Virus record (IMG/VR): IMGVR_UViG_3300008738_000302 | Direction: 5' to 3' (one strand) | DNA: 64,000 nucleotides | Source: a virus | Shown here: in pieces, positions 1 through 64,000 of the stretch | How the letters are laid out: every line of letters begins with the position of its first letter | Numbering within the stretch: the stretch's first letter is position 1 | Translations under genes and position numbers: made by a program | The notes under the pieces: generated by a model | Databases searched by the model: none | What the model saw: only the letters and a program-made list of their open reading frames with translations | What the model was told of the DNA's origin: nothing

Positions 1-2
1 CT

Positions 3-296
3 TTAAATGAAATAACTTTTAGAAATAAAGAAAGAATTAAACATGGAGAAACTGGTCCAGATTTACTTGATTATTTAGTAAAGAAATATCAATTAGAAGA
101 ATTTGTTTTAGGTTATAATGCGTTTTGTTCAATAGGTTGGCATGAAATAGATAAGTTAATTAATGGAACTAAACTTTCAGAAGAAGCTATAGGATTACAT
201 TTGTTTAATGCTAGATGGGAAGCTGATGGAATTGATATTGATAATTATAGTACATCTAAATCTATTCTTACTGAATTGAAGAAAAAGTATTTATGA
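3..296 (+). CDS. Partial (C-terminal) glycosyltransferase, GT32/alpha-1,4-GT-like
   Basis: Own translation from nt 3: ...HGETGPDLLDYLVKKY...FCSIGWHEIDKL...IGLHLFNARW...KKKYL*. The GxTGPxLL and xHLxN motifs are typical of GT32 C-termini. Its TGA overlaps the next ATG (ATGA 293-296). Truncated by the window edge. Confidence 0.6.
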   Translation, partial: LNEITFRNKERIKHGETGPDLLDYLVKKYQLEEFVLGYNAFCSIGWHEIDKLINGTKLSEEAIGLHLFNARWEADGIDIDNYSTSKSILTELKKKYL

Positions 297-1246
297 AATT
301 AAGTAGAGAGAAAAGAAGAGAAGTAGCATTATATCAAAGTGTTTATTTTTATGATAGGAATACAAGATTTAATACTGATATTCATCCAGATGATTTTTTT
401 CATACAACTAAATTTAGATCTTATTTTGATGATGATAATAGAATTAACGGTATTGTTCCTATAAATAAAATAGAGCAATCTATTTTTTTTAAAGATAAAT
501 ATTATTATCCTAAAACTTATATTAAAAATCCAAAGTTAGAAGGAATTTGGTTTATTAAACCAACGGATGGGTCTTTGGGTAATGATATTGAAATAACTGA
601 TGATTTAAGTTCAGTAAAAAATAATAAAAAAGCTATTTATCAACAATCAATTGATAATCCTTTATTACATAAAAATAAAAAAATAGATTTTAGAACTTTT
701 TTATTATTACAAACATTTGAGGGAAAATTTAGAGCATATTTTTATAAAGATTCTATGTTAAGATGGACAACACTTGATTATAAAAAAGATGATTTTACAT
801 TGGAACGCCAAATAACAAATTATCTTGCAAAAAGAGATGGTAAATTTTTTGGTAATACTATGGTTAGGGCATATTCTAAACACACATATCATTATTATAA
901 AGAGTTACATGAAACTATGAAAAATATTATTGTAGATATTTCAAAAAGTATTTTTGATAGAGTGAATAATAAAACACAAAGAAATATATTTCAATTGTTT
1001 GGTGTAGATTTTATTCCTGATGAAGATAAGAATGTTTGGTTATTAGAAATGAATGGTAATCCAGGTCCTTATTTACATTTAGATAGACCATTAACAAAAC
1101 AATTAAAGAATTGGACTTTAGATATAGTTGAAGATATATTTGATTTAACAGTATATCCAATGTATTATGGAAGAAAAAAAAAGTTAGGTGAATTTGAATT
1201 AGTATTTGAAAAAGATTTACAATTTGAAAAATGGATAGAAGTATGA
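293..1246 (+). CDS. Tubulin-tyrosine-ligase-family ATP-grasp ligase
   Basis: WFIKP..GSLGNDI, IYQQSIDNPLL...KIDFRTFLL, FQLFGVDFIPD...WLLEMNGNP match the TTL/polyglutamylase ATP-grasp motifs. Confidence 0.8.
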   Translation: MKLSREKRREVALYQSVYFYDRNTRFNTDIHPDDFFHTTKFRSYFDDDNRINGIVPINKIEQSIFFKDKYYYPKTYIKNPKLEGIWFIKPTDGSLGNDIEITDDLSSVKNNKKAIYQQSIDNPLLHKNKKIDFRTFLLLQTFEGKFRAYFYKDSMLRWTTLDYKKDDFTLERQITNYLAKRDGKFFGNTMVRAYSKHTYHYYKELHETMKNIIVDISKSIFDRVNNKTQRNIFQLFGVDFIPDEDKNVWLLEMNGNPGPYLHLDRPLTKQLKNWTLDIVEDIFDLTVYPMYYGRKKKLGEFELVFEKDLQFEKWIEV

Positions 1247-1710
1247 ATATTAACAGAAAAAGAGATAGACATATAGTAGATTATTTAAATAATCATTTTT
1301 ATTGTAAATTAGGTATATCAAAAGTTCATGGTATAGGAGTTTTTGCATTAAGAGATATACCTGCTGGTATTGATCCGTTTGTTTTACCTAAAAAAGATAG
1401 GTTGGTTACAGTATATAAAGCAAGTTTGAAAAATTTAGATGAGAATATTAAAGAATGGTTAGCTGAAAAATTTATAAATGATGATAAAGTTCAAACAATT
1501 TTACTTACTGATACTTTACAAAAACAGTTTAAATACTATTTTAATCATAATGAAAAACCAAATTTAGAGTGGAATACACCAAAACATCGCCATCCATGTA
1601 TGCCACCTTGTCCAAAATGTGGCGGACAAAATTTTATTACATTACAAGATATAAAAAAAGATGAAGAAATTTTTGTTAATTATGCTATTGACACTAATAT
1701 TTATAATTGA
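1231..1710 (+). CDS. SET-domain protein (putative lysine methyltransferase)
   Basis: SKVHGIGVFALRDIPAG, YFNHNEKPN (NHSxxPN-like), DIKKDEEIFVNY (EExxxxY). Confidence 0.8.
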   Translation: MDRSMNINRKRDRHIVDYLNNHFYCKLGISKVHGIGVFALRDIPAGIDPFVLPKKDRLVTVYKASLKNLDENIKEWLAEKFINDDKVQTILLTDTLQKQFKYYFNHNEKPNLEWNTPKHRHPCMPPCPKCGGQNFITLQDIKKDEEIFVNYAIDTNIYN

Positions 1711-1742
1711 CATATTTATACTTAGGAATATGGAGTTAATTA

Positions 1743-3077
1743 ATGACATGGATTAATACTAAAACGGTATTCACTTGGAATACTAAGGACAAAAAGTACG
1801 AAGAAACTCTTAATGAGGGTTATGATTATACTGGTCCTACTGCTGAATGTTTTGGTTGTTTTATAGCAGGAACAGCTGTACCTACCTCAGATGTAACATA
1901 TGAGTTGATAGAAAATTTAAAAGTTGGTGATACAGTACTTACAGTTAATACAAATACAAAACCATTCACATTAGAAGAAAATAAAATACTTGAAATAGCT
2001 ACACCTGTTCATGAGAATATGGTTGAGATAAAATTTGATGCTAAAATGTTCAAAGATGGTATGCCAACATATAAGTATAGTTTAGATGAAGCAAAACCAT
2101 CTCCCTCTAAGATAGCAGTTGGTCCGAAGAAATTTCCAGAGTTCTGGCTTGAAGTTTCAGAACTAGATAAACTTTCTGATGATGAGAAAGAAGCAGAGTT
2201 TAATAAATATATTGACGCCACTTGGAAGGATTTAGTAAATACAAATACATTTGATCACCCATATTTGGTAAAAAATAAAGGTTGGTGTTCATATAAACCA
2301 AGTTTAACTAAAGAAACATATAGTATGGATGTTGGTCAGCTTGAAGTTGGTGATATTTGTTATGTGCTCAATCCTGTAAGGGGAAGAAGTCCTTTTACTG
2401 AGGTAAAGATTGTTAGTATTGAAGAAAAAAATGAAGAAACCCAAACATATAACTTAGCTAGTGTTGAAAATAATCATAATTATTTAGCTAATGGTGTATT
2501 AGTTCACAATAAAGAAAGTTTGGGTGGTGAAGATGTAACTATTTTAAGTAGTTCTGTTGACCACGCTGATGGAGAAGTACATGCTTCTATGTCAATTGAT
2601 GATAAAGTTTTAGCAGCTAGTATTTCAGGTTTACCTGATACAGATGTAGCATCAGAATTTTTATTGTGGGAATATACGGGTAGTGATATTGCTTCTCAAA
2701 TTACATTAGTTACTGCTTCAGTTGATTATATTATGTCTTCTTCTCGTAACAATTGGTTAAATATTGATTGTAAAAATGGTAGATCTGATACTTTTAGAAT
2801 TACACCTGGACACCCATTATTAGTTAAGAGTGAAAGTTATGGTGAGGGATATGGGCTTCCTGGTTCTACAGGATCAGCAGCACTTACAGGATCTGTTTGG
2901 TATTTTGATTATGCAGGAGACATTAATACAAATTATAAACTTTTAAGTTCTTCATTGGAAGAGGTAGACATTGAATCAATTACACCATATAGTGCGTCTG
3001 AATCGTCTAGCTTTTTTAGATTTGATATAGAACCACAGGATACATATTTCGTAGATCACATATTAATACATAATTAG
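1743..3077 (+). CDS. Short leader peptide fused to two tandem Hint (intein-like/BIL) domains
   Basis: 38-aa N-terminal peptide. Hint1 runs from C39 (CFIAGT, 1857) through TFDHP to VLVHN256 (2510), followed by K. Hint2 runs from about S259 through TPGHP to ILIHN, immediately before the stop. Confidence 0.8.
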   Translation: MTWINTKTVFTWNTKDKKYEETLNEGYDYTGPTAECFGCFIAGTAVPTSDVTYELIENLKVGDTVLTVNTNTKPFTLEENKILEIATPVHENMVEIKFDAKMFKDGMPTYKYSLDEAKPSPSKIAVGPKKFPEFWLEVSELDKLSDDEKEAEFNKYIDATWKDLVNTNTFDHPYLVKNKGWCSYKPSLTKETYSMDVGQLEVGDICYVLNPVRGRSPFTEVKIVSIEEKNEETQTYNLASVENNHNYLANGVLVHNKESLGGEDVTILSSSVDHADGEVHASMSIDDKVLAASISGLPDTDVASEFLLWEYTGSDIASQITLVTASVDYIMSSSRNNWLNIDCKNGRSDTFRITPGHPLLVKSESYGEGYGLPGSTGSAALTGSVWYFDYAGDINTNYKLLSSSLEEVDIESITPYSASESSSFFRFDIEPQDTYFVDHILIHN

Positions 3078-3084
3078 AGGTTAC

Positions 3085-3999
3085 ATGATATTAACTACTT
3101 CTTATACAAGTCCACCTGGATTTGGTCATAGAATTTTTGTTTGGGAATATCTTTATTTAATTAATCAATATAATGATTTCAAATTTGATTTAGTTTTATC
3201 CGATAGTGTTTATGAGGAAACTAAATATTTAGATTTTCCAAAAACAAAAATAGTGTCGGATGATAGATATACTACTAAGAAATTTAGAGCGAAAAAAATC
3301 GTAGCTGAGATATTAGATAAACAATTAACTTCACACGACCATATGCTCAAAGATTGGGATTGTTGTTATTACCATAACGAAAATATTTTTATACCTGATA
3401 TAGATACTCTTAGACCAATTCAAGAAATTCAAATGAAAGACAAAAAACTATTACAGAAAATAAAAGATACTGTTAAAGATTGTATTGGAATTCATGTGAG
3501 ACGGGGAGATTTAAAAGATGATGGTAGTGAGAATTATAAAAAATGGTTAAATAGAGATAATAACAATTGGAGATATGCATACTTAGAAGATAATTATTAT
3601 CTTACAAGATTAGAAAATCATCCAAATAAAAAATTCTATTTAAGTTCAGATGCTACATTAGAAGAATTAAAATTTATTACAGATAACTATGATGTTATTA
3701 TGAGTGATGATATTTTAGGAGAAAAAAAAGAAAGAATTAAATGGGGATTTAATGACAACTATTATATGCATGGTGGTCCTAAAATAGATTTACATTCAAT
3801 AGTAGATTTGATGGCACTAACATATTCTAAAAAATTTATTGCAAGTAATTCTATGTGGAGTGAATTTATTTCAAATTATAAACAAGATAGTTGGAATAAT
3901 ACAGATACTATTTATCCAACAAGATGTTATAAAGTTGCACCAAGAGAAGGATTATATTATTTGGATTACGGATTTCCGTCATCTATGTTACACTCATGA
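3085..3999 (+). CDS. GT11/GT23-like (alpha-1,2-fucosyltransferase-like) glycosyltransferase
   Basis: IGIHVRRGD donor-binding motif, FYLSSD, DLMALTYSKKFIASNSMWS. Confidence 0.7.
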   Translation: MILTTSYTSPPGFGHRIFVWEYLYLINQYNDFKFDLVLSDSVYEETKYLDFPKTKIVSDDRYTTKKFRAKKIVAEILDKQLTSHDHMLKDWDCCYYHNENIFIPDIDTLRPIQEIQMKDKKLLQKIKDTVKDCIGIHVRRGDLKDDGSENYKKWLNRDNNNWRYAYLEDNYYLTRLENHPNKKFYLSSDATLEELKFITDNYDVIMSDDILGEKKERIKWGFNDNYYMHGGPKIDLHSIVDLMALTYSKKFIASNSMWSEFISNYKQDSWNNTDTIYPTRCYKVAPREGLYYLDYGFPSSMLHS

Positions 4000-4724
4000 G
4001 TTTATATAAACATCCAATAAAATTCGATCTAGATAAATTATTAAAAGAAAAAGACTATGCTGAATCAGTAGTTACATATGATTCAGGATTTAGAAATCAT
4101 TGTATATCTTTGTTAGGTAGAAAAGAAGAAGAAATGGAAGGTTGGAATCTTTATTTAGCAGAAATGAATAGGCATAGAATATGGAAAGATTATAATAGAC
4201 AAGTGAATGTATTATATGATACAGAAATCTTACAAGATATTCCTTTTGATAGAAAACATTTACCTTATATGAATAGTGTATTTGATATATTTAATGAAGG
4301 AACTGAAGTTTTAGTTGCTAGATTAATTCGAAGAGAATCACATTCTTCATACGGCATACATAGAGATTATGGAAAAGGTATGGAAGAACTTGAAGATTCT
4401 AAGAAGATGATGTGGAGATTTCAGATTCCACTTATATCAAATAAAGACTGCTACTTAATTATTTTTAAAGATCATGTAGTTGACAAATGGAAAGAGTTAT
4501 ATGGTGAATATCAATTAGAAGATTTTTTAGATAAACCATCTGATGATTTTCAGGTTCATCATTTAGAGGATGGTTATTTATATCACTTTAAAGTTTGGAA
4601 GTATGCACACACGGTATGGAATATGGGGGAAACAGATAGATATACATTAGTAGTTGATACAATACCAAATGAGTGGATAGAAAATTGGGCAAAGGAAAAT
4701 TTAAATGAAGTTTTACCTTCATAA
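3996..4724 (+). CDS. 2OG-Fe(II) oxygenase, Asp/Asn beta-hydroxylase-like
   Basis: YGIHRD (HxD), RFQIPLISN, AHTVWN (distal His), DRYTLVVD. Confidence 0.7.
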   Translation: MSLYKHPIKFDLDKLLKEKDYAESVVTYDSGFRNHCISLLGRKEEEMEGWNLYLAEMNRHRIWKDYNRQVNVLYDTEILQDIPFDRKHLPYMNSVFDIFNEGTEVLVARLIRRESHSSYGIHRDYGKGMEELEDSKKMMWRFQIPLISNKDCYLIIFKDHVVDKWKELYGEYQLEDFLDKPSDDFQVHHLEDGYLYHFKVWKYAHTVWNMGETDRYTLVVDTIPNEWIENWAKENLNEVLPS

Positions 4725-5673
4725 AGATATTTTATATGAAGATCAAGCGTGGAAAACTGTTAAGTTTTTATTAGATGTAAAAAAAATATCTAATGAGGTT
4801 GTAGATATGCACAATATAGAATCTATAAAGCAATTAAATGTTTCAAGTGATGATATATGTTTTGCTAGATTTGGTCATCATTTTGATGATAAGATAGCAA
4901 CTAATAAAGCATATGATGTATTAACTCAAAAATTTAATAAAATATATCCTTCAAAAGACGCATATTATTATTATGATGATAAATTAAAGCAATATGAATT
5001 TATGTTAGAAAATGATATACCTTGTTTGAAAACATATTATGTAGGTAGTAAAGAAGAGATAGAAAAATTAAATATAAAATTTCCTATAGTTACTAAAAAA
5101 ACTTGGGGGGCTGGAACTGAACAAGTTAATAAGTGGGATGATTATGAATCTATTGTTGATAATAAAGATACTCGAAGTTGGACAGGGGGATCTATATTTC
5201 CATGTTTAGTTCAAGAATATAAAGATGTAGATTATGATATTAGAGTTAGAATTTTAAACTCTAAAGTTTTCTTTACTAAAAGAATGCACGAATTTAAAAC
5301 AAAAAATAAAGATAATTTTCCATATGGTACAAAAGAGATTCTTAAAAAAGATAGAATAAAATATCATTTACCACCATATGAAGTTCCTGTAGCATTACCA
5401 ATAAATGATTTAGCAGAAGTAGAAGATATTATACCTATAGTAGAAAAATTACATAAGATTCAAAATGAAAAATTGAATAGTAATTTTGTGGTGTGGGATA
5501 TTCTTAGAACAAATGAAGGAATAAAAATTCTTGAATTTAGTCATGTTACAGTATATAAAAGTTTTCCACAAATTTATTATGATATAGAATATAAAGAAGC
5601 AAATAAATTAACAATAAAAAATCGTGAACATTTTTTTTATTTGTATAACGAAATATTAAAAGGATTAATATGA
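4705..5673 (+). CDS. RimK/glutathione-synthetase-like ATP-grasp ligase
   Basis: DDKLKQYEFMLENDIPCLKT, FPIVTKKTWGAGTEQV, LVQEY..DYDIRV, WDILRT..G.KILEFS. Confidence 0.75.
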   Translation: MKFYLHKDILYEDQAWKTVKFLLDVKKISNEVVDMHNIESIKQLNVSSDDICFARFGHHFDDKIATNKAYDVLTQKFNKIYPSKDAYYYYDDKLKQYEFMLENDIPCLKTYYVGSKEEIEKLNIKFPIVTKKTWGAGTEQVNKWDDYESIVDNKDTRSWTGGSIFPCLVQEYKDVDYDIRVRILNSKVFFTKRMHEFKTKNKDNFPYGTKEILKKDRIKYHLPPYEVPVALPINDLAEVEDIIPIVEKLHKIQNEKLNSNFVVWDILRTNEGIKILEFSHVTVYKSFPQIYYDIEYKEANKLTIKNREHFFYLYNEILKGLI

Positions 5674-7235
5674 AGAAAGTTATTATAGTTGGTGGTGGAT
5701 TTGCAGGTTACTTAACAGCGTTGTTTTTAAATAAAAAATTTCCTAAATTAAAAATTGATATAATAAAATCATCAGATAAAGAACAAATTTCTGCTGGAGA
5801 ACAAACAGGCAAAGAACAACTACAATTGTTTTTTGAATCATTAGGAATTGAAGAAACTGAATGGTTTAGTAGAACAAAATCTTTTTTAAAAATAGGTAAT
5901 TCTTTTGTTGGGTGGGGAAACCGTGAAAATTTTGATCCTCGAGTTGGTGGACCAGATGTAGTTAATCATAGTTTTGTAATGGAAAATAAATTATTACCTT
6001 TACTTAGGAATGGTGGTGGTATGAAATCCGTAAAGGATTCTATGAAATATAATGATAAGTTACATACTGAATTATATCAAAATAGTTTTTTAGAAACACC
6101 CATAGATAATACGGATGATTATATAGATAGTTTTAAAAAACACTTTAAAAATAGTTTTTTTAATAGAAAGAATAATAGAGCCATAGCTCATATGCATGAT
6201 TGGTTAGAGATAGGTAAATTTATAGAAACTAAGTTTGATGATAATGTTAAAATAATTACTGATCATATAACTGATGTGGTTGTAGATAAAAAAAATAATA
6301 CTATAGAATATCTTGTTAATAAAGATAAAGAAAAGATTAAAGCAGATCACTACGTAGATTGTACAGGTATTAGTAGAATTTTGATTTCTAAACTTAGTAA
6401 AGTTGTAGATATTAGTGATGAATATCCTGTAAATAGTGCCGTATTTGGTCCAGTAGAATATATAGATAGAACTAAAGAGATGGTGCCAACCTTATATACT
6501 ACTGCTTTTAAAAATGGTTATTCATTTAAAACACCATTACAACATAGGATAGGAACAGGATATGTCTATTCAGATAAGTATATTAGTAAAGATGAAGCAA
6601 TAGATGAGATAAATGATTATTGGGATGGTAGATTTAAGTCAGATCAAGTTAATCATTTAAAATGGACTCCATCTTATGTAGTTAAACCTTTTCAGAAAAA
6701 TTGTAGCGCTGTAGGATTAGCAGGACAATTTGATTGTCCAATGGAATCTACAGTATTTACTCAGATATCAACTGCTCTTCAACAATTAGGAAATTATTTA
6801 AATAGAGATAATAAATTATTATACATGAATCGTTCTGATATAAGAGATGAAGATATGTTAAATTATTGTAATACTTGGACTGAATATACTTTTCATAATA
6901 CAAGACATTTTAAACAAATGATGTTTTATACTACAAATAGAGATGATAGCGAATTTTGGAAGAATATTAAAACACTTAATTATTCTGATATTTTTTATAA
7001 AAAATTAAGTTTCTTTTTAGACAATTCATTTGATTATATAATAGAAAATAGAAATAAGTTTCCTGATTATACTCCACCAACAAATTTTAATATTAATGAA
7101 GATAGATTTTGGAGAGTATATCAAAAAGGATTTAAAGGATATTTTGATTATATGGGAATAAGGGGTGTAGGACATAGTATGATATTAGATGTTCATAATT
7201 GGTTAATGATTCTTGCGTATAAAAAATACATTTAA
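5670..7235 (+). CDS. FAD-dependent tryptophan-halogenase-like oxidoreductase
   Basis: VGGGFAG Rossmann motif, YVDCTGISRIL, PLQHRIGTGYVYS, AVGLAGQFDCPMEST. The WxWxIP motif is degenerate (YSFKTP). Confidence 0.75.
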   Translation: MKKVIIVGGGFAGYLTALFLNKKFPKLKIDIIKSSDKEQISAGEQTGKEQLQLFFESLGIEETEWFSRTKSFLKIGNSFVGWGNRENFDPRVGGPDVVNHSFVMENKLLPLLRNGGGMKSVKDSMKYNDKLHTELYQNSFLETPIDNTDDYIDSFKKHFKNSFFNRKNNRAIAHMHDWLEIGKFIETKFDDNVKIITDHITDVVVDKKNNTIEYLVNKDKEKIKADHYVDCTGISRILISKLSKVVDISDEYPVNSAVFGPVEYIDRTKEMVPTLYTTAFKNGYSFKTPLQHRIGTGYVYSDKYISKDEAIDEINDYWDGRFKSDQVNHLKWTPSYVVKPFQKNCSAVGLAGQFDCPMESTVFTQISTALQQLGNYLNRDNKLLYMNRSDIRDEDMLNYCNTWTEYTFHNTRHFKQMMFYTTNRDDSEFWKNIKTLNYSDIFYKKLSFFLDNSFDYIIENRNKFPDYTPPTNFNINEDRFWRVYQKGFKGYFDYMGIRGVGHSMILDVHNWLMILAYKKYI

Positions 7236-7265
7236 CCTTATCTAATTAGAAGAGTCTAATATAGT

Positions 7266-7409
7266 ATGATAGATACAGAAAAATTTATAAAAAACCTACA
7301 TAAAGAAATAAAACGTAGAAAAGAACGTAAACAACGTGTATTCAATACTATTTATTTAGTAGGAGTGTTTATCTTTGATTTTATAATAGACACAGGAGAA
7401 TGGATATGA
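7266..7409 (+). CDS. Small basic membrane protein (47 aa), not in ORF track
   Basis: MIDTEKFIKNLHKEIKRRKERKQRVFNTIYLVGVFIFDFIIDTGEWI*: basic stretch followed by a hydrophobic segment. Confidence 0.35.
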   Translation: MIDTEKFIKNLHKEIKRRKERKQRVFNTIYLVGVFIFDFIIDTGEWI

Positions 7410-7741
7410 AAAAATATTTATTAATGTTTGCTTTTATTTTACCATTAATGGCTCAAGAAGTTGAAGTTAAAGAAGTAGATGGTAAGACAGAAGTTACCGT
7501 TAAGAAACAACACGATAAGAAAAAATGGGATCGTGGCAGTATGAAGCGCGGTATGGACAGACGTGATAAACGAATGATGATGGCTAAACGAAAAAAGATG
7601 CAAAGGAAGAGATTCTGGCGCTCAGCAGTTCGTGTAGTTGTTATTGGTGGAGTAGCTTATTATGTTGGATATACTCAAGGCCAAAAGCATGAACATAAAC
7701 GTGGTTGGAATAAAAAACCATATATGGGTGATAGAAAATAA
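7400..7741 (+). CDS. Exported/membrane protein, hypothetical
   Basis: Signal peptide (MKKYLLMFAFILPLMAQ), Met/Arg-rich helical region, TM segment; AGGAG RBS. Confidence 0.6.
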   Translation: MDMKKYLLMFAFILPLMAQEVEVKEVDGKTEVTVKKQHDKKKWDRGSMKRGMDRRDKRMMMAKRKKMQRKRFWRSAVRVVVIGGVAYYVGYTQGQKHEHKRGWNKKPYMGDRK

Positions 7742-8325
7742 TGAAACTTAAAAAAATATTAATGAGTTGTGTATTACTTTTTGGGAGCTTGTCTCTATCG
7801 GGATGTTATACGCAACTCTCTATGTTTTATCCTGAACCAGAAATCGAAAATGATGATAGTGAACAGTTCTACGAAACTTATTCAAGAGCAGTTCCAAGAC
7901 CTCTTAACGTAGGTATTTACGCACAAGACGGAGCAGGAACACCATTGAGTTTAGCTTATAGTTCAATGTATAATAGATTTCAACCATACTATGGATTTGG
8001 TTATGGTTATGGTAGAAGTGGTTACTATAATAGTTACGGAACTTATTATGGATATGATTCATATCTAATAGGTGGATATACAATGTATGTTCCAGTTAAT
8101 ACAGGTGAAAGAAAACCAAGAACATTTTCTACAAGTAGAGATAGTGATGGTTCACCTGGAACAAATTTAAATGTTACAAGAACAAGAAGTTCCAACACTT
8201 CACAATCAAGTAATAGTGGTTATAGTAATAGTTCGAATGTATCAAGTACAAGAAGTTCTTCAGGGCGCTCGTCAAGTTCTTCCTCAAGTTCTAATTCAGG
8301 AAGAAGAGTAACCAAGAGGAATTAA
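7741..8325 (+). CDS. Lipoprotein with Tyr/Gly-rich core and Ser/Arg-rich disordered tail
   Basis: Lipobox LSLSGC; tail SSTRSSSGRSSSSSSSSNSGRR. Confidence 0.65.
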   Translation: MKLKKILMSCVLLFGSLSLSGCYTQLSMFYPEPEIENDDSEQFYETYSRAVPRPLNVGIYAQDGAGTPLSLAYSSMYNRFQPYYGFGYGYGRSGYYNSYGTYYGYDSYLIGGYTMYVPVNTGERKPRTFSTSRDSDGSPGTNLNVTRTRSSNTSQSSNSGYSNSSNVSSTRSSSGRSSSSSSSSNSGRRVTKRN

Positions 8326-8326
8326 T

Positions 8327-8617
8327 ATGATATTAGAATTATTATTTAGCTTTGTACTCTTTATTACTGGTGGACATTTAATAGATACTAAATTTAAAGT
8401 ACATCATTATAGTGATGAGGATTATAAGGAAATTTTCTTTCTACAAGCTAAAAAGGAAATTTCTAAGGAATGTATAAAACACTCTGTAGTGGAAACTATT
8501 ACTTATAAAAATAGTTATCGTGAAGGTAAGCAACAGAGGGATTATACAATATCTAATCCATATCCAATACAAGATACACCACAACAAGATACTTTTAATA
8601 GTCAAAGGAGAAATTAG
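8327..8617 (+). CDS. Hypothetical membrane-anchored protein
   Basis: N-terminal hydrophobic segment; tightly coupled to its neighbours. Confidence 0.55.
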   Translation: MILELLFSFVLFITGGHLIDTKFKVHHYSDEDYKEIFFLQAKKEISKECIKHSVVETITYKNSYREGKQQRDYTISNPYPIQDTPQQDTFNSQRRN

Positions 8618-8619
8618 TT

Positions 8620-8871
8620 ATGAGTAGTTTAGCAAAAATAATTGGAGCTATTTTAGCTGCATTAGGGTTAAGTTCTTTAGTATCAGGAAAGAAAAAAGCT
8701 GCAGTTAAGAAGATAGATGCCAAGAAAAAAGTTGTAAAGAAAAAAGTTAAAAAAATTGATAAGGAACTAAAACAGGTTAAGAAAGCACAAACAAAAGCTA
8801 AAAAACCTACTAAGAGAAAAAAAGTAAAAGACTCTGATAAGTTTCTGAAAGATTTTGCAAAGAAAAAATGA
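8620..8871 (+). CDS. Lys-rich membrane-anchored protein (possibly spanin-like)
   Basis: N-terminal TM IIGAILAALGLSSLVSG followed by an extremely Lys-rich helical region; GGAG upstream. Confidence 0.5.
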   Translation: MSSLAKIIGAILAALGLSSLVSGKKKAAVKKIDAKKKVVKKKVKKIDKELKQVKKAQTKAKKPTKRKKVKDSDKFLKDFAKKK

Positions 8872-9236
8872 AGAAAACAAAAATGATTAGTTGGGTTGTT
8901 GGTTTCATGTTATTTTGTGGATGGGCCGATTTAGTATGGGGTCAAACAACTTTAACTAAAGAACAAGCAGACAATCTTGCAAATAATATACAAGAGTTAC
9001 AAATCAAAGCGGATTCTCTATCTACTTCAGATAGCTTAAAGACTATTGAAATAGATTTACTTAATGAGAAAATTGATTCGTTAGAAGAAGATTTAACTCT
9101 TACAGAAAAGAAAGCTAAGTTAGTTAAGCCAAGTTGGTATGAGAATAAGTGGTTATATTTCGGATATGGTTCAGTACTAACATATGCAGTACTTACACTT
9201 GTTGAACAAGCTGGTCACGCTATAAATATTTTTTAA
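8868..9236 (+). CDS. Exported coiled-coil protein with C-terminal hydrophobic segment (possibly spanin-like)
   Basis: Signal peptide, heptad-like LQIKADSL...LEEDL, KPSWYENKWLYFGYG then a hydrophobic tail; overlaps the previous gene (ATGA). Confidence 0.5.
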   Translation: MKKTKMISWVVGFMLFCGWADLVWGQTTLTKEQADNLANNIQELQIKADSLSTSDSLKTIEIDLLNEKIDSLEEDLTLTEKKAKLVKPSWYENKWLYFGYGSVLTYAVLTLVEQAGHAINIF

Positions 9237-9507
9237 ATATTTCTTTCCCTTTAATATAATATTTTTCATATACACTTAAAATCTTTTCAGGAAGATTGTG
9301 TTTTAAGCAAGCATATAAAGTTAAAACAACAATTAACTTTTTTATATGAGGATTTGGTGGCAAAGACATTTCTACTGCCATAATTATACAGATTAGGATC
9401 ATCAATGTCCAACGTATTTGCTCTTTTAGTATGTGAAAATTCAATTTTTTTCCTTTTTTTTTAAATAAAATGTATTTTAGACTTTTATGTTTATATATAT
9501 ACATATA

Positions 9508-9934
9508 AAGTTTTTTGAAAATTTGAAATGGGAACGCATCAGCAGGCATGTTGATGTGGGGTTGACTGAATAACAGGTTGTGTTAAAGGCTTGTAATGTA
9601 TCCTAATCCCTCTTGTGGTAGAGGAGTATTCACCTAAATGTTGGTAATACTGAAAGACATTTCGTGCGGGAGTTTGAGTCAATATAATTAGAAAAAGAAG
9701 CCTACTTTTTCACTTCATTGGGAGTACCCGAAAGGAAATCTCCCTGTAAACTGACCGAATAAACTTTTCTTTGAGAGTTAAGGTAGTTGTTTAGAAGTTG
9801 TATTCGCCTCAACGGTGTTAATAGCATTGAGAGAGAATCGAAGTAACTTTCGGAAATAACGTGTGAAGCTATAAAATCAGAGTGATTCAATGCGAAATGG
9901 CATTTTCGCACCCCCAAAATTTCAAAACTTTTTT
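9508..9934 (+). ncRNA. Putative ~400-nt structured non-coding RNA, unclassified
   Basis: GC-enriched ORF-free island. Hairpins at 9536-9557 (GGCA loop), 9720-9744 (GAAA loop) and 9891-9910. Long-range helices 9561-9567/9677-9683 and 9587-9592/9698-9703. Terminal pairing 9522-9532/9913-9926 followed by a T run. Confidence 0.6.
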
Positions 9935-9936
9935 AC

Positions 9937-10074
9937 GAGGAAGCCTCTTTATTCTCACTTTTATTATTTTAAATTATACTATCGAATATATGCTTCCTCA
10001 AACTTTTAATATGAGGCTCGAAAATTTTTAGTTTCCACTTGAAATAAACAACTTAAAAATGAGGGCCTCATATT
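9937..10074. repeat. Nested inverted repeats with GAGG/CCTC cores
   Basis: GAGGAAGC 9937-9944 / GCTTCCTC 9992-9999; AATATGAGGC 10008-10017 / GCCTCATATT 10065-10074; palindrome ATGAGG-G-CCTCAT 10059-10071. Confidence 0.55.
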
Positions 10075-10109
10075 TTTTAAAAAAAAATGTATTTTTATGA
10101 AAAAACATT

Positions 10110-10118
10110 ATATTTATA
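10110..10118 (+). promoter_or_regulatory. ATATTTATA candidate phage late-promoter motif (one of several)
   Basis: The same motif sits in short intergenic gaps at 1712, 10886 (TATTTATA), 28572, 40644, 43360 and 55225, each 20-75 nt upstream of a + strand start. Confidence 0.55.
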
Positions 10119-10130
10119 AGTAATAAAGGT

Positions 10131-10157
10131 TTGATATCGCTCAATTGAGGATATCAA
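10131..10157 (+). promoter_or_regulatory. 5' UTR hairpin upstream of hsp20
   Basis: TTGATATC-G-CTC-AATT-GAG-GATATCAA. A second hairpin TGTTTGACTA-AA-TAGTAAACA follows just before the AGGAG RBS. Confidence 0.45.
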
Positions 10158-10193
10158 TGTTTGACTAAATAGTAAACAAAACAGGAGAAAACA

Positions 10194-10670
10194 ATGACTA
10201 AAATCGCATTTCGTACAAACATCCCTTACTTCGATAGGGATTCTTTTTTGACCCCGTTTGATAAAATATTCGATCAAATGGTTGAAACTCATTATCCAGA
10301 AATAACAAAATCCGTTGGTGTAAAACCATATGGTAATACTGCATATCCAAAAGTTAACGTATATGAATACGACGACAAAGTGGGTATTGTAGCAGAGATT
10401 CCTGGATTAAACAAGAAACAACTCAAAGTAGATGTTGAAGATGGAACTCTTACAATATCTGGAGATAAACACGGTTCTTTAATGAAAGATCAAGGTGCTA
10501 GAGTTATCCGTAAGGAATTAAAGCAATCTTCATTTAAAAGACAATTTGAATTGGGTGAGTTGTTAGATGGTGAGAACATTTCAGCCAATTTTAAGGATGG
10601 AATTTTATCTGTCTCAATTCCTAAGATGGAGCAGGAACAACCGAAGAAGACTACTGTAAAAATATCCTAA
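10194..10670 (+). CDS. hsp20: Small heat-shock protein (Hsp20/alpha-crystallin)
   Basis: PKVNVYE...AEIPGL.K..LKVDVEDGTLTISG...SFKRQF.L...ISANFKDGILSVSIPK. Confidence 0.92.
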   Translation: MTKIAFRTNIPYFDRDSFLTPFDKIFDQMVETHYPEITKSVGVKPYGNTAYPKVNVYEYDDKVGIVAEIPGLNKKQLKVDVEDGTLTISGDKHGSLMKDQGARVIRKELKQSSFKRQFELGELLDGENISANFKDGILSVSIPKMEQEQPKKTTVKIS

Positions 10671-10871
10671 ATGAAGGAAATGATACGCATCGGAGATGAT
10701 GTGTATGTTCTACTTGGAACTGTATCGGTAAGTTCTGGTTACACAATTGATGAACTAAAAAATATGTATTCACTTGCGGATACAGTTCTGAGAAAGAATG
10801 ATTTGTGGTATATTACCCATAAAACCATAGTTGCTGAATTTGAAGATATTATAGATAAAAAAGACAGTTAA
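10671..10871 (+). CDS. Hypothetical protein
   Basis: ORF abutting hsp20, plausible composition. Confidence 0.55.
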   Translation: MKEMIRIGDDVYVLLGTVSVSSGYTIDELKNMYSLADTVLRKNDLWYITHKTIVAEFEDIIDKKDS

Positions 10872-10928
10872 GTAAATATATATTCTATTTATAATTGTAT
10901 TAATAAACAGATATTAAAGGAGAATTTT

Positions 10929-11114
10929 GTGGATGATTTTTTTGATAAATTATTTCAAAAAATAGCAGAATTTCATGAAAGAGAAATTCATATGAGTCAA
11001 TCTTTAGCAGAGAATGATGAAGACATACCAATGTATGTTTTAGAGAAGGCAAGACAAGATTTTCATCTTAAAGAATATTTGTGGTTTAATAGAGATAAGA
11101 TACCTAGTGCATAA
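10929..11114 (+). CDS. Hypothetical protein
   Basis: GTG start with AAGGAG RBS. Confidence 0.55.
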   Translation: MDDFFDKLFQKIAEFHEREIHMSQSLAENDEDIPMYVLEKARQDFHLKEYLWFNRDKIPSA

Positions 11115-11131
11115 TAACATTAAGGAGTTAC

Positions 11132-11311
11132 ATGAAATATCAACGTACTGTAGAAGAAAGACTTGATCAATTATTACAAGTTATTGAAAGACTCATTGAA
11201 AGAGTAACAGATAATACTATTGATAGAGATGATCTTTCTAATCAATTAAGTAATTTACATGAAAGATTAGAACAAGTACATGGGTTAGTAGAATTGGAAG
11301 ATGAAGATTAG
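11132..11311 (+). CDS. Small acidic coiled-coil protein (59 aa), not in ORF track
   Basis: AAGGAG RBS; MKYQRTVEERLDQLLQVIERLIERVTD...LELEDED*-type helical sequence. Confidence 0.6.
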   Translation: MKYQRTVEERLDQLLQVIERLIERVTDNTIDRDDLSNQLSNLHERLEQVHGLVELEDED

Positions 11312-11326
11312 AGAACTAAATATTAT

Positions 11327-12160
11327 ATGCTTGAACGATTTAAAAACTTTAAATTATTAATCGGTATATCTGCTTTAACAGTAGCAGGGTCAGCAGCGTT
11401 CTTTTCAGTATTTGGTTTATCAAAGTTATTTTCAGGAGCACAAACTTCAGTAATTATAATGGCAGGTTCATTAGAGTTTACTAAACTTGTAGCCGCTTCA
11501 TTTTTATATCAGTATTGGTATAGAGCCAGTAAGATATTAAAAACTTATTTAGGTATAGGTGTAGTAGTATTAGTTCTTATAACATCAGCAGGTATCTTTG
11601 GATATCTATCAAATGCATATCAAGGTGCAACTATAAATTTTGAAAAACAATCAACAACATTATTATATAAAGAAGATAGATTAGAACAATTAGAAGATGA
11701 TAAAACTTATCTAAAAGAAGAGTTAGAACAATCTATTGCTTCTTTACCAGAAAATTATATTACAGCAAAAAGAAAACTTCGTGAAGATTATAATCCAAAA
11801 GTATTAGCAGTCAATGATGAGATATTAAAAATTAAACAAGAGATTGGTGATTTAAAAGTTGAATTAATAGAAACTGGGGTGGATGTGGGTCCCGCAATTT
11901 ATTTGGCAAGAGTATTTGGAACTGATGTAGATACAGTTGTAAAGTTCTTTATATTCATTTTAATTTTTGTATTCGATCCAATGGCATTAGCTATGGTATT
12001 AGCATGGAATACTGCACTTGGTAGAAGAAGTTTTGAAGTATATGAAGAGGGTGATAAAAAGGAAAAAGAAAAGGGTGATAAAAATAAAAAAGAAAGAAAA
12101 GTCCTAACAGGCCCCGAATTTGATGATAGACCACGAAAGGGAAGTGTAAAAATTGTATAA
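11327..12160 (+). CDS. Multi-TM membrane protein with coiled coil (DUF4407-like)
   Basis: Three N-terminal TM helices, a coiled coil, and a C-terminal TM (FFIFILIFVFDPMALAMVLAW). Confidence 0.6.
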   Translation: MLERFKNFKLLIGISALTVAGSAAFFSVFGLSKLFSGAQTSVIIMAGSLEFTKLVAASFLYQYWYRASKILKTYLGIGVVVLVLITSAGIFGYLSNAYQGATINFEKQSTTLLYKEDRLEQLEDDKTYLKEELEQSIASLPENYITAKRKLREDYNPKVLAVNDEILKIKQEIGDLKVELIETGVDVGPAIYLARVFGTDVDTVVKFFIFILIFVFDPMALAMVLAWNTALGRRSFEVYEEGDKKEKEKGDKNKKERKVLTGPEFDDRPRKGSVKIV

Positions 12161-12174
12161 TAAAAATTTCACAT

Positions 12175-12260
12175 ACCGCGGGGGTGATAACCGAAAACAG
12201 GCAGTTGACGCACCTGTAGAAAAATGCGTCTTACACTAAAAAAAAACGAGGAGACGTTTC
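12175..12260 (+). promoter_or_regulatory. Candidate cis-regulatory RNA switch (H-type pseudoknot vs anti-SD helix)
   Basis: S1 ACAGG 12197-12201/CCTGT 12213-12217; S2 GACGCA 12207-12212/TGCGTC 12225-12230; A-rich L3 AGAAAAA. The alternative helix GCGTCTT 12226-12232/GAGACGT 12251-12257 overlaps the GAGGAG RBS. Confidence 0.5.
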
Positions 12261-15053
12261 ATGAAAAACAAACGTAATCTAATCTCATTGGTAATAACAT
12301 TTCTAATGCCTATGTTCATTTATGGACAAAGTGTTAGTGGTACGGTTGCTGATGAGGCAGGGAATCCTTTGGCTGGAGCTAATGTAGTTGTACAAGGAAC
12401 TGATTTGGGTGCCGCTTCTTTGGAAGATGGTACTTATTCGATTAAAATCGGAGAAGGTTCACATACACTAATAGCTTCTGTTATCGGGTATGAATCATCT
12501 TCACAAACAGTAGATGTTAGTGGAGATATTAGTCTCGACTTTAGCTTAGCGGTTTCCGCAGTCGAGATGTCAGCATTGGAAGTTTTGGCTTCCCGTGCAG
12601 GCGAAAAAACACCTGTTGCTTATACTACGGTAGAAAAAGCAGATATGGAATTCCGTCTTGGTAGTCAAGACCTTCCAATGGCGCTTAATCTAACACCATC
12701 AGTATATGCTACGCAACAAGGTGGTGGTGCGGGTGATGCTCGTATCAATGTTCGAGGTTTTAATCAACGGAATGTAGCAGTAATGATTAATGGAGTACCA
12801 CAAAATGATATGGAAAACGGTTGGGTTTATTGGTCCAATTGGGATGGTGTAGCAGATGCTGCACATTCTATCCAGATGCAACGTGGTTTAAGTGCTGTTA
12901 ATTTAGCTACACCTTCCATTGGTGGAACTATGAACATAATTACAGACCCTACCTCTCACATAAAGGGTGGTAAGGTAAAACAAGAAGTTGGTGCTGGTGA
13001 TTTTCTTAAAACTACAGTAAACTATAATACTGGCTTGATAGGTGATAAATTTGCCTTGAGTGGTACAGTAGTACGTAAAACTGGTGGTGGAATCATTGAC
13101 AAAACGTGGACAGATGCTTGGGCATATTACTTTGGTGCAAGTTACGCACTAAATGCTGATAACCGATTTGAATTATACGCAATCGGTGCGCCACAGCGAC
13201 ACGCACACAATCTATATAAACAGAATATTGGTGCATATGATGCTGATTTTGCTGCAAGTATAGATGGATATGATACTGAAGCACTTGGTGAAGATGGTAA
13301 GTTCAAGGATGTTGGACGTACATTTAATCAAAATTGGTCTCCAGTAGACCCATCATATACAGGTAAACAATACTATTATATGTATGGTGCTAAAACAGTA
13401 GCAAGACACGATCCCAACTTTATTAACGAAAGAGAAAATTTCTTTCACAAGCCTTTAGTAAACCTAAATCATTTTCTAACTATTAATGACAAAACAATGT
13501 TAAGTTCAGTATTGTATTGGAGTGGTGGTTCAGGTGGTGGTACAGGTACTTATGGTAGGATTCCTACTATGGATGCTGATGGTAATCTTGGTGATGATGA
13601 CTATAAATTTTATTATGGTCGTTCTCCCTGGACACGTGATTGGAATGCTCTTATCGCTATGAATAGTGGTGATTCTGATACAGTTTATGTAGACAAAAGA
13701 GTAATCACACGCACACATGGTATTGATAATAATCAATCTGTAGGTATTTTGAGAAATAGCATTAATCGTCAGAATACATATGGCCTTATTTCTAAACTTA
13801 ATTATGATGTAAGTGATGAACTTCAATTACAATTAGGTATAGATTGGAGAACTGCTGGTATAGAACACGCACGTGAAGTACGTGATCTAATGGGTGGTGA
13901 TTATTATGTGGATTATGCTGATGATAATGTACCTGATGGTAAAAGAGTTGGATTAGGTGATATAATCGCTTATCATAACTCAACCACAGTTGATTGGTTA
14001 GGTGGATTCTTACAAGGAGCTTATGCTTCAGGTCCACTTTCAGCCTATGGTATGGTAGGATTATCACAGATTGGATATTCATATCAAGACCATTTTACTG
14101 TAGCCGATGAGAAGATTGTAGCAGATCCTATTTCCACTTTACAATGGAAAGGTGGGGCAATGTATGATGTTACTGATAACGTTTCAGTTTTTGGTAATTT
14201 TGGTATTGTTGAAAAGCCACCAATTATGGATAATGTAATCTATTATGATGGTACGGTTGCTTCAGATCCTGCAAATGAAAGATTTGTAAGTTCAGAAGCT
14301 GGTGCTCACTACGCGACGGATAAAGTAGCAGTTAAAGTGTCTGCATATAATACAGATTGGAAAGACAGAAACCTTACCAAATCTGTAACAAGCGGACAAG
14401 GTTCAAGCGGTGATACTGATGTGATTTTCCTTTCGGGGATAAATCAGAATCATAAAGGTGTTGAAGTTGAAGCTTCTACACAAGTACTTGATGTACTTAA
14501 CTTACAAGCTATAGTAAGTCTTGGTACTTGGAAGTTTGTAGGTGATGCAGCAGGTAACTATCAAGAAGATGAGTTTAACGAAGAAGGTCAAGTTATCGGA
14601 CAGACAACTACACCTTATTCTTACGCACTTGATGGTTTGTTTGTTGGTGATATGCCTCAAACATCTTACGCACTTGTTGGAACGCTTACACCAATTAAAG
14701 GTCTAAAAATGCAAGCAGTATACAAACAGTATGATAATAATTATGCTGATTGGAGTCCTGACGCTCGTGAGTATGATGGCTCAGATGCTGGTGCAGATAG
14801 AGAACAAGTATGGATGGCACCTGGATATTCCAGAGTTGACTTACATGCTTCATATGCTCTACCTTCAATTGGTGGTATGGATTTTACCGCATTTGCTCAT
14901 GTATTTAATGCAACAGATGCAACATACATTCAAGATGCAGTAGATCATAGTCAGTATAATAGCTACGGAGATAAAACTCACGCAGCACACAACGCTGAAG
15001 TTTTTCTTGGAACACCAAGATACTTTAACGCAGGAATTTCTGTAAATTTCTAA
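12261..15053 (+). CDS. TonB-dependent outer-membrane receptor with N-terminal carboxypeptidase-regulatory-like domain
   Basis: Signal peptide; VSGTVADEAGNPLAGANVVVQGT..G.Y.I; plug INVRGF...VMINGVP...IQMQRG...GGTMNIIT; beta-barrel repeats; C-terminal Phe (ISVNF). Confidence 0.92.
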   Translation: MKNKRNLISLVITFLMPMFIYGQSVSGTVADEAGNPLAGANVVVQGTDLGAASLEDGTYSIKIGEGSHTLIASVIGYESSSQTVDVSGDISLDFSLAVSAVEMSALEVLASRAGEKTPVAYTTVEKADMEFRLGSQDLPMALNLTPSVYATQQGGGAGDARINVRGFNQRNVAVMINGVPQNDMENGWVYWSNWDGVADAAHSIQMQRGLSAVNLATPSIGGTMNIITDPTSHIKGGKVKQEVGAGDFLKTTVNYNTGLIGDKFALSGTVVRKTGGGIIDKTWTDAWAYYFGASYALNADNRFELYAIGAPQRHAHNLYKQNIGAYDADFAASIDGYDTEALGEDGKFKDVGRTFNQNWSPVDPSYTGKQYYYMYGAKTVARHDPNFINERENFFHKPLVNLNHFLTINDKTMLSSVLYWSGGSGGGTGTYGRIPTMDADGNLGDDDYKFYYGRSPWTRDWNALIAMNSGDSDTVYVDKRVITRTHGIDNNQSVGILRNSINRQNTYGLISKLNYDVSDELQLQLGIDWRTAGIEHAREVRDLMGGDYYVDYADDNVPDGKRVGLGDIIAYHNSTTVDWLGGFLQGAYASGPLSAYGMVGLSQIGYSYQDHFTVADEKIVADPISTLQWKGGAMYDVTDNVSVFGNFGIVEKPPIMDNVIYYDGTVASDPANERFVSSEAGAHYATDKVAVKVSAYNTDWKDRNLTKSVTSGQGSSGDTDVIFLSGINQNHKGVEVEASTQVLDVLNLQAIVSLGTWKFVGDAAGNYQEDEFNEEGQVIGQTTTPYSYALDGLFVGDMPQTSYALVGTLTPIKGLKMQAVYKQYDNNYADWSPDAREYDGSDAGADREQVWMAPGYSRVDLHASYALPSIGGMDFTAFAHVFNATDATYIQDAVDHSQYNSYGDKTHAAHNAEVFLGTPRYFNAGISVNF

Positions 15054-15068
15054 AATAGTATAATATGT

Positions 15069-15097
15069 GGGGGCTGGGGAAACTGGCCCCCCTATTT
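15069..15097 (+). terminator. Intrinsic terminator after the TBDR gene
   Basis: GGGGGCTGG-GGAAA-CTGGCCCCC stem followed by CTATTT. Confidence 0.6.
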
Positions 15098-15100
15098 ACT

Positions 15101-15286
15101 ATGTTAAAACAGAAAGATATACCAAATAAAGATTTTGATTGTAATCCAAAAGGTGATTGTTGGTGTAGAAAAAAACCATTTCCACAATTACCATATTCAG
15201 GATCTATTACTTTTATAGGTGATGCACCCGACATATGTTATTCACCAAAAGAGCTAGAATTAATCATTAAAGAGCAAAAAAAATAA
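15101..15286 (+). CDS. Small Cys-rich protein (CWC-motif-like)
   Basis: DCNPKGDCWCRKKPF...CYSPKEL. ATG at 15101 chosen because the ORF-track start at 15065 translates the terminator. Confidence 0.45.
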   Translation: MLKQKDIPNKDFDCNPKGDCWCRKKPFPQLPYSGSITFIGDAPDICYSPKELELIIKEQKK

Positions 15287-15328
15287 TTAAAAAAAGGCTT
15301 GACTCGTATTGCATTTTATCCTTATGAT
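15281..15328 (+). promoter_or_regulatory. Sigma70-like early promoter, copy 1
   Basis: A-rich UP-like element, TTGACT (15299-15304), N18, TATGAT (15323-15328). Confidence 0.6.
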
Positions 15329-15346
15329 CAGGATGAAAGGGAAATT

Positions 15347-15706
15347 ATGAGAATATACGACAAATATGATGCAGTGAAAAAAGCGGCATCTTCTTTACGA
15401 TCAGAAATGAATCGTATTCTAAAACCCAAAGGGTTTAAATTAAACATAAAAACAAATGCAAATTATTACTATAAATATGAGTTAATTGCTACGATTTGTT
15501 CACCAAATTGGTTCGATGATTATACTGATCCTAATGACCGATGGTCAGTAACGCCTAAATTAGAAAGCCTCAGGGATTCCATTACAAAGCGTTTTATACA
15601 CATATTACACGATATAGTTAAGGATATGGATGAAATTACAGATTGGGTTGAAGAAGATGATGTTAGTGCTGATATTAGGTTTAGTTACAACGTAGGTAGT
15701 TGGTAA
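15347..15706 (+). CDS. Hypothetical early protein
   Basis: ATG 15347 with GAAAGGG upstream; in frame with the ORF-track TTG 15299, which is actually the -35 box. Confidence 0.55.
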   Translation: MRIYDKYDAVKKAASSLRSEMNRILKPKGFKLNIKTNANYYYKYELIATICSPNWFDDYTDPNDRWSVTPKLESLRDSITKRFIHILHDIVKDMDEITDWVEEDDVSADIRFSYNVGSW

Positions 15707-15825
15707 TGGCTGATTTAAGATTACTCAGAGATAATTTTATGGAGTTTTTTATAGGTATTATGAGTGTTTGTTTATTGAGTAGTTTAATACCATTAGTATT
15801 CTATATAATGAGACTTATTAAATGA
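15706..15825 (+). CDS. Small membrane peptide (39 aa)
   Basis: MADLRLLRDNFMEFFIGIMSVCLLSSLIPLVFYIMRLIK*; TAATG coupling to the previous gene. Confidence 0.4.
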   Translation: MADLRLLRDNFMEFFIGIMSVCLLSSLIPLVFYIMRLIK

Positions 15826-15828
15826 AAA

Positions 15829-15876
15829 AAATAATTAAAAAAAGGCTTGACTTGTATGGTCCTTTATCCTTATATT
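15829..15876 (+). promoter_or_regulatory. Sigma70-like early promoter, copy 2
   Basis: First 24 nt identical to copy 1; TTGACT (15847-15852), N18, TATATT (15871-15876). Confidence 0.6.
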
Positions 15877-15886
15877 TAGGTACAAA

Positions 15887-18103
15887 ATGAGTGATAAAGA
15901 AAAAGTTCTGAAACATTTTAATCCCATGAAACTTCGTGAAAAATATAGTGCGAAGAATTTTTCTAATAATAGAGGAAATAATTATTCTTCATTTTGGTTA
16001 GATAATGATTGGGATAGGTCATCTTCATTTTTTGATGATGAAGAAGAAAAACCTAAAGGACCAGATTTAATTGCATTAGCATCTTATAGAAGAGCTATTG
16101 CAAATTTTGTTAATATTGTAACAAGTAAAAATATTCCTGTTACTTTTAATTCAAGTGGAGATTCTTATACTGATGGTAAAAAAGTTGTTATATCATCGAA
16201 GTTAGATGATAAACTATTTGATAGTACAGTTGGATTAGCACTTCATGAAGGTTCTCATATTTTACTTTCAGATTTTGATTTTTTGAAACAACTTGAAGTT
16301 AATATTCCTAAAGAATATTATGATAGAGGTTTTGTTAAGGGTTATAATCAACATGAAGTTAAAGTTCATATTAAAAACTTATTAAACTTTGTAGAAGATA
16401 GACGAATTGATTATCATATCTTTAAAAACTCTCCTGGTTATAAAGGTTATTATCATTCAATGTATGATAAATATTTTAGAGCTAAAGTTGTTGATAAAGC
16501 ATTAAAATCTGATGAATATACTGATGAGAATTGGGATTCATATATTTTCAGAATTATTAATCTTACTAATACAAATACTAATTTAAAAGCAGTTAAGGGT
16601 TTAAAAAGTATTTGGAAAGTTGTTGATTTAAAAAACATTAATAGGTTAAAAAATACTGAAGATGCTTTTAATGTGGCTCTTGAAGTTTATAGTGTTATTT
16701 TAGATAATGTTCCTGATGGAAATGAAAAGACTAATAAAGATACTGGCGAAGTTTCTTATGAAAGAGCTGATGGAAGCGGTTCTACAGAAGGAAAAAATTC
16801 AGATTCTTCTGAAAACGCTCCTGAATCAAAAGAAATGTCAGATAAAGAATTTAAAGATTTTCTTGAAGCGGTAGAAGAAGGTAATACAGATTTTAATGAA
16901 TCTTCAATGAGTGGTGGTAGTGGTTCTGATGAAGGTAAGGAAAGTGGTAAAAAAGTTGGTGGTAGTAAAGTTTCTAATTCATCAAAATCTTCTGATGAAA
17001 GAACTCTTTCAGATTCACAGAAAAAACAATTAGAAAAAGCTATTACAAAACAAAAGAAATTTATGGAAGGTGAAATAACCAAAAAGAAAGTTTCTAAAAA
17101 AGATAAAGCTGCTATTGACGCCATAGAATCAGCAGGAATGAGTTATAAAGAAGTTGGTAAAGATTATAAAGAAAATTCTTATAGTGAAGGTGTTTCTAAA
17201 ACCAAATGTATTGTAGTTAAAAATCTTACTAAAGAACTTGTAGATAGTAGTACTATTGATATGTTGAGAAAATATTATTATAGAGAAGAAGAACAAGACG
17301 AAAATATTTCTGAAGGTTTAAGACTTGGAACTATTCTTGGTAGAAAACTTTCTGTTAGAACTGAATCAAGAGATACTAAGTATACAAGAAAGAATACAGG
17401 AAGAATTGATAAAAGATTAATTGCTGAATTGGGTTTTGGTAGTGATAATGTTTTTAGTCAAACTTTCGTGGATAGTTATCCTGACGCTTTTCTTCACATT
17501 TCAGTTGACGCTAGTGGTTCTATGGGTGGAGATAAATGGAATAAAACCATTAAGTCAGTTGTAGCGATGGTTAAAGCTATTGATATGATTGAGGGTGTGG
17601 ATGTGGTTGTTTCTTTCCGTTCTACTCAGAGAAATAGTTCGAATAGAAGAAGAAGTAGTAGTAGTGGTGATTATCCTATTATGTTAATCGCTTATGATTC
17701 TCGTAAAGATAGTTTGGTTAAAGTTAAAACTTTATGGAAATATATTTCAATTTGTGGAACTACTCCTGAAGGATTATGTTTTGAAGCGGTTATGGATGAA
17801 ATGGTAGAAGGTATGAATGATAGAGAATCTTACTTTCTAAACTTTTCAGATGGAATGCCAATGTTTAGTAATGATGAAGTTAGTTATTATTATGATTCGG
17901 CTTTAAATCATACTAAGTCAATGGTAAAGAAAATTAAAGAACGTGGTGTTCAGGTTCTGTCTTATTACATTGGAGATTCTTATGATAGACGGGATAACAT
18001 GAAAGATTTTAAAACAATGTATGGTAAAGATTCACAATTTGTAGATGTAACTTCCGTAACGGCTGTTGCAAGAACAATGAATAAAAAATTCTTAGAAAAA
18101 TAA
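15887..18103 (+). CDS. HExxH metallopeptidase-like plus C-terminal vWA domain protein (CobT/MoxR-partner-like)
   Basis: GLALHEGSH, FVEDRRID, an S/G/E-rich linker, MIDAS DASGS, GTTPEG, NFSDGMP. Confidence 0.75.
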   Translation: MSDKEKVLKHFNPMKLREKYSAKNFSNNRGNNYSSFWLDNDWDRSSSFFDDEEEKPKGPDLIALASYRRAIANFVNIVTSKNIPVTFNSSGDSYTDGKKVVISSKLDDKLFDSTVGLALHEGSHILLSDFDFLKQLEVNIPKEYYDRGFVKGYNQHEVKVHIKNLLNFVEDRRIDYHIFKNSPGYKGYYHSMYDKYFRAKVVDKALKSDEYTDENWDSYIFRIINLTNTNTNLKAVKGLKSIWKVVDLKNINRLKNTEDAFNVALEVYSVILDNVPDGNEKTNKDTGEVSYERADGSGSTEGKNSDSSENAPESKEMSDKEFKDFLEAVEEGNTDFNESSMSGGSGSDEGKESGKKVGGSKVSNSSKSSDERTLSDSQKKQLEKAITKQKKFMEGEITKKKVSKKDKAAIDAIESAGMSYKEVGKDYKENSYSEGVSKTKCIVVKNLTKELVDSSTIDMLRKYYYREEEQDENISEGLRLGTILGRKLSVRTESRDTKYTRKNTGRIDKRLIAELGFGSDNVFSQTFVDSYPDAFLHISVDASGSMGGDKWNKTIKSVVAMVKAIDMIEGVDVVVSFRSTQRNSSNRRRSSSSGDYPIMLIAYDSRKDSLVKVKTLWKYISICGTTPEGLCFEAVMDEMVEGMNDRESYFLNFSDGMPMFSNDEVSYYYDSALNHTKSMVKKIKERGVQVLSYYIGDSYDRRDNMKDFKTMYGKDSQFVDVTSVTAVARTMNKKFLEK

Positions 18104-18206
18104 AAAAAGGAAATAACATGGAAAGACTAAAAGAGTTTGGAACATTATTATTTATGTTTTTTGTATTTTATGTTTTTATAGTTATTGGAAACGTGTAGGA
18201 GTTAAA

Positions 18207-18401
18207 ATGACAAAAGAAGAGATTCTAACAGAATTAGAATCAATTGGTTATCAACTAGATTCAACATCTAATGGTTTTGTTGAAAATGATTCTGATTTAA
18301 GTGGTGCAAAAACTGATTTAAATTGTTTGATTGACAATTTAGAAAAAAAAGTGATCGCAGAAAATTTAAAATATGAAGATATTCAGATAGATGGGTGCTG
18401 A
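18207..18401 (+). CDS. Hypothetical acidic protein
   Basis: AGGAG RBS; coding-like composition. Confidence 0.55.
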   Translation: MTKEEILTELESIGYQLDSTSNGFVENDSDLSGAKTDLNCLIDNLEKKVIAENLKYEDIQIDGC

Positions 18402-18813
18402 TATGAGATTACCAAGTAAAAAAGAAGTAAAAGCTATTAAAGAATCTAGTAGAAAAAAAGTTTATTCGAAATCTGATAAAGTTGTAGCACAGATGGAAGA
18501 AGAATGGCCAGAAATGACTAAAGAGTTTAAAAGATTACAACATGAACAATATGTGTTGTTCTTACATAAGCAACATGATTATGGTCCAGGTAATATAAGT
18601 GTTGGCACACAATTAAAAACAGCTGAAGATATTAAACTATCTTTAATGGGTTTGTGGTTTAGAATGAATGATAAGATTCAAAGATTGAAAACTTTATTGA
18701 TGAGTGGTAGAAATAATGCAGTAGAGGGCGAACCTATGGAAGATGCTTTTCTCGATGTATCTAATTATGGTATAATGGCAACAATTGTAAAAAATGGAAA
18801 GTGGGGTAAATAA
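18391..18813 (+). CDS. Nucleotide-modification-associated domain 1 (DUF1599/MazG-like all-alpha)
   Basis: KQHDYGPGNI, RMNDKIQRL, EDAFLDVSNYGIMA. Confidence 0.7.
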   Translation: MGADMRLPSKKEVKAIKESSRKKVYSKSDKVVAQMEEEWPEMTKEFKRLQHEQYVLFLHKQHDYGPGNISVGTQLKTAEDIKLSLMGLWFRMNDKIQRLKTLLMSGRNNAVEGEPMEDAFLDVSNYGIMATIVKNGKWGK

Positions 18814-19256
18814 TGGTACGTAAACAGAAAATAACATATCATAGTTATTATGAAGGTAGTATAAGATATTTGGCTTGTAGTGTATGTGGACATTATCAAA
18901 GTGTGGGTGAAGAAGCAGTTGCAGTAAAATGTAGTAATTGTACTGCAAGATATATGATGTCTAAGTTTCCACCTGAAGAAAATAAGTCAACATATAAACC
19001 TACAGGTCGTCCACCAGGATGGCATTGGATGGCAGAGTTTGTTGATAAAGATGGTAATGTATTTCATAGAGGTAAAGAACAACCTAAGTTAAAAGGTACT
19101 TTAGCGCCAACTAAAGTGAAAGAACCAAAGAAAAAAACTAAGCGTCGTTCACAGGATGAGATACTTGTAGCAAAGTATAAAGAAAAACAAGCATTGAAAA
19201 GAGCAATTAAGAAACAGAAGAAGTTTCTTAATCATGATATAGATAAGAATAAATAA
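18813..19256 (+). CDS. Zn-ribbon protein with basic C-terminus
   Basis: CSVCG...CSNC; GRPPGWHWM. Confidence 0.55.
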   Translation: MVRKQKITYHSYYEGSIRYLACSVCGHYQSVGEEAVAVKCSNCTARYMMSKFPPEENKSTYKPTGRPPGWHWMAEFVDKDGNVFHRGKEQPKLKGTLAPTKVKEPKKKTKRRSQDEILVAKYKEKQALKRAIKKQKKFLNHDIDKNK

Positions 19257-19840
19257 TGACAAAAGAAGAATTACAATTGTCGTGGACTAAATCACAATAT
19301 AATCCTATGTCAAATAATGAGATTCTTATAGATCAGTTGTTGTTTGAAATTGCTAATGATTCAAATTCATCTTCTTTTAGAGAAGGAGTAACCAAATTAC
19401 AATTAGGATTATTGAAATCGGAATCAAAGCATGGGTATGATGATGATTTTTCAGCTATTGAAGTGAAACCACAAAACTTTTCTGGTAAAAGTAAAGTTAA
19501 TGGGGCTGGAAATTTTAATGATATGACTTGGAGGCGGCATAAGAAATATTTAAATGAAGAAATGATTTTATTAAAATCTGGATTTTATTATGGAAAATTA
19601 ATTTTCATTACAAAATTTAAATATGAAATAATTGCACCTAAAATAGAACAACGTTTAATGAAATTTCTTCCTGATGGTGATCAAGTTGGAAAGTATGATA
19701 GGTGGGGAACATTTACAGTAGATGATTGGAAATTAGATTATAAGTTAGAATATCTTTCCCCAAATATTGAAAAGTATCAGAGTGGAATGACAGGTAAGTT
19801 ATATAACATACTTAATGAAAGGAATTATAATGGCTCGTAA
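19256..19840 (+). CDS. Possible PD-(D/E)xK nuclease
   Basis: KHGYD...IEVK arrangement. Confidence 0.4.
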   Translation: MTKEELQLSWTKSQYNPMSNNEILIDQLLFEIANDSNSSSFREGVTKLQLGLLKSESKHGYDDDFSAIEVKPQNFSGKSKVNGAGNFNDMTWRRHKKYLNEEMILLKSGFYYGKLIFITKFKYEIIAPKIEQRLMKFLPDGDQVGKYDRWGTFTVDDWKLDYKLEYLSPNIEKYQSGMTGKLYNILNERNYNGS

Positions 19841-20039
19841 AAAGAAAAAGAAAGTTATACCGTTTCACATAAAACATAATTTAAAACAATATATGTTATT
19901 AGATGGTACTAGATATTGGGCAGCGGATGATGAAGATGCTTTGTTATATAGAAATTTTGTTTTAAAGTTAAAGGGACCTGAAGTGGCAGGGATTTTCACA
20001 AATGGAATGTTATTTAAGGAAGTAGGAGTAGATGTATAA
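19830..20039 (+). CDS. Hypothetical basic protein
   Basis: ATG 19830 with AAGGA RBS (MARKKKKK...). Confidence 0.5.
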   Translation: MARKKKKKVIPFHIKHNLKQYMLLDGTRYWAADDEDALLYRNFVLKLKGPEVAGIFTNGMLFKEVGVDV

Positions 20040-20323
20040 TGCCACCAGATTATAATACACATGGGTCTTGGGTAAAGAGTAACCCAAGAAAAGGTGTGGA
20101 TAGGATCTTAAAAAAGATTAAACATTTAAGAACAACTTTTTTACAATTTGCTCAAGAAAGATCAATGCCTGGCGCATGGACATCTGAAATGAATAGAGAT
20201 TTTGAATTTATTGAGCAAATGGAAACAGATTATGCAATTCGCCACAAATTACTTCCAGGTGATATGCGACATTGTAATAAACTATATAATTACTATAGTA
20301 TAATTTATGCAAAAAATAATTAA
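20039..20323 (+). CDS. Hypothetical protein
   Basis: Coupled ORF (TAATG). Confidence 0.5.
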   Translation: MPPDYNTHGSWVKSNPRKGVDRILKKIKHLRTTFLQFAQERSMPGAWTSEMNRDFEFIEQMETDYAIRHKLLPGDMRHCNKLYNYYSIIYAKNN

Positions 20324-20900
20324 TTGTTTCAAAGAAGACAATCCAGTTATAAATAAAAAACTGAGGAAGGTTTCAATAGATGAAGGACTTAAAATTGCCG
20401 AGATTTTATTCACTACACTCAATGAGAGGAAAGATGGAATTGGTCTTGCGGCTAACCAAGTGGGTATTGATGCTAGTGTTGCTGTGGTTAATGTTAGGGA
20501 GCCGCTTATTCTAATTAATCCTGTTATTAAAGAACAATGGGATGAGATAGATTATTATGAGGGTTGTTTAAGTTATCCAAAAAAAGGTGTACACACTAAA
20601 CGATATAAAAATGTAGTTATTAAAACTGAACAAGAAGAATGTGATTGGTATTTTAGTGGTGCAGAAAATCCGTCAAAGGGAACAGGTAGTTGGGAAGAAT
20701 TAGATAATAATAAACAAGATGAGGAATTACGAATACTTGAATCAGTTTGTATTCAACATGAAATTGATCATTTAAATGGTGTATCTTGTATTGATAAAGC
20801 AATAGATATTACTGTTAAAGTTGAAAAGAAGCCAGGTAGAAATGAACCTTGTCATTGTGGTAGTGGTAAGAAATATAAAAAATGTTGTATAAAAAAATGA
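20307..20900 (+). CDS. def: Peptide deformylase with C-terminal SEC-C Zn motif
   Basis: GIGLAANQVG, EGCLS, QHEIDHLNG; C-terminal GRNEPCHCGSGKKYKKCC. Confidence 0.92.
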   Translation: MQKIINCFKEDNPVINKKLRKVSIDEGLKIAEILFTTLNERKDGIGLAANQVGIDASVAVVNVREPLILINPVIKEQWDEIDYYEGCLSYPKKGVHTKRYKNVVIKTEQEECDWYFSGAENPSKGTGSWEELDNNKQDEELRILESVCIQHEIDHLNGVSCIDKAIDITVKVEKKPGRNEPCHCGSGKKYKKCCIKK

Positions 20901-21043
20901 ATAAAGTTATTTGGATAATATGGTTATTGTTAACAATAGCATGGCATTATTATTTTCCAAATGCTATACCATTTGATGATGTGGCTGTTGCAACTATTTT
21001 ATCTATATTCGCAATTTATGTACATAGGAATTTCACATCTTAG
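20897..21043 (+). CDS. Small two-TM membrane protein (48 aa), not in ORF track
   Basis: MNKVIWIIWLLLTIAWHYYFPNAIPFDDVAVATILSIFAIYVHRNFTS*; ATGA overlap with def. Confidence 0.55.
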   Translation: MNKVIWIIWLLLTIAWHYYFPNAIPFDDVAVATILSIFAIYVHRNFTS

Positions 21044-21165
21044 AAAGAGAAAAATTAATAATAAAATTAGAAGATTTACGAACACGAATAGAAACGTGGG
21101 CGGCTGAATATGGTTATGAAAATATCAGTAACGCTAATGAGACTCGTAATGATGAAGGTGAAATA

Positions 21166-21351
21166 GTGTGGAGTCGTACTGATTGGGCATATGTTGATGA
21201 CTTACATAATGGTCTTATTAATAATGACGAATATTATTATGGTAAAAAAACATTGGAAGATTTAAATAGATTGTGGAAAAAATATTCAATGGTAGAAACT
21301 TGGAAAAGAGAAGAAGTATTTAGAAAAGCAAAAAAAGAAGTTTTTGATTGA
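21166..21351 (+). CDS. Hypothetical protein (frame open upstream to 21028)
   Basis: Coding-like sequence continues upstream of the GTG; the start is uncertain. Confidence 0.45.
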   Translation: MWSRTDWAYVDDLHNGLINNDEYYYGKKTLEDLNRLWKKYSMVETWKREEVFRKAKKEVFD

Positions 21352-21536
21352 TTAAATGGGTTATAAACAAGTGGTATAAACATAGTCCTATGTGTGTATG
21401 TGGATATAGAATGAAACCTAATGATAAAAGAAAATTCCAAACAGAAGATAGTTGGGAATGTTTATTTACTAAAAAATGTGGTTGGGAAACATATCAGACT
21501 TTAAATGGTAAATTACATTGGTTGAGAAAAAATTGA
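21348..21536 (+). CDS. Small Zn-ribbon-like protein
   Basis: CVCG...WECLFTKKCGW. Confidence 0.45.
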   Translation: MIKWVINKWYKHSPMCVCGYRMKPNDKRKFQTEDSWECLFTKKCGWETYQTLNGKLHWLRKN

Positions 21537-22342
21537 AGATAGCTATTTGTGGAGATAGTTTTGGTGCTACTGTATCTGAACGGTCATGGCCTTCATTATT
21601 ACAAGAAGAATATGATGCAGAAATAGTATGTAGAGGAGAAAAAGGTTGGAGTTTATTTCATGCATATGAGAGATTATTAGAAAATATTGATGGAGTAGAT
21701 TATATTATATTTTGTATTACAGACCCAAGTAGATTATCTAGTCCTTTTAAAGTACCAATTTCAGTTGGCGACATTTATGATAATAAAGCTTATGAACATT
21801 TTGATAAGAAAAAATTTCATATTCATAAACATGGAATTCCATCTACAAGATTTAATGCTGAAGAATTACGAACTGCTATAAAATATTATTATAAAATGTT
21901 ATATGATGATACTTATATGGAAATTGTACAAAAAGGATTATTGAAAGAAATAGAAGATGTTGTAAAAGATTATAAATGTATATTTTTAAAAAGTTTTAAT
22001 ACTAGCTTTCCAAGTGATTATATTCCAAAAAAAGTAGTTTGGGGAAATTTAAATTTATATCAAGATATTTCTTTAAAAGAAGTTGGGTTAATGTCAAAAG
22101 AAGAAATAGAATTTATGGGTGATAAAGGATTATATTTTATGGGCGATCCAAGATTAAATCATATAAATGAAGAAAATAATTATAATTTGTTTTCCGTTTT
22201 GAGAGATATTATAGATGAAGATAATTGGGATTCAAGAGAAGTGAATATGGATAAATACTTTTCACATTTAGATGGAGTTACAGAAAAACAAATTAAAAAT
22301 GCAGTTAATAAAATTTCAAAGAAAAGTAGGATTAAACATTGA
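21518..22342 (+). CDS. SGNH/GDSL-like hydrolase-fold protein
   Basis: IAICGDSF, SWP..L, DPRLNH. Confidence 0.5.
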   Translation: MVEKKLKIAICGDSFGATVSERSWPSLLQEEYDAEIVCRGEKGWSLFHAYERLLENIDGVDYIIFCITDPSRLSSPFKVPISVGDIYDNKAYEHFDKKKFHIHKHGIPSTRFNAEELRTAIKYYYKMLYDDTYMEIVQKGLLKEIEDVVKDYKCIFLKSFNTSFPSDYIPKKVVWGNLNLYQDISLKEVGLMSKEEIEFMGDKGLYFMGDPRLNHINEENNYNLFSVLRDIIDEDNWDSREVNMDKYFSHLDGVTEKQIKNAVNKISKKSRIKH

Positions 22343-22454
22343 TAAAAACATTTTTTATTAGCACAGTAGTTTTAATTATAGTATTAACATGGCTTACTGA
22401 AAGAGATTGGGGTAAGAAAAAAACAAAGTGGAATAAAAGAAAGAAGAGATACGA

Positions 22455-22922
22455 ATGATATTGTGGTTTACAGGACAGCCAGGTAGTGGTAAAACAACAT
22501 TGGCAAAAAGATTTATAGATGATAAGTTAATTAATTTTATGAAAGTGAATCCAAAAGATATTATTCATATTGATGGTGAAGAATTGCGAAACGTAACAAA
22601 TAATAAAAATTTAACAAAACCAGGTCGTATATGGAATATAAAATTAGCTATTAATATGGCAAGGTTTTTAGATAATAAAGGTTATATAGTAATAGCATCA
22701 TTAGTTTCACCATATAGAGATTTACGAGAAGAATTAAAAATGGAAAGAAATATAGCAGAGTTCTATTTACATACAACAGAAATACGCGGAAAAGAATCTT
22801 ATTTTGTAAGTGATTATGAACCACCATTACATAACTTTACAGATTTAGATACAGATAAACCAATAGAGGAATGTTTAGATGAAATACTCGCTGTTTATAG
22901 GAAAATGGCAGCCGTGGCATAA
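22455..22922 (+). CDS. cysC: Adenylylsulfate (APS) kinase
   Basis: WFTGQPGSGKTT P-loop, IHIDGEELR, SLVSPYRDLRE, YEPP. Confidence 0.85.
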   Translation: MILWFTGQPGSGKTTLAKRFIDDKLINFMKVNPKDIIHIDGEELRNVTNNKNLTKPGRIWNIKLAINMARFLDNKGYIVIASLVSPYRDLREELKMERNIAEFYLHTTEIRGKESYFVSDYEPPLHNFTDLDTDKPIEECLDEILAVYRKMAAVA

Positions 22923-23211
22923 AGGTCATAAGTGGTTGATAGAACAAAGATTAAAGTTAGGTAAAAATATTTTGATAGGAATAAGAGAAATAGAAAATCC
23001 TAAATATACGCCAAGAGAAATTATGATACAAATATTTCATGAGTTTCCAAATGAAGTAAATGATGGAACGATTGATTTTGTAGAATTACCTGATATAGAG
23101 TCTATTAATTATGGAAGAGAAGTTGGATACGATATAATTGAGCATGAACCACCTGAAGATATAAAAAGAATCTCGGGAACAAAAATAAGGAATCAACGTG
23201 GAGATAAATGA
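22879..23211 (+). CDS. Minimal HxGH nucleotidyltransferase (cytidyltransferase-like)
   Basis: FIGKWQPWHKGH and ISGTKIR signature motifs; 110 aa. Confidence 0.75.
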   Translation: MKYSLFIGKWQPWHKGHKWLIEQRLKLGKNILIGIREIENPKYTPREIMIQIFHEFPNEVNDGTIDFVELPDIESINYGREVGYDIIEHEPPEDIKRISGTKIRNQRGDK

Positions 23212-23341
23212 AATTAAAGAAAAATTAGAAGAAGCTTTGGAAGCAGAAAATTGGGATATTATAATTGAAATAATTGGTGATCTTGAAACACAAGAGCATT
23301 ATGTAAACCCATATGACGCTTATGATGAAGATGAAATATAG
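23198..23341 (+). CDS. Small acidic protein (47 aa), not in ORF track
   Basis: GTG start after AAGG; MEINEIKEKLEEALEAENWDIII...DEDEI*. Confidence 0.45.
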   Translation: MEINEIKEKLEEALEAENWDIIIEIIGDLETQEHYVNPYDAYDEDEI

Positions 23342-23400
23342 AAGAATAATTGGCAAATTAGAAATGTTAAATGATAATTATTAATAATAAGGAGTTAAAT

Positions 23401-23910
23401 ATGAACAATGTTAAGTGGTTCACAATATTAGCTATGTCAATGTTAATCGTTAATATAGTTGGACTAGAAAAAATATTAAGTTTATATAAAGAGAGGGAGT
23501 TAAAAGTTATTGAATCATTAGTGATGAAAAGTGATTCTTTAACACAAGAACTTAGGAAATACGAGGAGTATGGAGTGGCTGTTAAAGTAACTATGTACCA
23601 ACCTGTTCGTTATCAGACCGATTCTACACCGAACATTCTCGCAGATGGAACGCGCATTCGAGCACAAAGTGCTTCAGATTACAAATATATAGCGGTGAGT
23701 AGAAATCTTCTGAAACGATGGGGTGGTTTTTTAGATTATGGTGATTTTGTACTTTTAAAAGGAACTGATAATAAAGATGGTGTATATCAAGTTAGAGATA
23801 CTATGGCAGCACGTTGGGTAAATCGTATTGATATTTTGGAATCAGTACACGTTGATCCATATATGTATCCTAAAGCTGAGATAGTTAGATTAAATTGGAC
23901 TATGAATTAA
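23401..23910 (+). CDS. 3D-domain (MltA-like) peptidoglycan hydrolase with N-terminal signal anchor
   Basis: VTMYQP..QTDSTP.ILADG, IAVSRNLL, VRDTM, RIDIL; N-terminal TM; AAGGAG RBS before 23401. Confidence 0.8.
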   Translation: MNNVKWFTILAMSMLIVNIVGLEKILSLYKERELKVIESLVMKSDSLTQELRKYEEYGVAVKVTMYQPVRYQTDSTPNILADGTRIRAQSASDYKYIAVSRNLLKRWGGFLDYGDFVLLKGTDNKDGVYQVRDTMAARWVNRIDILESVHVDPYMYPKAEIVRLNWTMN

Positions 23911-23936
23911 ATCAATAATAAAATAAAGGTTGTAAT

Positions 23937-25139
23937 TTGGGATTTAACATAGAAGGTTTTTTCGATATTTCTACAGATTTTCCTTATGATGAGGAAAAAC
24001 AATCGTTTATTGATCACATGAACTCATTAAAAGAAATGACAGTTCAAGAACAAACACTTTATAAAAAATGGAAAGAGTGGAATTATGATCCTTATGGTAT
24101 GACACAAAAGGGTACTAAGATAGATTTAGCTAAAAAACAATTGTGGATGCCAAAAGATATTAATGATTTAGAGGGAACTTTTGAAGAGATAAAAAGTATA
24201 ATACCAATAGCAATACCTGTAAAACAAGGTGATGCTAAAGCAAATGATGCTTGGTCAGTTACACGAAGATTAATTCACACAATGGAATTCACAGCCAATC
24301 CTGGCAGAAATCTTAAATTTTATGTTAAAGATAAAACAACAAACAAAATACTTGGATTAATATGTTTAGGTAGTGATGTTATTGCATTAAGAGTTAGAGA
24401 TAAATGGATTGGTTGGTCAAAAGAAAATAGATTAGATGGTGGGTTATTAAATCATACTGCTATTGCTACTACAATTTGTTCTACACAACCATTCGGATAT
24501 AATTTCTTAGGTGGTAAGTTGATTGCTACTATGGTAAATTCTAAAGTAGTTCGTGATGAATGGGAAAAAGTTTATAATCAAAAATTAGTTGGATTTACAA
24601 CAACATCACTTTATGGTATACATTCGATGTATAATGGAATTCCACATTGGAAGGGATTAGGAGAATCTACAGGAAGAATTGGTTTAAAACCTGATGATGA
24701 ATATTATGATAAGTGGCATGAATGGATTAAAGAAAATAGAGCAGAAGAATATAAAAAGAAAATAGAATCTAAAGGTGGAAAATCAGGACCTGTAACAGGA
24801 ATCAAACAAAGAATTTTAAGTATTATATTAAATGAAATTGGTATATCACAAACTAAATACCAACATGGATTTAAACGTGGTGTATTTTTTTCAGAGTTAT
24901 ATGATAATACAAGACCATTTCTAAGAGGTGAGATAAAAGAAGATGAATTGGTTTTGAAAAAAAGATTAGAAAATGATGTAGATGGTATAACAAAATGGTG
25001 GTGTAAAAAGGGATTAAAAAGATATTTTAAGTTATACGAACAAAATAGATTAAAACCTGAAATGTTATTCTATGCAGATATGATAGATAAGTCTTGGAAA
25101 GAAGCACAAGAAAAATACTTAGGAGAAGTTGGTAGATGA
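23937..25139 (+). CDS. DruA/DUF4338-like protein
   Basis: GRNLKFYVKD...LGLICLGSDVI.L.VRDKWIGW, PFGYNFLGGKLIA, TTTSLYG..SMYN. Confidence 0.65.
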   Translation: MGFNIEGFFDISTDFPYDEEKQSFIDHMNSLKEMTVQEQTLYKKWKEWNYDPYGMTQKGTKIDLAKKQLWMPKDINDLEGTFEEIKSIIPIAIPVKQGDAKANDAWSVTRRLIHTMEFTANPGRNLKFYVKDKTTNKILGLICLGSDVIALRVRDKWIGWSKENRLDGGLLNHTAIATTICSTQPFGYNFLGGKLIATMVNSKVVRDEWEKVYNQKLVGFTTTSLYGIHSMYNGIPHWKGLGESTGRIGLKPDDEYYDKWHEWIKENRAEEYKKKIESKGGKSGPVTGIKQRILSIILNEIGISQTKYQHGFKRGVFFSELYDNTRPFLRGEIKEDELVLKKRLENDVDGITKWWCKKGLKRYFKLYEQNRLKPEMLFYADMIDKSWKEAQEKYLGEVGR

Positions 25140-26362
25140 GTAAACCCACAAATTATATAGGTTATCACGTAGGTGATGTTGATGATGAATATGATGGTTC
25201 AGCTGAACATCCAAATTGGGAAGATATTTACAACAACTCAAATAAATTAGAATGTATCTTAGGTAATGAACCAATCTCATATCAAGCATTTGTTTATGAA
25301 TATGTATACGATTATGTAACTAATAATATGCAAAGAACCATAATAGAATATGGGACAAAAGAAGATATGTACAATTTAGAAAGAGATTTGCATAATAAGT
25401 TCGATGTGGCAAAATCAGAAAAGTATTTTAATTTAGTAAAAAGTGGTGGTGCATATAAGACAATCAAAGTAGATGACTTGGAAGAATTAAAAAAACGTAT
25501 TAAAAAAGGTGAATTTACAAAAAATAAAAAAGAAAAGATAGAAGATTTATATAATGAATTAATTCCAAAAAGACTTCAAAACAGAACATCAGAAGACGCT
25601 TCGTTTGTAAGGGATATTAGAGATGATATTAAATTTGAAGAGAGTACAGACTATTGTGAACCAATTAGAGTAAAAGTTAATATAGATGGTTCAAGAAAAA
25701 TGTTTGATGGTAACACTACTATTATGGCTGCTTATACTGCAAGAAAAAAGGTAAAAGATGGAAGCATTAGGGTAGATGAAATACCTTATGAGATTGCAAA
25801 GCTATATACAGATGATGAGTTTAACGAATTGGGTGTTTTATTAAATGAGAAACCAAAAGTAAGAAAACGACACGCTTCAAAAGAAGACGTTGCTAGTGTG
25901 ATATGGAAAAGATTTATGAATAATCATACACCAATCAAAGACAAAAAAAATAAAGAATATATTGTAAAGACTGGACATAGAACAACAGATATTTATAAAA
26001 TTGTTAATTCTTGGTTTCAAAAAGGTGGACAAGTTGGAACTTACATTAATTATCAACTTGAACATTACAAAAAGAAATTGGAAGAGGTGGTAAAAAATGC
26101 TACAAATTCTGAAACAAAAGTTTTTTCTTTTTCATCTGCTAAATTTAGAGACGAGGATGTAAATAAATGGTTAGGTGAAAACACTAATTATGGAAATAAA
26201 AAACCAGAAAAAAATAAACTATTAATAGTAATTTACCATTCTAATTCAGTAGCAGAAACTAAATGGGATGATGCTATGGCACAAAAGAAAAAAGAAATTA
26301 AGTATTTAGCCAGATTAACAGGTGTTAATTTTATTGGTTTTAAATATATGGATACACAATAA
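25136..26362 (+). CDS. GIY-YIG(Seg)-like N-terminal domain fused to ParB/Srx-like domain
   Basis: YIGYHVG....Y.GS...RTIIEYGT...LE..LH...KYFNL; central EPIRV...MFDGNTTIMAA. Confidence 0.5.
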   Translation: MSKPTNYIGYHVGDVDDEYDGSAEHPNWEDIYNNSNKLECILGNEPISYQAFVYEYVYDYVTNNMQRTIIEYGTKEDMYNLERDLHNKFDVAKSEKYFNLVKSGGAYKTIKVDDLEELKKRIKKGEFTKNKKEKIEDLYNELIPKRLQNRTSEDASFVRDIRDDIKFEESTDYCEPIRVKVNIDGSRKMFDGNTTIMAAYTARKKVKDGSIRVDEIPYEIAKLYTDDEFNELGVLLNEKPKVRKRHASKEDVASVIWKRFMNNHTPIKDKKNKEYIVKTGHRTTDIYKIVNSWFQKGGQVGTYINYQLEHYKKKLEEVVKNATNSETKVFSFSSAKFRDEDVNKWLGENTNYGNKKPEKNKLLIVIYHSNSVAETKWDDAMAQKKKEIKYLARLTGVNFIGFKYMDTQ

Positions 26363-26378
26363 TAATAAAGGTTACAAT

Positions 26379-27170
26379 ATGAAACAACTTACAGCAGAAC
26401 AAATCCAAGAGAATTGGATTGCACTTCTAAATTTAATAAAAGATACATTTGAAGGTGAACGACTTGAAAAGTTGTTAAAAATGTATGAGTATTTTGAAGA
26501 GAGAATGATAGTAGCGCCAGCAAGTGGTAAAGAACATTATCACAATGCACACGTTGGTGGTTATGTAGAACACGTCATTCATGTTACAGATTTGGCAGTG
26601 AAGTTAAGAAAAATGTGGGAAGCAGAAGGGGCTACAATAGATTTTACAGAAGAAGAAGTTATCTTTGCAGCTTTACATCACGACTTAGGTAAAGTAGGTG
26701 ATATGGATAATGATTACTATGTACCACAAGATTCAGAGTGGCATAGAAAAAATCGTGGTGAAATCTTTACACATAATGGTCAACTATCTTATATGACAGT
26801 TACAGATAGAGCCATTTTCTTGTTGAATCAGTTTGGTATCACAATGAGTGAAAATGAATACATTGGTTTAAGACTTACTGATGGTTTGTATGAAGAAGCT
26901 AATAAAAACTATTATATTAGTTGGAATCCTGATTGGGCATTGAAGTCTAATATAGCATATGTACTTCATGCAGCAGATAGTATGGCTACTCATATTGAAT
27001 ATGATGTGTGGAAACGTGGTGATATAGAAGAAGTTGAAGCTAAACAGGAAAAATTAACTTCATTAAAGAAAGCATTGACGGTTGATGATAATGAAAAGAA
27101 ACCACAATCGCCTGAATTATCAAAAAAATCTCAAGATTTATTTGATGAACTATTTGGAGATAAAAAATGA
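26379..27170 (+). CDS. HD-domain phosphohydrolase
   Basis: GGYVEHVIHV, LHHDLGKVG, LHAAD; ATG 26379 after AAAGG. Confidence 0.8.
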   Translation: MKQLTAEQIQENWIALLNLIKDTFEGERLEKLLKMYEYFEERMIVAPASGKEHYHNAHVGGYVEHVIHVTDLAVKLRKMWEAEGATIDFTEEEVIFAALHHDLGKVGDMDNDYYVPQDSEWHRKNRGEIFTHNGQLSYMTVTDRAIFLLNQFGITMSENEYIGLRLTDGLYEEANKNYYISWNPDWALKSNIAYVLHAADSMATHIEYDVWKRGDIEEVEAKQEKLTSLKKALTVDDNEKKPQSPELSKKSQDLFDELFGDKK

Positions 27171-27451
27171 TTATAGAAATATTATTAGGAATATTCGTTA
27201 CTGCATTTTTAACTAGCTGTTTTACTATTTGGAATCTAATGAAAAAACAAGAGCTAACAGAAGATTGGTTAATAGCTGTAGAAAATAGATTAACAAATAT
27301 AATTACTGAAACTAAAGACATAGATGAAAAAGGTATGTTTGAAGCAGATGATGAAGTTGGATCTATTTTTGAACAAATTAATACACTAATACAAACATTA
27401 AATGATTTTGTAACAATAGAAGGGGAAGAGGAAGACAATGCCAGTAGTTAA
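27167..27451 (+). CDS. Membrane-anchored hypothetical protein
   Basis: N-terminal TM, acidic C-terminus. Confidence 0.55.
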   Translation: MIIEILLGIFVTAFLTSCFTIWNLMKKQELTEDWLIAVENRLTNIITETKDIDEKGMFEADDEVGSIFEQINTLIQTLNDFVTIEGEEEDNASS

Positions 27452-28169
27452 AAAGAAAAAGAGGAAAATGTATTTTGGACAAGTAACTGAAGATGCTATC
27501 GTAAGATATAATAAATCAGAAGATCCTATTTTAAGAAATACAATTTATAATGACTATATTCGAAAACCATTTGAGAAATTGGCAGAGAATATCATCCACA
27601 CTTTTAAGTTTTATTACTTTGATGTTCCAAGTGAAGATGTAAAACATGAAGTAGTTTCATTTCTTGTTATGAATATGCACAAATATAAAGAGGGTAAAGG
27701 AAAAGCATTTTCTTACTTCAGTATTGTTGCTAAGAATTATTTAATTCTACATAACAATAATAATTACAAAAAAATGAAAGCTACCGATGATCTAGATGTT
27801 TTAGATTTTTCAAGAAACATTAGTAGTGAGCAAGAACAAAAAGTAGTTAAAGATTACTATGAAGTTTTCTTTGATGAAATGTTAGAGTATTGGGATGTTC
27901 ATCTTACAGAATTATTTAAACGCAAAAAAGATTTAAATGTTGCTGATTCTGTAATTTATTTGTTTAAGAATAGAGATAACATAGAAAACTTTAATAAGAA
28001 AGCTTTGTATATCTTGATCAGAGAACGAACAGGTTCTAATACTCAACATATTACTAGAGTAATAAATCAAATGAAAAAACAATATACTAAGATGCAAAAA
28101 GTATTTCAAGCATCAGGTTCTGTTACTAATATGACTACGGGATCGTATATGAATGTTTTATTTTCTTAA
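27438..28169 (+). CDS. Phage RNA polymerase sigma factor (T4 gp55-like late sigma)
   Basis: YFGQ..EDAIVRYN, PFEKLAENII, EDVKHEVVSFL, KGKAFSYFSIVAKNY (region-2-like AFSYF). Confidence 0.65.
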   Translation: MPVVKKKKRKMYFGQVTEDAIVRYNKSEDPILRNTIYNDYIRKPFEKLAENIIHTFKFYYFDVPSEDVKHEVVSFLVMNMHKYKEGKGKAFSYFSIVAKNYLILHNNNNYKKMKATDDLDVLDFSRNISSEQEQKVVKDYYEVFFDEMLEYWDVHLTELFKRKKDLNVADSVIYLFKNRDNIENFNKKALYILIRERTGSNTQHITRVINQMKKQYTKMQKVFQASGSVTNMTTGSYMNVLFS

Positions 28170-28188
28170 TTAGAGAATAACATATAAT

Positions 28189-28217
28189 AAAAAAGGGGAC
28201 CACATGGTCCCCTTTTT
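28189..28217. terminator. Bidirectional intrinsic terminator
   Basis: A6-GGGGACC-ACAT-GGTCCCC-T5 between convergent genes. Confidence 0.85.
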
Positions 28218-28258
28218 ATGTGTCCTATATTTGTAGGAAATATAAGACGTATTCCGTC

Positions 28259-28480
28259 CTACTTGCGGAATAAACCCACCAACACCAATAAGGCGACAAG
28301 TCCAGCGAAACCAGACTCGCCAAACGTATTTATGATGGATGTCAGGTTACCTATAACATTCACACCAAAGACACCTGTTCCAAATATTACTTCAGAAACA
28401 GCACCTATGGCGACAAAAGACATGAGTAAATGAGCTAAGTCATCAACCCACCCTTTAACTTGTGTTATGATTTCCTTCAT
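28259..28480 (-). CDS. Small multi-TM membrane protein (73 aa; holin- or toxin-like)
   Basis: MKEIITQVKGWVDDLAHLLMSFVAIGAVSEVIFG...GFAGLVALLVLVGLFRK; GGGAG RBS 7 nt upstream of ATG 28480. Confidence 0.7.
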   Translation of the reverse strand: MKEIITQVKGWVDDLAHLLMSFVAIGAVSEVIFGTGVFGVNVIGNLTSIINTFGESGFAGLVALLVLVGLFRK

Positions 28481-28502
28481 CGGTTTTCTCCCGTTAGTTA
28501 AC

Positions 28503-28540
28503 AAAAAAAAGGTTGCTCAGTTGGAATAACCAAGCAACCT
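28503..28540 (-). terminator. Terminator-like hairpin in the leader of the minus-strand gene
   Basis: 8-bp stem 28510-28517/28533-28540 with an inner 3-bp helix, followed on the minus strand by a U run ending 23 nt before the ATG. Confidence 0.55.
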
Positions 28541-28644
28541 CTACAATAACTATGTAAAATCTTATAATTTTATATTTATATAATGAAACATCTTTTGGAA
28601 ATTACAATAGGTTAAATCTTAACTGAATATAAAACGGAGTTTAA

Positions 28645-29034
28645 ATGGCTACAGATTATGAAGTATTTGAAGGTAAATCTCTATCTGACGTATTCAAAGA
28701 TATTTACGACAATACTGAGAAAAATAGAAAGCAATTAGATGTATTAACAAGGGAACTTGTATCCTTTATTAAAGATGGTGATACTGCAGTTCAAATTGTT
28801 CCTATGTTAAAAGAATACCTCGAAATCAACGTAAAAAATGATGATCAGTTGGTTAAAATAGCAGGTATAGTTCAAAGATTAATTGCAGCAGATGGAAAAG
28901 TTGGCTCTGAAGATGCCTTTGCATTATCAGATACAGAGAAAGAACAGTTAATGAAAGCTGTAGAGTCTACCGTAGAAGATGTACAAAAATATTCTGATAA
29001 AATTTCGACGGAAATAAATTCATTGGAAGATTAA
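28645..29034 (+). CDS. Conserved hypothetical phage protein opening the structural operon
   Basis: GGAG RBS; ATATTTATA upstream; helical acidic protein. Confidence 0.6.
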   Translation: MATDYEVFEGKSLSDVFKDIYDNTEKNRKQLDVLTRELVSFIKDGDTAVQIVPMLKEYLEINVKNDDQLVKIAGIVQRLIAADGKVGSEDAFALSDTEKEQLMKAVESTVEDVQKYSDKISTEINSLED

Positions 29035-30456
29035 ATGTCTAAAATCACAATACCTGATAGCTTACTATCACAAGTTGGATATACAAATATCTATGACGTT
29101 GATAATCAGGTTAGAAAAATATTAACACCAGTTGTTAATCAAATCAATTCTTTATTTAGTCAAACAGCTGGAGAGTTGGCTGAAGTAAGAGAAGTGTATG
29201 CTATTGAGAATCAACTACCATTAACTGAAGAAGGTTTACCAAATTATAAATTACTTGGTGCAATAAAAATACGAACTGTTTTACAAGATCAATATTTAAG
29301 TGAAGAAGAATTACCTATAGCCGTACCATTAGATCCTAATATTAAAAGTTTTCCTGTAAAAGGAGAATATGTTTTTGTTGAAAGTATTTTTGGAGATAAG
29401 TTTTATTCGAGAAGAATAAATATACACAATAATCCTAATAACTCATCACATACAGGATTAAGTAGCAAGTTTAGTATAAGTTCTAAAAACAGTTCAGATA
29501 AGAAAACATTAGAGACTGCTAATACGGGAATAGCAAAAAATGTAGATGATGCTGAAGTAATTCCATTAGGAGACTTTTTTCAATCTGATTTTAATTTTAG
29601 ACAGTTAATTCCAAACGAAGGTGATGTAATTGTAAGTGGTAGATTTGGAAATTCTGTTAGGTTGGGTAGTAATATTGTAAATGGGGTTCAAAATTCGCCA
29701 AATGTAAAATTGAGAGCAGGACAATTACAAGATGCTGTAAAATTTGATGAAGAAGGTTTGGTAGAATCTTTAAATGAATCACGTTTTGTACCTGTAACAG
29801 AAAATATAAATTCTGATGGATCTTCATTGTGGATGACTACTGATGAAGTTATTCCATTAAAACCTGCTACATTCGATTCCACAGATTTCTATTTATCTAC
29901 AGTAAAGGAAAAGGATAGAATTGAAGAGTTTGGTGGTAAGCAAGTTGTATTGAATTCTGGTAGATTGATATTTAATAGTAAGGAAAGTGGAATATATGGA
30001 TTTAGTAATGGGCCAGTAGAGATATCTACCTTAAATGGTTTTGGTATATCTGCTCAGCAATATGTAGATATTAACAGTCCAATAATAGAATTTGGTAGAG
30101 GTGAAGAAAAAACCAAAGCAGTTAATGTTAGAACAGTTAATTTTGATGTTGAGAATACAAAAGGTTACTCTACATTAGCAAGTAAAGGAATACGTTTAGG
30201 GCAGGGAAATTATGAACCTGCTGTAAAAGGAAATGAATTACAGGATATACTTACTGATATGATGGATACTATAAGTGATTTAGCATCAGCAGTAACTACG
30301 ATAGCAGTAACACCTATTACGATTCCTGTATTAGTAACACCAACACCACAAGCATATGCATCTGAAGCAGCAAAAACTGCACAGGTCATGAGTTTATTAG
30401 CAGGGTTACAGATTAAGTTAAATAGAATGTTAAGTCGTGTGGTTGAAGTAGAATAA
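29035..30456 (+). CDS. Putative baseplate hub/spike-associated protein
   Basis: EGDVIVSGRFGNSVRLGS, C-terminal beta-rich region with PAVKGNEL; lies just upstream of gp25/gp6. Confidence 0.45.
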   Translation: MSKITIPDSLLSQVGYTNIYDVDNQVRKILTPVVNQINSLFSQTAGELAEVREVYAIENQLPLTEEGLPNYKLLGAIKIRTVLQDQYLSEEELPIAVPLDPNIKSFPVKGEYVFVESIFGDKFYSRRINIHNNPNNSSHTGLSSKFSISSKNSSDKKTLETANTGIAKNVDDAEVIPLGDFFQSDFNFRQLIPNEGDVIVSGRFGNSVRLGSNIVNGVQNSPNVKLRAGQLQDAVKFDEEGLVESLNESRFVPVTENINSDGSSLWMTTDEVIPLKPATFDSTDFYLSTVKEKDRIEEFGGKQVVLNSGRLIFNSKESGIYGFSNGPVEISTLNGFGISAQQYVDINSPIIEFGRGEEKTKAVNVRTVNFDVENTKGYSTLASKGIRLGQGNYEPAVKGNELQDILTDMMDTISDLASAVTTIAVTPITIPVLVTPTPQAYASEAAKTAQVMSLLAGLQIKLNRMLSRVVEVE

Positions 30457-30471
30457 AACAAGAGGTATAAA

Positions 30472-30960
30472 ATGAAGAAATCAGATCTCATTAAAGTTAT
30501 AAGAAAAATAGTTAGTGAAGAGGTTAAAAAAGAAGTAAATAAGATATTTATTAAAGAGAATAAGTCAATATCTGAAAAAACGTTCAAAGAACCTATCAGA
30601 AAACAATATAAAACTAAACCTAAGAAAAAAGTTCGTTATACATCAAATGAATCTTTAAATAAGGTTTTGAATGAAACTGTTGGTGGACTTCCACAAGAAG
30701 GTGGAATGATGAGCGGAGCAAGTATATCTGAAGAAGAATATCCTGATATGGGTGGTAAACAATATACTACACAAAATATGGCTGATGTTTTAGGTTATGG
30801 TGATATAGTATCAGCAGATCCACAACATGGTAGAGATAAACTAGCAGCACAAACTTTAGCAGAAAAAGGTGTAACACCTGATCAAGTAGGTGATGGTGTT
30901 GTAAAAGCACTCACAAGAGATTATAGTGGTTTAATGAAAGTAATGAATAAGGGTAAATAA
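30472..30960 (+). CDS. Hypothetical virion-associated protein
   Basis: Position in the baseplate operon. Confidence 0.55.
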   Translation: MKKSDLIKVIRKIVSEEVKKEVNKIFIKENKSISEKTFKEPIRKQYKTKPKKKVRYTSNESLNKVLNETVGGLPQEGGMMSGASISEEEYPDMGGKQYTTQNMADVLGYGDIVSADPQHGRDKLAAQTLAEKGVTPDQVGDGVVKALTRDYSGLMKVMNKGK

Positions 30961-31367
30961 TGTCATCTATAGCAAACGATTTAAATCCTGATACCTTTGT
31001 AGGTTTATCTTTTCCATTAGGAAGAGATACATCAGGAACTTGGTTTAAAAGGCACAAGACTCTTTTAGAACAAGCTAGAGATAATTTAAAAAATTTGTTA
31101 TTAACTAATGTTGGAGAAAGACCAGCTCAGCCAGAATTTGGTTCTCGACTATTATCAGTTGTTTTTGAGTTTAAAGATGATAGTTTAATTGAAGAAGTTA
31201 TAAATGAAGCAGTAGATAGATGGCTACCTTATATTAATATAAAAGCAATAAATACTACAGTAGAACCAAGAAATCCAAATCAACTTAATGTTGAAATAAA
31301 ATTCGGAGTAACTACTGATCCTGAAGCAACGGAACAAATTACATTAGATTTTGCTCAAGGTGAATAG
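30960..31367 (+). CDS. Baseplate wedge protein, T4 gp25-like
   Basis: NLKNLLLTNVGERPAQPEFGSRLLSVVFE...INEAVDRWLPYINI. Confidence 0.85.
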   Translation: MSSIANDLNPDTFVGLSFPLGRDTSGTWFKRHKTLLEQARDNLKNLLLTNVGERPAQPEFGSRLLSVVFEFKDDSLIEEVINEAVDRWLPYINIKAINTTVEPRNPNQLNVEIKFGVTTDPEATEQITLDFAQGE

Positions 31368-31377
31368 GAGAATATAA

Positions 31378-33057
31378 ATGCCAACAAATACCGTAGGGCC
31401 AAAAACAGATATTAGCAAAGATGTTAAATATCTTAATAAAGATTTTCAAGGATTTAGAAATGATTTGATAGAATTTGCTAAAACTTATTTTCCAACAAGT
31501 TATACGGATTTTAATGAATCAAGTCCTGGAATGATGTTTATAGAAATGGCAGCTTATATTGGTGATGTTCTTTCTTATTATGTAGATAATCAATTTAAAG
31601 AATCTTTAATGGCATATGCTGAAGAAAAAAGAACTATATTGGATATAGCACAATCTTTAGGATATAAACCAAAAATTAGTTATCCATCATTTGTAACTTT
31701 AGATGTTTATCAAACTGTACCAGCTGTTGGTGCTGCAGATGCTGTTAGACCAAATATGAATTATGCTTTAACTGTTAAAAGTAATACGAGAGCAAAATCA
31801 GTTACTACAGGAAAAACTTTTAGATTTTTAGATGATGTTAATTTTAAATATTCAAGTTCTTACGATTCTACTACAGTTTCTATTTTTGAAACAAATAGTA
31901 ATGTTCCTACAAAATATTTGTTAAAGAAAAGAGTTAGGGCTGTTAGTGGTGAAATAAAAGAAGAATTGTTTACTTTCGTAACAGCAGTTAAGTATGATAA
32001 AGTAGTATTATCTAATCCAAAAGTTATTGATATAATTTCAGTAACCGATAGTGATGGAAACTTATGGTATGAAGTTCCTTTCTTAGCACAAGATACAATA
32101 TATGATGAAGTGGAGAATGTATCAGCAAATGATTCTGATTTAACTCAATATAATGATACTGCACCTTATCTATTAAAGTTAAGAAAGACACCACGAAGAT
32201 TTACAACATATGTTAGAGATGATAATAGAACTGAGTTAAGATTTGGTGCAGGTGTTTCGGATAATCCTGATGAGGAGATAGTTCCAAATCCAGATAACGT
32301 TGGTTCTAGTTTACCAGGAGGTGTTTCAAAATTAGACCAAGCGTTTGATCCAGCAAACTTTCTTAATACAAGAACTTATGGATTAGCACCAGCCAACACA
32401 ACATTGACAATTAAGTATACTGTAGGTGGTGGTATCGAAGATAATGTTTTTTCTAATGATATTAAAAATTTAAGTGATATTTCATATGAAATAGACGAAT
32501 CTAATTTAGTAGCTGGTACTGTTACACAAGTTAAAGAATCTGTAGCAGTTAACAATCCTGATCCTGCTACAGGTGGTAGATCGGGTGAATCATTGACTGA
32601 AATTAAACAAAATTCTTTAGCATATTTTCAAGCACAAAGTAGAGCAGTTACGAAAGAGGATTATATGGTAAGAGCATTATCATTACCACAAAGATTTGGG
32701 AACATAGCAAAAGTATATCTTGTTCAAGATGAACAACTAAATCAATCTGAAGAACAAGTTCAAGAGCCAGAAGTTAGTGTACAAGATGCAGCACCAGCAC
32801 TTGAACAACAAATTGAAGAAATTTCACCTATAAGACAAGTTAAAGCAGACATGAAATCTGCAGCAGCTACACCAGCTTTAGAATCACCTGTTAAAGTTAG
32901 AAAAACTATAGCAAAAGCTAGAAAAGTATCACGTTCACAGAAAGTTCAAGCAAGAAAAGGTAAAGGTAGACCTGCTAGTAATATAAGAAAAGGTGGAATT
33001 AGTCGTGGTCGTCCAATGTCAGATAAAGGTGCAACAAAAGGTAAAAGGGGAGGATAG
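31378..33057 (+). CDS. Baseplate wedge protein, T4 gp6-like, N-terminal part
   Basis: YLNKDFQGFRNDLIEFAKTYFP, SSPGMMFIEMAAYIGDVLSYY, RAVTKEDY; ends in an acidic-then-basic low-complexity tail. Confidence 0.8.
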   Translation: MPTNTVGPKTDISKDVKYLNKDFQGFRNDLIEFAKTYFPTSYTDFNESSPGMMFIEMAAYIGDVLSYYVDNQFKESLMAYAEEKRTILDIAQSLGYKPKISYPSFVTLDVYQTVPAVGAADAVRPNMNYALTVKSNTRAKSVTTGKTFRFLDDVNFKYSSSYDSTTVSIFETNSNVPTKYLLKKRVRAVSGEIKEELFTFVTAVKYDKVVLSNPKVIDIISVTDSDGNLWYEVPFLAQDTIYDEVENVSANDSDLTQYNDTAPYLLKLRKTPRRFTTYVRDDNRTELRFGAGVSDNPDEEIVPNPDNVGSSLPGGVSKLDQAFDPANFLNTRTYGLAPANTTLTIKYTVGGGIEDNVFSNDIKNLSDISYEIDESNLVAGTVTQVKESVAVNNPDPATGGRSGESLTEIKQNSLAYFQAQSRAVTKEDYMVRALSLPQRFGNIAKVYLVQDEQLNQSEEQVQEPEVSVQDAAPALEQQIEEISPIRQVKADMKSAAATPALESPVKVRKTIAKARKVSRSQKVQARKGKGRPASNIRKGGISRGRPMSDKGATKGKRGG

Positions 33058-33626
33058 TGGCAACAAAAAAACAAGCATCAAGAATACCTAATCCATTAGC
33101 ATTGAATATGTATGTGTTAGGATATGATGCAAATAAAAAATTAACAAATTTAAATCAAGCCGTTAAAGAAAATTTACAAACTTATCTTGGTCAATACAGA
33201 ATGGTTACTGATGCGATTAATATTAAAAACGCTTATGTAATAAACATTGGTGTTCAGTTTAGTATTATGACAAGAGCAAATTATAATAAGAGTGAAGTTT
33301 TATTAAGATCTATTCAAACAGTTAAAACATTTTTTGATATTGATAGGTGGCAAGTAAATCAACCAATTATATTATCAGATTTAGTTTATCAATTAAGTTT
33401 AGTAGATGGTGTAGCATCAGTAGTTCCACCTGTAGAAGATAATTCACAATCTCTGCCAATTGTAATAAAAAACAAATATAAAGTAGCAAATGGTTATTCT
33501 GGTAATCTATATGATATGGCTGCAGCTACAAAGAATGGTGTTATTTATCCATCATTAGATCCTTCAATTTTTGAATTAAAATATCCATCTACAGATATTG
33601 AAGGTAGGGTAGTAGGAGATCAATAA
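33057..33626 (+). CDS. Baseplate wedge gp6-like, C-terminal part
   Basis: NPLALNMYVLGYD...NLQTYLGQYRMVTDAINIKNAYVINIGV...VIYPSLDPSIFELKYP; GTG start overlaps the upstream TAG. Confidence 0.7.
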   Translation: MATKKQASRIPNPLALNMYVLGYDANKKLTNLNQAVKENLQTYLGQYRMVTDAINIKNAYVINIGVQFSIMTRANYNKSEVLLRSIQTVKTFFDIDRWQVNQPIILSDLVYQLSLVDGVASVVPPVEDNSQSLPIVIKNKYKVANGYSGNLYDMAAATKNGVIYPSLDPSIFELKYPSTDIEGRVVGDQ

Positions 33627-34765
33627 TGAATTATTTTGAATTTGCTACAGCAGACGCAACATTATATGAGGGTGAAGCAACCCAATCAGTAAACACAGGT
33701 TTAGATCCTATACTTGAAGTTCGTAAAGATATGAATGATTCGGGGACAGTAATTGCTGTTTCTCGTGCTTTAATTAAATTTGATTTATCATATATTAAAA
33801 GTTCAGTAACAAATGGTTTAATACCAAAAAGTGCAAAGTATTATTTAAATTTATATGATGCAGGTTCTTCAGAATTACCATCATCACAAACACTTTATGG
33901 TTATCCCGTAAGTCAATCATGGGTACAAGGAGATGGAACTTATGGTGATAATCCAAAAACAACTGAAGGTGTTAGTTGGAGATATCGTGATGGAGAAACA
34001 TCAGGTACACAATGGATTTTGTCAAGTAATGATACGGGTGGAACTTGGTTTAGTGGTAGTTATGCAGGTGGAACAAGAAACTTAACTTGTTCTGCTTCTT
34101 TATCATACGAAACTACAGATATTAGAATGGATGTAACTGATATTGTTCATGGTTGGATATATAGTAGTTCTGCTTTTCCAAATGAAGGATTTATGATAAA
34201 GAGAAGTGGTAGTGTAGGAAATGCAAATTCAAGTGTAGATGAAGGAAGTACTACTGCTTTTGGACAATTAAAATTCTTTTCAAGAGACACATCTACAATT
34301 TATCCGCCAAAGTTAGAAGCAGAATGGAATAGTAGCGCTTGGAGTACAGGTTCTTTAGCACCACTTACAGGTTCTGCATTAGAAGATACTGTAGTTTATT
34401 TTACAGGAATGAGAGGTGAATATAAACAAAACAGTAAAATTAAATTTAAACTTGTAGGAAGAGAAAGATATCCTAAGAAAACATTTTCTACAACTTCTCA
34501 AAATTTAGTTGTAAAACATTTTCCAAGTGCTAGTGTTTGGTTTTCTGTTAAAGACGCTTTGACAGAAGATGTAATAATTCCATTTGGAACAGGATCGTAT
34601 ATATCATGTGATTCTTCAGGACATTATTTTAATATGTGGATGAATGGACTTCAAGCAGAAAGATATTATAAGTTTGAAATAAAAGTTCAGAGTGGTTCAA
34701 AAACAGATGCTAATCAAATTGTAAATTATTATGATGATGATTGGACATTTAAAGTGGTTAGATAA
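33626..34765 (+). CDS. Virion structural protein with DNRLRE-like domain
   Basis: ADATLYE...NTGLDPILEV, SRALIKFD, NEGFMIK, LKFFSRDT.TIYPPKLE..W. Confidence 0.55.
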   Translation: MNYFEFATADATLYEGEATQSVNTGLDPILEVRKDMNDSGTVIAVSRALIKFDLSYIKSSVTNGLIPKSAKYYLNLYDAGSSELPSSQTLYGYPVSQSWVQGDGTYGDNPKTTEGVSWRYRDGETSGTQWILSSNDTGGTWFSGSYAGGTRNLTCSASLSYETTDIRMDVTDIVHGWIYSSSAFPNEGFMIKRSGSVGNANSSVDEGSTTAFGQLKFFSRDTSTIYPPKLEAEWNSSAWSTGSLAPLTGSALEDTVVYFTGMRGEYKQNSKIKFKLVGRERYPKKTFSTTSQNLVVKHFPSASVWFSVKDALTEDVIIPFGTGSYISCDSSGHYFNMWMNGLQAERYYKFEIKVQSGSKTDANQIVNYYDDDWTFKVVR

Positions 34766-35841
34766 TGCCTTATACGCCAGAACAATTAGCAAATAATTCA
34801 TATTTTGAAAAAGTTTTAGAATCTAATCGAAAAGAGCAAGTAGATAGTTTTCTAAGAGAAAAGTTAAAAACGGATGCTTCAGGTTCTAATGCTGCAGCTT
34901 CGGAAACTATTAGAATGAAAACAGGAGAATTTGTATCTATTCCTGAATTAGAAGATGCAGGTTCTACTTCACAGCAAGTAACAATTTCAAATAGAACTAG
35001 ACACATTTCATCTGATGAAAAAGTTTTTGTAGATAAAGAAATAAAAGAATTATTAAATAATGAACCAGCAAAGGTACTTTCAGTAGAAGAATTTTTTACT
35101 GAATATGAAAGATTGAAAACAGTTATGTCTGCAGAAGGTAATAGAGATTCGCACAGATATCTTGTAGATACTTCTAAAACATTTATTAATACAGATGATG
35201 ATGAAGTAGCAAAATTAAAAGCAAGATTACAAGAAGAATTAGATAAGTTACAGGCAATACAAAAAAGATTAGAAGAAACTACTTTAGCAATTATTGCAGA
35301 ACAAGAGGCAGAAGCTGCAGAGGATGCGGCATATGAGTTATATTATTCAACAATGAGTTCACAATTTTTGAATACAGCTAGACCATATACAAGACAAGAA
35401 TGGGATGCACATGGAATGCCAGAGGCTGCAGAAAATAATGGATGGGGCAAATTAAGATTTATAAGAGATGCAGCAGGAAATTATAAAGGTAGTCAACATA
35501 CTAAAAATAGCATTTCTGTTACATATTATGGTCGTGGTCGAAAGAAAAATAAAAAAGTTCGTAAAGGAAATCAATATTTAGAGGCATCAGTTGAGGCTGT
35601 AGGAGATCCTAATTTAACTTACGATTGGGTAGATAATAAAACAGGAGTAAGTTTACAATATGATTCTGACGCAGATCATTTTTCGGGTATAGATACACCA
35701 ACTTTGTCTGTTACACAAGGAAGTAAATACAAAAATAGTTTTAGTTGTCCAACATTCAAATGTAAAATAAAAGATTCTTCAGGGGAAGTATTCTCTAAAT
35801 CGGTAGACATTTATAGAAGAACTATCTATGGTGGGAGTTAA
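34765..35841 (+). CDS. Structural-module hypothetical protein (coiled coil plus C-terminal Ig-like)
   Basis: Central coiled coil; LTYDW...TPTLSV...FKCKIKD. Confidence 0.5.
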   Translation: MPYTPEQLANNSYFEKVLESNRKEQVDSFLREKLKTDASGSNAAASETIRMKTGEFVSIPELEDAGSTSQQVTISNRTRHISSDEKVFVDKEIKELLNNEPAKVLSVEEFFTEYERLKTVMSAEGNRDSHRYLVDTSKTFINTDDDEVAKLKARLQEELDKLQAIQKRLEETTLAIIAEQEAEAAEDAAYELYYSTMSSQFLNTARPYTRQEWDAHGMPEAAENNGWGKLRFIRDAAGNYKGSQHTKNSISVTYYGRGRKKNKKVRKGNQYLEASVEAVGDPNLTYDWVDNKTGVSLQYDSDADHFSGIDTPTLSVTQGSKYKNSFSCPTFKCKIKDSSGEVFSKSVDIYRRTIYGGS

Positions 35842-35843
35842 TA

Positions 35844-36887
35844 ATGCCAATTCCAGGATTCGCAGGCGGAAAACAAGCTAGTGCTGAAATAAGACCTGTA
35901 GCAAATACTGCTACAAATACTAGTACTGCAAAAAGTAGAGCTGGTTATGTGCCACCAATTACTGTTGATTTTAAAAATGATTTTGGAGAAAAATCAGGAG
36001 ATTTTATAGAATATTATGTTTATGACATGGATGGTAATTTTATAGGATCTGAAATTAGAGAAGGTGGTGTTTCAGGAGATAAAGTAAATTTAAATCCTGG
36101 TGAAGATATAAGAGCATTAGGTTTAATAGCAGGAAAATATAGAATAGTATATAATTTTTTACGACAAAGAGGTGGTAAACCAAGAGTATTTTTCATTGAT
36201 AGTGATAATGACATTTGGAATGGTACAGTTAGAGAAGAAGATGGTAAGTGGTTTAAAGGTGCTGAGTTAGATTTAACTAATCCAACTACAAGAGAAGAAG
36301 TTTTTGTTTTTGATGACAATTATTTAATTCAAGATATATCACCATCAAGAACTGAAGTAAGAGTTATACCAAAGAGTTCTGAAATTGGTGAATATAAAAA
36401 TGGATTTGCGTCTCTTCAATTTAAAGAAATACAATATGATCCTGTACTTACTGACATTACAGGAGATATAAGTGTAGATAGTACTGATTCAACAAAACTT
36501 GTTGCTAATTTAGACGATTCTGATAGTGGTTTTAATGAGAATATGGTTGGTGGAGAATTAATAATTAAAAACGCATTTATAACGGGATATAATACTGATA
36601 TTATATATAAAAAACATCCAAATCCAAATTGGGAAGGTCCTCCACCTGAAAATAAAGTAGAAGATGCTAAAACTACAGCAAAAGAAGAAGCAATTCAAAG
36701 GCGAGAAAATGCTAAAACTGACCCATTACCTCCTGAATCAAAATATGGAGAAGATCCTATAACAGAGATAGATCCAAATGTATTATCTATGCAAGATACA
36801 GCTGATGCTAGAGGTGGTGGTTATGATCCTGTTACTAACTATGGAGACGGTGAAGGTTGGGAAGGTGATATGGGTGGAGATATATAG
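35844..36887 (+). CDS. Structural-module protein
   Basis: GKYRIVYNFLR, YLIQDISPSRTEVRV; acidic Pro/Gly-rich tail. Confidence 0.55.
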   Translation: MPIPGFAGGKQASAEIRPVANTATNTSTAKSRAGYVPPITVDFKNDFGEKSGDFIEYYVYDMDGNFIGSEIREGGVSGDKVNLNPGEDIRALGLIAGKYRIVYNFLRQRGGKPRVFFIDSDNDIWNGTVREEDGKWFKGAELDLTNPTTREEVFVFDDNYLIQDISPSRTEVRVIPKSSEIGEYKNGFASLQFKEIQYDPVLTDITGDISVDSTDSTKLVANLDDSDSGFNENMVGGELIIKNAFITGYNTDIIYKKHPNPNWEGPPPENKVEDAKTTAKEEAIQRRENAKTDPLPPESKYGEDPITEIDPNVLSMQDTADARGGGYDPVTNYGDGEGWEGDMGGDI

Positions 36888-36889
36888 TT

Positions 36890-39800
36890 ATGGCTAGACG
36901 ACGTTTACCTGGAATCTTTGGAAGAAGAATAACAAAAAGAAAAAAGAAGTCTTCTGATGTAGCAGCGCAACAAGCAGCTCAAGCTGCTAGTACGTCTACA
37001 CAAGGAACTAGACCAGAACCACGTCGTTTTAGAACAATAGGAGATGAATCAAGAACTATAGTAGATGTTGTTGAACAAGTAACAGAACAAAAACAAGTTA
37101 CAGTTGATTCTGAAGGATCAGCGGTAACTGAATTACCTGATAGTCTTGAATCAGCAAAAGGGAAACCAGTACCTAAAGAAATTAAAGTTGCAGATGAAGT
37201 TAAAGAAGTAAAATCTAGAAACGAACCACCTATTGTAGAAAATCCGCCGGCGCCTGAACCAGAATTTATTACTGAAGAAATTAAAATCGTTACACCTATA
37301 TATGCAGATTTTCACGCAGATATAGTAGAAGTTGTAAATAAAAATACAGTAAAAGTAAATCAAGATTGGAATAGTTTAGCACAATCGCTTGGAAGTCTTG
37401 ATGGAGATTATGAGGGTACTAATCCAAGAAGTAGATTAACTTTTAATGTTACGTATCCACATTTTGATTTAACAGAATTAAAAACTCATTTAATGTTTGA
37501 TGAAGATAATGAAGCATTAGTAACTAATTTACAACTTGATAAAGATACAATTAAAGAATATCCATATTCATATGTTTTAAAATTGATGGATCCTCTTGAT
37601 GAAGAAGTTCAAAAAACGGATGAAGTTATATTTGCAGATAAAATGTTGGAAACATATTCTGAAGATGTGGTTTTAGTTCCACCTGCAGAAGATGAAGAAT
37701 ATGTAGTTCTTAGATCGCCTGATGTAGATTCTTTAGAATCTCCTGTAAGAGATAGACAAACAAGTTATATTACAGAAGATAGTTTAAAAACCACTGATCC
37801 AAAAATTAAAAAAGATTTTGAAGATACTCTTATATCTGCAAGTTTAGCTAGTACAGATTTAAATGTTGATTTTTCTCAATATTCTAATTTCGTAAATTAT
37901 AGTTCAGCTGAACAAAGATTAAAGAATTTTAAATATAAAGTTTCTCAAATAGATTCATATACTGCTGAAAGTTCTTCTATGATAACTACTAGCGGTTCTT
38001 CTGCAGATAAAAGAAAATGGGATAGAAAGATAAGAGAAGTTAAACAAGGATTTACGCTTTATGAAAAATATTTGTGGAATACTTCTACTTCTTTCGTTTC
38101 GGGTTCAGTAATACAAGATACAGTTAGATATAATAGTGCGTGGCCAAAGTCGGGTGGTTCAGGAACTTATTCAAGTCCTTATATAAATTATCCTGTTACT
38201 GCTTCGCAAGCAGTTTCTTGGTATGATGGACAAATAGCAAGTGCTAGTGCATTTGATAAAGTTAATTTAAATAGTATAAAAAATCTTTTACCACAATTTG
38301 TAAAAGAAGATAGTTCTAATAATGACTTTTTTAAATTTGCAGGAATGGTTGGAGAGTTTTATGATAATATATGGTTATACATTACTCATATGACTAAGGT
38401 GCATGATAGAAATGAAGGGTTAGAAGATAGAAATGAAGGTTTTGCTGATGAGTTAGTTTTTGATGTAGCAAAATCTTTAGGATTAAATATAAAATCAAAC
38501 AAAGATTTGATTTCGTTAGAAAGATGGCATTTAGGTCAATATCTATCAGGTTCAACTTATGTTCAGTATTCATCTAAACCAGAAAAAGATATACAAGCAG
38601 AAATACAAAAAAGACTTATTAACAACTTACCTTTCTTCCTTAAAACGAAAGGTACAATAAGAGCATTAAAAGGTATTATAAATTGTTATGGTATACCATC
38701 TACGATATTAAGAGTTAGAGAGTTTGGAGGTCCTGATGTTAAAGGGAAACCAAATTTTTTAATAACAAAGAAATTTACAAAAGCATTAGATTTTAAAGGT
38801 GAACAATATATTATAACACCATGGCCAAAAGATACAGTAGATGGTAAAAGACCAGATACAGTAGAGTTTAGGTTTAGAGGTGTTAATAGTGGTAGTGGAT
38901 TAAATAATAGATATTTAATTGAAGCACAAGATTCGGGCTCTGATACATTTAAATGGGGTGTTGTATTAAGAGATAATGGTTCTACAGATTCAAGAGGACA
39001 CATAGATTTTGTATTATCAGGCTCTAATGGATTCCTATCAGCATCAGTTCAAAACTTTCCTGTATATGACGGTGATTACATTTCAGTAATGTTATCAAGA
39101 GTATCACAAAGTGGTGCTGAAATGACAGTTGACAATCCTGCTTTAAAAACAAGATATGATTTATATGCAAAACGATATGATGCAGGTAGAAGTAAAATAT
39201 TTTTAGAACAAACAGCTTCACTTAATATAACAGCTTCTTCTTATAATACTTCATTTCAAACTGGTTCAAATATAATGTATATTGGTGGATTAGCAAATGC
39301 CTCAGGACTTCAAGGTGGTTATAATAAATTTACAGGTTCTATGATGGAGTTTAGATATTGGACTGCACCATTAAGTGAATCAGCATTTGATAATCATGTA
39401 GCGGCACCAGGAGCATATAATGGTAATCATGCATCTGCTTCTTATACTGATTTAATTTTAAGATATTCTTTTAACGATAATCAAAATTTACAAAGTAATA
39501 CATCAATAGCCGATACTAGTGGTGATGTTCACTATGTACAGACAGGTAGTGCAGTAGGATTTACAGGAAACTTTTTTAATAGTGTAGTAGATGAACATAA
39601 AATGAAAGTTCCAAATCTTGGACCAAATAGAATGATGAGTACTAAAATTAGAATAGAAGATTCTAAATTAGTTGGTAATTTAAATCCTAAGAAAAAAATG
39701 GAACAATCTACTTTTGATTTAGCACCTGTAGACTCACCAAAGGTTGGAATATATTTTGCACCATCCGATGTTATTAATGAGGATATTATTCGTTCTGTAG

Positions 39801-40630
39801 CAGATTTAGATTTTGATCAATATATTGGTGATCCAAGAGATGAATATAAATACAAATATCGTGGTTTAAAAAAGATAGCAGATTCTTATTGGCAGAAGTA
39901 TAGTTCACCAAATAGCTTTTGGGATTATATGAGATTGATTAAATATTATGATAATTCTATATTTGAATTAGCAAGAAAATTTACACCTTTTAGGTCTAGT
40001 AAAACATATGGAATAGTTATAGAACCTAATATATTTGAAAGAAGTAAAGAAGTATTAGGAAAAGCACCTAGTTTTGATAATAAATCTTATAGAGGTGAAA
40101 TAGATTTAACAGAATATGCCGCAGAAACACTCTTTTCTGCTAGTGCTGAATATTTAACTTATAGAGGAATAATTGGTTATGATGATAATCATTCTGGGTC
40201 ATTTGAAGCAGATATTTTTAGAAGATCATCTTTATATAAATTGGAATCAATAGATAATCTTGGGGGTTATGGTGCAAATTATCATACAGCTTCAGTAACA
40301 AGAGGTGGTCCAAATTATATTTTTTCAGAAGGACTTTCACCGTTTATAAGTGGTTCTAGAATATCTGAACATAATTATGAACATAGATTCTTCTTTAGTA
40401 GTTCAATAAGTGAATCTAAAGGAAATTCTTATTCTTCTTCGCTTGCAGCGTCAGAATATGATGCTAAGTATAATCATTATTCAAATTTATTTAATTTGTT
40501 TTATGATGGGTGTAAACAAACAATTGAAACAACTCCTGATGGTTTTTCACCCATAGAAACAACCGATGTAAAACAAACAAGACTTGTGGTTCAGGAGCCT
40601 GGCAAGTCAAGATTAAAAACAGAGAGATAA
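36890..40630 (+). CDS. Large baseplate/tail protein with LamG-like domain
   Basis: Basic N-terminus; DFSQYSNFVNYSSAEQRLKNFKYK; NNLPFFLKTKGTIRAL; TVEFRFR...FTGSMMEFRYW (LamG/concanavalin-like). Confidence 0.6.
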   Translation: MARRRLPGIFGRRITKRKKKSSDVAAQQAAQAASTSTQGTRPEPRRFRTIGDESRTIVDVVEQVTEQKQVTVDSEGSAVTELPDSLESAKGKPVPKEIKVADEVKEVKSRNEPPIVENPPAPEPEFITEEIKIVTPIYADFHADIVEVVNKNTVKVNQDWNSLAQSLGSLDGDYEGTNPRSRLTFNVTYPHFDLTELKTHLMFDEDNEALVTNLQLDKDTIKEYPYSYVLKLMDPLDEEVQKTDEVIFADKMLETYSEDVVLVPPAEDEEYVVLRSPDVDSLESPVRDRQTSYITEDSLKTTDPKIKKDFEDTLISASLASTDLNVDFSQYSNFVNYSSAEQRLKNFKYKVSQIDSYTAESSSMITTSGSSADKRKWDRKIREVKQGFTLYEKYLWNTSTSFVSGSVIQDTVRYNSAWPKSGGSGTYSSPYINYPVTASQAVSWYDGQIASASAFDKVNLNSIKNLLPQFVKEDSSNNDFFKFAGMVGEFYDNIWLYITHMTKVHDRNEGLEDRNEGFADELVFDVAKSLGLNIKSNKDLISLERWHLGQYLSGSTYVQYSSKPEKDIQAEIQKRLINNLPFFLKTKGTIRALKGIINCYGIPSTILRVREFGGPDVKGKPNFLITKKFTKALDFKGEQYIITPWPKDTVDGKRPDTVEFRFRGVNSGSGLNNRYLIEAQDSGSDTFKWGVVLRDNGSTDSRGHIDFVLSGSNGFLSASVQNFPVYDGDYISVMLSRVSQSGAEMTVDNPALKTRYDLYAKRYDAGRSKIFLEQTASLNITASSYNTSFQTGSNIMYIGGLANASGLQGGYNKFTGSMMEFRYWTAPLSESAFDNHVAAPGAYNGNHASASYTDLILRYSFNDNQNLQSNTSIADTSGDVHYVQTGSAVGFTGNFFNSVVDEHKMKVPNLGPNRMMSTKIRIEDSKLVGNLNPKKKMEQSTFDLAPVDSPKVGIYFAPSDVINEDIIRSVADLDFDQYIGDPRDEYKYKYRGLKKIADSYWQKYSSPNSFWDYMRLIKYYDNSIFELARKFTPFRSSKTYGIVIEPNIFERSKEVLGKAPSFDNKSYRGEIDLTEYAAETLFSASAEYLTYRGIIGYDDNHSGSFEADIFRRSSLYKLESIDNLGGYGANYHTASVTRGGPNYIFSEGLSPFISGSRISEHNYEHRFFFSSSISESKGNSYSSSLAASEYDAKYNHYSNLFNLFYDGCKQTIETTPDGFSPIETTDVKQTRLVVQEPGKSRLKTER

Positions 40631-40701
40631 ATATGAAAAGTATATATTTATTAGAGAAGTATACTTATCTTATTTTATCCAATCCTATAGGAGATTAAAA
40701 A

Positions 40702-41340
40702 ATGGGTTATCTTGATAACACAACAACAACCGTAGACGCTATATTAACAAAAAAAGGTCGTGAGTTATTAGCTCGTGGTGGTGATGAATTCAAAATATCC
40801 AAATTTGCTTTAGGTGATGATGAAGTTGACTATTCCCTTTGGGATGTAACTCATCCAAATGGTACTAATTCTTATGGTTCTGCCATAGAAAATTTACCAT
40901 TATTGGAAGCATTTCCTGATGAAAATCAGATTATGAGATACAAATTGGTTAGTTTACCAAAAGGTACAACCAAAATGCCTATTCTTGAATTGGCAATTCC
41001 TTCTACAGGATACACCTTTTCAAGTGCAGGACAAAAAACTTCACTTTCACCTGATACAAAAAATGGATCAGATGGACAATTAGGATATACAGTTATCCTT
41101 CACAATTCAGATGCAGCAGATTTAACTGTAGCACAGGGTGGTGAAGTAGTAGTTGGTGGTGCAACTACGCCAGTTTTTCTTAGTGATGCTGAAAGAAAGA
41201 AAAGTTTATCAGTTATTGGTAAAACATTTTCTATCGTAGCAAGAAGCACTACTACTAAGATTGTAACACAAGTTACAATTATTGGAAATGAAACTGGTGC
41301 AGTAGTTACCGTTCCTATAACAGTTAAGGCTAACGCTTAG
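40702..41340 (+). CDS. Virion structural protein
   Basis: MGYLDNTTTTVDAILTKKGRELLA...KFALGDDEVDY; GGAG RBS; late motif upstream. Confidence 0.55.
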   Translation: MGYLDNTTTTVDAILTKKGRELLARGGDEFKISKFALGDDEVDYSLWDVTHPNGTNSYGSAIENLPLLEAFPDENQIMRYKLVSLPKGTTKMPILELAIPSTGYTFSSAGQKTSLSPDTKNGSDGQLGYTVILHNSDAADLTVAQGGEVVVGGATTPVFLSDAERKKSLSVIGKTFSIVARSTTTKIVTQVTIIGNETGAVVTVPITVKANA

Positions 41341-41350
41341 GAGATAAATC

Positions 41351-42364
41351 ATGGCTGAAATTTTTACAAGATTTAATCCCGCTGATGATATGGTGTCTAA
41401 TTTAAGACAAACAGTTTCTTCAGGTATGTGGAGTGGTGGTGTTGGCACATTAACTACAATGTATACTTCTTCAATTCAAAGTTCAAGTAATGGACAATAT
41501 TACTATGACGTGTATAAAACAAATCCAGCTTCAGACTCAGAAGCAGAAATTCAACTTTCTGTTGCATATGGGCATGTAAATGGTAGTGGTTCATTAGGTC
41601 AGACAGGAAACTATCCAAGTAAAGCAATTTACAGGCAATATAGAAATTTACTATTAACGCCTGGAGATTCTAAATTTACATTTGGTGGTTCTGTAGATGC
41701 TGATGATGTATACGTTATTAGTGTTGCTAGAGCAAGACTTCGTGAAAAAATGGATCCAGGTAATTGGGAATTACATTTAACAGGAAGCAGCAACAAAAAA
41801 GTTAAACTAATTGATGATAGTGGTGCTACTACAAATCCTTCTGTTAATGCAGGTGGAAGAGTATTTAATGTAGTTAGTGGTTCTATAGCAACGGGAACAG
41901 CAGTAACTAAAACTGCGGCATCAGCTCAACCAGGTGGTGGATATGGATTATTTTATCCTGATTTAGGAATTATCGTATTAAATGCTCCTGTAACTGCAAC
42001 ATCAGCTTCTTTTTCAAGAACAGTAGGTGCGGCAGGAACAGATTCAAATAATGCAGGTGCTTTCTTTAATTCAGTATCTAATGGTGTGTATTTTGTTTCT
42101 CGACGTGAGGAACAATTGAATACAACTCACTATTTTGCAAGAGTAACAAATAAGAAATTTAACTTTAGTAATAATCCAACGTTCTTTACTGCTTCTGATG
42201 GTGCATTAGTGCAACCTTCATTTAAGTCAGACCCTAAAACATATATTACTACAGTTGGTTTGTATAACGATTCTAATGAACTTTTAGCAGTTGCTAAACT
42301 TAGTAAACCAATATTGAAAAGTTTTAGTAGAGAAGCTATAATTAAAGTTAAATTAGATTACTAA
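41351..42364 (+). CDS. Virion structural protein (tail/baseplate)
   Basis: S/T/G-rich; C-terminal YITTVGLYND.NELLAVAKLSKPI.K. Confidence 0.55.
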   Translation: MAEIFTRFNPADDMVSNLRQTVSSGMWSGGVGTLTTMYTSSIQSSSNGQYYYDVYKTNPASDSEAEIQLSVAYGHVNGSGSLGQTGNYPSKAIYRQYRNLLLTPGDSKFTFGGSVDADDVYVISVARARLREKMDPGNWELHLTGSSNKKVKLIDDSGATTNPSVNAGGRVFNVVSGSIATGTAVTKTAASAQPGGGYGLFYPDLGIIVLNAPVTATSASFSRTVGAAGTDSNNAGAFFNSVSNGVYFVSRREEQLNTTHYFARVTNKKFNFSNNPTFFTASDGALVQPSFKSDPKTYITTVGLYNDSNELLAVAKLSKPILKSFSREAIIKVKLDY

Positions 42365-42382
42365 TACAGGAAGGAGACTAGG

Positions 42383-43357
42383 GTGTTTAAAAACATAGAC
42401 CCTTCCGACGTATCTATAAAACCATACAAATCCCATAAATCGTATACGATTTCTGATGCGGATAGTGGTAGTGGTGCTTTTGGTATTGCAGGTATATCAT
42501 CAAGTGGATATGCTTTTGCAGTAGATACTGCGGCTAAAACAGACTTTACAAATTCTGTCTATCCTTATAGTCAGTCGTTTTTTCATATGCCAATTTTTAG
42601 GCAGGTGAAACATATGTACTATAGAGATTGGCCTGCACCATACAATTCTTATTGTTTTGATTCATCTTCTATTAGAGAACTTCATGGATCTTGTACTGTA
42701 CTTACAATTCCTCGTCAATTTTTTGGAGAAAGGGTAAATCCATATTCTATTAAATTAGTAGACGATTCAGCTAATTCAACTTTTACAATTAAAGATGATG
42801 GTAAGGGTAATTTATATGACCAAGCTTTTTCATCAAGTTTTGCAGCAAGAACACCAAATGCAAATAATTCAGGATCACAAGTTGGAAATATTTTTTATGA
42901 ACATGGCGTAATGGTTATTACAGATACGGGTAGTTATTCTAATGTTGGAACAGGAAATGGTGGTGATGGATTTCAATTAACTTTTGAAGGTACACATACT
43001 CATTATGAATATGAAATTGGTGTAACTGCAAATGAAGGTGAATTTAATTCCACAACAAACATTTCTATAACTCAAGATAGAAGTGGTTCTATGCAAGTTG
43101 TTCAGGGAGTTGGTAATATACATTCTATATTTGCGCCAGGTGATAACCCAACAAATGGAACAGGTAGTTTAAAATTATTTTATAATCCTACTGAAAATGT
43201 AATAGGGCCAGCAACACATTCTGAGTTTCGACCATATATAACTACTATAGGACTTTATAGTGATAATAATGAACTCTTAGCTGCAGGTAAATTAGCCCAA
43301 CCTATAAAGAATGATGATGAATTATCTTTGAAGTTTGTAGTCAGATTTGATGTGTAA
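42383..43357 (+). CDS. Virion structural protein, paralog of upstream gene
   Basis: Shares the C-terminal YITTIGLY.DNNELLAAGKLAQPIK motif; GTG start after AAGGAG. Confidence 0.55.
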   Translation: MFKNIDPSDVSIKPYKSHKSYTISDADSGSGAFGIAGISSSGYAFAVDTAAKTDFTNSVYPYSQSFFHMPIFRQVKHMYYRDWPAPYNSYCFDSSSIRELHGSCTVLTIPRQFFGERVNPYSIKLVDDSANSTFTIKDDGKGNLYDQAFSSSFAARTPNANNSGSQVGNIFYEHGVMVITDTGSYSNVGTGNGGDGFQLTFEGTHTHYEYEIGVTANEGEFNSTTNISITQDRSGSMQVVQGVGNIHSIFAPGDNPTNGTGSLKLFYNPTENVIGPATHSEFRPYITTIGLYSDNNELLAAGKLAQPIKNDDELSLKFVVRFDV

Positions 43358-43402
43358 CGATATTTATAATTGTATAAAACTATATTATTTTGGAGAATAA
43401 AA

Positions 43403-44686
43403 ATGCGAAACCTTTTGATTACGATGTTATTATTAATGTCTACTCTATTTGGTCAAATAGAAGGGGCGTTTTCCAACTTTTTTAAATACTCAACTGTTTA
43501 TGCAGGATTTAATATGCATTCGCCAATGCACCAGGATGATAGATATAAACTGTCAATGATTGACCCTGAAACAGGATTAGAAAATTGGTTAAATGGTGAA
43601 TTAACTGTACATAAAGAAAAAAGAGAATTAAAACCTGATTATGATATAGCATTTGGTATAAGAAAAATTGCACGATTTCATTATGAAGGAAAACGTGGTG
43701 TAAAAAATGCTGGTGTGGGTGGAGATTGGTATAAAGGTATGCAAGACGCAAGTCCAAATGAAGCCGCAACAGTTGGTAGAGTAAAAGGATTTGAATACTT
43801 AGTAAAGTATATGGAACACCGTCGTTGGGATATGAAACACGCAAGTAAAGAATATCAATTGAGATATCTTGGTGATTGGTTTATTTTTAAATTAAGATAT
43901 GCTGATTTGGGTTTAGAAGAAATAAAATATGGTCAAAGTGATTTAAGATTACGAAAAGAATTTGTAACTGATAATGGTAGTTTTAATATTTCAGTTGGCG
44001 TTGGAGCAAGAACACATCCAGCATACGGATTCGCACCAACTGTTATTGATAGTTCATGGTATACTTCTGCATGGTGGGATTTTGCAGAAGATGAATTTGG
44101 TGTAGATGATAAAAGATACTCAGGTGATATAGACGGAGATGGAATTGGAGATGGTGGAATATCAATTTATGATAATGCAACGGGTGAATATATAGGATAT
44201 GTAGGAGACGATTGGAGATGGTTTGACGCTGATGGTAATTTAATGGCAATGAGTGATAGAGAATTTTATCAATATCATTTTCCAGGATTATTAGAAAATT
44301 GGTTTAATAAACAATTAAGAGCATTAGGAAATCAACGAGAAGTATCTATATCAGTTGGTTTAGATTGGTATCAATATACAGAAAATTTTTGGATTCACGC
44401 ATGGGGAAGTTTATATCCTTATCATTATGGGTTAGACAAGTATTCTTATCATAACGCAGTTGCGTGGAAAGAACATGAAGAAGATGGAAAAGAACCTGAA
44501 GAATTTATGTTTATGGATCCGATGTGGAATGATTGGTATGATTACGATTTAGGTGCAGTAATTGGATTTAAATTACAAGAAAATTTAGGATTTTATGTAG
44601 AAGGAAAGTATCTAAATTATTGGGATAGACCAGCTTATGACATTAAAGTTGGATTAAATTATCAATTTGTAGGATTTGGTTTGTAG
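43403..44686 (+). CDS. Exported, probably outer-membrane beta-stranded protein
   Basis: Signal peptide MRNLLITMLLLMSTLFGQ; aromatic alternating strands; DIDGDGIGD Ca-binding-like loop; C-terminal GLNYQF. Confidence 0.55.
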   Translation: MRNLLITMLLLMSTLFGQIEGAFSNFFKYSTVYAGFNMHSPMHQDDRYKLSMIDPETGLENWLNGELTVHKEKRELKPDYDIAFGIRKIARFHYEGKRGVKNAGVGGDWYKGMQDASPNEAATVGRVKGFEYLVKYMEHRRWDMKHASKEYQLRYLGDWFIFKLRYADLGLEEIKYGQSDLRLRKEFVTDNGSFNISVGVGARTHPAYGFAPTVIDSSWYTSAWWDFAEDEFGVDDKRYSGDIDGDGIGDGGISIYDNATGEYIGYVGDDWRWFDADGNLMAMSDREFYQYHFPGLLENWFNKQLRALGNQREVSISVGLDWYQYTENFWIHAWGSLYPYHYGLDKYSYHNAVAWKEHEEDGKEPEEFMFMDPMWNDWYDYDLGAVIGFKLQENLGFYVEGKYLNYWDRPAYDIKVGLNYQFVGFGL

Positions 44687-44687
44687 A

Positions 44688-45095
44688 ATGAAATATTTAT
44701 TGTTAAGCTTAGTATTACTGTTTGGATTATCTGATGTAACATACAGTCAAAGTAGAACAGATAAATTTAAAGCAATGATGAAAAAAATTGAAGAGGCGGC
44801 AAAAAAAGCAGAACAGAGAAAAGGAAGATCCGCACCAAAACCACAAAGTGCAAGAGGTACTCATACACCATCAGTAAGTGGTATTAAACACATGAAAGAT
44901 ACTTCGAAGGCTGATTTTGTAAATGGTAAAAATAAGCAACTTGTTATACCATACGCAGTTGGACTTAGTGTAAAATTTGGTGTGGGTAATTATATTAAAG
45001 AAAAGAACGGTTACAGATATGTAGTTTCAAGAAACACAGGCATATCTGCAGATGGTGAAACATATGACCGTTGGAAAAAAAGAATGAAATGGTAA
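44688..45095 (+). CDS. Exported basic protein
   Basis: Signal peptide MKYLLLSLVLLFGLSDVTYSQ. Confidence 0.55.
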   Translation: MKYLLLSLVLLFGLSDVTYSQSRTDKFKAMMKKIEEAAKKAEQRKGRSAPKPQSARGTHTPSVSGIKHMKDTSKADFVNGKNKQLVIPYAVGLSVKFGVGNYIKEKNGYRYVVSRNTGISADGETYDRWKKRMKW

Positions 45096-45107
45096 TTGGA
45101 GAAAACA

Positions 45108-45176
45108 ATGTTAAACGCATGTGAAAATCCGAATTGTGAATGTGTAGATTGCAATTGTGAAAATTGCGATTGTTAA
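45108..45176 (+). CDS. Metallothionein-like micro-peptide (22 aa, 7 Cys), not in ORF track
   Basis: GGAG RBS at 45098-45101; MLNACENPNCECVDCNCENCDC*; fills the intergenic gap exactly. Confidence 0.6.
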   Translation: MLNACENPNCECVDCNCENCDC

Positions 45177-45190
45177 TTAGGAGAGGAAAA

Positions 45191-45814
45191 ATGATTAAGA
45201 AAATTTTATTGGCTTTATCTATGATGTTTGTATTCAGTTGTGAATTATTTGAAGAAGTAGATGAACCTACAATGAAATTGTGGCTCGATGGTGTTGAAAT
45301 AGATGTTGAAGCAGAATATAAACAAATAACAACTTATGGTGAAGAAGTTGAATATTTTAATGATGGGGATAGTACTACATATAAGAAAAAGATATTAGTC
45401 ATCCACTTTCAAAAAGATGCTGGTAGAGTAGAATTGAATAAAGAACATTATGCTGTAGTGTTTACAGATTGGGAAGGTGATGCATCAAATGGTCAACCTA
45501 TTGATTTGGGTAGTTATGTTTGGCCGAGTGTATGTCCAGTATGTCCAAGAAAATGTATTCATGGAGCAGAAAGTAAATGGGTAAGAATGGAAATCCCTGG
45601 AGATGGTGATATATCTATTTCAGGAACAGCACATATAGATGATATTACTCCAGTGATATCTGTAAATTATGATTGGGTAATAAGTGGTGAAGGTGAAGGA
45701 ACATTTTATAATCCATTTGCAGAAGCTAATATGCACGGTAAGATAGAATTTACTGATTTGAGAGTATCTTCAAATTCAGAAGATTCACCTTATTACAATT
45801 ACGGTGGGAGATAA
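45191..45814 (+). CDS. Lipoprotein
   Basis: MIKKILLALSMMFVFSC lipobox-like; GAGG RBS; CPVCPRKC motif. Confidence 0.6.
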   Translation: MIKKILLALSMMFVFSCELFEEVDEPTMKLWLDGVEIDVEAEYKQITTYGEEVEYFNDGDSTTYKKKILVIHFQKDAGRVELNKEHYAVVFTDWEGDASNGQPIDLGSYVWPSVCPVCPRKCIHGAESKWVRMEIPGDGDISISGTAHIDDITPVISVNYDWVISGEGEGTFYNPFAEANMHGKIEFTDLRVSSNSEDSPYYNYGGR

Positions 45815-45817
45815 TAA

Positions 45818-46369
45818 ATGTACGGAATGATAAATAAGGCAATAAGAACCTTAGTTATACGAGAAGCAGGAGAAGAGGTTTGGGATCAAGTACTTGAAAC
45901 TTCTGGAATAGACGAAGATGTTTATGAGGATTTAGAAGGATATGATGATGGAGTAACATTCTCATTAGTTGGAGCAGTTTCAGAAACATTAGGAGTTCCA
46001 CCTGGAGATGTGTTAGAAATGTTCGGTGTTTATTGGGCTACAGATGTAGCACCAAAAGGATACGGAGAATATTTCAACGCGTTTGGGAATGACTTTAAGA
46101 GTTTCGTAGCAGGTTTAGATGAAATGCACGTAAGGATTACAAGTATGTTACCAAGTTTAGTTCCACCTGCATTTAGTATAGAAGAATTGGAAGAAGATCA
46201 TTTCAAGATACATTATGTATCACAACGAGATGGATTAGCACCATTAGCAGTGGGTATGTTAAAGGGAATTGCTCAACACTTTGGTGGAGAGGCAGACATA
46301 ACACAAATAGAATATAAAGGTACTGATGACCATGATGTGTTTGAGGTACGATTTAAAGAGAATGAATAA
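45818..46369 (+). CDS. H-NOX (heme nitric-oxide/oxygen binding) protein
   Basis: MYG N-terminus, proximal His104 (LDEMH), PPAF (Pro117), heme-binding Y133-x-S135-x-R137, GL...G.LKG. Confidence 0.92.
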   Translation: MYGMINKAIRTLVIREAGEEVWDQVLETSGIDEDVYEDLEGYDDGVTFSLVGAVSETLGVPPGDVLEMFGVYWATDVAPKGYGEYFNAFGNDFKSFVAGLDEMHVRITSMLPSLVPPAFSIEELEEDHFKIHYVSQRDGLAPLAVGMLKGIAQHFGGEADITQIEYKGTDDHDVFEVRFKENE

Positions 46370-47037
46370 TGGCATTAAATGGACATAGATTAGGTGAAAT
46401 ATTATTAGAAGGTGATGTTTTAACTAAAAGACAACTCAACAAAGCTCTTGCTATGCAAACAGCAGGTGATAAAAGAAAGTTGGGTGAAATCTTAGTTGAT
46501 TTAGGATATATTACTGTTGAGGATATTACTGATGTTATGATGGAGCAAGCCAAAAAGGTTAAGGTAGAAAGTGAAAAATCAAAAAGAGATTTTGTATTAC
46601 AACAACAAATTCTTAAACAGAAAACAAAACCTAAATTAAAACCAGCTGCACCAACACCAGCTGCACCGACATCACAACCAAAACCAATAGATATAAGTGA
46701 AGATGCGGTAATGAAAACAAAGTTTGCATTAGATGTTAAAACTATGATTAGTGCAGCAGTTGGTATTGCATCATTAGTTGGTATGTGGTATGCATTACAA
46801 GCAGATATTCAAGAAGCAAAAGAACTTCCAAGTTTAGAAACTTTATATCAAGAAGAATATCCATCAAGACCAGAAGGATACAATTGGCCAAGGTCTTACG
46901 AACAATATAAAGATAATGTCGAAGGTTTACAAGATGAAATGGATGATGCTTACGGAAGAATAGAAGAACTTGAAGAGATTATCAAAGAATTGCAACAAGA
47001 CATAAAATCACTTGAGCGAAGAAAGAGGGATAAATAG
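46369..47037 (+). CDS. MshEN-domain (c-di-GMP-binding) single-pass membrane protein with C-terminal coiled coil
   Basis: Two 24-aa repeats RLGEILLEGDVLTKRQLNKALAMQ and KLGEILVDLGYITVEDITDVMMEQ; PAAPTPAAPT linker; TM ISAAVGIASLVGMWYAL; coiled coil. Confidence 0.75.
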   Translation: MALNGHRLGEILLEGDVLTKRQLNKALAMQTAGDKRKLGEILVDLGYITVEDITDVMMEQAKKVKVESEKSKRDFVLQQQILKQKTKPKLKPAAPTPAAPTSQPKPIDISEDAVMKTKFALDVKTMISAAVGIASLVGMWYALQADIQEAKELPSLETLYQEEYPSRPEGYNWPRSYEQYKDNVEGLQDEMDDAYGRIEELEEIIKELQQDIKSLERRKRDK

Positions 47038-47039
47038 TT

Positions 47040-47480
47040 ATGAATAGGTCAAAATTAATTAAGTTGAGTTTTAAATTATTATGTATTGTGGGATTGTCAT
47101 TTATATTATGTGGAAATGTTGTAAATGGTCAAGACAAAAAACCAAAGGTAGAGATTATCAATGATGATAACTTTAAGAAAAAAGTGGCAAAGGGATTTGT
47201 TCTTATTAAATTTACAGCTCCATATCAAATGGCTAAACTTGATAATAAATTATTTGATGGTGTAAAGGGATTTGAAGGATGTGTTATTTATATAGTTGAC
47301 AATTCAGAAGTTAAAAAAGTGGTTAAGAAACTTAGAATACGAAATTATCCATCAATTGCGTTATTCCATAACGGAAAAAAGAAAGAAGTTTGGAAGGCTG
47401 ATATGGATGGTGTTGTGGATATTAATAATAAAGGAATTAAAAAGGCAATATCAGATGCAATGGCAGGAGATGTATTCTAA
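47040..47480 (+). CDS. Exported thioredoxin-fold protein lacking CxxC
   Basis: Signal peptide; VEIINDDNFKKKV..GFVLIKFTAPY (no WCxxC); IRNYPSIALFHNGK. Confidence 0.65.
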   Translation: MNRSKLIKLSFKLLCIVGLSFILCGNVVNGQDKKPKVEIINDDNFKKKVAKGFVLIKFTAPYQMAKLDNKLFDGVKGFEGCVIYIVDNSEVKKVVKKLRIRNYPSIALFHNGKKKEVWKADMDGVVDINNKGIKKAISDAMAGDVF

Positions 47481-47632
47481 TGCCAAACAGAAAAGCAAAA
47501 GATAGAAAAAGAAAAAGAATGCTTCTTAATAAGAAGTTGGCTACTGAAGGTAGAACTGCAGTTCAACATAAAAAATATTTAGCTAAACAAGCTGAAAAAG
47601 GTACACAATTACCTGTATGGGGAAGACGATAA
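47480..47632 (+). CDS. Small basic protein (50 aa), not in ORF track
   Basis: MPNRKAKDRKRKRMLLNKK...VWGRR*; TAATG coupling at both ends. Confidence 0.55.
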   Translation: MPNRKAKDRKRKRMLLNKKLATEGRTAVQHKKYLAKQAEKGTQLPVWGRR

Positions 47633-47967
47633 TGATTAAATTAAAAAACATAATAATGGAACGAGTGAGTCCAACTATAGTACGAAAAGTTATGCAGTTT
47701 AGTAATCCTAAATTTATAGAGGCTGAATATATTCTAACACGTGCTACACCACCTAGAAAAGAAAAAGAAAAATTTAAAGTTAAGAAAACATATGAAAATG
47801 ATAGTTTTTATTTTATAAATGTAGGTAGAGTAAAATCAAGACCAAAAGAATTTAATAATTTTGAGTTTGTAATAGATAAAAAGAAACTTAATATTAGGTT
47901 TAGAGCTAAAATGGGAATGATGCCAAATCAACTATCTGATAAAATTTTAAGTATTAAAGTGAGATAA
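47632..47967 (+). CDS. Basic protein with MIKLK...E N-terminal motif (candidate internal head protein)
   Basis: Start 47632 gives MIKLKNIIME. Confidence 0.5.
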   Translation: MIKLKNIIMERVSPTIVRKVMQFSNPKFIEAEYILTRATPPRKEKEKFKVKKTYENDSFYFINVGRVKSRPKEFNNFEFVIDKKKLNIRFRAKMGMMPNQLSDKILSIKVR

Positions 47968-47968
47968 A

Positions 47969-48241
47969 ATGATTAAGTTAAAAAAATTATTAGAAAGAAA
48001 CTCTGTTAAAATAGAAAAGTTAGATGATACTTTTACTGCACATATGAAAGTAATAAAAAGTGGTCATGGTGGACAAGCTGAAGCAGATTTTCATAAGTTG
48101 GAAAGAGCGGTTTCTAAAACTAAAGATAGATTAATAATAAGAAAATTTCAAGAATTTAAAAAAGCTCGTAAAAAAGCAGGATATGCAGGATCTATATTAA
48201 CAAGAGCAATAAATATGCAAAAAGATGTGTGGAACAGATGA
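47969..48241 (+). CDS. Basic protein with MIKLK...E N-terminal motif
   Basis: MIKLKKLLE. Confidence 0.5.
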   Translation: MIKLKKLLERNSVKIEKLDDTFTAHMKVIKSGHGGQAEADFHKLERAVSKTKDRLIIRKFQEFKKARKKAGYAGSILTRAINMQKDVWNR

Positions 48242-48804
48242 GTAAATTAGCAAATTTGTTAGAGGATATAAATATTCCTGTAAAAGTTGGTGATACTATT
48301 CTTACAGGTAGATTCAAAAATAAAAAAACTGTAATTAAAAAGATTGGTAAAGATGAACATGGAATGCCAACTATTAATGGTAGAAAGGTTGTTACCTTTA
48401 GAATGGGTAAGAAAGCTAATGTTTTTAATAAAGAAAATATTACTATTAATGAGAGAGTTGATTTTTTAGATAATGCTCAACAAATTGTTAATAAGCAAGG
48501 ACTTAAATCAAAAGTTAAATTTGGAAAAGGTCCTAATAGAGGTGATTATGATTGGAATAAAGATATTATATATTTAAAACGATCTTATAAAAGTTATAAA
48601 GAGTTCATCACTACTGTATTTCATGAGATAGATCATGCTAAAGATAGAAAAAAATATGGTGCAAAAAAATTCGAAAAACTATATCAGAAGGCTGGAGACT
48701 TAGCAGTTCATTATGGAAAAGACTTTCATGATGATAATAAGTTTGAAGAGAAGGCTGAAAGATATGGTAGAAGCATGGCAAGTAAATTTATAAAAAAAAG
48801 TTGA
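48238..48804 (+). CDS. Basic protein with MSKLANLLE leader and HExxH motif
   Basis: KOW-like IPVKVGDTILTGRFKNK; TVFHEIDHA. Confidence 0.55.
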   Translation: MSKLANLLEDINIPVKVGDTILTGRFKNKKTVIKKIGKDEHGMPTINGRKVVTFRMGKKANVFNKENITINERVDFLDNAQQIVNKQGLKSKVKFGKGPNRGDYDWNKDIIYLKRSYKSYKEFITTVFHEIDHAKDRKKYGAKKFEKLYQKAGDLAVHYGKDFHDDNKFEEKAERYGRSMASKFIKKS

Positions 48805-48975
48805 CATTTTTTAATTTGTAATTGATATATATTACTACTGATAGTAACGTTACGATATATGGAAAGAGTTTTTAATCTGAGTGTTCAGACCAATTCCCTT
48901 TTGCCTATAATCAAATCATAATGTTATTACCTGGTAAGTTTAAAAGATCAAAAGATCAAAGCTTTTAAAGATCAA
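48801..48975. promoter_or_regulatory. Intergenic control region with promoter-like boxes, palindromes and AAAGATCA repeats
   Basis: TTGACA 48801; TG-a-TATATA 48823-48831; GTAACGTTAC 48844-48853; hairpin 48861-48905; TTACC-T-GGTAA 48927-48937; AAAGATCA at 48943, 48951 and 48967. Confidence 0.4.
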
Positions 48976-49308
48976 ATGAAAACAAGATCAAGAAAAAACA
49001 AAGGTAAAAGACTTCAAAACGAATTCCGAAATCTTTTATTAGAGACATTCAAACAATTAGAACCCGATGACATTCGTTCAGCAATAATGGGAGAATCGGG
49101 TGAAGATATCAAATTATCACCAGCAGCTCGTAAACTCATTCCATATTCATTCGAATGTAAGAATCAAGAAAAACTTAATATATGGGAAGCATTATCTCAA
49201 GCTGAAGAAAATAGTGGTATTTCATCTCCTGTTTTGATATTTAAAAGAAACAGGAGTAAGACATACGCAGTTTTAGAAATAAAGGATTTTATAGACCTTA
49301 TTAAATGA
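48976..49308 (+). CDS. Holliday-junction-resolvase-like PD-(D/E)xK nuclease
   Basis: KGKRLQNEFR, GESGEDI, FECKNQEKLNIW, PVLIFKRNRS. Confidence 0.7.
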   Translation: MKTRSRKNKGKRLQNEFRNLLLETFKQLEPDDIRSAIMGESGEDIKLSPAARKLIPYSFECKNQEKLNIWEALSQAEENSGISSPVLIFKRNRSKTYAVLEIKDFIDLIK

Positions 49309-50240
49309 GTCAAAAGCTATTAAATTTACTGTCTAGGGTTTTAAATAGTGAAGCAAGAAAAACAGGACAACAAGACGAATATCTGTTTTGGTCTCCTTTT
49401 ATAACCCACCATAAACCGAAATTACAACTTAACACAAAAACTTATAAGTGGCATTGTTGGGTTTCAGATCAAGGTGGATATAATTTTTATCAATTATTCA
49501 AAAAGATTGGTGCTTTACAGAAACACTTTGATGAATTGCGTGATATTGTTGGTAAACCTTCATATAAACGACAAAGTTATAAAACCGACGTTTCTAAAAA
49601 AGAAGTTAAAATAGAATTACCAAAAGAATTTATTCCATTAAGTAATGGTTCAAATAAAGATCCAGAATATAAAAATGCTGTGAGATATTTGAAACGAAGA
49701 GATATCACAAAAAGAGAAATATTGAAATATAATATTGGTTATTGTGAGGAAGGTTTATATAGATATAGAATTATAATTCCATCTTATGATAAAGATAATG
49801 AATTAAATTATTATGTTGGAAGAGATTATTATGATGGAACTATGAAATATAAAAATCCAAGAGTGAGTAAAGATGTAGTTGGATTTGAATCTATGGTTGA
49901 TTGGAATCAACCTGTTATATTATGTGAGGGTGTATTTGATGCTATAGCAATAAAAAGAAATGCTATTCCATTATTCGGTAAAACCTTACCACCAAAATTA
50001 TTAAAAAGATTTATTGAACATAAAGTGAAAAGTGTTTATTTGATTTTAGATTCAGACGCTTTTAAAAATAGTATTAAAATTGTGAATAAATTAAAATCTA
50101 TTGAAGTTGAAGTACATTTAATAAGATTGGAAGATAAAGATCCAAGTGAACTTGGTTTTGAAAAAACTATGAATCTTATAAAACAAACAGATACACCATT
50201 ATCGTTTTCAGATTTAATGAAACTTAGATTGGGTGCTTAG
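49305..50240 (+). CDS. DNA primase (Toprim)
   Basis: RIIIPSYD...YYVGR, KYKNP, ILCEGVFDAIAI, LILDSDA, DKDP. Confidence 0.8.
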   Translation: MSQKLLNLLSRVLNSEARKTGQQDEYLFWSPFITHHKPKLQLNTKTYKWHCWVSDQGGYNFYQLFKKIGALQKHFDELRDIVGKPSYKRQSYKTDVSKKEVKIELPKEFIPLSNGSNKDPEYKNAVRYLKRRDITKREILKYNIGYCEEGLYRYRIIIPSYDKDNELNYYVGRDYYDGTMKYKNPRVSKDVVGFESMVDWNQPVILCEGVFDAIAIKRNAIPLFGKTLPPKLLKRFIEHKVKSVYLILDSDAFKNSIKIVNKLKSIEVEVHLIRLEDKDPSELGFEKTMNLIKQTDTPLSFSDLMKLRLGA

Positions 50241-51574
50241 TGAACATATACGATTTTTCAAAACAAAAAGATGTTGATAAGGAATACAAGTATAAAATTC
50301 TTGTATATCCAAACATTACTTATATGCAAGATTTGGAAAAGGATTCGTATGTAGTAGTTTTACGTAATGTTATAAAAGAATTAAACAAGATTCGAGATGA
50401 TATTCATTGGACTATCTTATCACCTACTGAAATACAATCATTAGTATTTGAAAATACAACTCAGATACCTATAAATCTTCCATCATATCCAAACGCTATG
50501 AGAACACATTTTAATTTTACAGAAATCAAAAATGTATTAAAATGGAAGTCTACTGATTATGATGTTTTATATTCTCATCTTCCCGAACATACTGATCAGT
50601 TAGTAAATCTATTTCATAATAATACAAATCTAACACCGAAAGTAGTTGGGTATTGTCATTGGTATGAAGTTCCAGAAAATACTGCTTATAATAAAACTAT
50701 GTTGATGGCAAACTTTGCAGGTATGTTACGTATGGATGAGTGTGGTGTTAATTCTGAATGGTTAAAGAGTCTTGTGTTAGAAAAAGCAAGTGATGTTTAT
50801 CAAGATACCTATGTTAATATGTTAAAAGATATTATACAACCACATTATTTAGGTATTGATAAAGTAGATATGAAATCTAAACCAAAAGGTAAGAGTATTA
50901 TATTCAATCATAGAGATAATGAATATACAGGATTTAGGTGGTTTATTAAACAGATGGATAAGCTGTATGAAAAACGACAAGACTTTACAGTATACACAAC
51001 ATTAGCAGATATAAATAGACCATATGCTAATAGAATGAGAATACATAGTAGAGACGAGTATTTAAAGTTTTTAAAGACTATGAGAGTGGGTGTAGGTTGT
51101 TTTAATAAGTACTCAGCGTGGAGTATAGCTACGACAGATTCATTGAGCATGGGTGTTCCATATGTGTTACCAAACAAGTTATGTTATCCTGAGATGGTTG
51201 GTAAAGACTATCCGTTGTTGTATGATAATGATTTTTTAGATAAGATAGAAAAAGTTTTAGATAGTGATAATGCTAGAGATAATGTAGTTAATTATCTTAA
51301 AAAAGATATAGAAACTTTTAAATGGGAATCAAGAGTTCCAACTTGGTTTAATAATTGGAAGTTTTTAGAACCAAATAGTTTTGATATGATTGGTGATGGT
51401 AGCGAATCATATAAAAAAATAGTAGATTATATACACAAAGAAAATTCAGTTACTAAAAAACAAATATTGGAATATATGGGTTGGGGTGTTAGAATTTCAT
51501 TTAATTCATATAGAAATAGGCTTAGAACTGAAAAAACCATTAAATTTACAAAGGATAGATATGAAGTTATATAA
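50240..51574 (+). CDS. GT-B glycosyltransferase (possibly DNA-modifying) with C-terminal HTH-like extension
   Basis: IIFNHR, WSIATTDSLSMGVPYVLP...YPEM (GT4-like core); lies between the primase and SbcCD genes. Confidence 0.65.
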   Translation: MNIYDFSKQKDVDKEYKYKILVYPNITYMQDLEKDSYVVVLRNVIKELNKIRDDIHWTILSPTEIQSLVFENTTQIPINLPSYPNAMRTHFNFTEIKNVLKWKSTDYDVLYSHLPEHTDQLVNLFHNNTNLTPKVVGYCHWYEVPENTAYNKTMLMANFAGMLRMDECGVNSEWLKSLVLEKASDVYQDTYVNMLKDIIQPHYLGIDKVDMKSKPKGKSIIFNHRDNEYTGFRWFIKQMDKLYEKRQDFTVYTTLADINRPYANRMRIHSRDEYLKFLKTMRVGVGCFNKYSAWSIATTDSLSMGVPYVLPNKLCYPEMVGKDYPLLYDNDFLDKIEKVLDSDNARDNVVNYLKKDIETFKWESRVPTWFNNWKFLEPNSFDMIGDGSESYKKIVDYIHKENSVTKKQILEYMGWGVRISFNSYRNRLRTEKTIKFTKDRYEVI

Positions 51575-51622
51575 TAAAATTATACCAAGTACATATATAT
51601 TACAAAATAGGGAGAAATATAT

Positions 51623-51847
51623 ATGTCTAACGATATTTGGGAATTTGGGGAAGGATATCATAAGGTTCATACGGAATCTATTGATGTTGCCAAAAAAATT
51701 GCCAAAATATGTAATACTGACAGTTCTACCGAATACGTTAAAGATGGAAACGTCTTTGCTTGGGACTTTGTAGTCGAAGATTCTTTACTTCCAAAAGTTA
51801 AGAAAATCGTAAGAGGACATATTGCAGCTAAAAGTTCCGTTTCGTAA
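51623..51847 (+). CDS. Hypothetical protein
   Basis: GGGAG RBS; short ORF. Confidence 0.55.
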   Translation: MSNDIWEFGEGYHKVHTESIDVAKKIAKICNTDSSTEYVKDGNVFAWDFVVEDSLLPKVKKIVRGHIAAKSSVS

Positions 51848-54800
51848 GCTAAAGTATATACATCACATATCGGATATACAAATCCGAAATCTTAAAAGAC
51901 ATAAAGAATATGAAATAGTCTTTAATCGTCTTTATGAAAAGATAAAAGAAAATAGTGATAATGCAGTAGCATATATTGGTGGCGATATAGCGCACTCTAA
52001 ATGTGATATGTCTCCTGAGTTAGTAGACCAATTATCAAGGTTATTCAAGAATCTTTCTGATATTGTTCCTACTATTATTATTGCGGGTAATCATGATTGT
52101 AATCTAAACAATCGTTCACGTCTTGATGTTCTAACACCTATAGTTAATAATCTTAATCATCCAAATTTACATTACTTAAAAGATACAGGTATATATAAAT
52201 GTGCAGATACTTCATTTGTAGTATGGGATTGTTGGACAAATGAAAAAGATTTTATAGAAGCTAAAGATGTAGAAGGTGATACTAAAGTAGTTTTATTTCA
52301 TGGAACGGTAGACAAAGCAGAAACAGATTTAGGTTTTAAATTACCCTCTGATGTACATATAAAAAAGTTTAAAGGTTATGATTTAGGATTACTTGGTGAT
52401 ATTCATAAACGCCAATTTATTAACAAAGAAGAAACTATTGCATATTGTGGTTCTTTAGTTCAACAAAATCATGGAGAAGATATTGGTAAAGGTTATTTAC
52501 TTTGGGATGTTCCAAATAGAAAATCAGAGTATATTGAAATACCAAATGATTTTGGATATTATACAATAAACATTGACAATGGAAAACTACCAACAGATTT
52601 ACATGATCTTCCAAAGAAAGCTAGATTAAGAGTAAGGGTTTCTAATACATCAGGAACACAACTTAAAAAATGTTTAGCAGTAATACAACACAAGCATGGT
52701 ATACAAGAAGTAGTAGTTAATAGAACAGATATATTAACTGATAGAGTTAGAGATGGCAATAAATTAGATTTAGGTGATGTAAATAATCCTGATTTTCAAT
52801 ATGAAATGATTGAAGAATATCTTAATAATAATTTTTTAGTTGATAATGAAACACTTAAAAAAATAAAAGATATTAATGATGAATTAAATGGTTCTTTACC
52901 TATAGATAATATAACAAGAAATGTAGATTGGGTACTTAAACGATTTGAATTTTCTAATATGTTTAGTTATGGTGAAGATAACATAGTAGACTTTACTGCA
53001 TTAAATGGTACGATTGGTTTGTTTGCTGCAAATGCAAGTGGTAAATCATCTTTATTAGATGCATTATGTTTTTGTTTATTTGATACATCAACAAGAACTT
53101 ATACTGCAAATTCAGTTTTAAATAATAAAAGAAAGTCTTTTAAATGTAAAGTGTGGTTTGAAGTTAATAATCAAGAGTATGTAATTGAGAGAATAGCAAA
53201 GAAAAAAAGAAATGGTCATGTGAAAGTTAATGTAGATTTTTATACAATTGATGATAGTGGTGATCTAATTTCACTTAATGGAGATCAAAGAAGAACAACT
53301 AATTTAAATATTCGACAAGTTGTAGGAACATTTGATGATTTTATATTAACAACTCTTTCAGCACAAAATGCAAATACTGTTTTTATAGATAAAACTCAAA
53401 AAGAAAGAAAAGAATTACTTGCTCAGTTTATGGGATTGGGTATTTTTGATAAATTATATACTATGGCAAATGAAGAGATATCTGAAGTTCAAGCAGTATT
53501 AAAAAACTTTAGTAAAACAAATTATGATGAACAACTTGCTGATGCAGAAAATCAAATTGTAATATTAAAAGATGATTTAAAACAAAAAAGAAGTAATTAT
53601 AGGGAAATAGAAAAGAAAGTACATAAGTTACAAGAAGGAATATTAAATAAAAGTAAAAAAATTAGACCAATAGATGAAACTTTAACTGATATAAATCTTT
53701 TACAATCTGAATTAAAAGATAATCAAGAATTACACACACAAACTCAAATTTTATTTCAAGAGGCTTTACATCAAATTTCTCATATTGAGGAAACCAAAGA
53801 ATTTACTATTAAACAATTAGAAGAATTAAAAAAAGAAAATGTATTACAGAAATATAGTGAATTAGAATCTTTTAAATATGATTATGAACAAATTAATATT
53901 GATATAGAAAATTTGAAAAAAGAAGTTAAACATAAGTTAGATAAGATTAGAAAGCTTGGTGATTTAGAATACGATCCTGATTGTAAATTTTGTATGAATA
54001 ATGTCTTTGTGAAAGATGCAAGAGAAACAAAAAAATTATTACAAGAAGATAAAGTTAAATCAGGTAAATTAATATCAAAAATAAATCAGTTAGACTCTCA
54101 AATAAAAGATTATGAACCGATTGAAAAAAAGAAAGAACAATATGATAAGTGTGGAGAATTATTTGAACAATTAAATAATGAATTAACAACAATTGAAGTA
54201 AAGAGAGATCATTTAGGAGAAAAGACTTCTTATCTTGATGAAAAAATTGAAAATGTACAAGAGAATATTCAAAAATATTATGGACAAGAGAAAGATATTA
54301 TTTTTAATAATACAATAAAAACAGAAATTGAAGTATTAGAAACTAAACTTGATACGGAAAGTTTAGAATTAAAAGGTGCAGATAAAAAATTAAAAGAAAC
54401 AGAGATAGAACTTAAAGTTTCAGAGAATCAAAAGAAAGAAATTATTAAGTTTATAGAAGAAGTTCAAGAATTAGAAGAAAAGCATGGAGCATATAAATAC
54501 TATCTTGAAGCAGTTAAAAGAGATGGTGTTCCATATGAGTTAATTAGTAAAGCATTACCTGCTATTGAGGGTGAGGTAAATAATATACTATCACAGTTAG
54601 TTGATTTCACAATGACTTTTGAAATGGATGGTAAAAATATTAATAACTATATTGTATATGATACAGACAATACTTGGCCTCTTGATTTGAGTAGTGGTAT
54701 GGAACGATTTATATCATCACTTGCTATTCGTGTAGGATTAATAAACGTATCTAACTTACCAAGAGGTAACTTCCTTGCTATTGACGAGGGCTGGGGAACG

Positions 54801-54980
54801 ATGGATAGTGAGAATATTAATTCAGTATATAATTTATTTCAATATCTTAAAACACAATTTCAATTTACATTGATTGTATCTCATATTGATACAATGAGAG
54901 ATGCAGTAGATACTTTATTAGAAATATCAAAAGAAGGAGATTACAGTTCTGTATATTTTGAACCTGTAAAATCAGCCTGA
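51822..54980 (+). CDS. sbcDC: Fused SbcD/Mre11 nuclease - SbcC/Rad50 ATPase (gp47-gp46-like)
   Basis: HISDIQIR, GGDIAH, AGNHD, LFHG, LGDIHKRQ; Walker A ANASGKSS; coiled coil with CKFC hook; LSSGM signature; AIDEG Walker B. Confidence 0.9.
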   Translation: MQLKVPFRKLKYIHHISDIQIRNLKRHKEYEIVFNRLYEKIKENSDNAVAYIGGDIAHSKCDMSPELVDQLSRLFKNLSDIVPTIIIAGNHDCNLNNRSRLDVLTPIVNNLNHPNLHYLKDTGIYKCADTSFVVWDCWTNEKDFIEAKDVEGDTKVVLFHGTVDKAETDLGFKLPSDVHIKKFKGYDLGLLGDIHKRQFINKEETIAYCGSLVQQNHGEDIGKGYLLWDVPNRKSEYIEIPNDFGYYTINIDNGKLPTDLHDLPKKARLRVRVSNTSGTQLKKCLAVIQHKHGIQEVVVNRTDILTDRVRDGNKLDLGDVNNPDFQYEMIEEYLNNNFLVDNETLKKIKDINDELNGSLPIDNITRNVDWVLKRFEFSNMFSYGEDNIVDFTALNGTIGLFAANASGKSSLLDALCFCLFDTSTRTYTANSVLNNKRKSFKCKVWFEVNNQEYVIERIAKKKRNGHVKVNVDFYTIDDSGDLISLNGDQRRTTNLNIRQVVGTFDDFILTTLSAQNANTVFIDKTQKERKELLAQFMGLGIFDKLYTMANEEISEVQAVLKNFSKTNYDEQLADAENQIVILKDDLKQKRSNYREIEKKVHKLQEGILNKSKKIRPIDETLTDINLLQSELKDNQELHTQTQILFQEALHQISHIEETKEFTIKQLEELKKENVLQKYSELESFKYDYEQINIDIENLKKEVKHKLDKIRKLGDLEYDPDCKFCMNNVFVKDARETKKLLQEDKVKSGKLISKINQLDSQIKDYEPIEKKKEQYDKCGELFEQLNNELTTIEVKRDHLGEKTSYLDEKIENVQENIQKYYGQEKDIIFNNTIKTEIEVLETKLDTESLELKGADKKLKETEIELKVSENQKKEIIKFIEEVQELEEKHGAYKYYLEAVKRDGVPYELISKALPAIEGEVNNILSQLVDFTMTFEMDGKNINNYIVYDTDNTWPLDLSSGMERFISSLAIRVGLINVSNLPRGNFLAIDEGWGTMDSENINSVYNLFQYLKTQFQFTLIVSHIDTMRDAVDTLLEISKEGDYSSVYFEPVKSA

Positions 54981-55154
54981 TAGAATTTTTTTAGAGGGTT
55001 GACTTTTAAGAACATTAGTCGGTTTTTCTAATAAACAATTTTTCTTTATAAGTTGCTCAACAAGAGCATACATTTTATATCCATTTTCTTTACAATATAT
55101 TTTTAGAATATCTCTATATTCTTTTCTTATTTTTATATCTACAAGTTTTTCCAT
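54972..55154 (-). CDS. Small ribbon-helix-helix-like DNA-binding protein
   Basis: VDIKIRKEYRDILKIYCKENGYKMYALVEQLI pattern; convergent with sbcDC. Confidence 0.5.
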   Translation of the reverse strand: MEKLVDIKIRKEYRDILKIYCKENGYKMYALVEQLIKKNCLLEKPTNVLKSQPSKKILSG

Positions 55155-55255
55155 GTAAATAAATATAAAATCATAAAATTTTCATACTTTTTTATGAAGT
55201 TGAAAACAAAAAGAGGTATATATGATATTTATTAAAGAATCAAAACGGAACTTTT

Positions 55256-58200
55256 ATGATATTAGAACGCAGAGTTAGAAAACAAAACCTACATAAGTTA
55301 GACATTCTAATTCAAGATACCACCAATGAATTTTTACAAATTCTTGATATCCCTGACACTTTGCCAGAAGGTCGAAGTTCGTTTTTAATTAATGGTTCAC
55401 CATTTTTAAAATTAACTACAGACGTTTTAGTTGAAATATTAGATAGGGATAACAATACTGTATTTGTAAACCCTGTATTTGATCCTCATTTTGTTGCGAT
55501 GGAAGGAACTGCTAGGGCTATTACAACTGAAATCTATCAAAGTACTCCTGGTGGAAGAGCATTATTAACAGTTGTTGGAGAACTTGATCATACTAAATTT
55601 TTAGGTGAAGTTCCTTTAACTCCTGATTTATTAGATCAATTAGCTGTAGAATCAGATCCACTTTTTACAGGTAATGTTTCTTTTGCTCAAGCAGTTTCAG
55701 AAAATTATTTTATACCTGAAGAGTTCAGAGGAGTTTATAATGTTAAATATACAAAAGTATTACATATAAATCCCAAAGCAAGAAATACACAACCTATAAA
55801 ATTTTATAGAGCACCACAGATACAAGCTAGAGAAATTATTAGAACAGAAGTATCACCATCAGAATCAATTTTTATAAAAAATGTAGTTGTGTCTGATGGA
55901 CAAATGAAAGGGTCTAGAGTAAATCCTTCTGATGGTTCTTTAAGATTAGTAGATCCTGCAGAAATAGCTCCTGTAAGATCTGTAATTGCTTGTGATAATA
56001 ACGCACAAGGAACTAATAAAGTAATAGGAACAATATATAATAGACAGTATCCAATTACATTAACTTCTGCTGATTCTTTTGGTAGTATTATTAGAAGAGA
56101 TTGGGAGTTTGGAGATCCACACGTAACGGCATCTCAGTATTTGGATACGTTACCAGCACAAACTTATACTTATACCAAAGCTGGAATTTATAATGCTAAA
56201 TTAGTTGTACATAGTCCTACAGGACAATATGATTTAGATAGACAATCAATAACAATTTCTAATCCACCTGCTCCAGTTGCAGATTTTACTTCACTTGACC
56301 CAACCACAAATACGGGAGAAACAGTTAAAATTACAGGTAGTATGGAGGATCCAAATTCAAGGACTTTTAGATTTAAAGATACTACCACTAATGTAGTGGA
56401 TATTGTAGATCCGTTAATATTTGGAACAAAGTTTAGTAATTTAAATGATACAGAGTATAGTTGGTCTTTTGGTGATGGTAATACATTTAATGGTATTGGT
56501 AACACTGCAAGAAATCCTGAAAATACATATGTACAATCGGGTTCATATAATGTAGCACTTACTGTTAAGAATGCATATGGTACTCAAACTAATACTAAAA
56601 CGAGTAACAATCATATTTTAATTCAACCTTCTTTACCAACGGTAGATTTTTCTGTTGATTCAGGAAGTATTAGTCAAGCACAAGCATTATCTGCGGCATC
56701 CGCAACTGTACAATTTACTAATAATTCAGTTTATTATGGAGATTCTATTTCATATGCTTGGACTTTTAATTCAAGTGGAAGTACCTCAACGGCTGTAAGT
56801 CCAACTTGTATTTATACAGGTTCATATGCGGCAGATACTACTTTTAATGTAACATTAACTGCTACAGATAATTTTGGTAGAAGTGTAACTGTAACTAAAC
56901 CAAATATGATTAGTATTACACCTTCTATTCCTGTTCCTGATTTTAGTGCAAATATAAGAGAATTTACTTTAGGACTTGGTGGTTCACAACAAGTACAGTT
57001 TACAGACGAATCTACTTCAGAAACTAACTTAACATATGATTGGTATTTTAATGGTGCTACGACAGGAAGTAGTTTATTGACTAGTAATAGTTCTACTATT
57101 GAAGGTGGATTGACTGGAACTGTTTGGGGAAATGGGGCAAGTGATGGTGCAACTTTAGATGCATCTACAGCAACATATCGTTCAGGTAATAAATCTTTAA
57201 GATTAAGAAATCTTACTGCTGCAGATTTAACTGATGTTTATACTTTTGGTTATGATATTGGTAATTCTGGAATATCTGATTTAAATACGTGGAAAGCACA
57301 GTATAGTTTAGCTGATATTACTCAAGGTGATTCTTATACTATGGAATTTTGGGCTAAATCTGATTTACCCTGGTTATCACCAACTATTCTTGCAGGAATG
57401 TTTGGTGCTAATGCAAATGGTAATATTTTTGGAGCAGGTCCTACAGAAGATACTTGGGTTATAAAAGAATTTCCTGTTACTAATAAATGGCAGAAATATA
57501 ATTTTACTTTTACTTTTAAGCACCCAAATAGTAAATACCTTACAACTCGTTTAGGTGTTAATGAATTAGGTCAAGGAAGTGGTCATATTTATTTTGATGA
57601 TATCTATGTTTATAAAGCTAATTCTACATTACAAAATCCAAAAGTAACTTATAGATCAAGAACTGATGGATCAAGGGGAACGGTTAGATTATCTGTAACA
57701 AATACAGCTGGAATTGAAAGATCTGAAACAAGAAGTAATTATATAAATACTTTAGTTGGAAAACCATCCGCTTCATTTACAATAGATGATACTACGGTAC
57801 AAACTCAAGTTCCTATAACATTTAATGGTGCAGGTTCTGATTCATATTCACCAATACAACATTTTAGATGGAATTGGGGTGATGGAACATTTGATAACAT
57901 ATATAGTGGTGTTGAAACTGCAACTCACAAATATACAACAGCAGGAACTTATACACCAAAATTAACTGTTTATTCTGCTGATGGTACGTCTACCGAAGTT
58001 AGTGTGGGGAATGTTACAATTAGTGCACCACCTGCACCGACAGTAGCTTTAAATTTTAGTCCAAATTCTTATGATCAATCACAAGGAGAAACACCTCATG
58101 AAGTAGAGGTAGAAGCAGTTATTTCAGGGCAAGCAACTGCAAGTAATATTACATTTGGTCAAGGTGATAGAACAAATTCTAGATTAGGTTTTACTGTTTA

Positions 58201-61200
58201 TGATACTCCTGGAACATATACAATTACTGCAACGGCTTCTGGGCCAGGTGGTAGTAATTCAGCAACCAAAACAATAACAGTTTCTGCACCACCTGTACAA
58301 ATAGAACCTGTAGATGAAATTGAAGATCCCGATCCAAATTTATTTGATGAAACTTTATTAGCAAATCAAGCAGGTTCAAGTTTAGGAGCAGGTTCAGGTA
58401 CAGGACAAGATCCACCTTCACCATATGGTAGTGGTGGTGGAGGCGGTTCTCCAGGTTGTGTTTTAGCAGGAACAATTCTTAGAACTTCAAGGGGAGAAAT
58501 ACCTGTAGAAGAAGTTACTGTAGATGACTTATTACTTTCTTATAATTTTGATAGTAAGGAATTTGATTATTATAAAATAGAAAGTGCGTGGAGTACTACT
58601 CAACCCACAAGAGTTTTTGTTGAAACAGAAAATGGCAAATCAGTAGAATGTTCAGATACACACTTATTCTATCATCCTGATTATAAGAACCAAGAGATTT
58701 GTGTAAAAGATTTAAATGTTGGTGATATAGTTTATACTATTGATGATGATGAAAATGTAATAGAAGATCCAATTAGAAATATTACTATTTTTGATGAAGA
58801 AGTAACAGTATATAACTTTAAAGTTCCTGTAGTACATTCTTATATAACTAATAATATTATATCTCATAATGCACAGAAATCAGAACCTGAAGGTAATAAC
58901 CCATATAATATGCCATATTTTATGAATCTAGCTTCTCCTGAAACAGAAAATTTTGTGATTGAAGCAACTGGAGATGATTCTATAGATTTTACAAGACATA
59001 TGTTGGGTGGAACATTACAAATTTTCCCAAACACAGGTTCAACGGATATGGATATTTTAAATTCCAATACTGAACCTTCTAAGAGGTATTTAGTAACACA
59101 GCAACCATTAGTTACTAAGATAAGAAAAATTAAAACTAATAAAACTATTGTTCCTGATGTAAACGGATTAATTGTTCAGAATAGATTAGATAAAGATAAA
59201 GGTGTTGTATTTAGTGAGTATCAAGATTTTGGTGCTAGTAGTTATTCGATGAGTTTTCAAAGACCCGTTACTGCTTCGTTTAGAGTTATAAATAAAAAAT
59301 CTTTTGCAAAAATAAATTTAACACAATTAAGAACATATTCAGGAGATGTATCTAGAGTAAAAGTATATTATCAAACTGCTGCACAGAGTGGATATAATCT
59401 TATTGGTGAATCTGTACTTCAAGCACCTGAAATATTAGCAGACCCTGGTGTGCGGTTTGGAAAGAAAAAAATTGGATATTTTTCAGATCAAGGTCATTTA
59501 GATTATTATTGGTATAGTAGAGAAGGTTTTCGTGCAGGTTTTTGGGGTGGAGTAGATTCTGCAGATAGTGTTTTTGGTTGGAATACACCAACTGCTTCTT
59601 TAACACACCAAAAAACACCATATATAGATACTATGAAAATATCTGGATCTAACTATAACTACAATGAGGTAGTGGGTTTATTTCATAAGTTTCCAATGAG
59701 ATTAGTTGCAGGAGTAGAATATACACTTAGATTTCAATTATCAGGAATAAAAAAGAAAAAACAATTAGATAAAGATCAAGCTGCAAAAATTGGAGCTAGT
59801 TTTCCAGCAGCACATAAGAGTCAAGCTAAAATAAGATTTTATGTATCGGGTTCAAGTTTAAAAGCAACTACACCATATGGTTATGATTTAGGTTATGCAG
59901 AATTAGAAAGCGCTGTTTCAGAATCTTATGATTATGTAGAACATAATTTTAGGACTACTAAAAATGGTGATGGTAGATTACAATTAGTTGCTGAATCGGG
60001 TGAGTGGTATATAAATGATTTAAGTATTAAACCAGCAAGAGAGAGTGGATTTAGTCCTGATTTTTCATCATTAGTGGTGCCAGTTCCAGAATTGGCTCAA
60101 AAACCAAGTGATATAGAATTTTATGCAGAGTTTTTTGATTTAAATAGTAATGTTGCTAATATACTTGCAATAGGTAAGCAATCAGAATTATTTCAAGGTT
60201 CTTCTTTAGTTATAGAAGGAACTGATAATACAATATCTGGCTCATTATTTTTAGGTGGAGATACAGAAGGATCAGGTATTGAGGTACATGGTGGTTCATC
60301 TTATATAAGAAATATTGGATACTTAGGGTATAATAGTGCTTCAATGACACAAACTCCTGAAATGCCTGAAAGAGGTAAAGCAGGATTTATGCTTTGGAGT
60401 GGATCTTTATTAACAGATATTACTGATGAATATAATTTAGGTGATGTTGGTTTTGAATTACATGGTGGTCCAGGAGTAAGAAATAATACAGCAGGTGCTA
60501 TGAGATTCCGTTCATCTACAGGTAGACTTGAAGTTACGGGCTCAATTGTAGCAACTGATGGACATTTTGCAAGAAATTTTAGTGTAGGAACGGGTTCAGA
60601 AGCTATAGAAATTTCTTCTTCTAAGTTTATAATGAAAACAAAAAATTGGAATCATCCAACTTCAAGTGCAGGTTGGGCTATAAGTGGTAGTGGAGAAGCA
60701 TTTTTTCAAGAAGGTCAGATAGGTGGTTGGCAATTAAAAACATTAGATAGGGGAACTGTACGAGAAAGAGCGGTTTTAAGTGGAAGTAATATAACATTGG
60801 ATGCGGGTGGTGCAGCACTTTATATGTCTAATAAAGGACCAGGTTCAGATCAAGTAAATCAGTTTACAACTTTAGCAGATGAATATTATTTAGATTTTAC
60901 ACCATCTCAAAGTGAGGCAATACAATCATCAGATTATTATGTTTCATTTGGACCTAAATTTAAAGTAGATAAAGATGGAACATTATTTGCAAGTGGTGCA
61001 AAATTTGTTGGAACGATAACTGCAAGTGCAGGTTTACTTGGTGGATTTAATATAGGTTCTGCTTCTATGTATGCAGGAGCACCAGAAGGTTCACCAAATT
61101 TCTTTTTAAGTGGTTCTGCGACAGGTAATAGTGGTAAATCTTCATATTTTATATCTTCTTCAAGATTTCAAGTAACAGCAGAAGGTGATATAACAGGTTC

Positions 61201-64000
61201 ACAAGTTTTATTTACAAGTGGTAAAATTGGTGGGTGGTCACTTTCTACTACATTATCAGCAACAAATATTTTACTCGACCCTGCTACACCAAAAATAACA
61301 TTAGGTGATAAATTAACATTAACAGATAGTAACTCAGGATTTTATGCAGGCACAGACGGAATAGCATTGGGTGCTAATTCTGTATTTAAAGTTACATCAG
61401 CAGGTGCATTAACTGCTACAAATGCTACAATTACAGGAAATATAACGGCACAAACAGGTACTATTGGTGGATTTAATATTGGAACAGATTTATCCAACTC
61501 TGCTGGTGGTTCTAACGCATTAGTATTAAAAGGTGCTAGTGGACAAATTACCGCTTCAAACGTTTTATTTAGTGGTGGTAAAATTGGTGGTTGGAGTTTA
61601 GCAACTGATGGATTTAGTTCTGATAGTGGTGAATTACAAATAACGGGATCAACAGGGCAAATTACAGGTTCACAAGTATTATTTAGTGGTGGAACAATAG
61701 GTGGATTTACGCTAACATCTACAGCACTAACGGGAGGCAGTACAGGTACGACTGTGGCACTTACTCCTGGAACTGGCATACATATGGGTCATGCAACTTT
61801 TGGAAGCGCACCATTTAGTGTTACAAATGCAGGTGTATTAACAGCAACATTAGGACAAATAGCAGGATTTACAATAGCGACTACGGGCATAACGTCTACA
61901 GGAATTGGTGTACATCCAAGTGGTCAAACTCATGCATTTACTGCTGGTACAAGTAATGAGTTTAGTGTAAAACATAGTGGACAAGTAAGTGGATCAAATG
62001 TAAACTTTACAGGCGGTAGAATTGGTGGTTGGGTAGTAAGTAATACTCAAATTACAAGTAGTGGTTTAGTTTTAGATTCTACAGGAGATATAAGGTCAGC
62101 CAATTTCCAACCAAGACTTACAGGTTGGAGAGTATCATCACAAGGTAATGGAACTGCAGAATTTGAAAATGTTCGTATAAGAGGAACTTTAGCTACTACT
62201 ACTTTTGAAAAAGAAACTGTAAATGCAGTTGGTGGTCAATTGTGGGTTGGTAACTCAAGCGTTATGTCAGAATCAATAAGTTCGGTTCAAACAAATATAT
62301 TAATAGAAAATGTTAGTGGTTTTCAAAAAAATGAAGTTTTAATAGTCAAAAAAACCAACCCTACAGGATTTACTAAAGAATATATGTTGGTTACAGGCAG
62401 TAAAAGAATTAATGAAGCATCTGATACTGATTTTTCTGGCCACCTTCATGTAACAAGAGGATATGGTTCTTCAACTTCACAATCTGTTTTCTTAACAGGT
62501 TCATTATTAAATGAAGGAAGTGGTATAAGTACAACAATTGGAACTTTTGGTGTAGATAATTTCCAAGGTCCTACCGCCGACGCACCCGCATTAGTATACA
62601 AGTTAATAAAAATTGATGATGAAAAGATGTTTGTAACAGGATCTACAGCAACAACTATTTCAGTTGAAAGAGGTGTTGATGGTAGTTTAAAGGCTACTCA
62701 TACGAATAATGCAGGAATTCTTGTAGCAGATGACAATACTTCATTTTTAAGTGGATTAGTTTCACCACAAGAAAGTTATGATCCAGGTCAGGTAATAGTA
62801 AGTTCAGGTAGATATATAGGTGGCACAGGAAGTAATACTACAGGTAGTGGTTATATTAGATTAAATGCAAATCCAAAAGATGGAACTACACCATTTATAG
62901 ATTTTGTTGAAAGAACAGGTAGTGGAATTTATGATGTTCAGTTAAGAGCAAGATTAGGTGATTTAAGTGGATTAGTTAATACAGCATATGGTACTGCGGT
63001 AGCAATGCCAAAAAATCCAGGATTTGGTTTAGCAAGTGAAAATGTATTTTTAAAAGGAACGATAAAAGCAACAAGTGGTTCTATCGCTGGTATAAAGATG
63101 GAGAGCGGACAACTATTCTCAGGAGAAGGTAGTTACTACAATTCTAATACACCTTTTTATCTCTCAGGTAAAGGTGATGCAACAGCAGGTGATTTTAGTT
63201 TGGGTAACAAACTAAAATGGGATGCAAGTACAAGTACACTTACAATAGCAGGACAAATTACATTGGAGAGTGGTGGTGGATTCGATCCTGATGGGTTGAT
63301 TAGTGGTTCTGCACAAATAGCTGGTGATATAAGTGGTTCTATAGCTGGTCAAACAGGCTCATTAGATGCAGGAATATCAAACGCACAATCAACAGCGGAT
63401 ACAGGAGTGGCGAATGCTGCTACTGCTCAAGCCCAAGCTAACACGGCAACTACAAATGCAGCAACTGCTCAATCGGCTATTGACACAATGGAAACACAAG
63501 TTGTACTTGATAGTGGTGGAATGGAATTACGAAAAGCAAATTCTAAAAAAGTTGCAAAATATGGAACAACAACATACTTTTATGACGGTACTGATTCGGA
63601 AAATGTAAAATTACAATTACAAGCAGCAGGTATAACTGCATATGGAGATGATTCAACCACTTACGCATCCTTTAATTCATCTGGAGTAACATTGGTAGAT
63701 AATTCTGTAACTACGGGAACGTTTACAAGTGGAACAGTAACTCTTTATGGGGCGAGTTCCGATGATAGAGTAGTTATTAATAATACAGGTATGTCTGTTT
63801 ATACAAATAATGTTTTGAAAGCAACTGCACTTGACGCTGGTTTTACTGCATATGGGGATGATGTTAATACTTACGCTACAGTAACAAGTACAGGATTAAC
63901 AATTTTTGAAGATTCTACTAATATGGCTAATTTTGGTTCAACAATGAGAGTTGGAGTAGATGCTACTGATAAATCTGCTCTTAGAGTTGCAGCTGATGGT
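55256..64000 (+). CDS. Giant tail/adhesin protein (>2915 aa, runs off the window; absent from ORF track)
   Basis: ATG 55256 (in-frame stop at 55223), MILERRVRKQNLHKLDILIQD...; frame spot-checked open to 64000. About six PKD-like repeats (about 56030-58290), a CBM4/9-like insert, a Hint domain, and G(Q/D)IT(G/A)SxVLFxGGxIGGW/F fibre repeats (about 61000-62050). Confidence 0.88.
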   Translation, partial: MILERRVRKQNLHKLDILIQDTTNEFLQILDIPDTLPEGRSSFLINGSPFLKLTTDVLVEILDRDNNTVFVNPVFDPHFVAMEGTARAITTEIYQSTPGGRALLTVVGELDHTKFLGEVPLTPDLLDQLAVESDPLFTGNVSFAQAVSENYFIPEEFRGVYNVKYTKVLHINPKARNTQPIKFYRAPQIQAREIIRTEVSPSESIFIKNVVVSDGQMKGSRVNPSDGSLRLVDPAEIAPVRSVIACDNNAQGTNKVIGTIYNRQYPITLTSADSFGSIIRRDWEFGDPHVTASQYLDTLPAQTYTYTKAGIYNAKLVVHSPTGQYDLDRQSITISNPPAPVADFTSLDPTTNTGETVKITGSMEDPNSRTFRFKDTTTNVVDIVDPLIFGTKFSNLNDTEYSWSFGDGNTFNGIGNTARNPENTYVQSGSYNVALTVKNAYGTQTNTKTSNNHILIQPSLPTVDFSVDSGSISQAQALSAASATVQFTNNSVYYGDSISYAWTFNSSGSTSTAVSPTCIYTGSYAADTTFNVTLTATDNFGRSVTVTKPNMISITPSIPVPDFSANIREFTLGLGGSQQVQFTDESTSETNLTYDWYFNGATTGSSLLTSNSSTIEGGLTGTVWGNGASDGATLDASTATYRSGNKSLRLRNLTAADLTDVYTFGYDIGNSGISDLNTWKAQYSLADITQGDSYTMEFWAKSDLPWLSPTILAGMFGANANGNIFGAGPTEDTWVIKEFPVTNKWQKYNFTFTFKHPNSKYLTTRLGVNELGQGSGHIYFDDIYVYKANSTLQNPKVTYRSRTDGSRGTVRLSVTNTAGIERSETRSNYINTLVGKPSASFTIDDTTVQTQVPITFNGAGSDSYSPIQHFRWNWGDGTFDNIYSGVETATHKYTTAGTYTPKLTVYSADGTSTEVSVGNVTISAPPAPTVALNFSPNSYDQSQGETPHEVEVEAVISGQATASNITFGQGDRTNSRLGFTVYDTPGTYTITATASGPGGSNSATKTITVSAPPVQIEPVDEIEDPDPNLFDETLLANQAGSSLGAGSGTGQDPPSPYGSGGGGGSPGCVLAGTILRTSRGEIPVEEVTVDDLLLSYNFDSKEFDYYKIESAWSTTQPTRVFVETENGKSVECSDTHLFYHPDYKNQEICVKDLNVGDIVYTIDDDENVIEDPIRNITIFDEEVTVYNFKVPVVHSYITNNIISHNAQKSEPEGNNPYNMPYFMNLASPETENFVIEATGDDSIDFTRHMLGGTLQIFPNTGSTDMDILNSNTEPSKRYLVTQQPLVTKIRKIKTNKTIVPDVNGLIVQNRLDKDKGVVFSEYQDFGASSYSMSFQRPVTASFRVINKKSFAKINLTQLRTYSGDVSRVKVYYQTAAQSGYNLIGESVLQAPEILADPGVRFGKKKIGYFSDQGHLDYYWYSREGFRAGFWGGVDSADSVFGWNTPTASLTHQKTPYIDTMKISGSNYNYNEVVGLFHKFPMRLVAGVEYTLRFQLSGIKKKKQLDKDQAAKIGASFPAAHKSQAKIRFYVSGSSLKATTPYGYDLGYAELESAVSESYDYVEHNFRTTKNGDGRLQLVAESGEWYINDLSIKPARESGFSPDFSSLVVPVPELAQKPSDIEFYAEFFDLNSNVANILAIGKQSELFQGSSLVIEGTDNTISGSLFLGGDTEGSGIEVHGGSSYIRNIGYLGYNSASMTQTPEMPERGKAGFMLWSGSLLTDITDEYNLGDVGFELHGGPGVRNNTAGAMRFRSSTGRLEVTGSIVATDGHFARNFSVGTGSEAIEISSSKFIMKTKNWNHPTSSAGWAISGSGEAFFQEGQIGGWQLKTLDRGTVRERAVLSGSNITLDAGGAALYMSNKGPGSDQVNQFTTLADEYYLDFTPSQSEAIQSSDYYVSFGPKFKVDKDGTLFASGAKFVGTITASAGLLGGFNIGSASMYAGAPEGSPNFFLSGSATGNSGKSSYFISSSRFQVTAEGDITGSQVLFTSGKIGGWSLSTTLSATNILLDPATPKITLGDKLTLTDSNSGFYAGTDGIALGANSVFKVTSAGALTATNATITGNITAQTGTIGGFNIGTDLSNSAGGSNALVLKGASGQITASNVLFSGGKIGGWSLATDGFSSDSGELQITGSTGQITGSQVLFSGGTIGGFTLTSTALTGGSTGTTVALTPGTGIHMGHATFGSAPFSVTNAGVLTATLGQIAGFTIATTGITSTGIGVHPSGQTHAFTAGTSNEFSVKHSGQVSGSNVNFTGGRIGGWVVSNTQITSSGLVLDSTGDIRSANFQPRLTGWRVSSQGNGTAEFENVRIRGTLATTTFEKETVNAVGGQLWVGNSSVMSESISSVQTNILIENVSGFQKNEVLIVKKTNPTGFTKEYMLVTGSKRINEASDTDFSGHLHVTRGYGSSTSQSVFLTGSLLNEGSGISTTIGTFGVDNFQGPTADAPALVYKLIKIDDEKMFVTGSTATTISVERGVDGSLKATHTNNAGILVADDNTSFLSGLVSPQESYDPGQVIVSSGRYIGGTGSNTTGSGYIRLNANPKDGTTPFIDFVERTGSGIYDVQLRARLGDLSGLVNTAYGTAVAMPKNPGFGLASENVFLKGTIKATSGSIAGIKMESGQLFSGEGSYYNSNTPFYLSGKGDATAGDFSLGNKLKWDASTSTLTIAGQITLESGGGFDPDGLISGSAQIAGDISGSIAGQTGSLDAGISNAQSTADTGVANAATAQAQANTATTNAATAQSAIDTMETQVVLDSGGMELRKANSKKVAKYGTTTYFYDGTDSENVKLQLQAAGITAYGDDSTTYASFNSSGVTLVDNSVTTGTFTSGTVTLYGASSDDRVVINNTGMSVYTNNVLKATALDAGFTAYGDDVNTYATVTSTGLTIFEDSTNMANFGSTMRVGVDATDKSALRVAADG
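58457..58870 (+). other. Hint (BIL-type) domain inside giant tail protein
   Basis: CVLAGT (C1), SDTHLF (block B), VYNFKV..VHSYITNNIISHN; 138 aa; the +1 residue is Ala. Confidence 0.85.

Follow-up and report, generated by a model that had tools for sequence, protein, structure and literature searches.

The window, a 64,000-nucleotide stretch of DNA from an uncultured marine phage, carries eight co-oriented open reading frames on the + strand, all present as called earlier. They begin with the 3' part of a GT32-like glycosyltransferase gene (3..296), which the window edge truncates; in full (L002:5744-6472; 242 aa), the gene starts 432 nt before the window. A TTL-family ATP-grasp amino-acid ligase (293..1246) and a SET-domain methyltransferase (1231..1710) are followed by the Hint gene (1743..3077), which encodes a peptide-Hint-Hint protein. 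Downstream lie genes for a GT11-like (fucosyltransferase-like) protein (3085..3999), a probable AspH-like 2OG/Fe(II) oxygenase (3996..4724), a divergent RimK-like ATP-grasp ligase (4705..5673) and a flavin-dependent halogenase-like protein (5670..7235). Overlaps occur at five of the seven junctions (4, 16, 4, 20 and 4 nt) and at the remaining two the genes lie 32 and 7 nt apart, which confirms the tightly packed eight-gene cassette described in an earlier sequence-only reading. The sole real intergenic gap holds two tandem TTGACA...TATTTATA motifs (1688..1720, + strand) about 20 nt before the Hint start, a candidate dedicated promoter. TATTTATA is kept at the equivalent position upstream of the Hint gene in ~24 related loci; across the whole window the motif is not enriched (9 found versus 6.3 expected). 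Gene starts often overlap the preceding stop by 4 nt. Here and in the nearest relatives, the module is flanked on one side by MoxR-AAA/nuclease/thioredoxin genes and on the other by small ORFs, a long way from structural genes.

Enzyme assignments in the cassette

Enzyme labels given from the sequence alone proved solid for the TTL, SET and Trp_halogenase genes, as for Hint; the GT32-like label holds at family level, and the GT11, hydroxylase and RimK-type labels are weak. The TTL protein scores 92.5 bits against a Pfam cut-off of 20.1 (3.6e-26) and matches tubulin-tyrosine ligases in the PDB at 1.3e-11. The SET protein is likewise above its cut-off (4.1e-10; 40.5 bits versus 22.4), with NHxxxPN, E-E-I-F-V-N-Y and C-terminal Tyr motifs visible. 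The halogenase-like protein matches Trp_halogenase at 198.7 bits (2.1e-58) and phrog_2928 at 6e-72, and is 27% identical to “tryptophan halogenase” genes of cyanophages and pelagiphages; GxGxxG is present and the WxWxIP position reads Y-S-F-K-T-P. The GT32-like window protein reaches 22.7 bits against a cut-off of 23. Its 19 orthologues match Gly_transf_sug in 18 cases (best 6.8e-8), Caps_synth in 14 and Gb3_synth in 11, with an invariant D-x-D. Glyco_transf_11 matches were found for 6 of 11 orthologues of the GT11-like protein (best 5.9e-4) around an H-V-R-R-G-D (HxRRGD) motif, and no match was found among PDB sequences. The oxygenase-like protein, for which just four orthologues were found, matches Asp_Arg_Hydrox at 1.1e-3 (19.3 bits versus a cut-off of 22.6), with an HxD...H pattern recognizable by eye (H-R-D plus a distal His). 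Profile comparison indicates that the product of 4705..5673 is certainly an ATP-grasp protein, with a weak RimK-type label: it scores 19 bits with Pfam RimK (cut-off 21), its NCBIfam rimK_fam match (1.4e-8) is far below that model's cut-off, and its top PDB profile matches are PurK and ITPK1 (~2e-4).

Architecture of the Hint protein

The Hint gene had been described as encoding a 38-aa peptide followed only by Hint domains, which is correct. The N-terminal cargo peptide (1743..1856, + strand; residues 1-38) is of type II (M-T-W-I-N-T-K ... G-P-x-A-x-C), which occurs in this Hint protein family only. Across the family, the cargo can have 22-27 aa, 40-43 aa or 15 aa, or be just Met-Gly; such variation does not agree with the view of the 38-aa peptide as a conserved substrate-like element. 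Nine members begin with Met-Gly-Cys or similar, and no separate peptide gene was found near these nine. One member has an in-frame stop within the linker. In ~60% of base forms, the residue preceding Ser1 of the terminal Hint is Glu or Asp; C-terminal Glu/Asp is the kind of C-terminus that RimK and TTL enzymes extend.

Hint1 (1857..2510, + strand) is a Cys-type, BIL-like Hint domain with C39, T169-x-x-H172 and H255-N256, followed at +1 by K257, a Lys that is nearly invariant in the family. Its best fold match, by Foldseek and by VIA (Z 21.5), is BUBL1 BIL2 of Tetrahymena (6tmm), which links its upstream cargo to Lys amines by an isopeptide bond and uses no ATP (PMC8616854). The phage cargo, unlike that of BUBL1, is not ubiquitin-like, and the downstream element is another Hint. 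With the A-type BIL of Clostridium thermocellum (2lwy; Z 19.1, rmsd 1.5, 31% identity), Hint1 shares Cys1, TxxH, a terminal His-Asn and a non-nucleophilic +1 residue; it differs in belonging to a phage protein, with a 22-43-aa peptide before it and a second Hint after it, and in being present or absent among close alleles. It is missing from about half of the family, Hint1-less alleles are known for both cargo types, and its scattered presence on the tree requires at least 11 gains or losses. Hint1 is thus an optional, sporadic insertion. A strain-variable segment within it (2074..2226, + strand; a loop plus helix, residues ~111-162, of low confidence) is replaced by 27 nt in contigs of three other studies, with a net loss of 42 aa that gives the 402-aa variant P0005; AF2 pLDDT is <50 at residues 104-136.

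Hint2 (2517..3074, + strand) ends the protein, with S259, H357 in I-T-P-G-H-P, and H443-N444 directly before the stop. Alignment to Hint1 end to end by hhalign (98.3%, E 1.9e-13) indicates that Hint2 is a full Hint domain. No variation is seen at Ser1, the block-B His (TxxH) or the terminal His, and almost none at the terminal Asn; with >35 invariant positions at 40-50% overall identity, the domain is evidently under strong purifying selection. The most conserved stretch of the family is an almost invariant, family-specific 19-residue insert (G-L-P-D-T-D-V-A-S-E-F-L-L-W-E-Y-T-G-S; 2628..2684, + strand), which the hhalign alignment shows to be absent from Hint1. All members of aligned sets of 51 and 35 finish with H-N or H-D; one member ends L-V-E-G and another H-S. 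The Hint2 family is small and marine-viral. Most relatives have precomputed PT-HINT (PF07591) matches; for the window protein, PT-HINT was not listed at E <= 0.01 in a profile scan. The PT-HINT of polymorphic toxins has a comparable role in self-release of an attached module, and differs in that no toxin domain follows the phage Hint.

Conservation and proposed working of the module

The family was surveyed in ~90 marine metagenome loci, with partner counts made on 24 loci (GT32-like, TTL) and 22 loci (ATP-grasp). In 21 of 24 loci a GT32-like gene precedes the Hint gene by no more than 4 kb, and in all 22 the ATP-grasp gene follows within 8 kb downstream, often as the next gene. The TTL gene is upstream in 15/24 loci, mostly those with long-cargo types; a SET gene adjoins the Hint gene in 12 loci, a minority overall; and no halogenase homologue was found in the other Hint loci, so that the halogenase is a lineage-specific addition. 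The seven enzymes do not, therefore, form a constant set: only the GT32-like and ATP-grasp genes are constant. Relatives carry instead sulfotransferases, SPASM and B12 radical-SAM enzymes, GT7-lectin fusions and sugar-nucleotide enzymes, and their sugar-oriented neighbours include DegT-type aminotransferase fragments; island content turns over quickly between loci. The trio of Hint, GT32-like and ATP-grasp genes is found again in phages of a remote group, with an ATP-grasp of just 27-29% identity, and in six of seven distant IMG/VR loci the ATP-grasp directly follows the Hint gene. A distant subgroup has N-terminally truncated mini-Hints that lack the cargo and residue-1 strand and retain the C-terminal half of the catalytic set, including the final H-N or H-D. 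Neighbourhood conservation is thus positive, in partial support of the sequence-only interpretation, with the Hint gene as the fixed non-enzyme element of a conserved, highly variable tailoring island; its core is Hint2 with the GT32-like protein and divergent ATP-grasp, the other enzymes being interchangeable. The module was not found in cultured phages, and a literature search found no paper on it or on a combination of these elements.

Judged from synteny only, the cassette may be one form of a conserved phage module that centres on a self-processing Hint protein and serves a modified peptide pathway, a tentative reading to which we give a probability of about 40%. The Hint gene would be transcribed from its own TATTTATA-type promoter. 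Hint1 would form a thioester at G38-C39, resolved by the Lys257 amine, and excise itself through Asn256 cyclisation, which would restore the “peptide-linker-Ser-Hint” arrangement that genes of half the family specify from the outset. Hint2 would then form an ester at E258-S259, and the N-terminal peptide would be freed or passed to an outside nucleophile. Co-encoded ligases and transferases could decorate the released peptide or its new C-terminal Glu, with Hint2 and its insert as a docking scaffold. The logic would be akin to Hog/BIL autoprocessing, RiPP-like or carrier-protein systems. As in Hedgehog/Hog (1at0; Hint1 fold Z 17.1), a cargo is followed by a Hint that ends the protein, and ester-based release is expected; Hint2 differs in having Ser rather than Cys, a retained terminal His-Asn, no sterol-recognition region, the internal invariant insert, and a tiny or absent cargo. 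Graspetide/microviridin RiPPs similarly place a small peptide-bearing gene beside an ATP-grasp and variable tailoring enzymes; the phage module differs in that the peptide can be missing, that neither a leader peptidase nor a transporter was found, and that a Hint domain takes the place of the “follower”. Hint chemistry may stand in for the leader peptidase, as proposed in the sequence-only reading. Neighbours from typical peptide-tailoring families (SPASM and B12 radical SAM, TTL, SET, 2OG oxygenases) support the peptide pathway. Against it, the cargo is dispensable (Met-Gly-Cys members; cargo-less mini-Hints), many neighbours build glycans and could have other targets, three of 24 loci lack the GT32-like gene, and neither a Hint nor a GT32-like gene occurs within 9 kb of the ATP-grasp relative carried by one uncultured huge phage.

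The glycan-building neighbours could instead belong to a virion or tail-fibre glycosylation island, whose enzymes would decorate proteins of the fibre or capsid, or remodel glycans on the host surface; the Hint protein, inherited along with them, would be a self-cleaving accessory (e.g., an assembly or attachment factor), not a substrate. This explanation, which we consider doubtful, draws on the many relatives in which the module comes immediately after giant tail-fibre genes (with collagen or fn3 repeats or Peptidase_S74 C-termini), a placement that also fits the “virion-decoration kit” offered as an alternative in the sequence-only reading. A second family with Ser/Thr-rich cargo and a Cys-Hint occurs beside those fibre genes, the structure neighbours in the Atlas are viral proteins that join a cargo of fn3, DUF642 or Laminin_G_3 type to a Hint-like C-terminus, and the window's own >2900-aa PKD protein has an internal Hint. 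The distance from structural genes in the window and its nearest relatives speaks against such an island, which also leaves ATP-grasp/Hint adjacency over deep divergence unexplained. It is quite unlikely that the terminal Hint is a self-releasing carrier, in which the ATP-grasp would ligate an amine (amino acid or amino sugar) to the alpha-carboxylate of its last Asn/Asp, other enzymes would build on the tethered group, and Asn/Asp cyclisation, the normal C-terminal intein reaction, would release it; a cargo peptide, where present, would instead be spliced onto the tethered group. LysX loads the LysW carrier protein by such ligation, and LysW, too, is small, has a fixed C-terminus and is encoded next to a RimK-family ATP-grasp, together with enzymes that could act on a tethered group; the putative phage carrier would differ in being a Hint fold that ends in Asn or Asp and in autocatalytic release. 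Because H-N/H-D are the last residues, cleavage would have no target unless a group were attached there; no partner is more constant than the ATP-grasp, mini-Hints keep the C-terminal catalytic half without the N-terminal nucleophile strand, and the variable enzymes are mostly sugar-oriented, DegT-type fragments included. We know, however, of no precedent for ligation onto an intein's terminal Asn, the terminal HN may be retained for folding, the L-V-E-G and H-S endings do not fit, and the invariant Ser1 and TxxH of Hint2 would be superfluous. Mobile-like behaviour of Hint1, its strain-level indels, the linker stop in one member and rapid island turnover could also indicate that what persists as the Hint family, in a hypervariable auxiliary-gene island, is an intein-like element, selfish or in decay, without functional link to its neighbours. 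This is very improbable given the purifying selection on Hint2, which has neither a homing endonuclease nor a host protein to ride in, and the fixed position of Hint relative to GT32-like and ATP-grasp genes in ~90 loci and the remote group.

For the peptide pathway, a modified peptide or peptide-glycan tag for virion or tail-fibre biology is the likeliest product, as far as gene content suggests. The constant association of Hint, sugar-transferase and ligase points to an undescribed route by which these phages may make or attach a modified peptide or glycoconjugate during infection.

Layout of the cassette and its enzymes

All eight co-oriented ORFs that the sequence-only reading had described at 3-7235 on the + strand were found as claimed, with overlaps at five of the seven junctions and a GC content of 25-30%. 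Its labels are solid for the TTL, SET, halogenase-family and Hint genes. The TTL (293-1246) scores 92.5 bits against the Pfam TTL model (curated cut-off 20.1) and matches TTL in the PDB at 1.3e-11, and the SET protein (1231-1710; 40.5 bits, cut-off 22.4) has both the NHxxxPN and the C-terminal Tyr motif. The halogenase-like protein (5670-7235) has a strong Pfam match, a GxGxxG motif and a candidate catalytic Lys in F-L-K-I-G-N-S-F; its WxWxIP motif is degenerate and reads Y-S-F-K-T-P, so its chemistry could be either halogenation or oxygenation. Cyanophages and pelagiphage HTVC008M have "tryptophan halogenase" genes to which it is 27% identical, and it is the sole cassette match in PHROGs; NCBIfam contributed little.

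The remaining labels hold in part. The GT32-like first ORF (3-296) is truncated by the window edge (full length on the contig is 242 aa), and the window's protein reaches 22.7 bits against Pfam Gly_transf_sug, just under the cut-off of 23, but at family level the label is supported: 18 of 19 orthologues match that model (best 6.8e-8) and the DxD motif is invariant. The GT11-like, Asp/Asn-hydroxylase-like and RimK-type labels are weak, each falling below its curated cut-off. For the GT11-like protein (3085-3999) Glyco_transf_11 gives 13.6 bits (cut-off 23.9), the best orthologue reaches 5.9e-4, and the match is confined to the HxRRGD region. Asp_Arg_Hydrox gives 19.3 bits (cut-off 22.6) over only the C-terminal 36 residues of the AspH-like protein (3996-4724), in which an HxD...H pattern is visible by eye. 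PDB sequence and profile searches returned nothing for the GT11-like, GT32-like and oxygenase-like proteins. By sequence the 4705-5673 product is an ATP-grasp protein of no assigned subfamily; it scores below the curated RimK cut-offs (Pfam 19 bits, cut-off 21; rimK_fam 34.4, cut-off 143.4; PDB RimK profile match at about 0.8).

A peptide followed by two Hint domains

The 1743-3077 product consists of a 38-aa cargo peptide, Hint1 (C39-N256) and Hint2 (S259-N444, then the stop), and its earlier description as peptide-Hint-Hint is correct. Its C-terminal 188 residues are undetected by Pfam; hhalign places them as a second Hint domain, aligning residues 259-444 with Hint1 from end to end (98.3% probability, E 1.9e-13), with S259 matching C39, H357 of I-T-P-G-H357-P matching block B H172, and the terminal HN matching HN. 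Hint2 has an extra, nearly invariant 19-residue insert relative to Hint1. Fold searches with the full-length model were occupied by Hint1, so that the fold of Hint2 rests on hhalign; an AF2 model of P0075, a relative without Hint1, is poor (pLDDT 52.6). The predicted Hint2 cleavage site is X-Ser, where X is mostly Glu or Asp, and His-Asn closes the protein. Hedgehog/Hog proteins are cleaved at Gly-Cys and have a sterol-recognition region following Hint, neither of which Hint2 shows, and PT-HINT polymorphic toxins have a toxin domain C-terminal to Hint, whereas the C-terminal domain of the Hint protein is itself Hint.

Hint1 conserves the catalytic set C39, T169/H172 (block B TxxH) and H255-N256. 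Its fold matches inteins at Z 15-19, BIL2 of Tetrahymena BUBL1 at Z 21.5 and the C. thermocellum BIL at 19.1; BIL2 of BUBL1, the best match, transfers cargo to Lys amines (PMC8616854). Hint1 resembles canonical inteins in catalytic residues, fold and the existence of insertion-free alleles, but it differs in having no Cys, Ser or Thr nucleophile at +1, a position that is Lys in almost every member, with a few having Ile, Glu or Val. With A-type BILs it shares the Hint fold, a His-Asn end, a non-nucleophilic +1 residue and no endonuclease domain. The insert inside it, at residues about 104-162, matches no family and varies between strains. Some 40 base forms, of both cargo types, lack Hint1. 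Presence of Hint1 requires at least 11 changes on a tree of 69 Hint2 domains and sometimes differs between near-identical Hint2 sequences; by this scatter Hint1 acts as an intein-like insertion placed where the peptide meets Ser. Residues 167-210, on Hint1 block B, also give a strong Pfam AXH (ataxin-1/HBP1) match (1.2e-15), and AXH structures are weak fold matches (Z 4.2-4.4), which suggests an overlap between the Pfam AXH model and Hint-like sequence.

A search of 5.8 billion proteins gave 70 relatives of the Hint protein, Hint2 alone gave 21 representatives among 1.8 billion, and a metagenome scan gave 80 Hint loci. Family members come mostly from Tara Oceans, JGI and ENA marine assemblies and are "hypothetical" in every source. 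Searches of GenBank phages found no relative of the Hint protein, TTL or mini-Hint (a short form described below), and those of IMG/VR found no Hint2-family relative other than the window's own contig. About half of the family lacks Hint1, these members being 190-228 aa long, with a Gly-rich linker that joins a short N-terminal peptide to a Ser-type Hint; in one base-form gene (L075:1014-1676) the linker contains an in-frame stop, which could reflect a pseudogene, an assembly error or recoding. The 38-aa peptide at the start of the precursor in the sequence-only reading is not a constant element. Cargo peptides of type I (22-27 aa) and type II (40-43 aa, including that of the window) share M-K...W-x-x-K, a third type has 15 aa, and nine members have just Met-Gly or a few residues ahead of Hint1. 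Loci whose Hint gene lacks a peptide have no separate peptide gene. The type II peptide is confined to the Hint family (80 of 80 matches).

Neighbours of the Hint gene and the phages that carry it

ORFs were called and clustered in 92 loci, and neighbours were counted over loci with distinct Hint proteins. The expectation of a conserved neighbourhood is borne out for two partners: in 21 of the 24 loci that reach far enough, a GT32-like gene is found no more than 4 kb upstream of Hint, and an ATP-grasp gene lies within 8 kb downstream in all 22. It does not extend to the whole cassette; TTL occurs in only 15 of 24 loci and the halogenase has no counterpart in any other locus. TTL and the long cargo type co-occur, to which we give no evidential weight because the association follows phylogeny. 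A complex prediction for the ATP-grasp and a base-form Hint (L090 alignments) scored 0.13 (mark 0.32) and neither supports nor opposes binding.

Two contexts are recurrent, and one 179.5-kb contig unites them. The window-like context begins with MoxR-AAA, nuclease, thioredoxin, GT32-like, oxygenase and/or sulfotransferase and TTL genes and continues, sometimes through SET, to Hint, GT11-like and ATP-grasp. On the window's contig the MoxR-type AAA ATPase, staphylococcal-nuclease homologue and thioredoxin lie upstream of the window (L002:2312-5601) and are syntenic with the cassette in many relatives. The other context lies downstream of giant tail-fibre genes with Peptidase_S74 ends, where a "Ser/Thr-rich cargo plus Cys-Hint" protein, a 361-aa unknown protein, GT32-like, Hint and ATP-grasp are followed by GT7-lectin fusions and radical-SAM enzymes. 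Members of this second cargo-plus-Hint family beside fibre genes (L003:1635-2384, L066:7288-8058, L098:7153-8217) start with a basic N-terminus, followed by 100-180 aa rich in Ser, Thr and Asn and by a Cys-Hint that ends in H-D (or H-N plus 8 residues).

An IMG/VR search with the ATP-grasp profile extended the comparison to seven remote loci at 27-29% identity. All seven have a GT32-like gene, and in six a Hint gene stops directly at the ATP-grasp start. Five of these six encode 134-aa mini-Hints and the sixth a peptide, a Cys-Hint and a mini-Hint. Mini-Hints ending in H-D, with the ATP-grasp gene directly next, lie in L101 and L103-L106 (about 7400-8000) and at L023:4428-4832. They align to Hint1 only from position 15 onward (98.0%, E 1.5e-13) and are thus without the residue-1 strand. 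Because ATP-grasp/terminal-Hint adjacency is kept in this group, the pair is older and more constant than any cargo. A counter-example is an uncultured 484-kb phage with an ATP-grasp relative within 9 kb of which neither a Hint nor a GT32-like gene lies.

At least 11 other studies have seawater metagenomes with near-identical cassette copies; no RNA dataset is listed among the public runs that contain it. In three of these studies, contigs with the gene order intact (98-99% identity) have 27 nt in place of the 153 nt at window 2074-2226, which shortens the Hint1 loop by 42 aa (variant P0005). The sole true gap of the cassette contains two tandem TTGACA...TATTTATA motifs (1688-1720). TATTTATA precedes the Hint start by about 20 nt in about 24 related loci (within L010-L098) and may be a promoter element of this phage group; where the genes follow tail-fibre genes, the stop of GT32-like and the Hint start overlap instead. 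A sigma-70 consensus scan was uninformative (59 promoter-like sites versus 72 in shuffles) and a terminator scan found none.

The window comes from a 69.5-kb IMG/VR virus contig (CheckV 38% complete) with all long ORFs on one strand. Its baseplate wedge protein is 50% identical to that of Microcystis phage Mel-JY01 and 43% to those of Flavobacterium "immuto" myoviruses. Judged by this protein these are its closest cultured relatives, and the module is absent from them. A SusC-like TonB-dependent receptor gene (12261-15053; CarboxypepD_reg and Plug domains) hints at a Bacteroidota-type host. HSP20 small heat-shock protein and DUF1599 "nucleotide modification associated" genes lie downstream of the cassette (10194-10670 and 18391-18813), and a single 1052-aa ORF (51822-54980) matches both SbcD-like and SbcC-like nuclease subunits and is apparently a fusion. 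At 55256-64000 a PKD-repeat ORF longer than 2900 aa has a PT-HINT/Intein_splicing-like Hint inside it (residues 1075-1205); in relatives the Hint module directly follows giant fibre genes of this type.

Possible roles of the Hint-centred island

Given how deep the synteny goes, the terminal Hint, ATP-grasp and GT32-like proteins are likely to be functionally linked. Our preferred reading, to which we assign a probability of roughly 0.4, is a Hint-anchored tailoring module in which Hint2 would release or transfer the cargo, neighbouring enzymes would decorate it and Hint1 would be a self-removing insertion; we infer all mechanistic steps here and below. Its likeness to RiPP clusters is one of synteny, and the peptide is missing in some Hint members. 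Linkage to fibre genes would also fit glycosylation of virion proteins, which we consider unlikely as the purpose of the island. That the Hint gene is a selfish element is the least probable explanation; it fits Hint1 but does not fit Hint2.

A carrier-type role of the terminal Hint is quite improbable, though the cargo being dispensable and the last residue (Asn or Asp) being invariant leave some room for it. In LysW/LysX an ATP-grasp enzyme ligates an amine to the carrier C-terminus; the parallel here consists of adjacency and the invariant last residue. A fuller and still more speculative version sees in the terminal Hint a carrier that can be reloaded and releases itself, or else a "semi-ribosomal" splicing ligase, with the C-extein installed after translation. 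The ATP-grasp would add the C-extein on the invariant last Asn or Asp, island enzymes would then elaborate it, and Hint would either free it by succinimide formation or splice the ribosomal N-terminal peptide onto it. If true, a gene-encoded peptide would be joined to a non-ribosomal amine, for example an amino sugar.

Hint domains are known from inteins, Hedgehog processing domains, BILs and toxin-release modules. A literature search found no description of Hint with ATP-grasp, RiPP or phage, nor of TTL with SET in phages. A stand-alone phage Hint that apparently stays tied to an ATP-grasp ligase and to a glycosyltransferase would, if true, be a new use of the domain; the Hint protein lies at the heart of a tailoring island that evolves fast. 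Should the link prove functional, the island would provide a self-cleaving scaffold for modified peptides or glycoconjugates, a natural intein-like insertion at the active junction of another Hint, and a testable entry to virion decoration or host-surface manipulation by large marine phages.

Follow-up and report, generated by a model that had tools for sequence, protein, structure and literature searches.

A phage peptide-Hint gene family with a putative mobile Hint insertion beside the active site of its Ser1 Hint core

We analysed an open reading frame at positions 1743 to 3077 of a 64,000-nucleotide stretch of viral DNA (the window), which is most of a 69.5-kb IMG/VR viral contig rated by CheckV as ~38% complete. 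The gene encodes a short N-terminal peptide followed by two Hint domains. The reading that best joins the evidence is that a peptide is fused to a C-terminal Hint core with Ser at position 1, that a mobile Hint domain unrelated to this core (Hint1) has entered the junction between them, that both Hints would perform cleavage or acyl transfer, that the insertion would be tolerated because it falls at a cut site, and that the core is linked to GT32-like and RimK-like genes. Taken together, we put the probability of this reading at roughly 55%.

The layout of the protein was read directly from the sequence (all coordinates below are on the + strand, as is every large ORF of the window, whose GC content is ~26%). 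The ORF has GGAG ~10 nt 5' of its ATG and comprises 444 codons plus a stop. Residues 1-38 (1743 to 1856) form a type A peptide with the pattern MxWINTK...A.C plus FG and a predicted beta-hairpin of residues 5-13 and 18-27. Hint1 (1857 to 2510) extends from C39 to N256, the second residue of H255-N256, and is followed by a two-residue K257-E258 linker (2511 to 2516) in which Lys is the conserved +1 residue of the class of Hints to which Hint1 belongs and Glu is the -1 residue of the next domain. This second domain, the core Hint or Hint2 (2517 to 3074), extends from S259 to N444, and its terminal H443-N444 directly precedes the stop. The initial annotation had described a peptide-Hint-Hint protein without a C-extein, in which Hint1 runs from C39 to HN256 with Lys at +1 and Hint2 ends in HN-stop. 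These descriptions hold, the first of them on the ORF reading together with the fold and profile evidence for both Hints given below. A canonical class-1 intein has Cys, Ser or Thr at +1; here K257 follows N256, which rules out canonical class-1 splicing by Hint1, and a stop codon follows N444.

Hint1 is readily recognised as a Hint domain. It is matched by the Pfam models Intein_splicing (1.2e-9), AXH (1.2e-15), Hint_2 and Hint, and the TIGR01443 intein_Cterm model matches at residues 240-256. An AF2 model of residues 35-261 superposes on BIL2 of Tetrahymena BUBL (6y75) with a Z of 23.4 and an rmsd of 1.5 Å over 149 residues; in this superposition residue 39 coincides with intein residue 1, and residue 256 with the terminal Asn. 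This Z is ~4 units over those of the best inteins and of the Clostridium thermocellum BIL. The nucleophile and block B are both present, as C39 with T169xxH172 (T169-F-D-H172). We considered whether Hint1 is a true AXH domain (PF08517) and rejected this reading: the score of 58.5 bits exceeds the 33-bit cut-off, but the match covers only positions 72-115 of the 116 in the profile and falls at residues 167-210, the block B region of the Hint fold. PF07591 (PT-HINT) does not appear among the matches to the window protein at E≤0.1; it is among the precomputed domains of many homologues and is also found on the Hint of a giant ORF. Features that define A-type BIL or PT-HINT domains (PMC7765530) are seen in Hint1, specifically a terminal His-Asn, no need for a +1 nucleophile and location in a variable region.

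Hint1 also contains an insert, earlier put at ~65 residues, which we place at residues 100-161 (62 residues; 2040 to 2225). It is lineage-specific, being without counterpart in most homologues, and 126 nt of it, equivalent to positions 2100 to 2225, are missing through an in-frame indel from L006, a relative with 96% identity. In the AF2 model residues 108-136 of the insert are disordered and a helix follows at 146-160. A homing endonuclease was rejected as an identity for this segment, which sits before block B, is mostly disordered and differs between near-identical copies. Note that a position before block B is not the usual homing-endonuclease site; because of this position, the insert is a loop expansion and not an endonuclease.

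Hint1 has more than 1,400 relatives and belongs to a large class related to bacterial intein-like (BIL) domains, here called the HNK class. Of 138 class proteins examined, 77 stop within 12 residues of the Hint. In the +1 position, Lys occurs at 136 of 204 junctions and Ser, Cys or Thr at just 16, and tandem arrays reach up to 7 copies. Thus K257 is a hallmark of the element and not a peculiarity of the window gene, and HNK Hints usually work with neither a C-extein nor a +1 nucleophile.

In regards to the core Hint, no Pfam model or PDB sequence search recognises these C-terminal 186 residues. Profile-profile comparison with Hint1 by hhalign gave a global probability of 98.4% (E 7e-14) and a local probability of 97.4% in the same register, in which S259 falls on Cys1, T354xxH357 on T169xxH172 and HN on HN. 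When an insert-free homologue was modelled, its fold matched those of BIL2, the C. thermocellum BIL, inteins and Hedgehog with Z values of 13.8-14.5 and an rmsd of ~1.9 Å over ~127 residues, the best match being BIL2 (Z 14.5, rmsd 1.9 Å, 127 residues). The first 8-20 residues past S259 are of low confidence in both AF2 models, so the Ser1 register rests on sequence profiles. A search of the ESM Atlas yielded only sub-threshold leads, every one of them a Hint family. Together the profile and model comparisons indicate that the core Hint is a real Hint-fold domain. It carries an insertion, GLPDTDVASEFLLWEYTGS, at residues 296-314 (2628 to 2684) that is family-specific, nearly invariant and lacking from both Hint1 and inteins. 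A split intein was rejected as an explanation for Hint2: a C-terminal intein fragment needs a following extein, and the next ORF begins 7 nt past the stop.

Within the family, conservation is highest in the core Hint, which no member lacks. Block B (T354-P-G-H357; 2802 to 2813) is kept as [TS]xxH in all members, the terminal HN is found in 130 of 134 members with His-Ser in 3, and a C-extein is never present. Ser1 is encoded by TCN codons in 52 cases and by AGT in 7, and since both codon families are used the amino acid itself is under selection. We also considered that the gene might be a stack of intein relics, either in decay or purely selfish, with no phage function. The protein is indeed almost all Hint and lies in a hypervariable island, and its inserted Hints come and go. 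However, the core Hint is 50-58% identical across loci where the flanking GT32-like protein is 36-59% and the ATP-grasp protein 32-52% identical, the family-specific motif and catalytic residues are conserved, Ser1 persists through codon-family switches, and no frameshift or internal stop occurs among the 134 members. We therefore consider a stack of relics extremely improbable. The constantly selected part of this gene, as judged from these sequences, appears to be the C-terminal Ser1 Hint and not the peptide.

The presence of Hint1 is far more variable. Homologues number in the hundreds in metagenomes, and many are just 190-228 residues long, with the N-terminal peptide fused straight to the C-terminal Hint and no Hint1. 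The 108 distinct core-Hint sequences divide into 31 that lack an inserted Hint, 58 with a single one and 19 with two in tandem. The core tree requires at least 17 switches between insert absent and insert present, and cores that are ~0.05 substitutions per site apart differ by carrying 0 versus 2 inserts. Insert-free alleles occur in both peptide clades, and at least three Hint types, one of which is without Cys1, are found at the same insertion site. This site is in a Gly-rich linker 1-4 residues upstream of the conserved Ser (two residues upstream of Ser1 in the window copy), where an acidic -1 residue is kept; E258 is also found in insert-free alleles. Like an intein, Hint1 is thus an in-frame insertion at a single shared site of a gene that exists without it, in 31 of the 108 distinct cases. 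The variation between 0, 1 and 2 copies, the scatter over the tree and the several Hint types at one site indicate that Hint1 is optional and most probably a mobile, intein-like insertion into a peptide-Hint fusion gene. Alignment of an empty with an occupied allele at the DNA level did not resolve the exact insertion boundary, and the scatter could instead reflect repeated precise loss rather than gain. A reading of the two Hints as a dedicated machine is not borne out, given that near-identical core genes have Hint1 in 0, 1 or 2 copies.

An optional Hint1 raises the question of what happens to the host protein. One answer is that Hint1 removes itself by non-canonical splicing and in doing so joins the 38-mer again to K257, after which the rebuilt peptide-Hint2 is processed by Hint2 alone. 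The link to K257 would arise through aminolysis once Asn has cyclised, a route reported for A-type BILs, or would be a Lys side-chain isopeptide of the BUBL BIL2 kind. Lys at +1, present at 136 of the 204 class junctions, is nearly invariant in the window family, which suggests a role, and the closest structure, ~4 Z units over the best intein, is a maker of Lys isopeptides (PMC8616854). In addition, a mobile element moving among near-identical alleles would be expected to do its host gene no harm. However, A-type BILs cleave and cannot ligate their flanks (reviewed in PMC7765530), some inserted Hints without Cys1 (the MSKKEILNIP... type) are still retained, and the residue after some second inserts is Glu, or the Ser itself, instead of Lys. 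Overall we think rejoining by self-removal is unlikely.

The preferred reading, cleavage or acyl transfer at a junction that tolerates insertion, can be laid out as a series of steps, which we infer from the conserved residues of both Hints. The first step in each would be an N-to-S or N-to-O acyl shift, for which the nucleophile and TxxH are kept. Neither Hint has Cys, Ser or Thr at +1, and therefore cleavage or acyl transfer is expected rather than canonical splicing; the sites would be G38|C39 and E258|S259. Such cleavage without a +1 nucleophile is known for A-type BILs (PMC7765530). Cyclisation of Asn256 would free Hint1, and the 38-mer would leave as a thioester that is resolved to a free acid or passed to another nucleophile, possibly K257 through an isopeptide like the one that BUBL BIL2 forms with Lys (PMC8616854). 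Insertion of Hint1 would be tolerated because this junction is in any case a place where the host protein is cut or gives up its acyl group. The core Hint would in turn be genetically tied to the GT32-like gene, to the RimK-like ATP-grasp ligase and to tailoring enzymes whose set changes. Note that the terminal His-Asn with its free carboxylate has no obvious job in a model of pure N-terminal cleavage, yet it is conserved. Cargo release by cleavage cannot account for the full function either, because members that start with MG-Cys and have no N-terminal peptide leave almost nothing to release.

The N-terminal peptide itself exists in two conserved forms, a 36-38-mer (MxWINTK...C) and a ~20-mer (...WGGK...IP). 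The 38-mer is conserved in a single clade, represented by 18 distinct type A sequences, where it is as conserved as the core Hint and has at least 13 near-invariant positions, including W3, W12, Y19 and C36. Both AF2 models give it a beta-hairpin with modest confidence. The largest clade has in its place the ~20-mer, which looks unrelated, and about a fifth of forms, those that start with MG(G)-Cys, have no peptide. Locus L050 is one of these peptide-less cases, and its gene order is the same as that of the 38-mer-bearing loci L026 and L041. Conservation of the 38-mer among homologues, on which the initial annotation had made its proposal depend, therefore stands within one clade and fails beyond it, where the peptide is replaced or absent. 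Since the 38-mer is limited to one clade and is replaced or absent beside the same neighbours, it seems unlikely to be the sole product.

These data bear on the model first proposed for this gene, in which the two Hints are a dedicated device that produces a 38-mer with an activated C-terminus, to be cyclised or attached to a target as a ubiquitin-style tag. The conservation of the 38-mer in its own clade and its predicted hairpin are consistent with such a product, BUBL provides a precedent for tagging without E1 or E2 (PMC8616854), and tailoring-type enzymes are encoded nearby. However, Hint1 is optional, the ~20-mer of the largest clade is a different peptide, the peptide-less forms include L050 despite its L026- and L041-like neighbours, and the peptide is not ubiquitin-like in either size or fold. 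We regard a dedicated tagging device as quite unlikely.

The Hint gene lies in a tight operon with 4-nt gene overlaps, and its neighbours were compared with those of ~75 related loci, from which the following counts are drawn. Upstream is the 3' end of a GT32-like glycosyltransferase gene (3 to 296; the whole gene is present at L086:5744-6472), a conserved upstream neighbour in 46 related loci, followed by a TTL-type ATP-grasp gene (293 to 1246; 14 related loci) and a SET-domain gene (1231 to 1710; 7-8 related loci). Directly downstream is a 304-residue, weakly GT11-like gene (3085 to 3999), which holds this position in the type A clade in 14-15 loci, then a gene that weakly resembles Asp/Arg hydroxylases (3996 to 4724; 2 related loci) and a RimK-like ATP-grasp gene (4705 to 5673), a conserved downstream neighbour in 50 related loci. 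Across related loci the genes between and around the GT32-like and RimK-like genes change; beyond the TTL-type ATP-grasp, SET, GT11-like and hydroxylase-like genes they include sulfotransferases, 2OG oxygenases, DegT-like, GT7-plus-LamG and GDP-mannose dehydratase genes, as well as radical SAM genes of types that include B12-binding and SPASM. As regards a possible RiPP precursor, whose presence would track the tailoring genes, radical SAM/SPASM, B12-radical SAM, ATP-grasp and other tailoring-type genes adjoin the Hint gene in several loci, and the same cassettes persist in the peptide-less L050 as in L026 and L041. A Trp halogenase gene of the window was rejected as a member of the conserved module, as its counterpart is found in no related locus. 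Conserved gene order among related phages may reflect inheritance rather than functional coupling.

Related phages encode two further terminal-Hint paralogues. The first has a 107-residue N-terminal region, Cys1 and a His-Asp-stop end, and follows a giant protein. The second is diverged, is without an N-terminal nucleophile and also ends in His-Asp-stop; immediately after it comes a second ATP-grasp gene (L011, L059 and L083). As for the ligase that accompanies the core Hint, its profile matches only generic ATP-grasp structures, the RimK-like protein falls under every NCBIfam cut-off, and no longer, fused forms of it were found. Among cultured or assembled phage records, LR756508.1 alone has a similar ligase, and no Hint lies near it. 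A predicted complex of the ATP-grasp ligase with the core Hint scored 0.40 where the best control scored 0.01 (runs agreeing in at least 3% of contacts, partner pLDDT at least 71). This is a weak pass: of 80 solved complexes 58 attained the mark, as did 2 of 110 mismatched pairs, and scores at or below 0.60 accounted for 7 of the 80 and for both of the mismatches.

These neighbours allow the core Hint to be viewed mainly as a substrate or scaffold on which the RimK-like ligase acts, for example by adding residues to the terminal Asn carboxylate and thereby building a post-translational C-extein or a mark for the neighbouring transferases. RimK and TTL enzymes extend protein C-termini, ATP-grasp genes stand alongside the Hint gene in 50 loci, and the complex prediction lends this view weak support. 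It is also consistent with the nucleophile-less paralogue preceding a second ATP-grasp gene, and with an H-[N/D/E]-COOH terminus being what all paralogues share. However, unless a strong prior stands behind it, a pass this weak is wrong more often than it is right, no interface was reported, and no fused ATP-grasp-Hint form of the RimK-like family was found. The ligase could also serve sugar or glycan chemistry, given the nearby glycosyltransferase, DegT and GDP-mannose dehydratase genes, and the conserved Ser1 and TxxH argue that the Hint is probably catalytic as well. A role mainly as substrate or scaffold is thus very unlikely in our view.

A broader and quite speculative proposal, to which we assign a low probability, is that the core Hint is the hub of a phage pathway in which a ribosomal peptide, activated as a Hint ester, is handed on with no need of E1 or E2, while the RimK-like ligase acts on the Hint protein, for example by building a C-extein on His-Asn or by extending the end of the released peptide, and neighbouring enzymes decorate the product. 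The decorators would be the sulfotransferases, radical SAM/SPASM proteins, SET and TTL proteins, hydroxylases and glycosyltransferases.

Baseplate-wedge and SbcCD-like genes identify the source as a large tailed phage, and the nearest relatives of its baseplate protein are those of Microcystis phage Mel-JY01, the Flavobacterium phage "immuto" group and a 484-kb uncultured phage. The core family was seen only in marine metagenomes. The ORF has no match in PHROGs or, by tblastn, in 50,697 phage records, a scan of IMG/VR returned only four weak partial matches, all to unrelated Hint proteins, and no relative of the core Hint was found in 185,579 prokaryote genomes. The family thus looks to be restricted to phages and metagenomes, although records close to the window may have been masked in these searches. 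In the literature searched there was no paper on a peptide-Hint architecture or on a link between AXH and Hint. A peptide-Hint gene family with invading Hints is therefore not described in that literature; the Hint fold and this class of chemistry are already known.

Hint domains carry out the chemistry of inteins, of Hedgehog signalling and of the enzyme-free ubiquitin-like tagging of Tetrahymena BUBL. Three aspects of the phage family are unusual against this background. The first is a phage protein made up of little else than a short peptide with a Ser1 Hint that stops at a free His-Asn, the second is the invasion by other Hints of the junction beside the core Hint's own active site, and the third is the persistent link with an ATP-grasp ligase and with fast-changing protein- and glycan-tailoring genes. 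Should the Hint ester serve in transfer, the family would offer viruses a way to tag with peptides or to make modified ones. If the protein only cuts itself, it would be a clean natural case of a mobile Hint that is tolerated since its host site is a cleavage site. In addition, short self-cutting modules could serve as tools for protein engineering.

Comparison with known systems places these domains among several Hint families. Hint1 resembles A-type BIL or PT-HINT domains, such as the C. thermocellum BIL (2lwy; Z 19.5, rmsd 1.4 Å, 31% identity), in its Cys1, TxxH, terminal His-Asn and absence of a +1 nucleophile, and in its variable-region location and tandem copies. Unlike BILs, which precede the toxin domain of a secreted bacterial protein, Hint1 lies at a peptide/Hint junction in a phage gene; its class also strongly prefers Lys at +1, and the window copy is under the PT-HINT threshold. 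Both Hint1 (Z 23.4) and the core Hint (Z 14.5) find their best structural match in BIL2 of BUBL1 from Tetrahymena thermophila (6y75, 6tmm), whose N-terminal cargo is passed to a Lys amine with no need of ATP (PMC8616854). However, BUBL1 is eukaryotic and carries ubiquitin-like domains as cargo, whereas the putative phage cargo is a 20-38 residue peptide. The flanking ubiquitin-like domains of a BUBL-type module are likewise replaced here by a 38-residue hairpin peptide on the N-terminal side and another Hint on the C-terminal side, with no downstream Ubl acceptor.

The core gene shares with Hedgehog and Hog proteins (1at0, 6tyy; Z 13.8-13.9) the layout of an N-terminal cargo and a C-terminal Hint with nothing after it. 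Unlike those proteins, the core Hint uses Ser1 instead of Cys1 and has no sterol-recognition region, the protein ending at His-Asn without the extra region of a Hog domain; it also keeps the terminal His-Asn, and its cargo is tiny or absent. Finally, in regards to canonical mini-inteins (Ssp DnaB, gp41-1; Z 18-19.6), Hint1 is similar in being in-frame at one site of a conserved gene for which empty alleles exist. It differs in having neither a +1 Cys, Ser or Thr nor a homing endonuclease, and in that its host site is not a conserved enzyme motif but a linker by the active site of another Hint.

Terminal-Hint genes of two further kinds are present in phages related to this one, here given in the coordinates of each marine metagenomic locus. 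The first paralogue (L054:7288-8058, L059:1470-2240 and L070:5590-6339) consists of an N-region of ~107 residues followed by a Hint domain that starts with Cys1 and ends in His-Asp-stop, and in every case it is directly preceded by a gene for a giant protein of 1,858-2,425 aa. The second paralogue (L011:4428-5786, L059:8906-10370 and L083:2233-2637) has a Hint of 134-165 residues that lacks an N-terminal nucleophile and also ends in His-Asp-stop. Immediately 3' of it in these three loci is a second, diverged ATP-grasp gene, and the two ATP-grasp genes of the related phages are ~25% identical to each other. Within the window itself, ORF 55256..64000 encodes a giant PKD-domain protein (>2,900 aa, its reading frame running off the end of the window without a stop). 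Residues 1068-1205 of this protein (58457-58870) form an internal Hint that matches both the Intein_splicing and PT-HINT models. Its boundary residues are GGGGGSPG/C and ISHN/A, with Ala at +1, and this Hint would be predicted to cut the protein into two pieces rather than to splice it.

The genes flanking the Hint gene differ among relatives. In some of them it is flanked by radical SAM genes (L040:8402-16696 and L070:8126-9565), which include the B12-binding type and one gene with a SPASM domain; genes of these kinds are typical of peptide-modifying pathways. The window has a Trp-halogenase-like gene (5670-7235; Pfam 2e-58) that overlaps the RimK-like ATP-grasp gene by 4 nt and has a counterpart in none of the ~80 related loci. 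In several related loci the second gene before the Hint gene is thioredoxin-like (WCGPC); an 81-aa ORF equal to it in size and position is found at L086:5356-5601, in the contig sequence upstream of the window.

Elsewhere in the window, the Hsp20/alpha-crystallin gene (10194-10670) is kept in four related loci at 68-76% identity. The 1,052-aa ORF at 51822-54980 combines a match to SbcD-like phage families (residues 33-349) with one to SbcC-like phage families (residues 371-1044) and, because both matches sit in one ORF, appears to encode a fused SbcCD nuclease.

Finally, in regards to Hint1, its block B region (2241-2372; residues 167-210) scores 58.5 bits against the eukaryotic AXH domain model (cut-off 33 bits). 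A literature search found no link between AXH and Hint domains. The same region also matches human HBP1 structures (E ~3e-6; DHPY.VKNKGW.S..PSLT).

Follow-up and report, generated by a model that had tools for sequence, protein, structure and literature searches.

The window, that is, the whole stretch of 64,000 nucleotides analysed here, comes from a fragment of an uncultured marine virus with about 30% GC, genes all on the plus strand and a CheckV completeness of 38%. It carries a gene for a TonB-dependent receptor (TBDR), whose reading frame exceeds its flanks in G+C content (38% versus 29%) and whose product is not BtuB-like according to NCBIfam. Among GenBank phages, we found neither a DNA match to the window nor a TBDR homologue of more than 30% identity. 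Phage-borne TonB receptors have been described (PMC9723777; bioRxiv 10.64898/2026.10.24.761521), and our full-text literature searches retrieved no report of an RNA element preceding them. Upstream of the receptor gene of the window, at -64 to -31 relative to its AUG, lies a 34-nt H-type pseudoknot (12197-12230), which stands in the following array of features:

12167-12176, plus strand: conserved box TTTCACATAC, lying 2-30 nt upstream of the pseudoknot and shared by about 70% of homologous leaders
12197-12201, plus strand: 5' strand of helix S1, ACAGG, pairing with 12213-12217 (5 bp)
12202-12206, plus strand: loop L1, CAGTT, with CA invariant in 89 leaders, G kept in more than 90% and the last two nucleotides variable
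12207-12212, plus strand: 5' strand of helix S2, GACGCA, pairing with 12225-12230 (6 bp)
12213-12217, plus strand: 3' strand of S1, CCTGT, which abuts S2 directly (L2 of 0 nt)
12218-12224, plus strand: loop L3, AGAAAAA, the final five A being invariant
12225-12230, plus strand: 3' strand of S2, TGCGTC, partner of 12207-12212
12231-12247, plus strand: G-poor, A/C-rich linker between pseudoknot and Shine-Dalgarno (SD) sequence
12248-12253, plus strand: SD sequence GAGGAG, its AGGAGA core more than 90% conserved
12248-12286, plus strand: hairpin at the ribosome-binding site (RBS), in which the 3' half of the SD and the spacer pair with codons 4-8 (CGTAATCT)
12261-15053, plus strand: TBDR gene, 930 aa, with CarbopepD_reg_2, Plug and barrel
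15069-15091, plus strand: GC-rich terminator-like hairpin with a weak T tail, closing the cassette

The pseudoknot found at 12197-12230 matches exactly the one that a reading of the sequence alone had proposed (S1 of 5 bp, L1 CAGTT, S2 of 6 bp, L2 of 0 nt, L3 AGAAAAA). When the 100-nt leader (12161-12260) was shuffled, an H-type pseudoknot of such size, with Watson-Crick pairs throughout, arose in 6 of 5000 shuffles. The nested minimum-free-energy (MFE) z-score of the leader was -0.07, a value that is uninformative since the folding model cannot represent pseudoknots. In folding ensembles computed for 80 leaders, the pairing probability of S2 was about 0.8, and the pseudoknot is predicted to be an autonomous and dominant fold.

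Relatives were collected through a protein-guided scan of viral contigs, which located 306 places encoding TBDR relatives; 80 of these, with 65-89% identity, were kept. The motif was present at every TBDR locus for which upstream sequence was available (78/78), a DNA-pattern scan contributed about 60 further instances, and the alignment comprised 89 distinct leaders from viral contigs. Across these 89 leaders, S2 was paired in 100% of cells and displayed double changes at three of its six pairs (26, 14 and 4 cells, respectively). The inner four pairs of S1 were likewise paired in 100% of cells and its outer pair in 78%, with double changes of the C-G to U-A type (in either direction) in 10 cells and of the A-U to U-A type in 11 cells. 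Overall, 98% of the 979 cells were paired and 70 were doubly changed, whereas sliding the 3' partners by 1-3 columns as a control lowered pairing to 19-56%. The observed covariation was reached by none of 500 shuffles, and RNAalifold, to which no structure was supplied, predicted S2 as the only consensus helix. A maximum-likelihood tree built from TBDR residues 31-400 (74 rows) requires at least 10, 11 and 3 state changes at the three variable pairs of S2 and at least 8 and 4 at the two variable pairs of S1, which indicates that the compensatory changes correspond to many events and not to a single inherited one. As for the strand, a minus-strand terminator-like match at 12217-12197 is merely S1 read in reverse, and the plus strand is favoured because of the orientation of the genes and of the G-U pairs, six cells of which are compatible with that strand only. 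The sequence-only reading had staked its structure on the conservation and covariation of both helices in the leaders of TBDR genes; both proved to be conserved and covarying in the 89 phage leaders, an outcome in favour of the pseudoknot. At the level of comparative sequence analysis, it is confirmed, far beyond chance, that the pseudoknot in the leader ahead of the phage TBDR gene is a genuine RNA structure under selection.

Half of its positions (17/34) are invariant, namely GGCA, C.CACC and AAAAAUG.G, though the receptor proteins diverge to 61% identity. Five of the 11 base pairs never change and the adjoining pairs have flipped many times. These invariant nucleotides gather where the two stacked helices meet: the CAG of L1 adjoins invariant S2 pairs, and the five adenines of L3 adjoin two invariant S1 G-C pairs. 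From this clustering, we infer a triple-helical core, in which the deep groove of S2 would accommodate L1, and the shallow groove of S1 the last adenines of L3. The invariant stretch AAAAAUG also contains an AUG (12224-12226), which in the window heads a 17-codon reading frame overlapping the TBDR start, so that a leader peptide beginning there might be imagined to control the receptor gene. Among the leaders, the frame of this AUG relative to the main one is split 41/28/20, the reading frame runs for 3 to 18 codons or is fused to the TBDR, and the position of its stop is not conserved. L3 and the first two pairs of S2 account for the invariant AUG, and we consider a regulatory upstream reading frame extremely improbable.

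The association of the motif with the receptor gene admits no exception. Indeed, every instance with a readable downstream gene sits 22-39 nt before the ATG of a TBDR homologue, and this family is the sole gene type ever seen behind it. With a covariance model, a single copy was detected in the window and exactly one, at the TBDR gene, in each of five related records of 70-132 kb. When 80 related-phage loci were recruited via the gene upstream of the cassette in the window, only seven harboured the motif, and those were the loci with a TBDR. The upstream neighbour of the cassette is a gene for an adenosylcobalamin-dependent ribonucleoside-triphosphate reductase in 63 of 73 loci, and the downstream neighbour is one for a family B DNA polymerase in 30 of 66. 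Among the 70 reductase loci whose downstream sequence was long enough, 59 carried both pseudoknot and TBDR, one (L448) carried a TBDR with an L1 variant (TAGTGCA), and ten carried neither, the polymerase gene there coming directly after the reductase gene. A different location, behind a gene of 277 aa, is occupied by the cassette in the window and at ten further loci, and the motif is kept there, which shows that the RNA belongs to the TBDR gene and not to a genome position. Within the lineage of the window itself, G000 and five fragments that share its cassette location showed no reductase gene, an uninformative result as all are 11-38% complete.

The picture in cells is different for the receptor and for the RNA. 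Full-length orthologues of the TBDR occur in Marinimicrobia (198 of 401 genomes) with up to 76% identity, and the best homologues from Flavobacteriaceae reach 35-37% identity over the full length. Covariance-model searches found no motif in 151 genomes of Flavobacteriaceae and no true match in 151 genomes of Marinimicrobia. Weak matches in five Marinimicrobia genomes were discarded, none being a pseudoknot and none standing before a TBDR; a loose pattern scan of the genome contigs gave at least 120 matches attributable to chance, none with both helices among those listed. The pseudoknot was also absent from the 25 closest Marinimicrobia TBDR loci. The leaders of Marinimicrobia have an SD context (AACCAAGGAGAAC..ATGAATCGT) in common with those of the phages, some of the orthologue leaders display a CACATACC-like box, and they otherwise adopt a different fold. 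No Rfam riboswitch was recognized at 20 host TBDR loci, and at two host loci a deoxynucleoside kinase gene follows the TBDR. In these searches, the RNA element was confined to marine T4-like phages, a widespread group whose TBDR gene appears to have come from Marinimicrobia.

On either side of the pseudoknot, the leader contains further conserved sequence. The TTTCACATAC box may possibly mark the transcript 5' end, belong to a promoter-proximal region or form part of the RNA; as a general phage promoter it was rejected, occurring elsewhere in the window only at chance frequency. A scan for sigma-70 promoters upstream of the leader gave nothing convincing. One TATAAT, at 12156-12161, shares positions with the upstream stop codons and is not significant in DNA of 30% GC. 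RNA-library contigs identical to the window span 12204-15251, a weak indication since these are contigs only, which fits co-transcription of the leader with the TBDR gene. No contig covers the upstream gene (11000-12203) or 15252-15600 in the four runs of one study, where gaps say nothing on transcript ends. Downstream, the linker between the end of the pseudoknot and the SD varies from about 16 to 30 nt across leaders, some relatives having a small palindromic hairpin inserted in it. The type of SD found in the TBDR leader also precedes structural genes of the same phage. Between pseudoknot and AUG the window contains no terminator, and transcription attenuation is therefore unlikely.

The sequence-only reading had coupled this pseudoknot to a translational ON riboswitch, in which the 3' strand of S2 pairs with the SD unless a ligand locks the pseudoknot, a logic resembling the one proposed for guanidine-III. 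The pairing does exist in the window: GCGTCTT (12226-12232) can form 7 bp, two of them G-U, with GAGACGT (12251-12257), which overlaps the GAGGAG RBS, and the duplex appears in the nested MFE fold. Its behaviour among relatives argues otherwise. The mean energy of the S2 3' strand/SD duplex, for 68 unique combinations, is not significantly different between native and swapped partners (-5.62 versus -5.32 kcal/mol, equalled by 211 of 2000 permutations), and across the ensembles of 80 leaders, which reveal no other pairing hot spot between pseudoknot and RBS, pairing of the S2 3' strand to the RBS region has a mean probability of no more than 0.03-0.05. The nucleotides 3' of S2 and the spacer between SD and ATG vary without retained complementarity, the spacer co-varying with codons 4-8 instead. 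An anti-SD expression platform thus finds no support in covariation, which was part of what the sequence-only reading had named as its refutation, and an ON switch of this type is in our view very improbable. What stands of the riboswitch-like claim is a conserved, aptamer-like pseudoknot with an A-rich L3; what does not is the anti-SD platform.

The partner of the spacer lies within the coding sequence. In the window, an inner helix joins ACGTTT (12254-12259) to AAACGT (12270-12275) and is continued by AATCT..TCTC, with the ATG (12261-12263) in the hairpin loop; in some variants the ATG is in the stem. Codons 4-8 read CGTAATCT (Arg-Asn-Leu), and their conservation extends to the wobble positions. 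Native duplexes between spacer and codons 4-8 are more stable than swapped ones (-6.72 versus -5.73 kcal/mol), a difference reached by none of 2000 permutations, and in a spacer-shuffle test on 69 unique leaders the native sequence had a median rank of 0.09 and a mean z of -1.6. Folding of 69 unique leaders further showed that the helix is kept across variants by two-sided changes or by register shift: ACTTTT/AAAAGT, which goes with an Arg-to-Ser codon change; ACGATT/AATCGT, ACGATA/TATCGT, ACGTA/TACGT and ACGC/GCGT; and AGATTAT/ATAATCT, AGATTAC/GTAATCT and GATTATGA/TCGTAATC. With -4.7 kcal/mol in the window and values mostly between -5 and -8 kcal/mol in the other leaders, the hairpin is moderately stable. 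This RBS hairpin is conserved and under selection, and it is separate from the pseudoknot.

Taken together, pseudoknot and hairpin suggest that the TBDR leader could be a two-part, cis-acting region controlling the initiation of translation, and we infer control at this step, possibly also of mRNA life. Our best guess, tentative as it is, would be a ligand-sensing leader, i.e. a candidate riboswitch of a new class. The compact pseudoknot would fold independently, its junction providing a binding pocket or surface, and the moderately stable hairpin, tying the 3' half of the SD and the spacer to codons 4-8, would restrain 30S binding. The pseudoknot would sense a small molecule linked to the role of the TBDR in nucleotide supply for phage DNA synthesis, and occupancy of this sensor would alter the ease of ribosome loading at the occluded RBS, without an anti-SD swap. 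As to the cargo of the receptor, the deoxynucleoside kinase gene neighbouring the host orthologue and the position of the phage cassette between reductase and polymerase point weakly to a nucleoside-type compound rather than to B12. B12 was also dropped as the leading ligand: the host orthologues lack a B12 riboswitch and stand beside a deoxynucleoside kinase gene, and the receptor is not BtuB (NCBIfam). In its most specific form, the proposal would be that the marine T4-like phages of Marinimicrobia (SAR406) possess a very small new riboswitch class responding to a nucleoside-, deoxynucleoside- or nucleotide-type metabolite (less likely a corrinoid) and tuning translation of the importer at an occluded RBS without an alternative-pairing platform; stated so precisely, it is a possibility that we hold with considerable doubt.

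A ligand-sensing leader is to be weighed against two other readings, and the three are of almost equal weight. Transporter genes are the commonest targets of riboswitches, and the aptamers of preQ1-I, SAM-II and guanidine-III riboswitches are small H-type pseudoknots whose L3 is rich in A. The phage element likewise precedes a transporter gene, has an invariant junction and the architecture of a small aptamer, and occurs once per genome, all points for a riboswitch. As is generally found in riboswitches, there is a structured, covarying domain in the 5' leader; a platform pairing that competes with the aptamer, equally general, was not found, nor was recurrence before related genes in several lineages, the motif being confined to one TBDR family and one phage group. 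The lack of a conserved, mutually exclusive pairing between pseudoknot and RBS counts against a riboswitch, as does the failure to find the motif in the 302 cellular genomes searched or in close host orthologues; the odds of a general metabolite riboswitch are lowered by its absence from cellular TBDR orthologues. To our knowledge, the distance of 17-30 nt from pseudoknot to SD also exceeds that in known pseudoknot riboswitches, a further point against. Finally, invariant junction nucleotides are typical as well of purely structural triple-helix pseudoknots, which weakens what the junction contributes to the riboswitch reading.

In a second reading, the pseudoknot would be a translational operator, on which binding of a phage or host protein would nucleate and then extend across the RBS or obstruct it, in the manner of T4 gp32. 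TBDR synthesis could, for instance, be coupled to the amount of unbound single-strand-binding protein and thereby to the activity of replication. The order of the elements (a pseudoknot at -64 to -31, a G-poor linker and the SD) is that of T4 gene 32, and the phages are T4-like, encoding gp32 and a baseplate wedge protein; yet the gene 32 leaders of five related phages carry no such pseudoknot, and strict base identity at the junction is unlike RNA recognition by gp32. The cassette usually lies within the replication module, between ribonucleotide reductase and DNA polymerase, and the motif is phage-specific, having been found in none of the cellular genomes searched, both of which suit an operator, as does a pseudoknot that is stable alone, without a switching partner. 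On the other hand, the TBDR is an outer-membrane protein, so that autogenous regulation is excluded, and with one copy per genome the regulator would serve one gene only. A RegA-like protein was not detected in five records, which are fragments and in which the control also gave no signal. An operator for gp43 was discarded, the motif being absent before the DNA polymerase gene of relatives without TBDR. On balance, a protein-binding operator is conceivable but rather unlikely. Much the same probability attaches to a constitutive structural element without any sensor, which would shield the mRNA from 5'-dependent decay or act as a standby site for the 30S subunit, and so would provide for fast and high TBDR expression early in infection. 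For such an element, one may cite the autonomy and predicted dominance of the pseudoknot (S2 probability of about 0.8), the lack of an alternative pairing, the roughly constant distance from its end to the ATG (22-39 nt), and the presence of the motif in every cassette regardless of location. An occluded RBS would moreover gain from a standby site, and contigs from RNA libraries begin within the pseudoknot or shortly behind it, which is very weak evidence. Simple stabilizer hairpins, however, accept any pair, whereas here 5 of the 11 pairs and the loop nucleotides are fixed; nor do other highly expressed genes of the same phage possess such an element, with one match per genome.

Whichever of these readings applies, the element could be of interest in several respects. 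Phage-borne outer-membrane importers are increasingly recognized as a widespread viral rewiring of nutrient uptake in the ocean, and the comparative support for this 34-nt pseudoknot is unusually clean, with two helices, many independent compensatory changes and a linkage of 100% to a single gene. Should its ligand prove to be a metabolite, the pseudoknot would represent a new class of minimal aptamers and would identify either the cargo or the signal that governs uptake in the course of infection; should it bind a protein, or serve as a stabilizer or standby site, it would add a new form of phage translational control beyond the classical T4 cases. In either event, the motif provides a sequence tag by which the phage group can be detected in metagenomes and metatranscriptomes, and the pseudoknot is small enough for direct biochemical and structural study.

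Comparison with known RNA families places the element more closely. Apart from tRNAs, Rfam 15 gave no family match in the window, in the leader (E<=10) or in 16 homologous phage loci, and weak matches to rli23, STnc150 and sR23 were put down to chance. That TPP and cobalamin signatures are absent, as had been stated from the sequence, was borne out by the lack of any covariance-model match (RF00059; RF00174, RF01482 and RF01689). The preQ1-I family (RF00522) was not matched either, whether at the gathering score or at E<=10, in searches of 141-601 nt and of 16 homologous leaders. Members of that family have a P1 of 5 bp, coaxial stems and an L3 ending in a run of A, and are found in leaders of uptake genes; the phage motif resembles them as an H-type pseudoknot of 34 nt in a leader, with a first stem of 5 bp and an A-rich L3. 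It differs in having an S2 of 6 bp instead of 3-4 bp, an L2 of 0 nt, hence without the ligand-pairing cytosine, and a CAGNN L1; its SD lies 17-30 nt downstream and not inside or next to P2, and it has no link to queuosine genes.

Nor was there a covariance-model match between the phage motif and guanidine-III, SAM-II, SAM-V or preQ1-II/III. In guanidine-III and SAM-II/SAM-V RNAs, loop nucleotides form triplexes, and these riboswitches control the translation of transporter genes. The phage motif is similar to guanidine-III (ykkC-III) and SAM-II/SAM-V in being a small classical pseudoknot with conserved loop nucleotides; unlike them, its leader contains no conserved SD-sequestering alternative and its gene association is different, and its L1 lacks the ACGR motif of guanidine-III. 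The cobalamin riboswitch of btuB leaders (RF00174) offers a parallel of another kind, namely an RNA before a TBDR with an RBS-occluding hairpin downstream, and the phage TBDR is usually beside an adenosylcobalamin-dependent ribonucleotide reductase. However, neither the window nor any of 16 phage and 20 host loci yielded a B12 box or a model match, and the phage element is about six times smaller. The Marinimicrobia orthologues of the receptor have a deoxynucleoside kinase gene, and not B12 genes, as their neighbour.

Among phage systems, the closest counterpart is the operator of T4 gene 32, in which a pseudoknot at about -70 to -40 is followed by an unstructured A/U-rich stretch. Here too, a T4-like phage carries an H-type pseudoknot about 30-65 nt before the AUG, then an A-rich unstructured stretch and the SD; unlike the operator, the motif is strictly conserved in sequence at the junction and stands before a TBDR, whose product cannot bind RNA. 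As regards ligands, the vitamin B12 RNA aptamer is of about the size of the phage motif and has a triplex. Selected in vitro and pseudoknotted (PMC6031003; PDB 1DDY), this artificial RNA, likened here by class and not by sequence, is likewise short and demonstrates that an RNA of about such size can bind a large cofactor, though the connection of the phage receptor with B12 is weak. By comparison with all these systems, the phage element appears to be a new RNA family of a familiar kind, that is, a cis-regulatory pseudoknot of the 5' leader.

In related phages, the cassette formed by the pseudoknot and the receptor gene is usually preceded, directly before the pseudoknot, by a gene for an adenosylcobalamin-dependent ribonucleoside-triphosphate reductase (63 of 73 related loci). 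An intein carrying an HNH endonuclease splits this reductase, whose conserved C-terminus reads ..GDNDDQEYAN. A family B DNA polymerase is the usual neighbour on the 3' side. The following flanking genes were located in related viral loci:

L015, 61-2916: adenosylcobalamin-dependent ribonucleoside-triphosphate reductase (example locus)
L024, 5896-6894: glutamine-synthetase-like protein, encoded after the receptor in seven loci
L006, 3636-4157: PNKP-type HAD phosphatase, encoded after the receptor in seven loci
L068, 5737-5886: two tRNA genes

The window itself also encodes a tryptophan-halogenase-like protein (phrog_2928; 5670-7235) and an HSP20 small heat-shock protein (10194-10670); in 9 of 80 loci, HSP20 is conserved close to the cassette.

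Several further elements were detected around the pseudoknot and at the 3' end of the receptor gene:

Window, 12174-12191: G/C-rich hairpin 5' of the pseudoknot, ACCGCGGGGGT (CCCGCGTGGG and ACCTCGTGGGT in relatives)
Window, 12224-12277: 17-codon open reading frame starting at the invariant pseudoknot AUG and overlapping the receptor start
Leaders L017, L064, L068 and L194: palindromic linker hairpin, TTAACTTCGTTAA
Leaders L212, L233, L263 and L274: palindromic linker hairpin, TTCATTAATGAA
Leader L079: palindromic linker hairpin
Window, 15069-15091: 9-bp GC-rich hairpin immediately 3' of the receptor stop codon

The open reading frame of the window ends at a TAA within the conserved CGTAATCT. 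In 20 of the 89 distinct phage leaders aligned, the pseudoknot AUG lies in frame with the receptor with no intervening stop, so that an N-terminal extension of the receptor would result. The small G/C-rich hairpin is variable and occurs in a subset of leaders (the window, L001, L009, L033 and L221), others carrying (A/T)GCGGAC at this place between the conserved box and the pseudoknot, while the short palindromic hairpins are extra insertions in the linker from pseudoknot to SD. As for the hairpin that follows the receptor gene, its T tail is poor, and an RNA-library contig (14988-15251) reads through it.

Judged by the baseplate wedge protein (window, 31378-33057), Microcystis phage Mel-JY01 (50%) is the closest cultured relative, followed by Flavobacterium phage vB_FspM_immuto (43%), whereas the nearest cellular relatives of the receptor are found in Marinimicrobia, so that any host assignment is tentative. 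Among the Marinimicrobia loci with receptor orthologues, the gene neighbours were as follows:

L516, 4388-5053: deoxynucleoside kinase, 3' of the orthologue
L518, 818-1480: deoxynucleoside kinase, 3' of the orthologue
L507, L511, L518 and L523: SRAP (SOS-response-associated peptidase), 5' of the orthologue

The proximity of these two genes to the orthologues hints at a nucleoside-type cargo for the receptor.

The leaders of five orthologues (L503, L509, L510, L513 and L522) carry a conserved-looking hairpin of their own (TTGGCA..GGTG..loop..CACC TGCCAA), located about 60-130 nt 5' of the ATG, which may be the ancestral regulatory element. Next to it on the 3' side come an A-rich run and an SD context shared with the phage leader; moreover, some orthologue leaders contain CACCACATACC, similar to the phage box TTTCACATACC.
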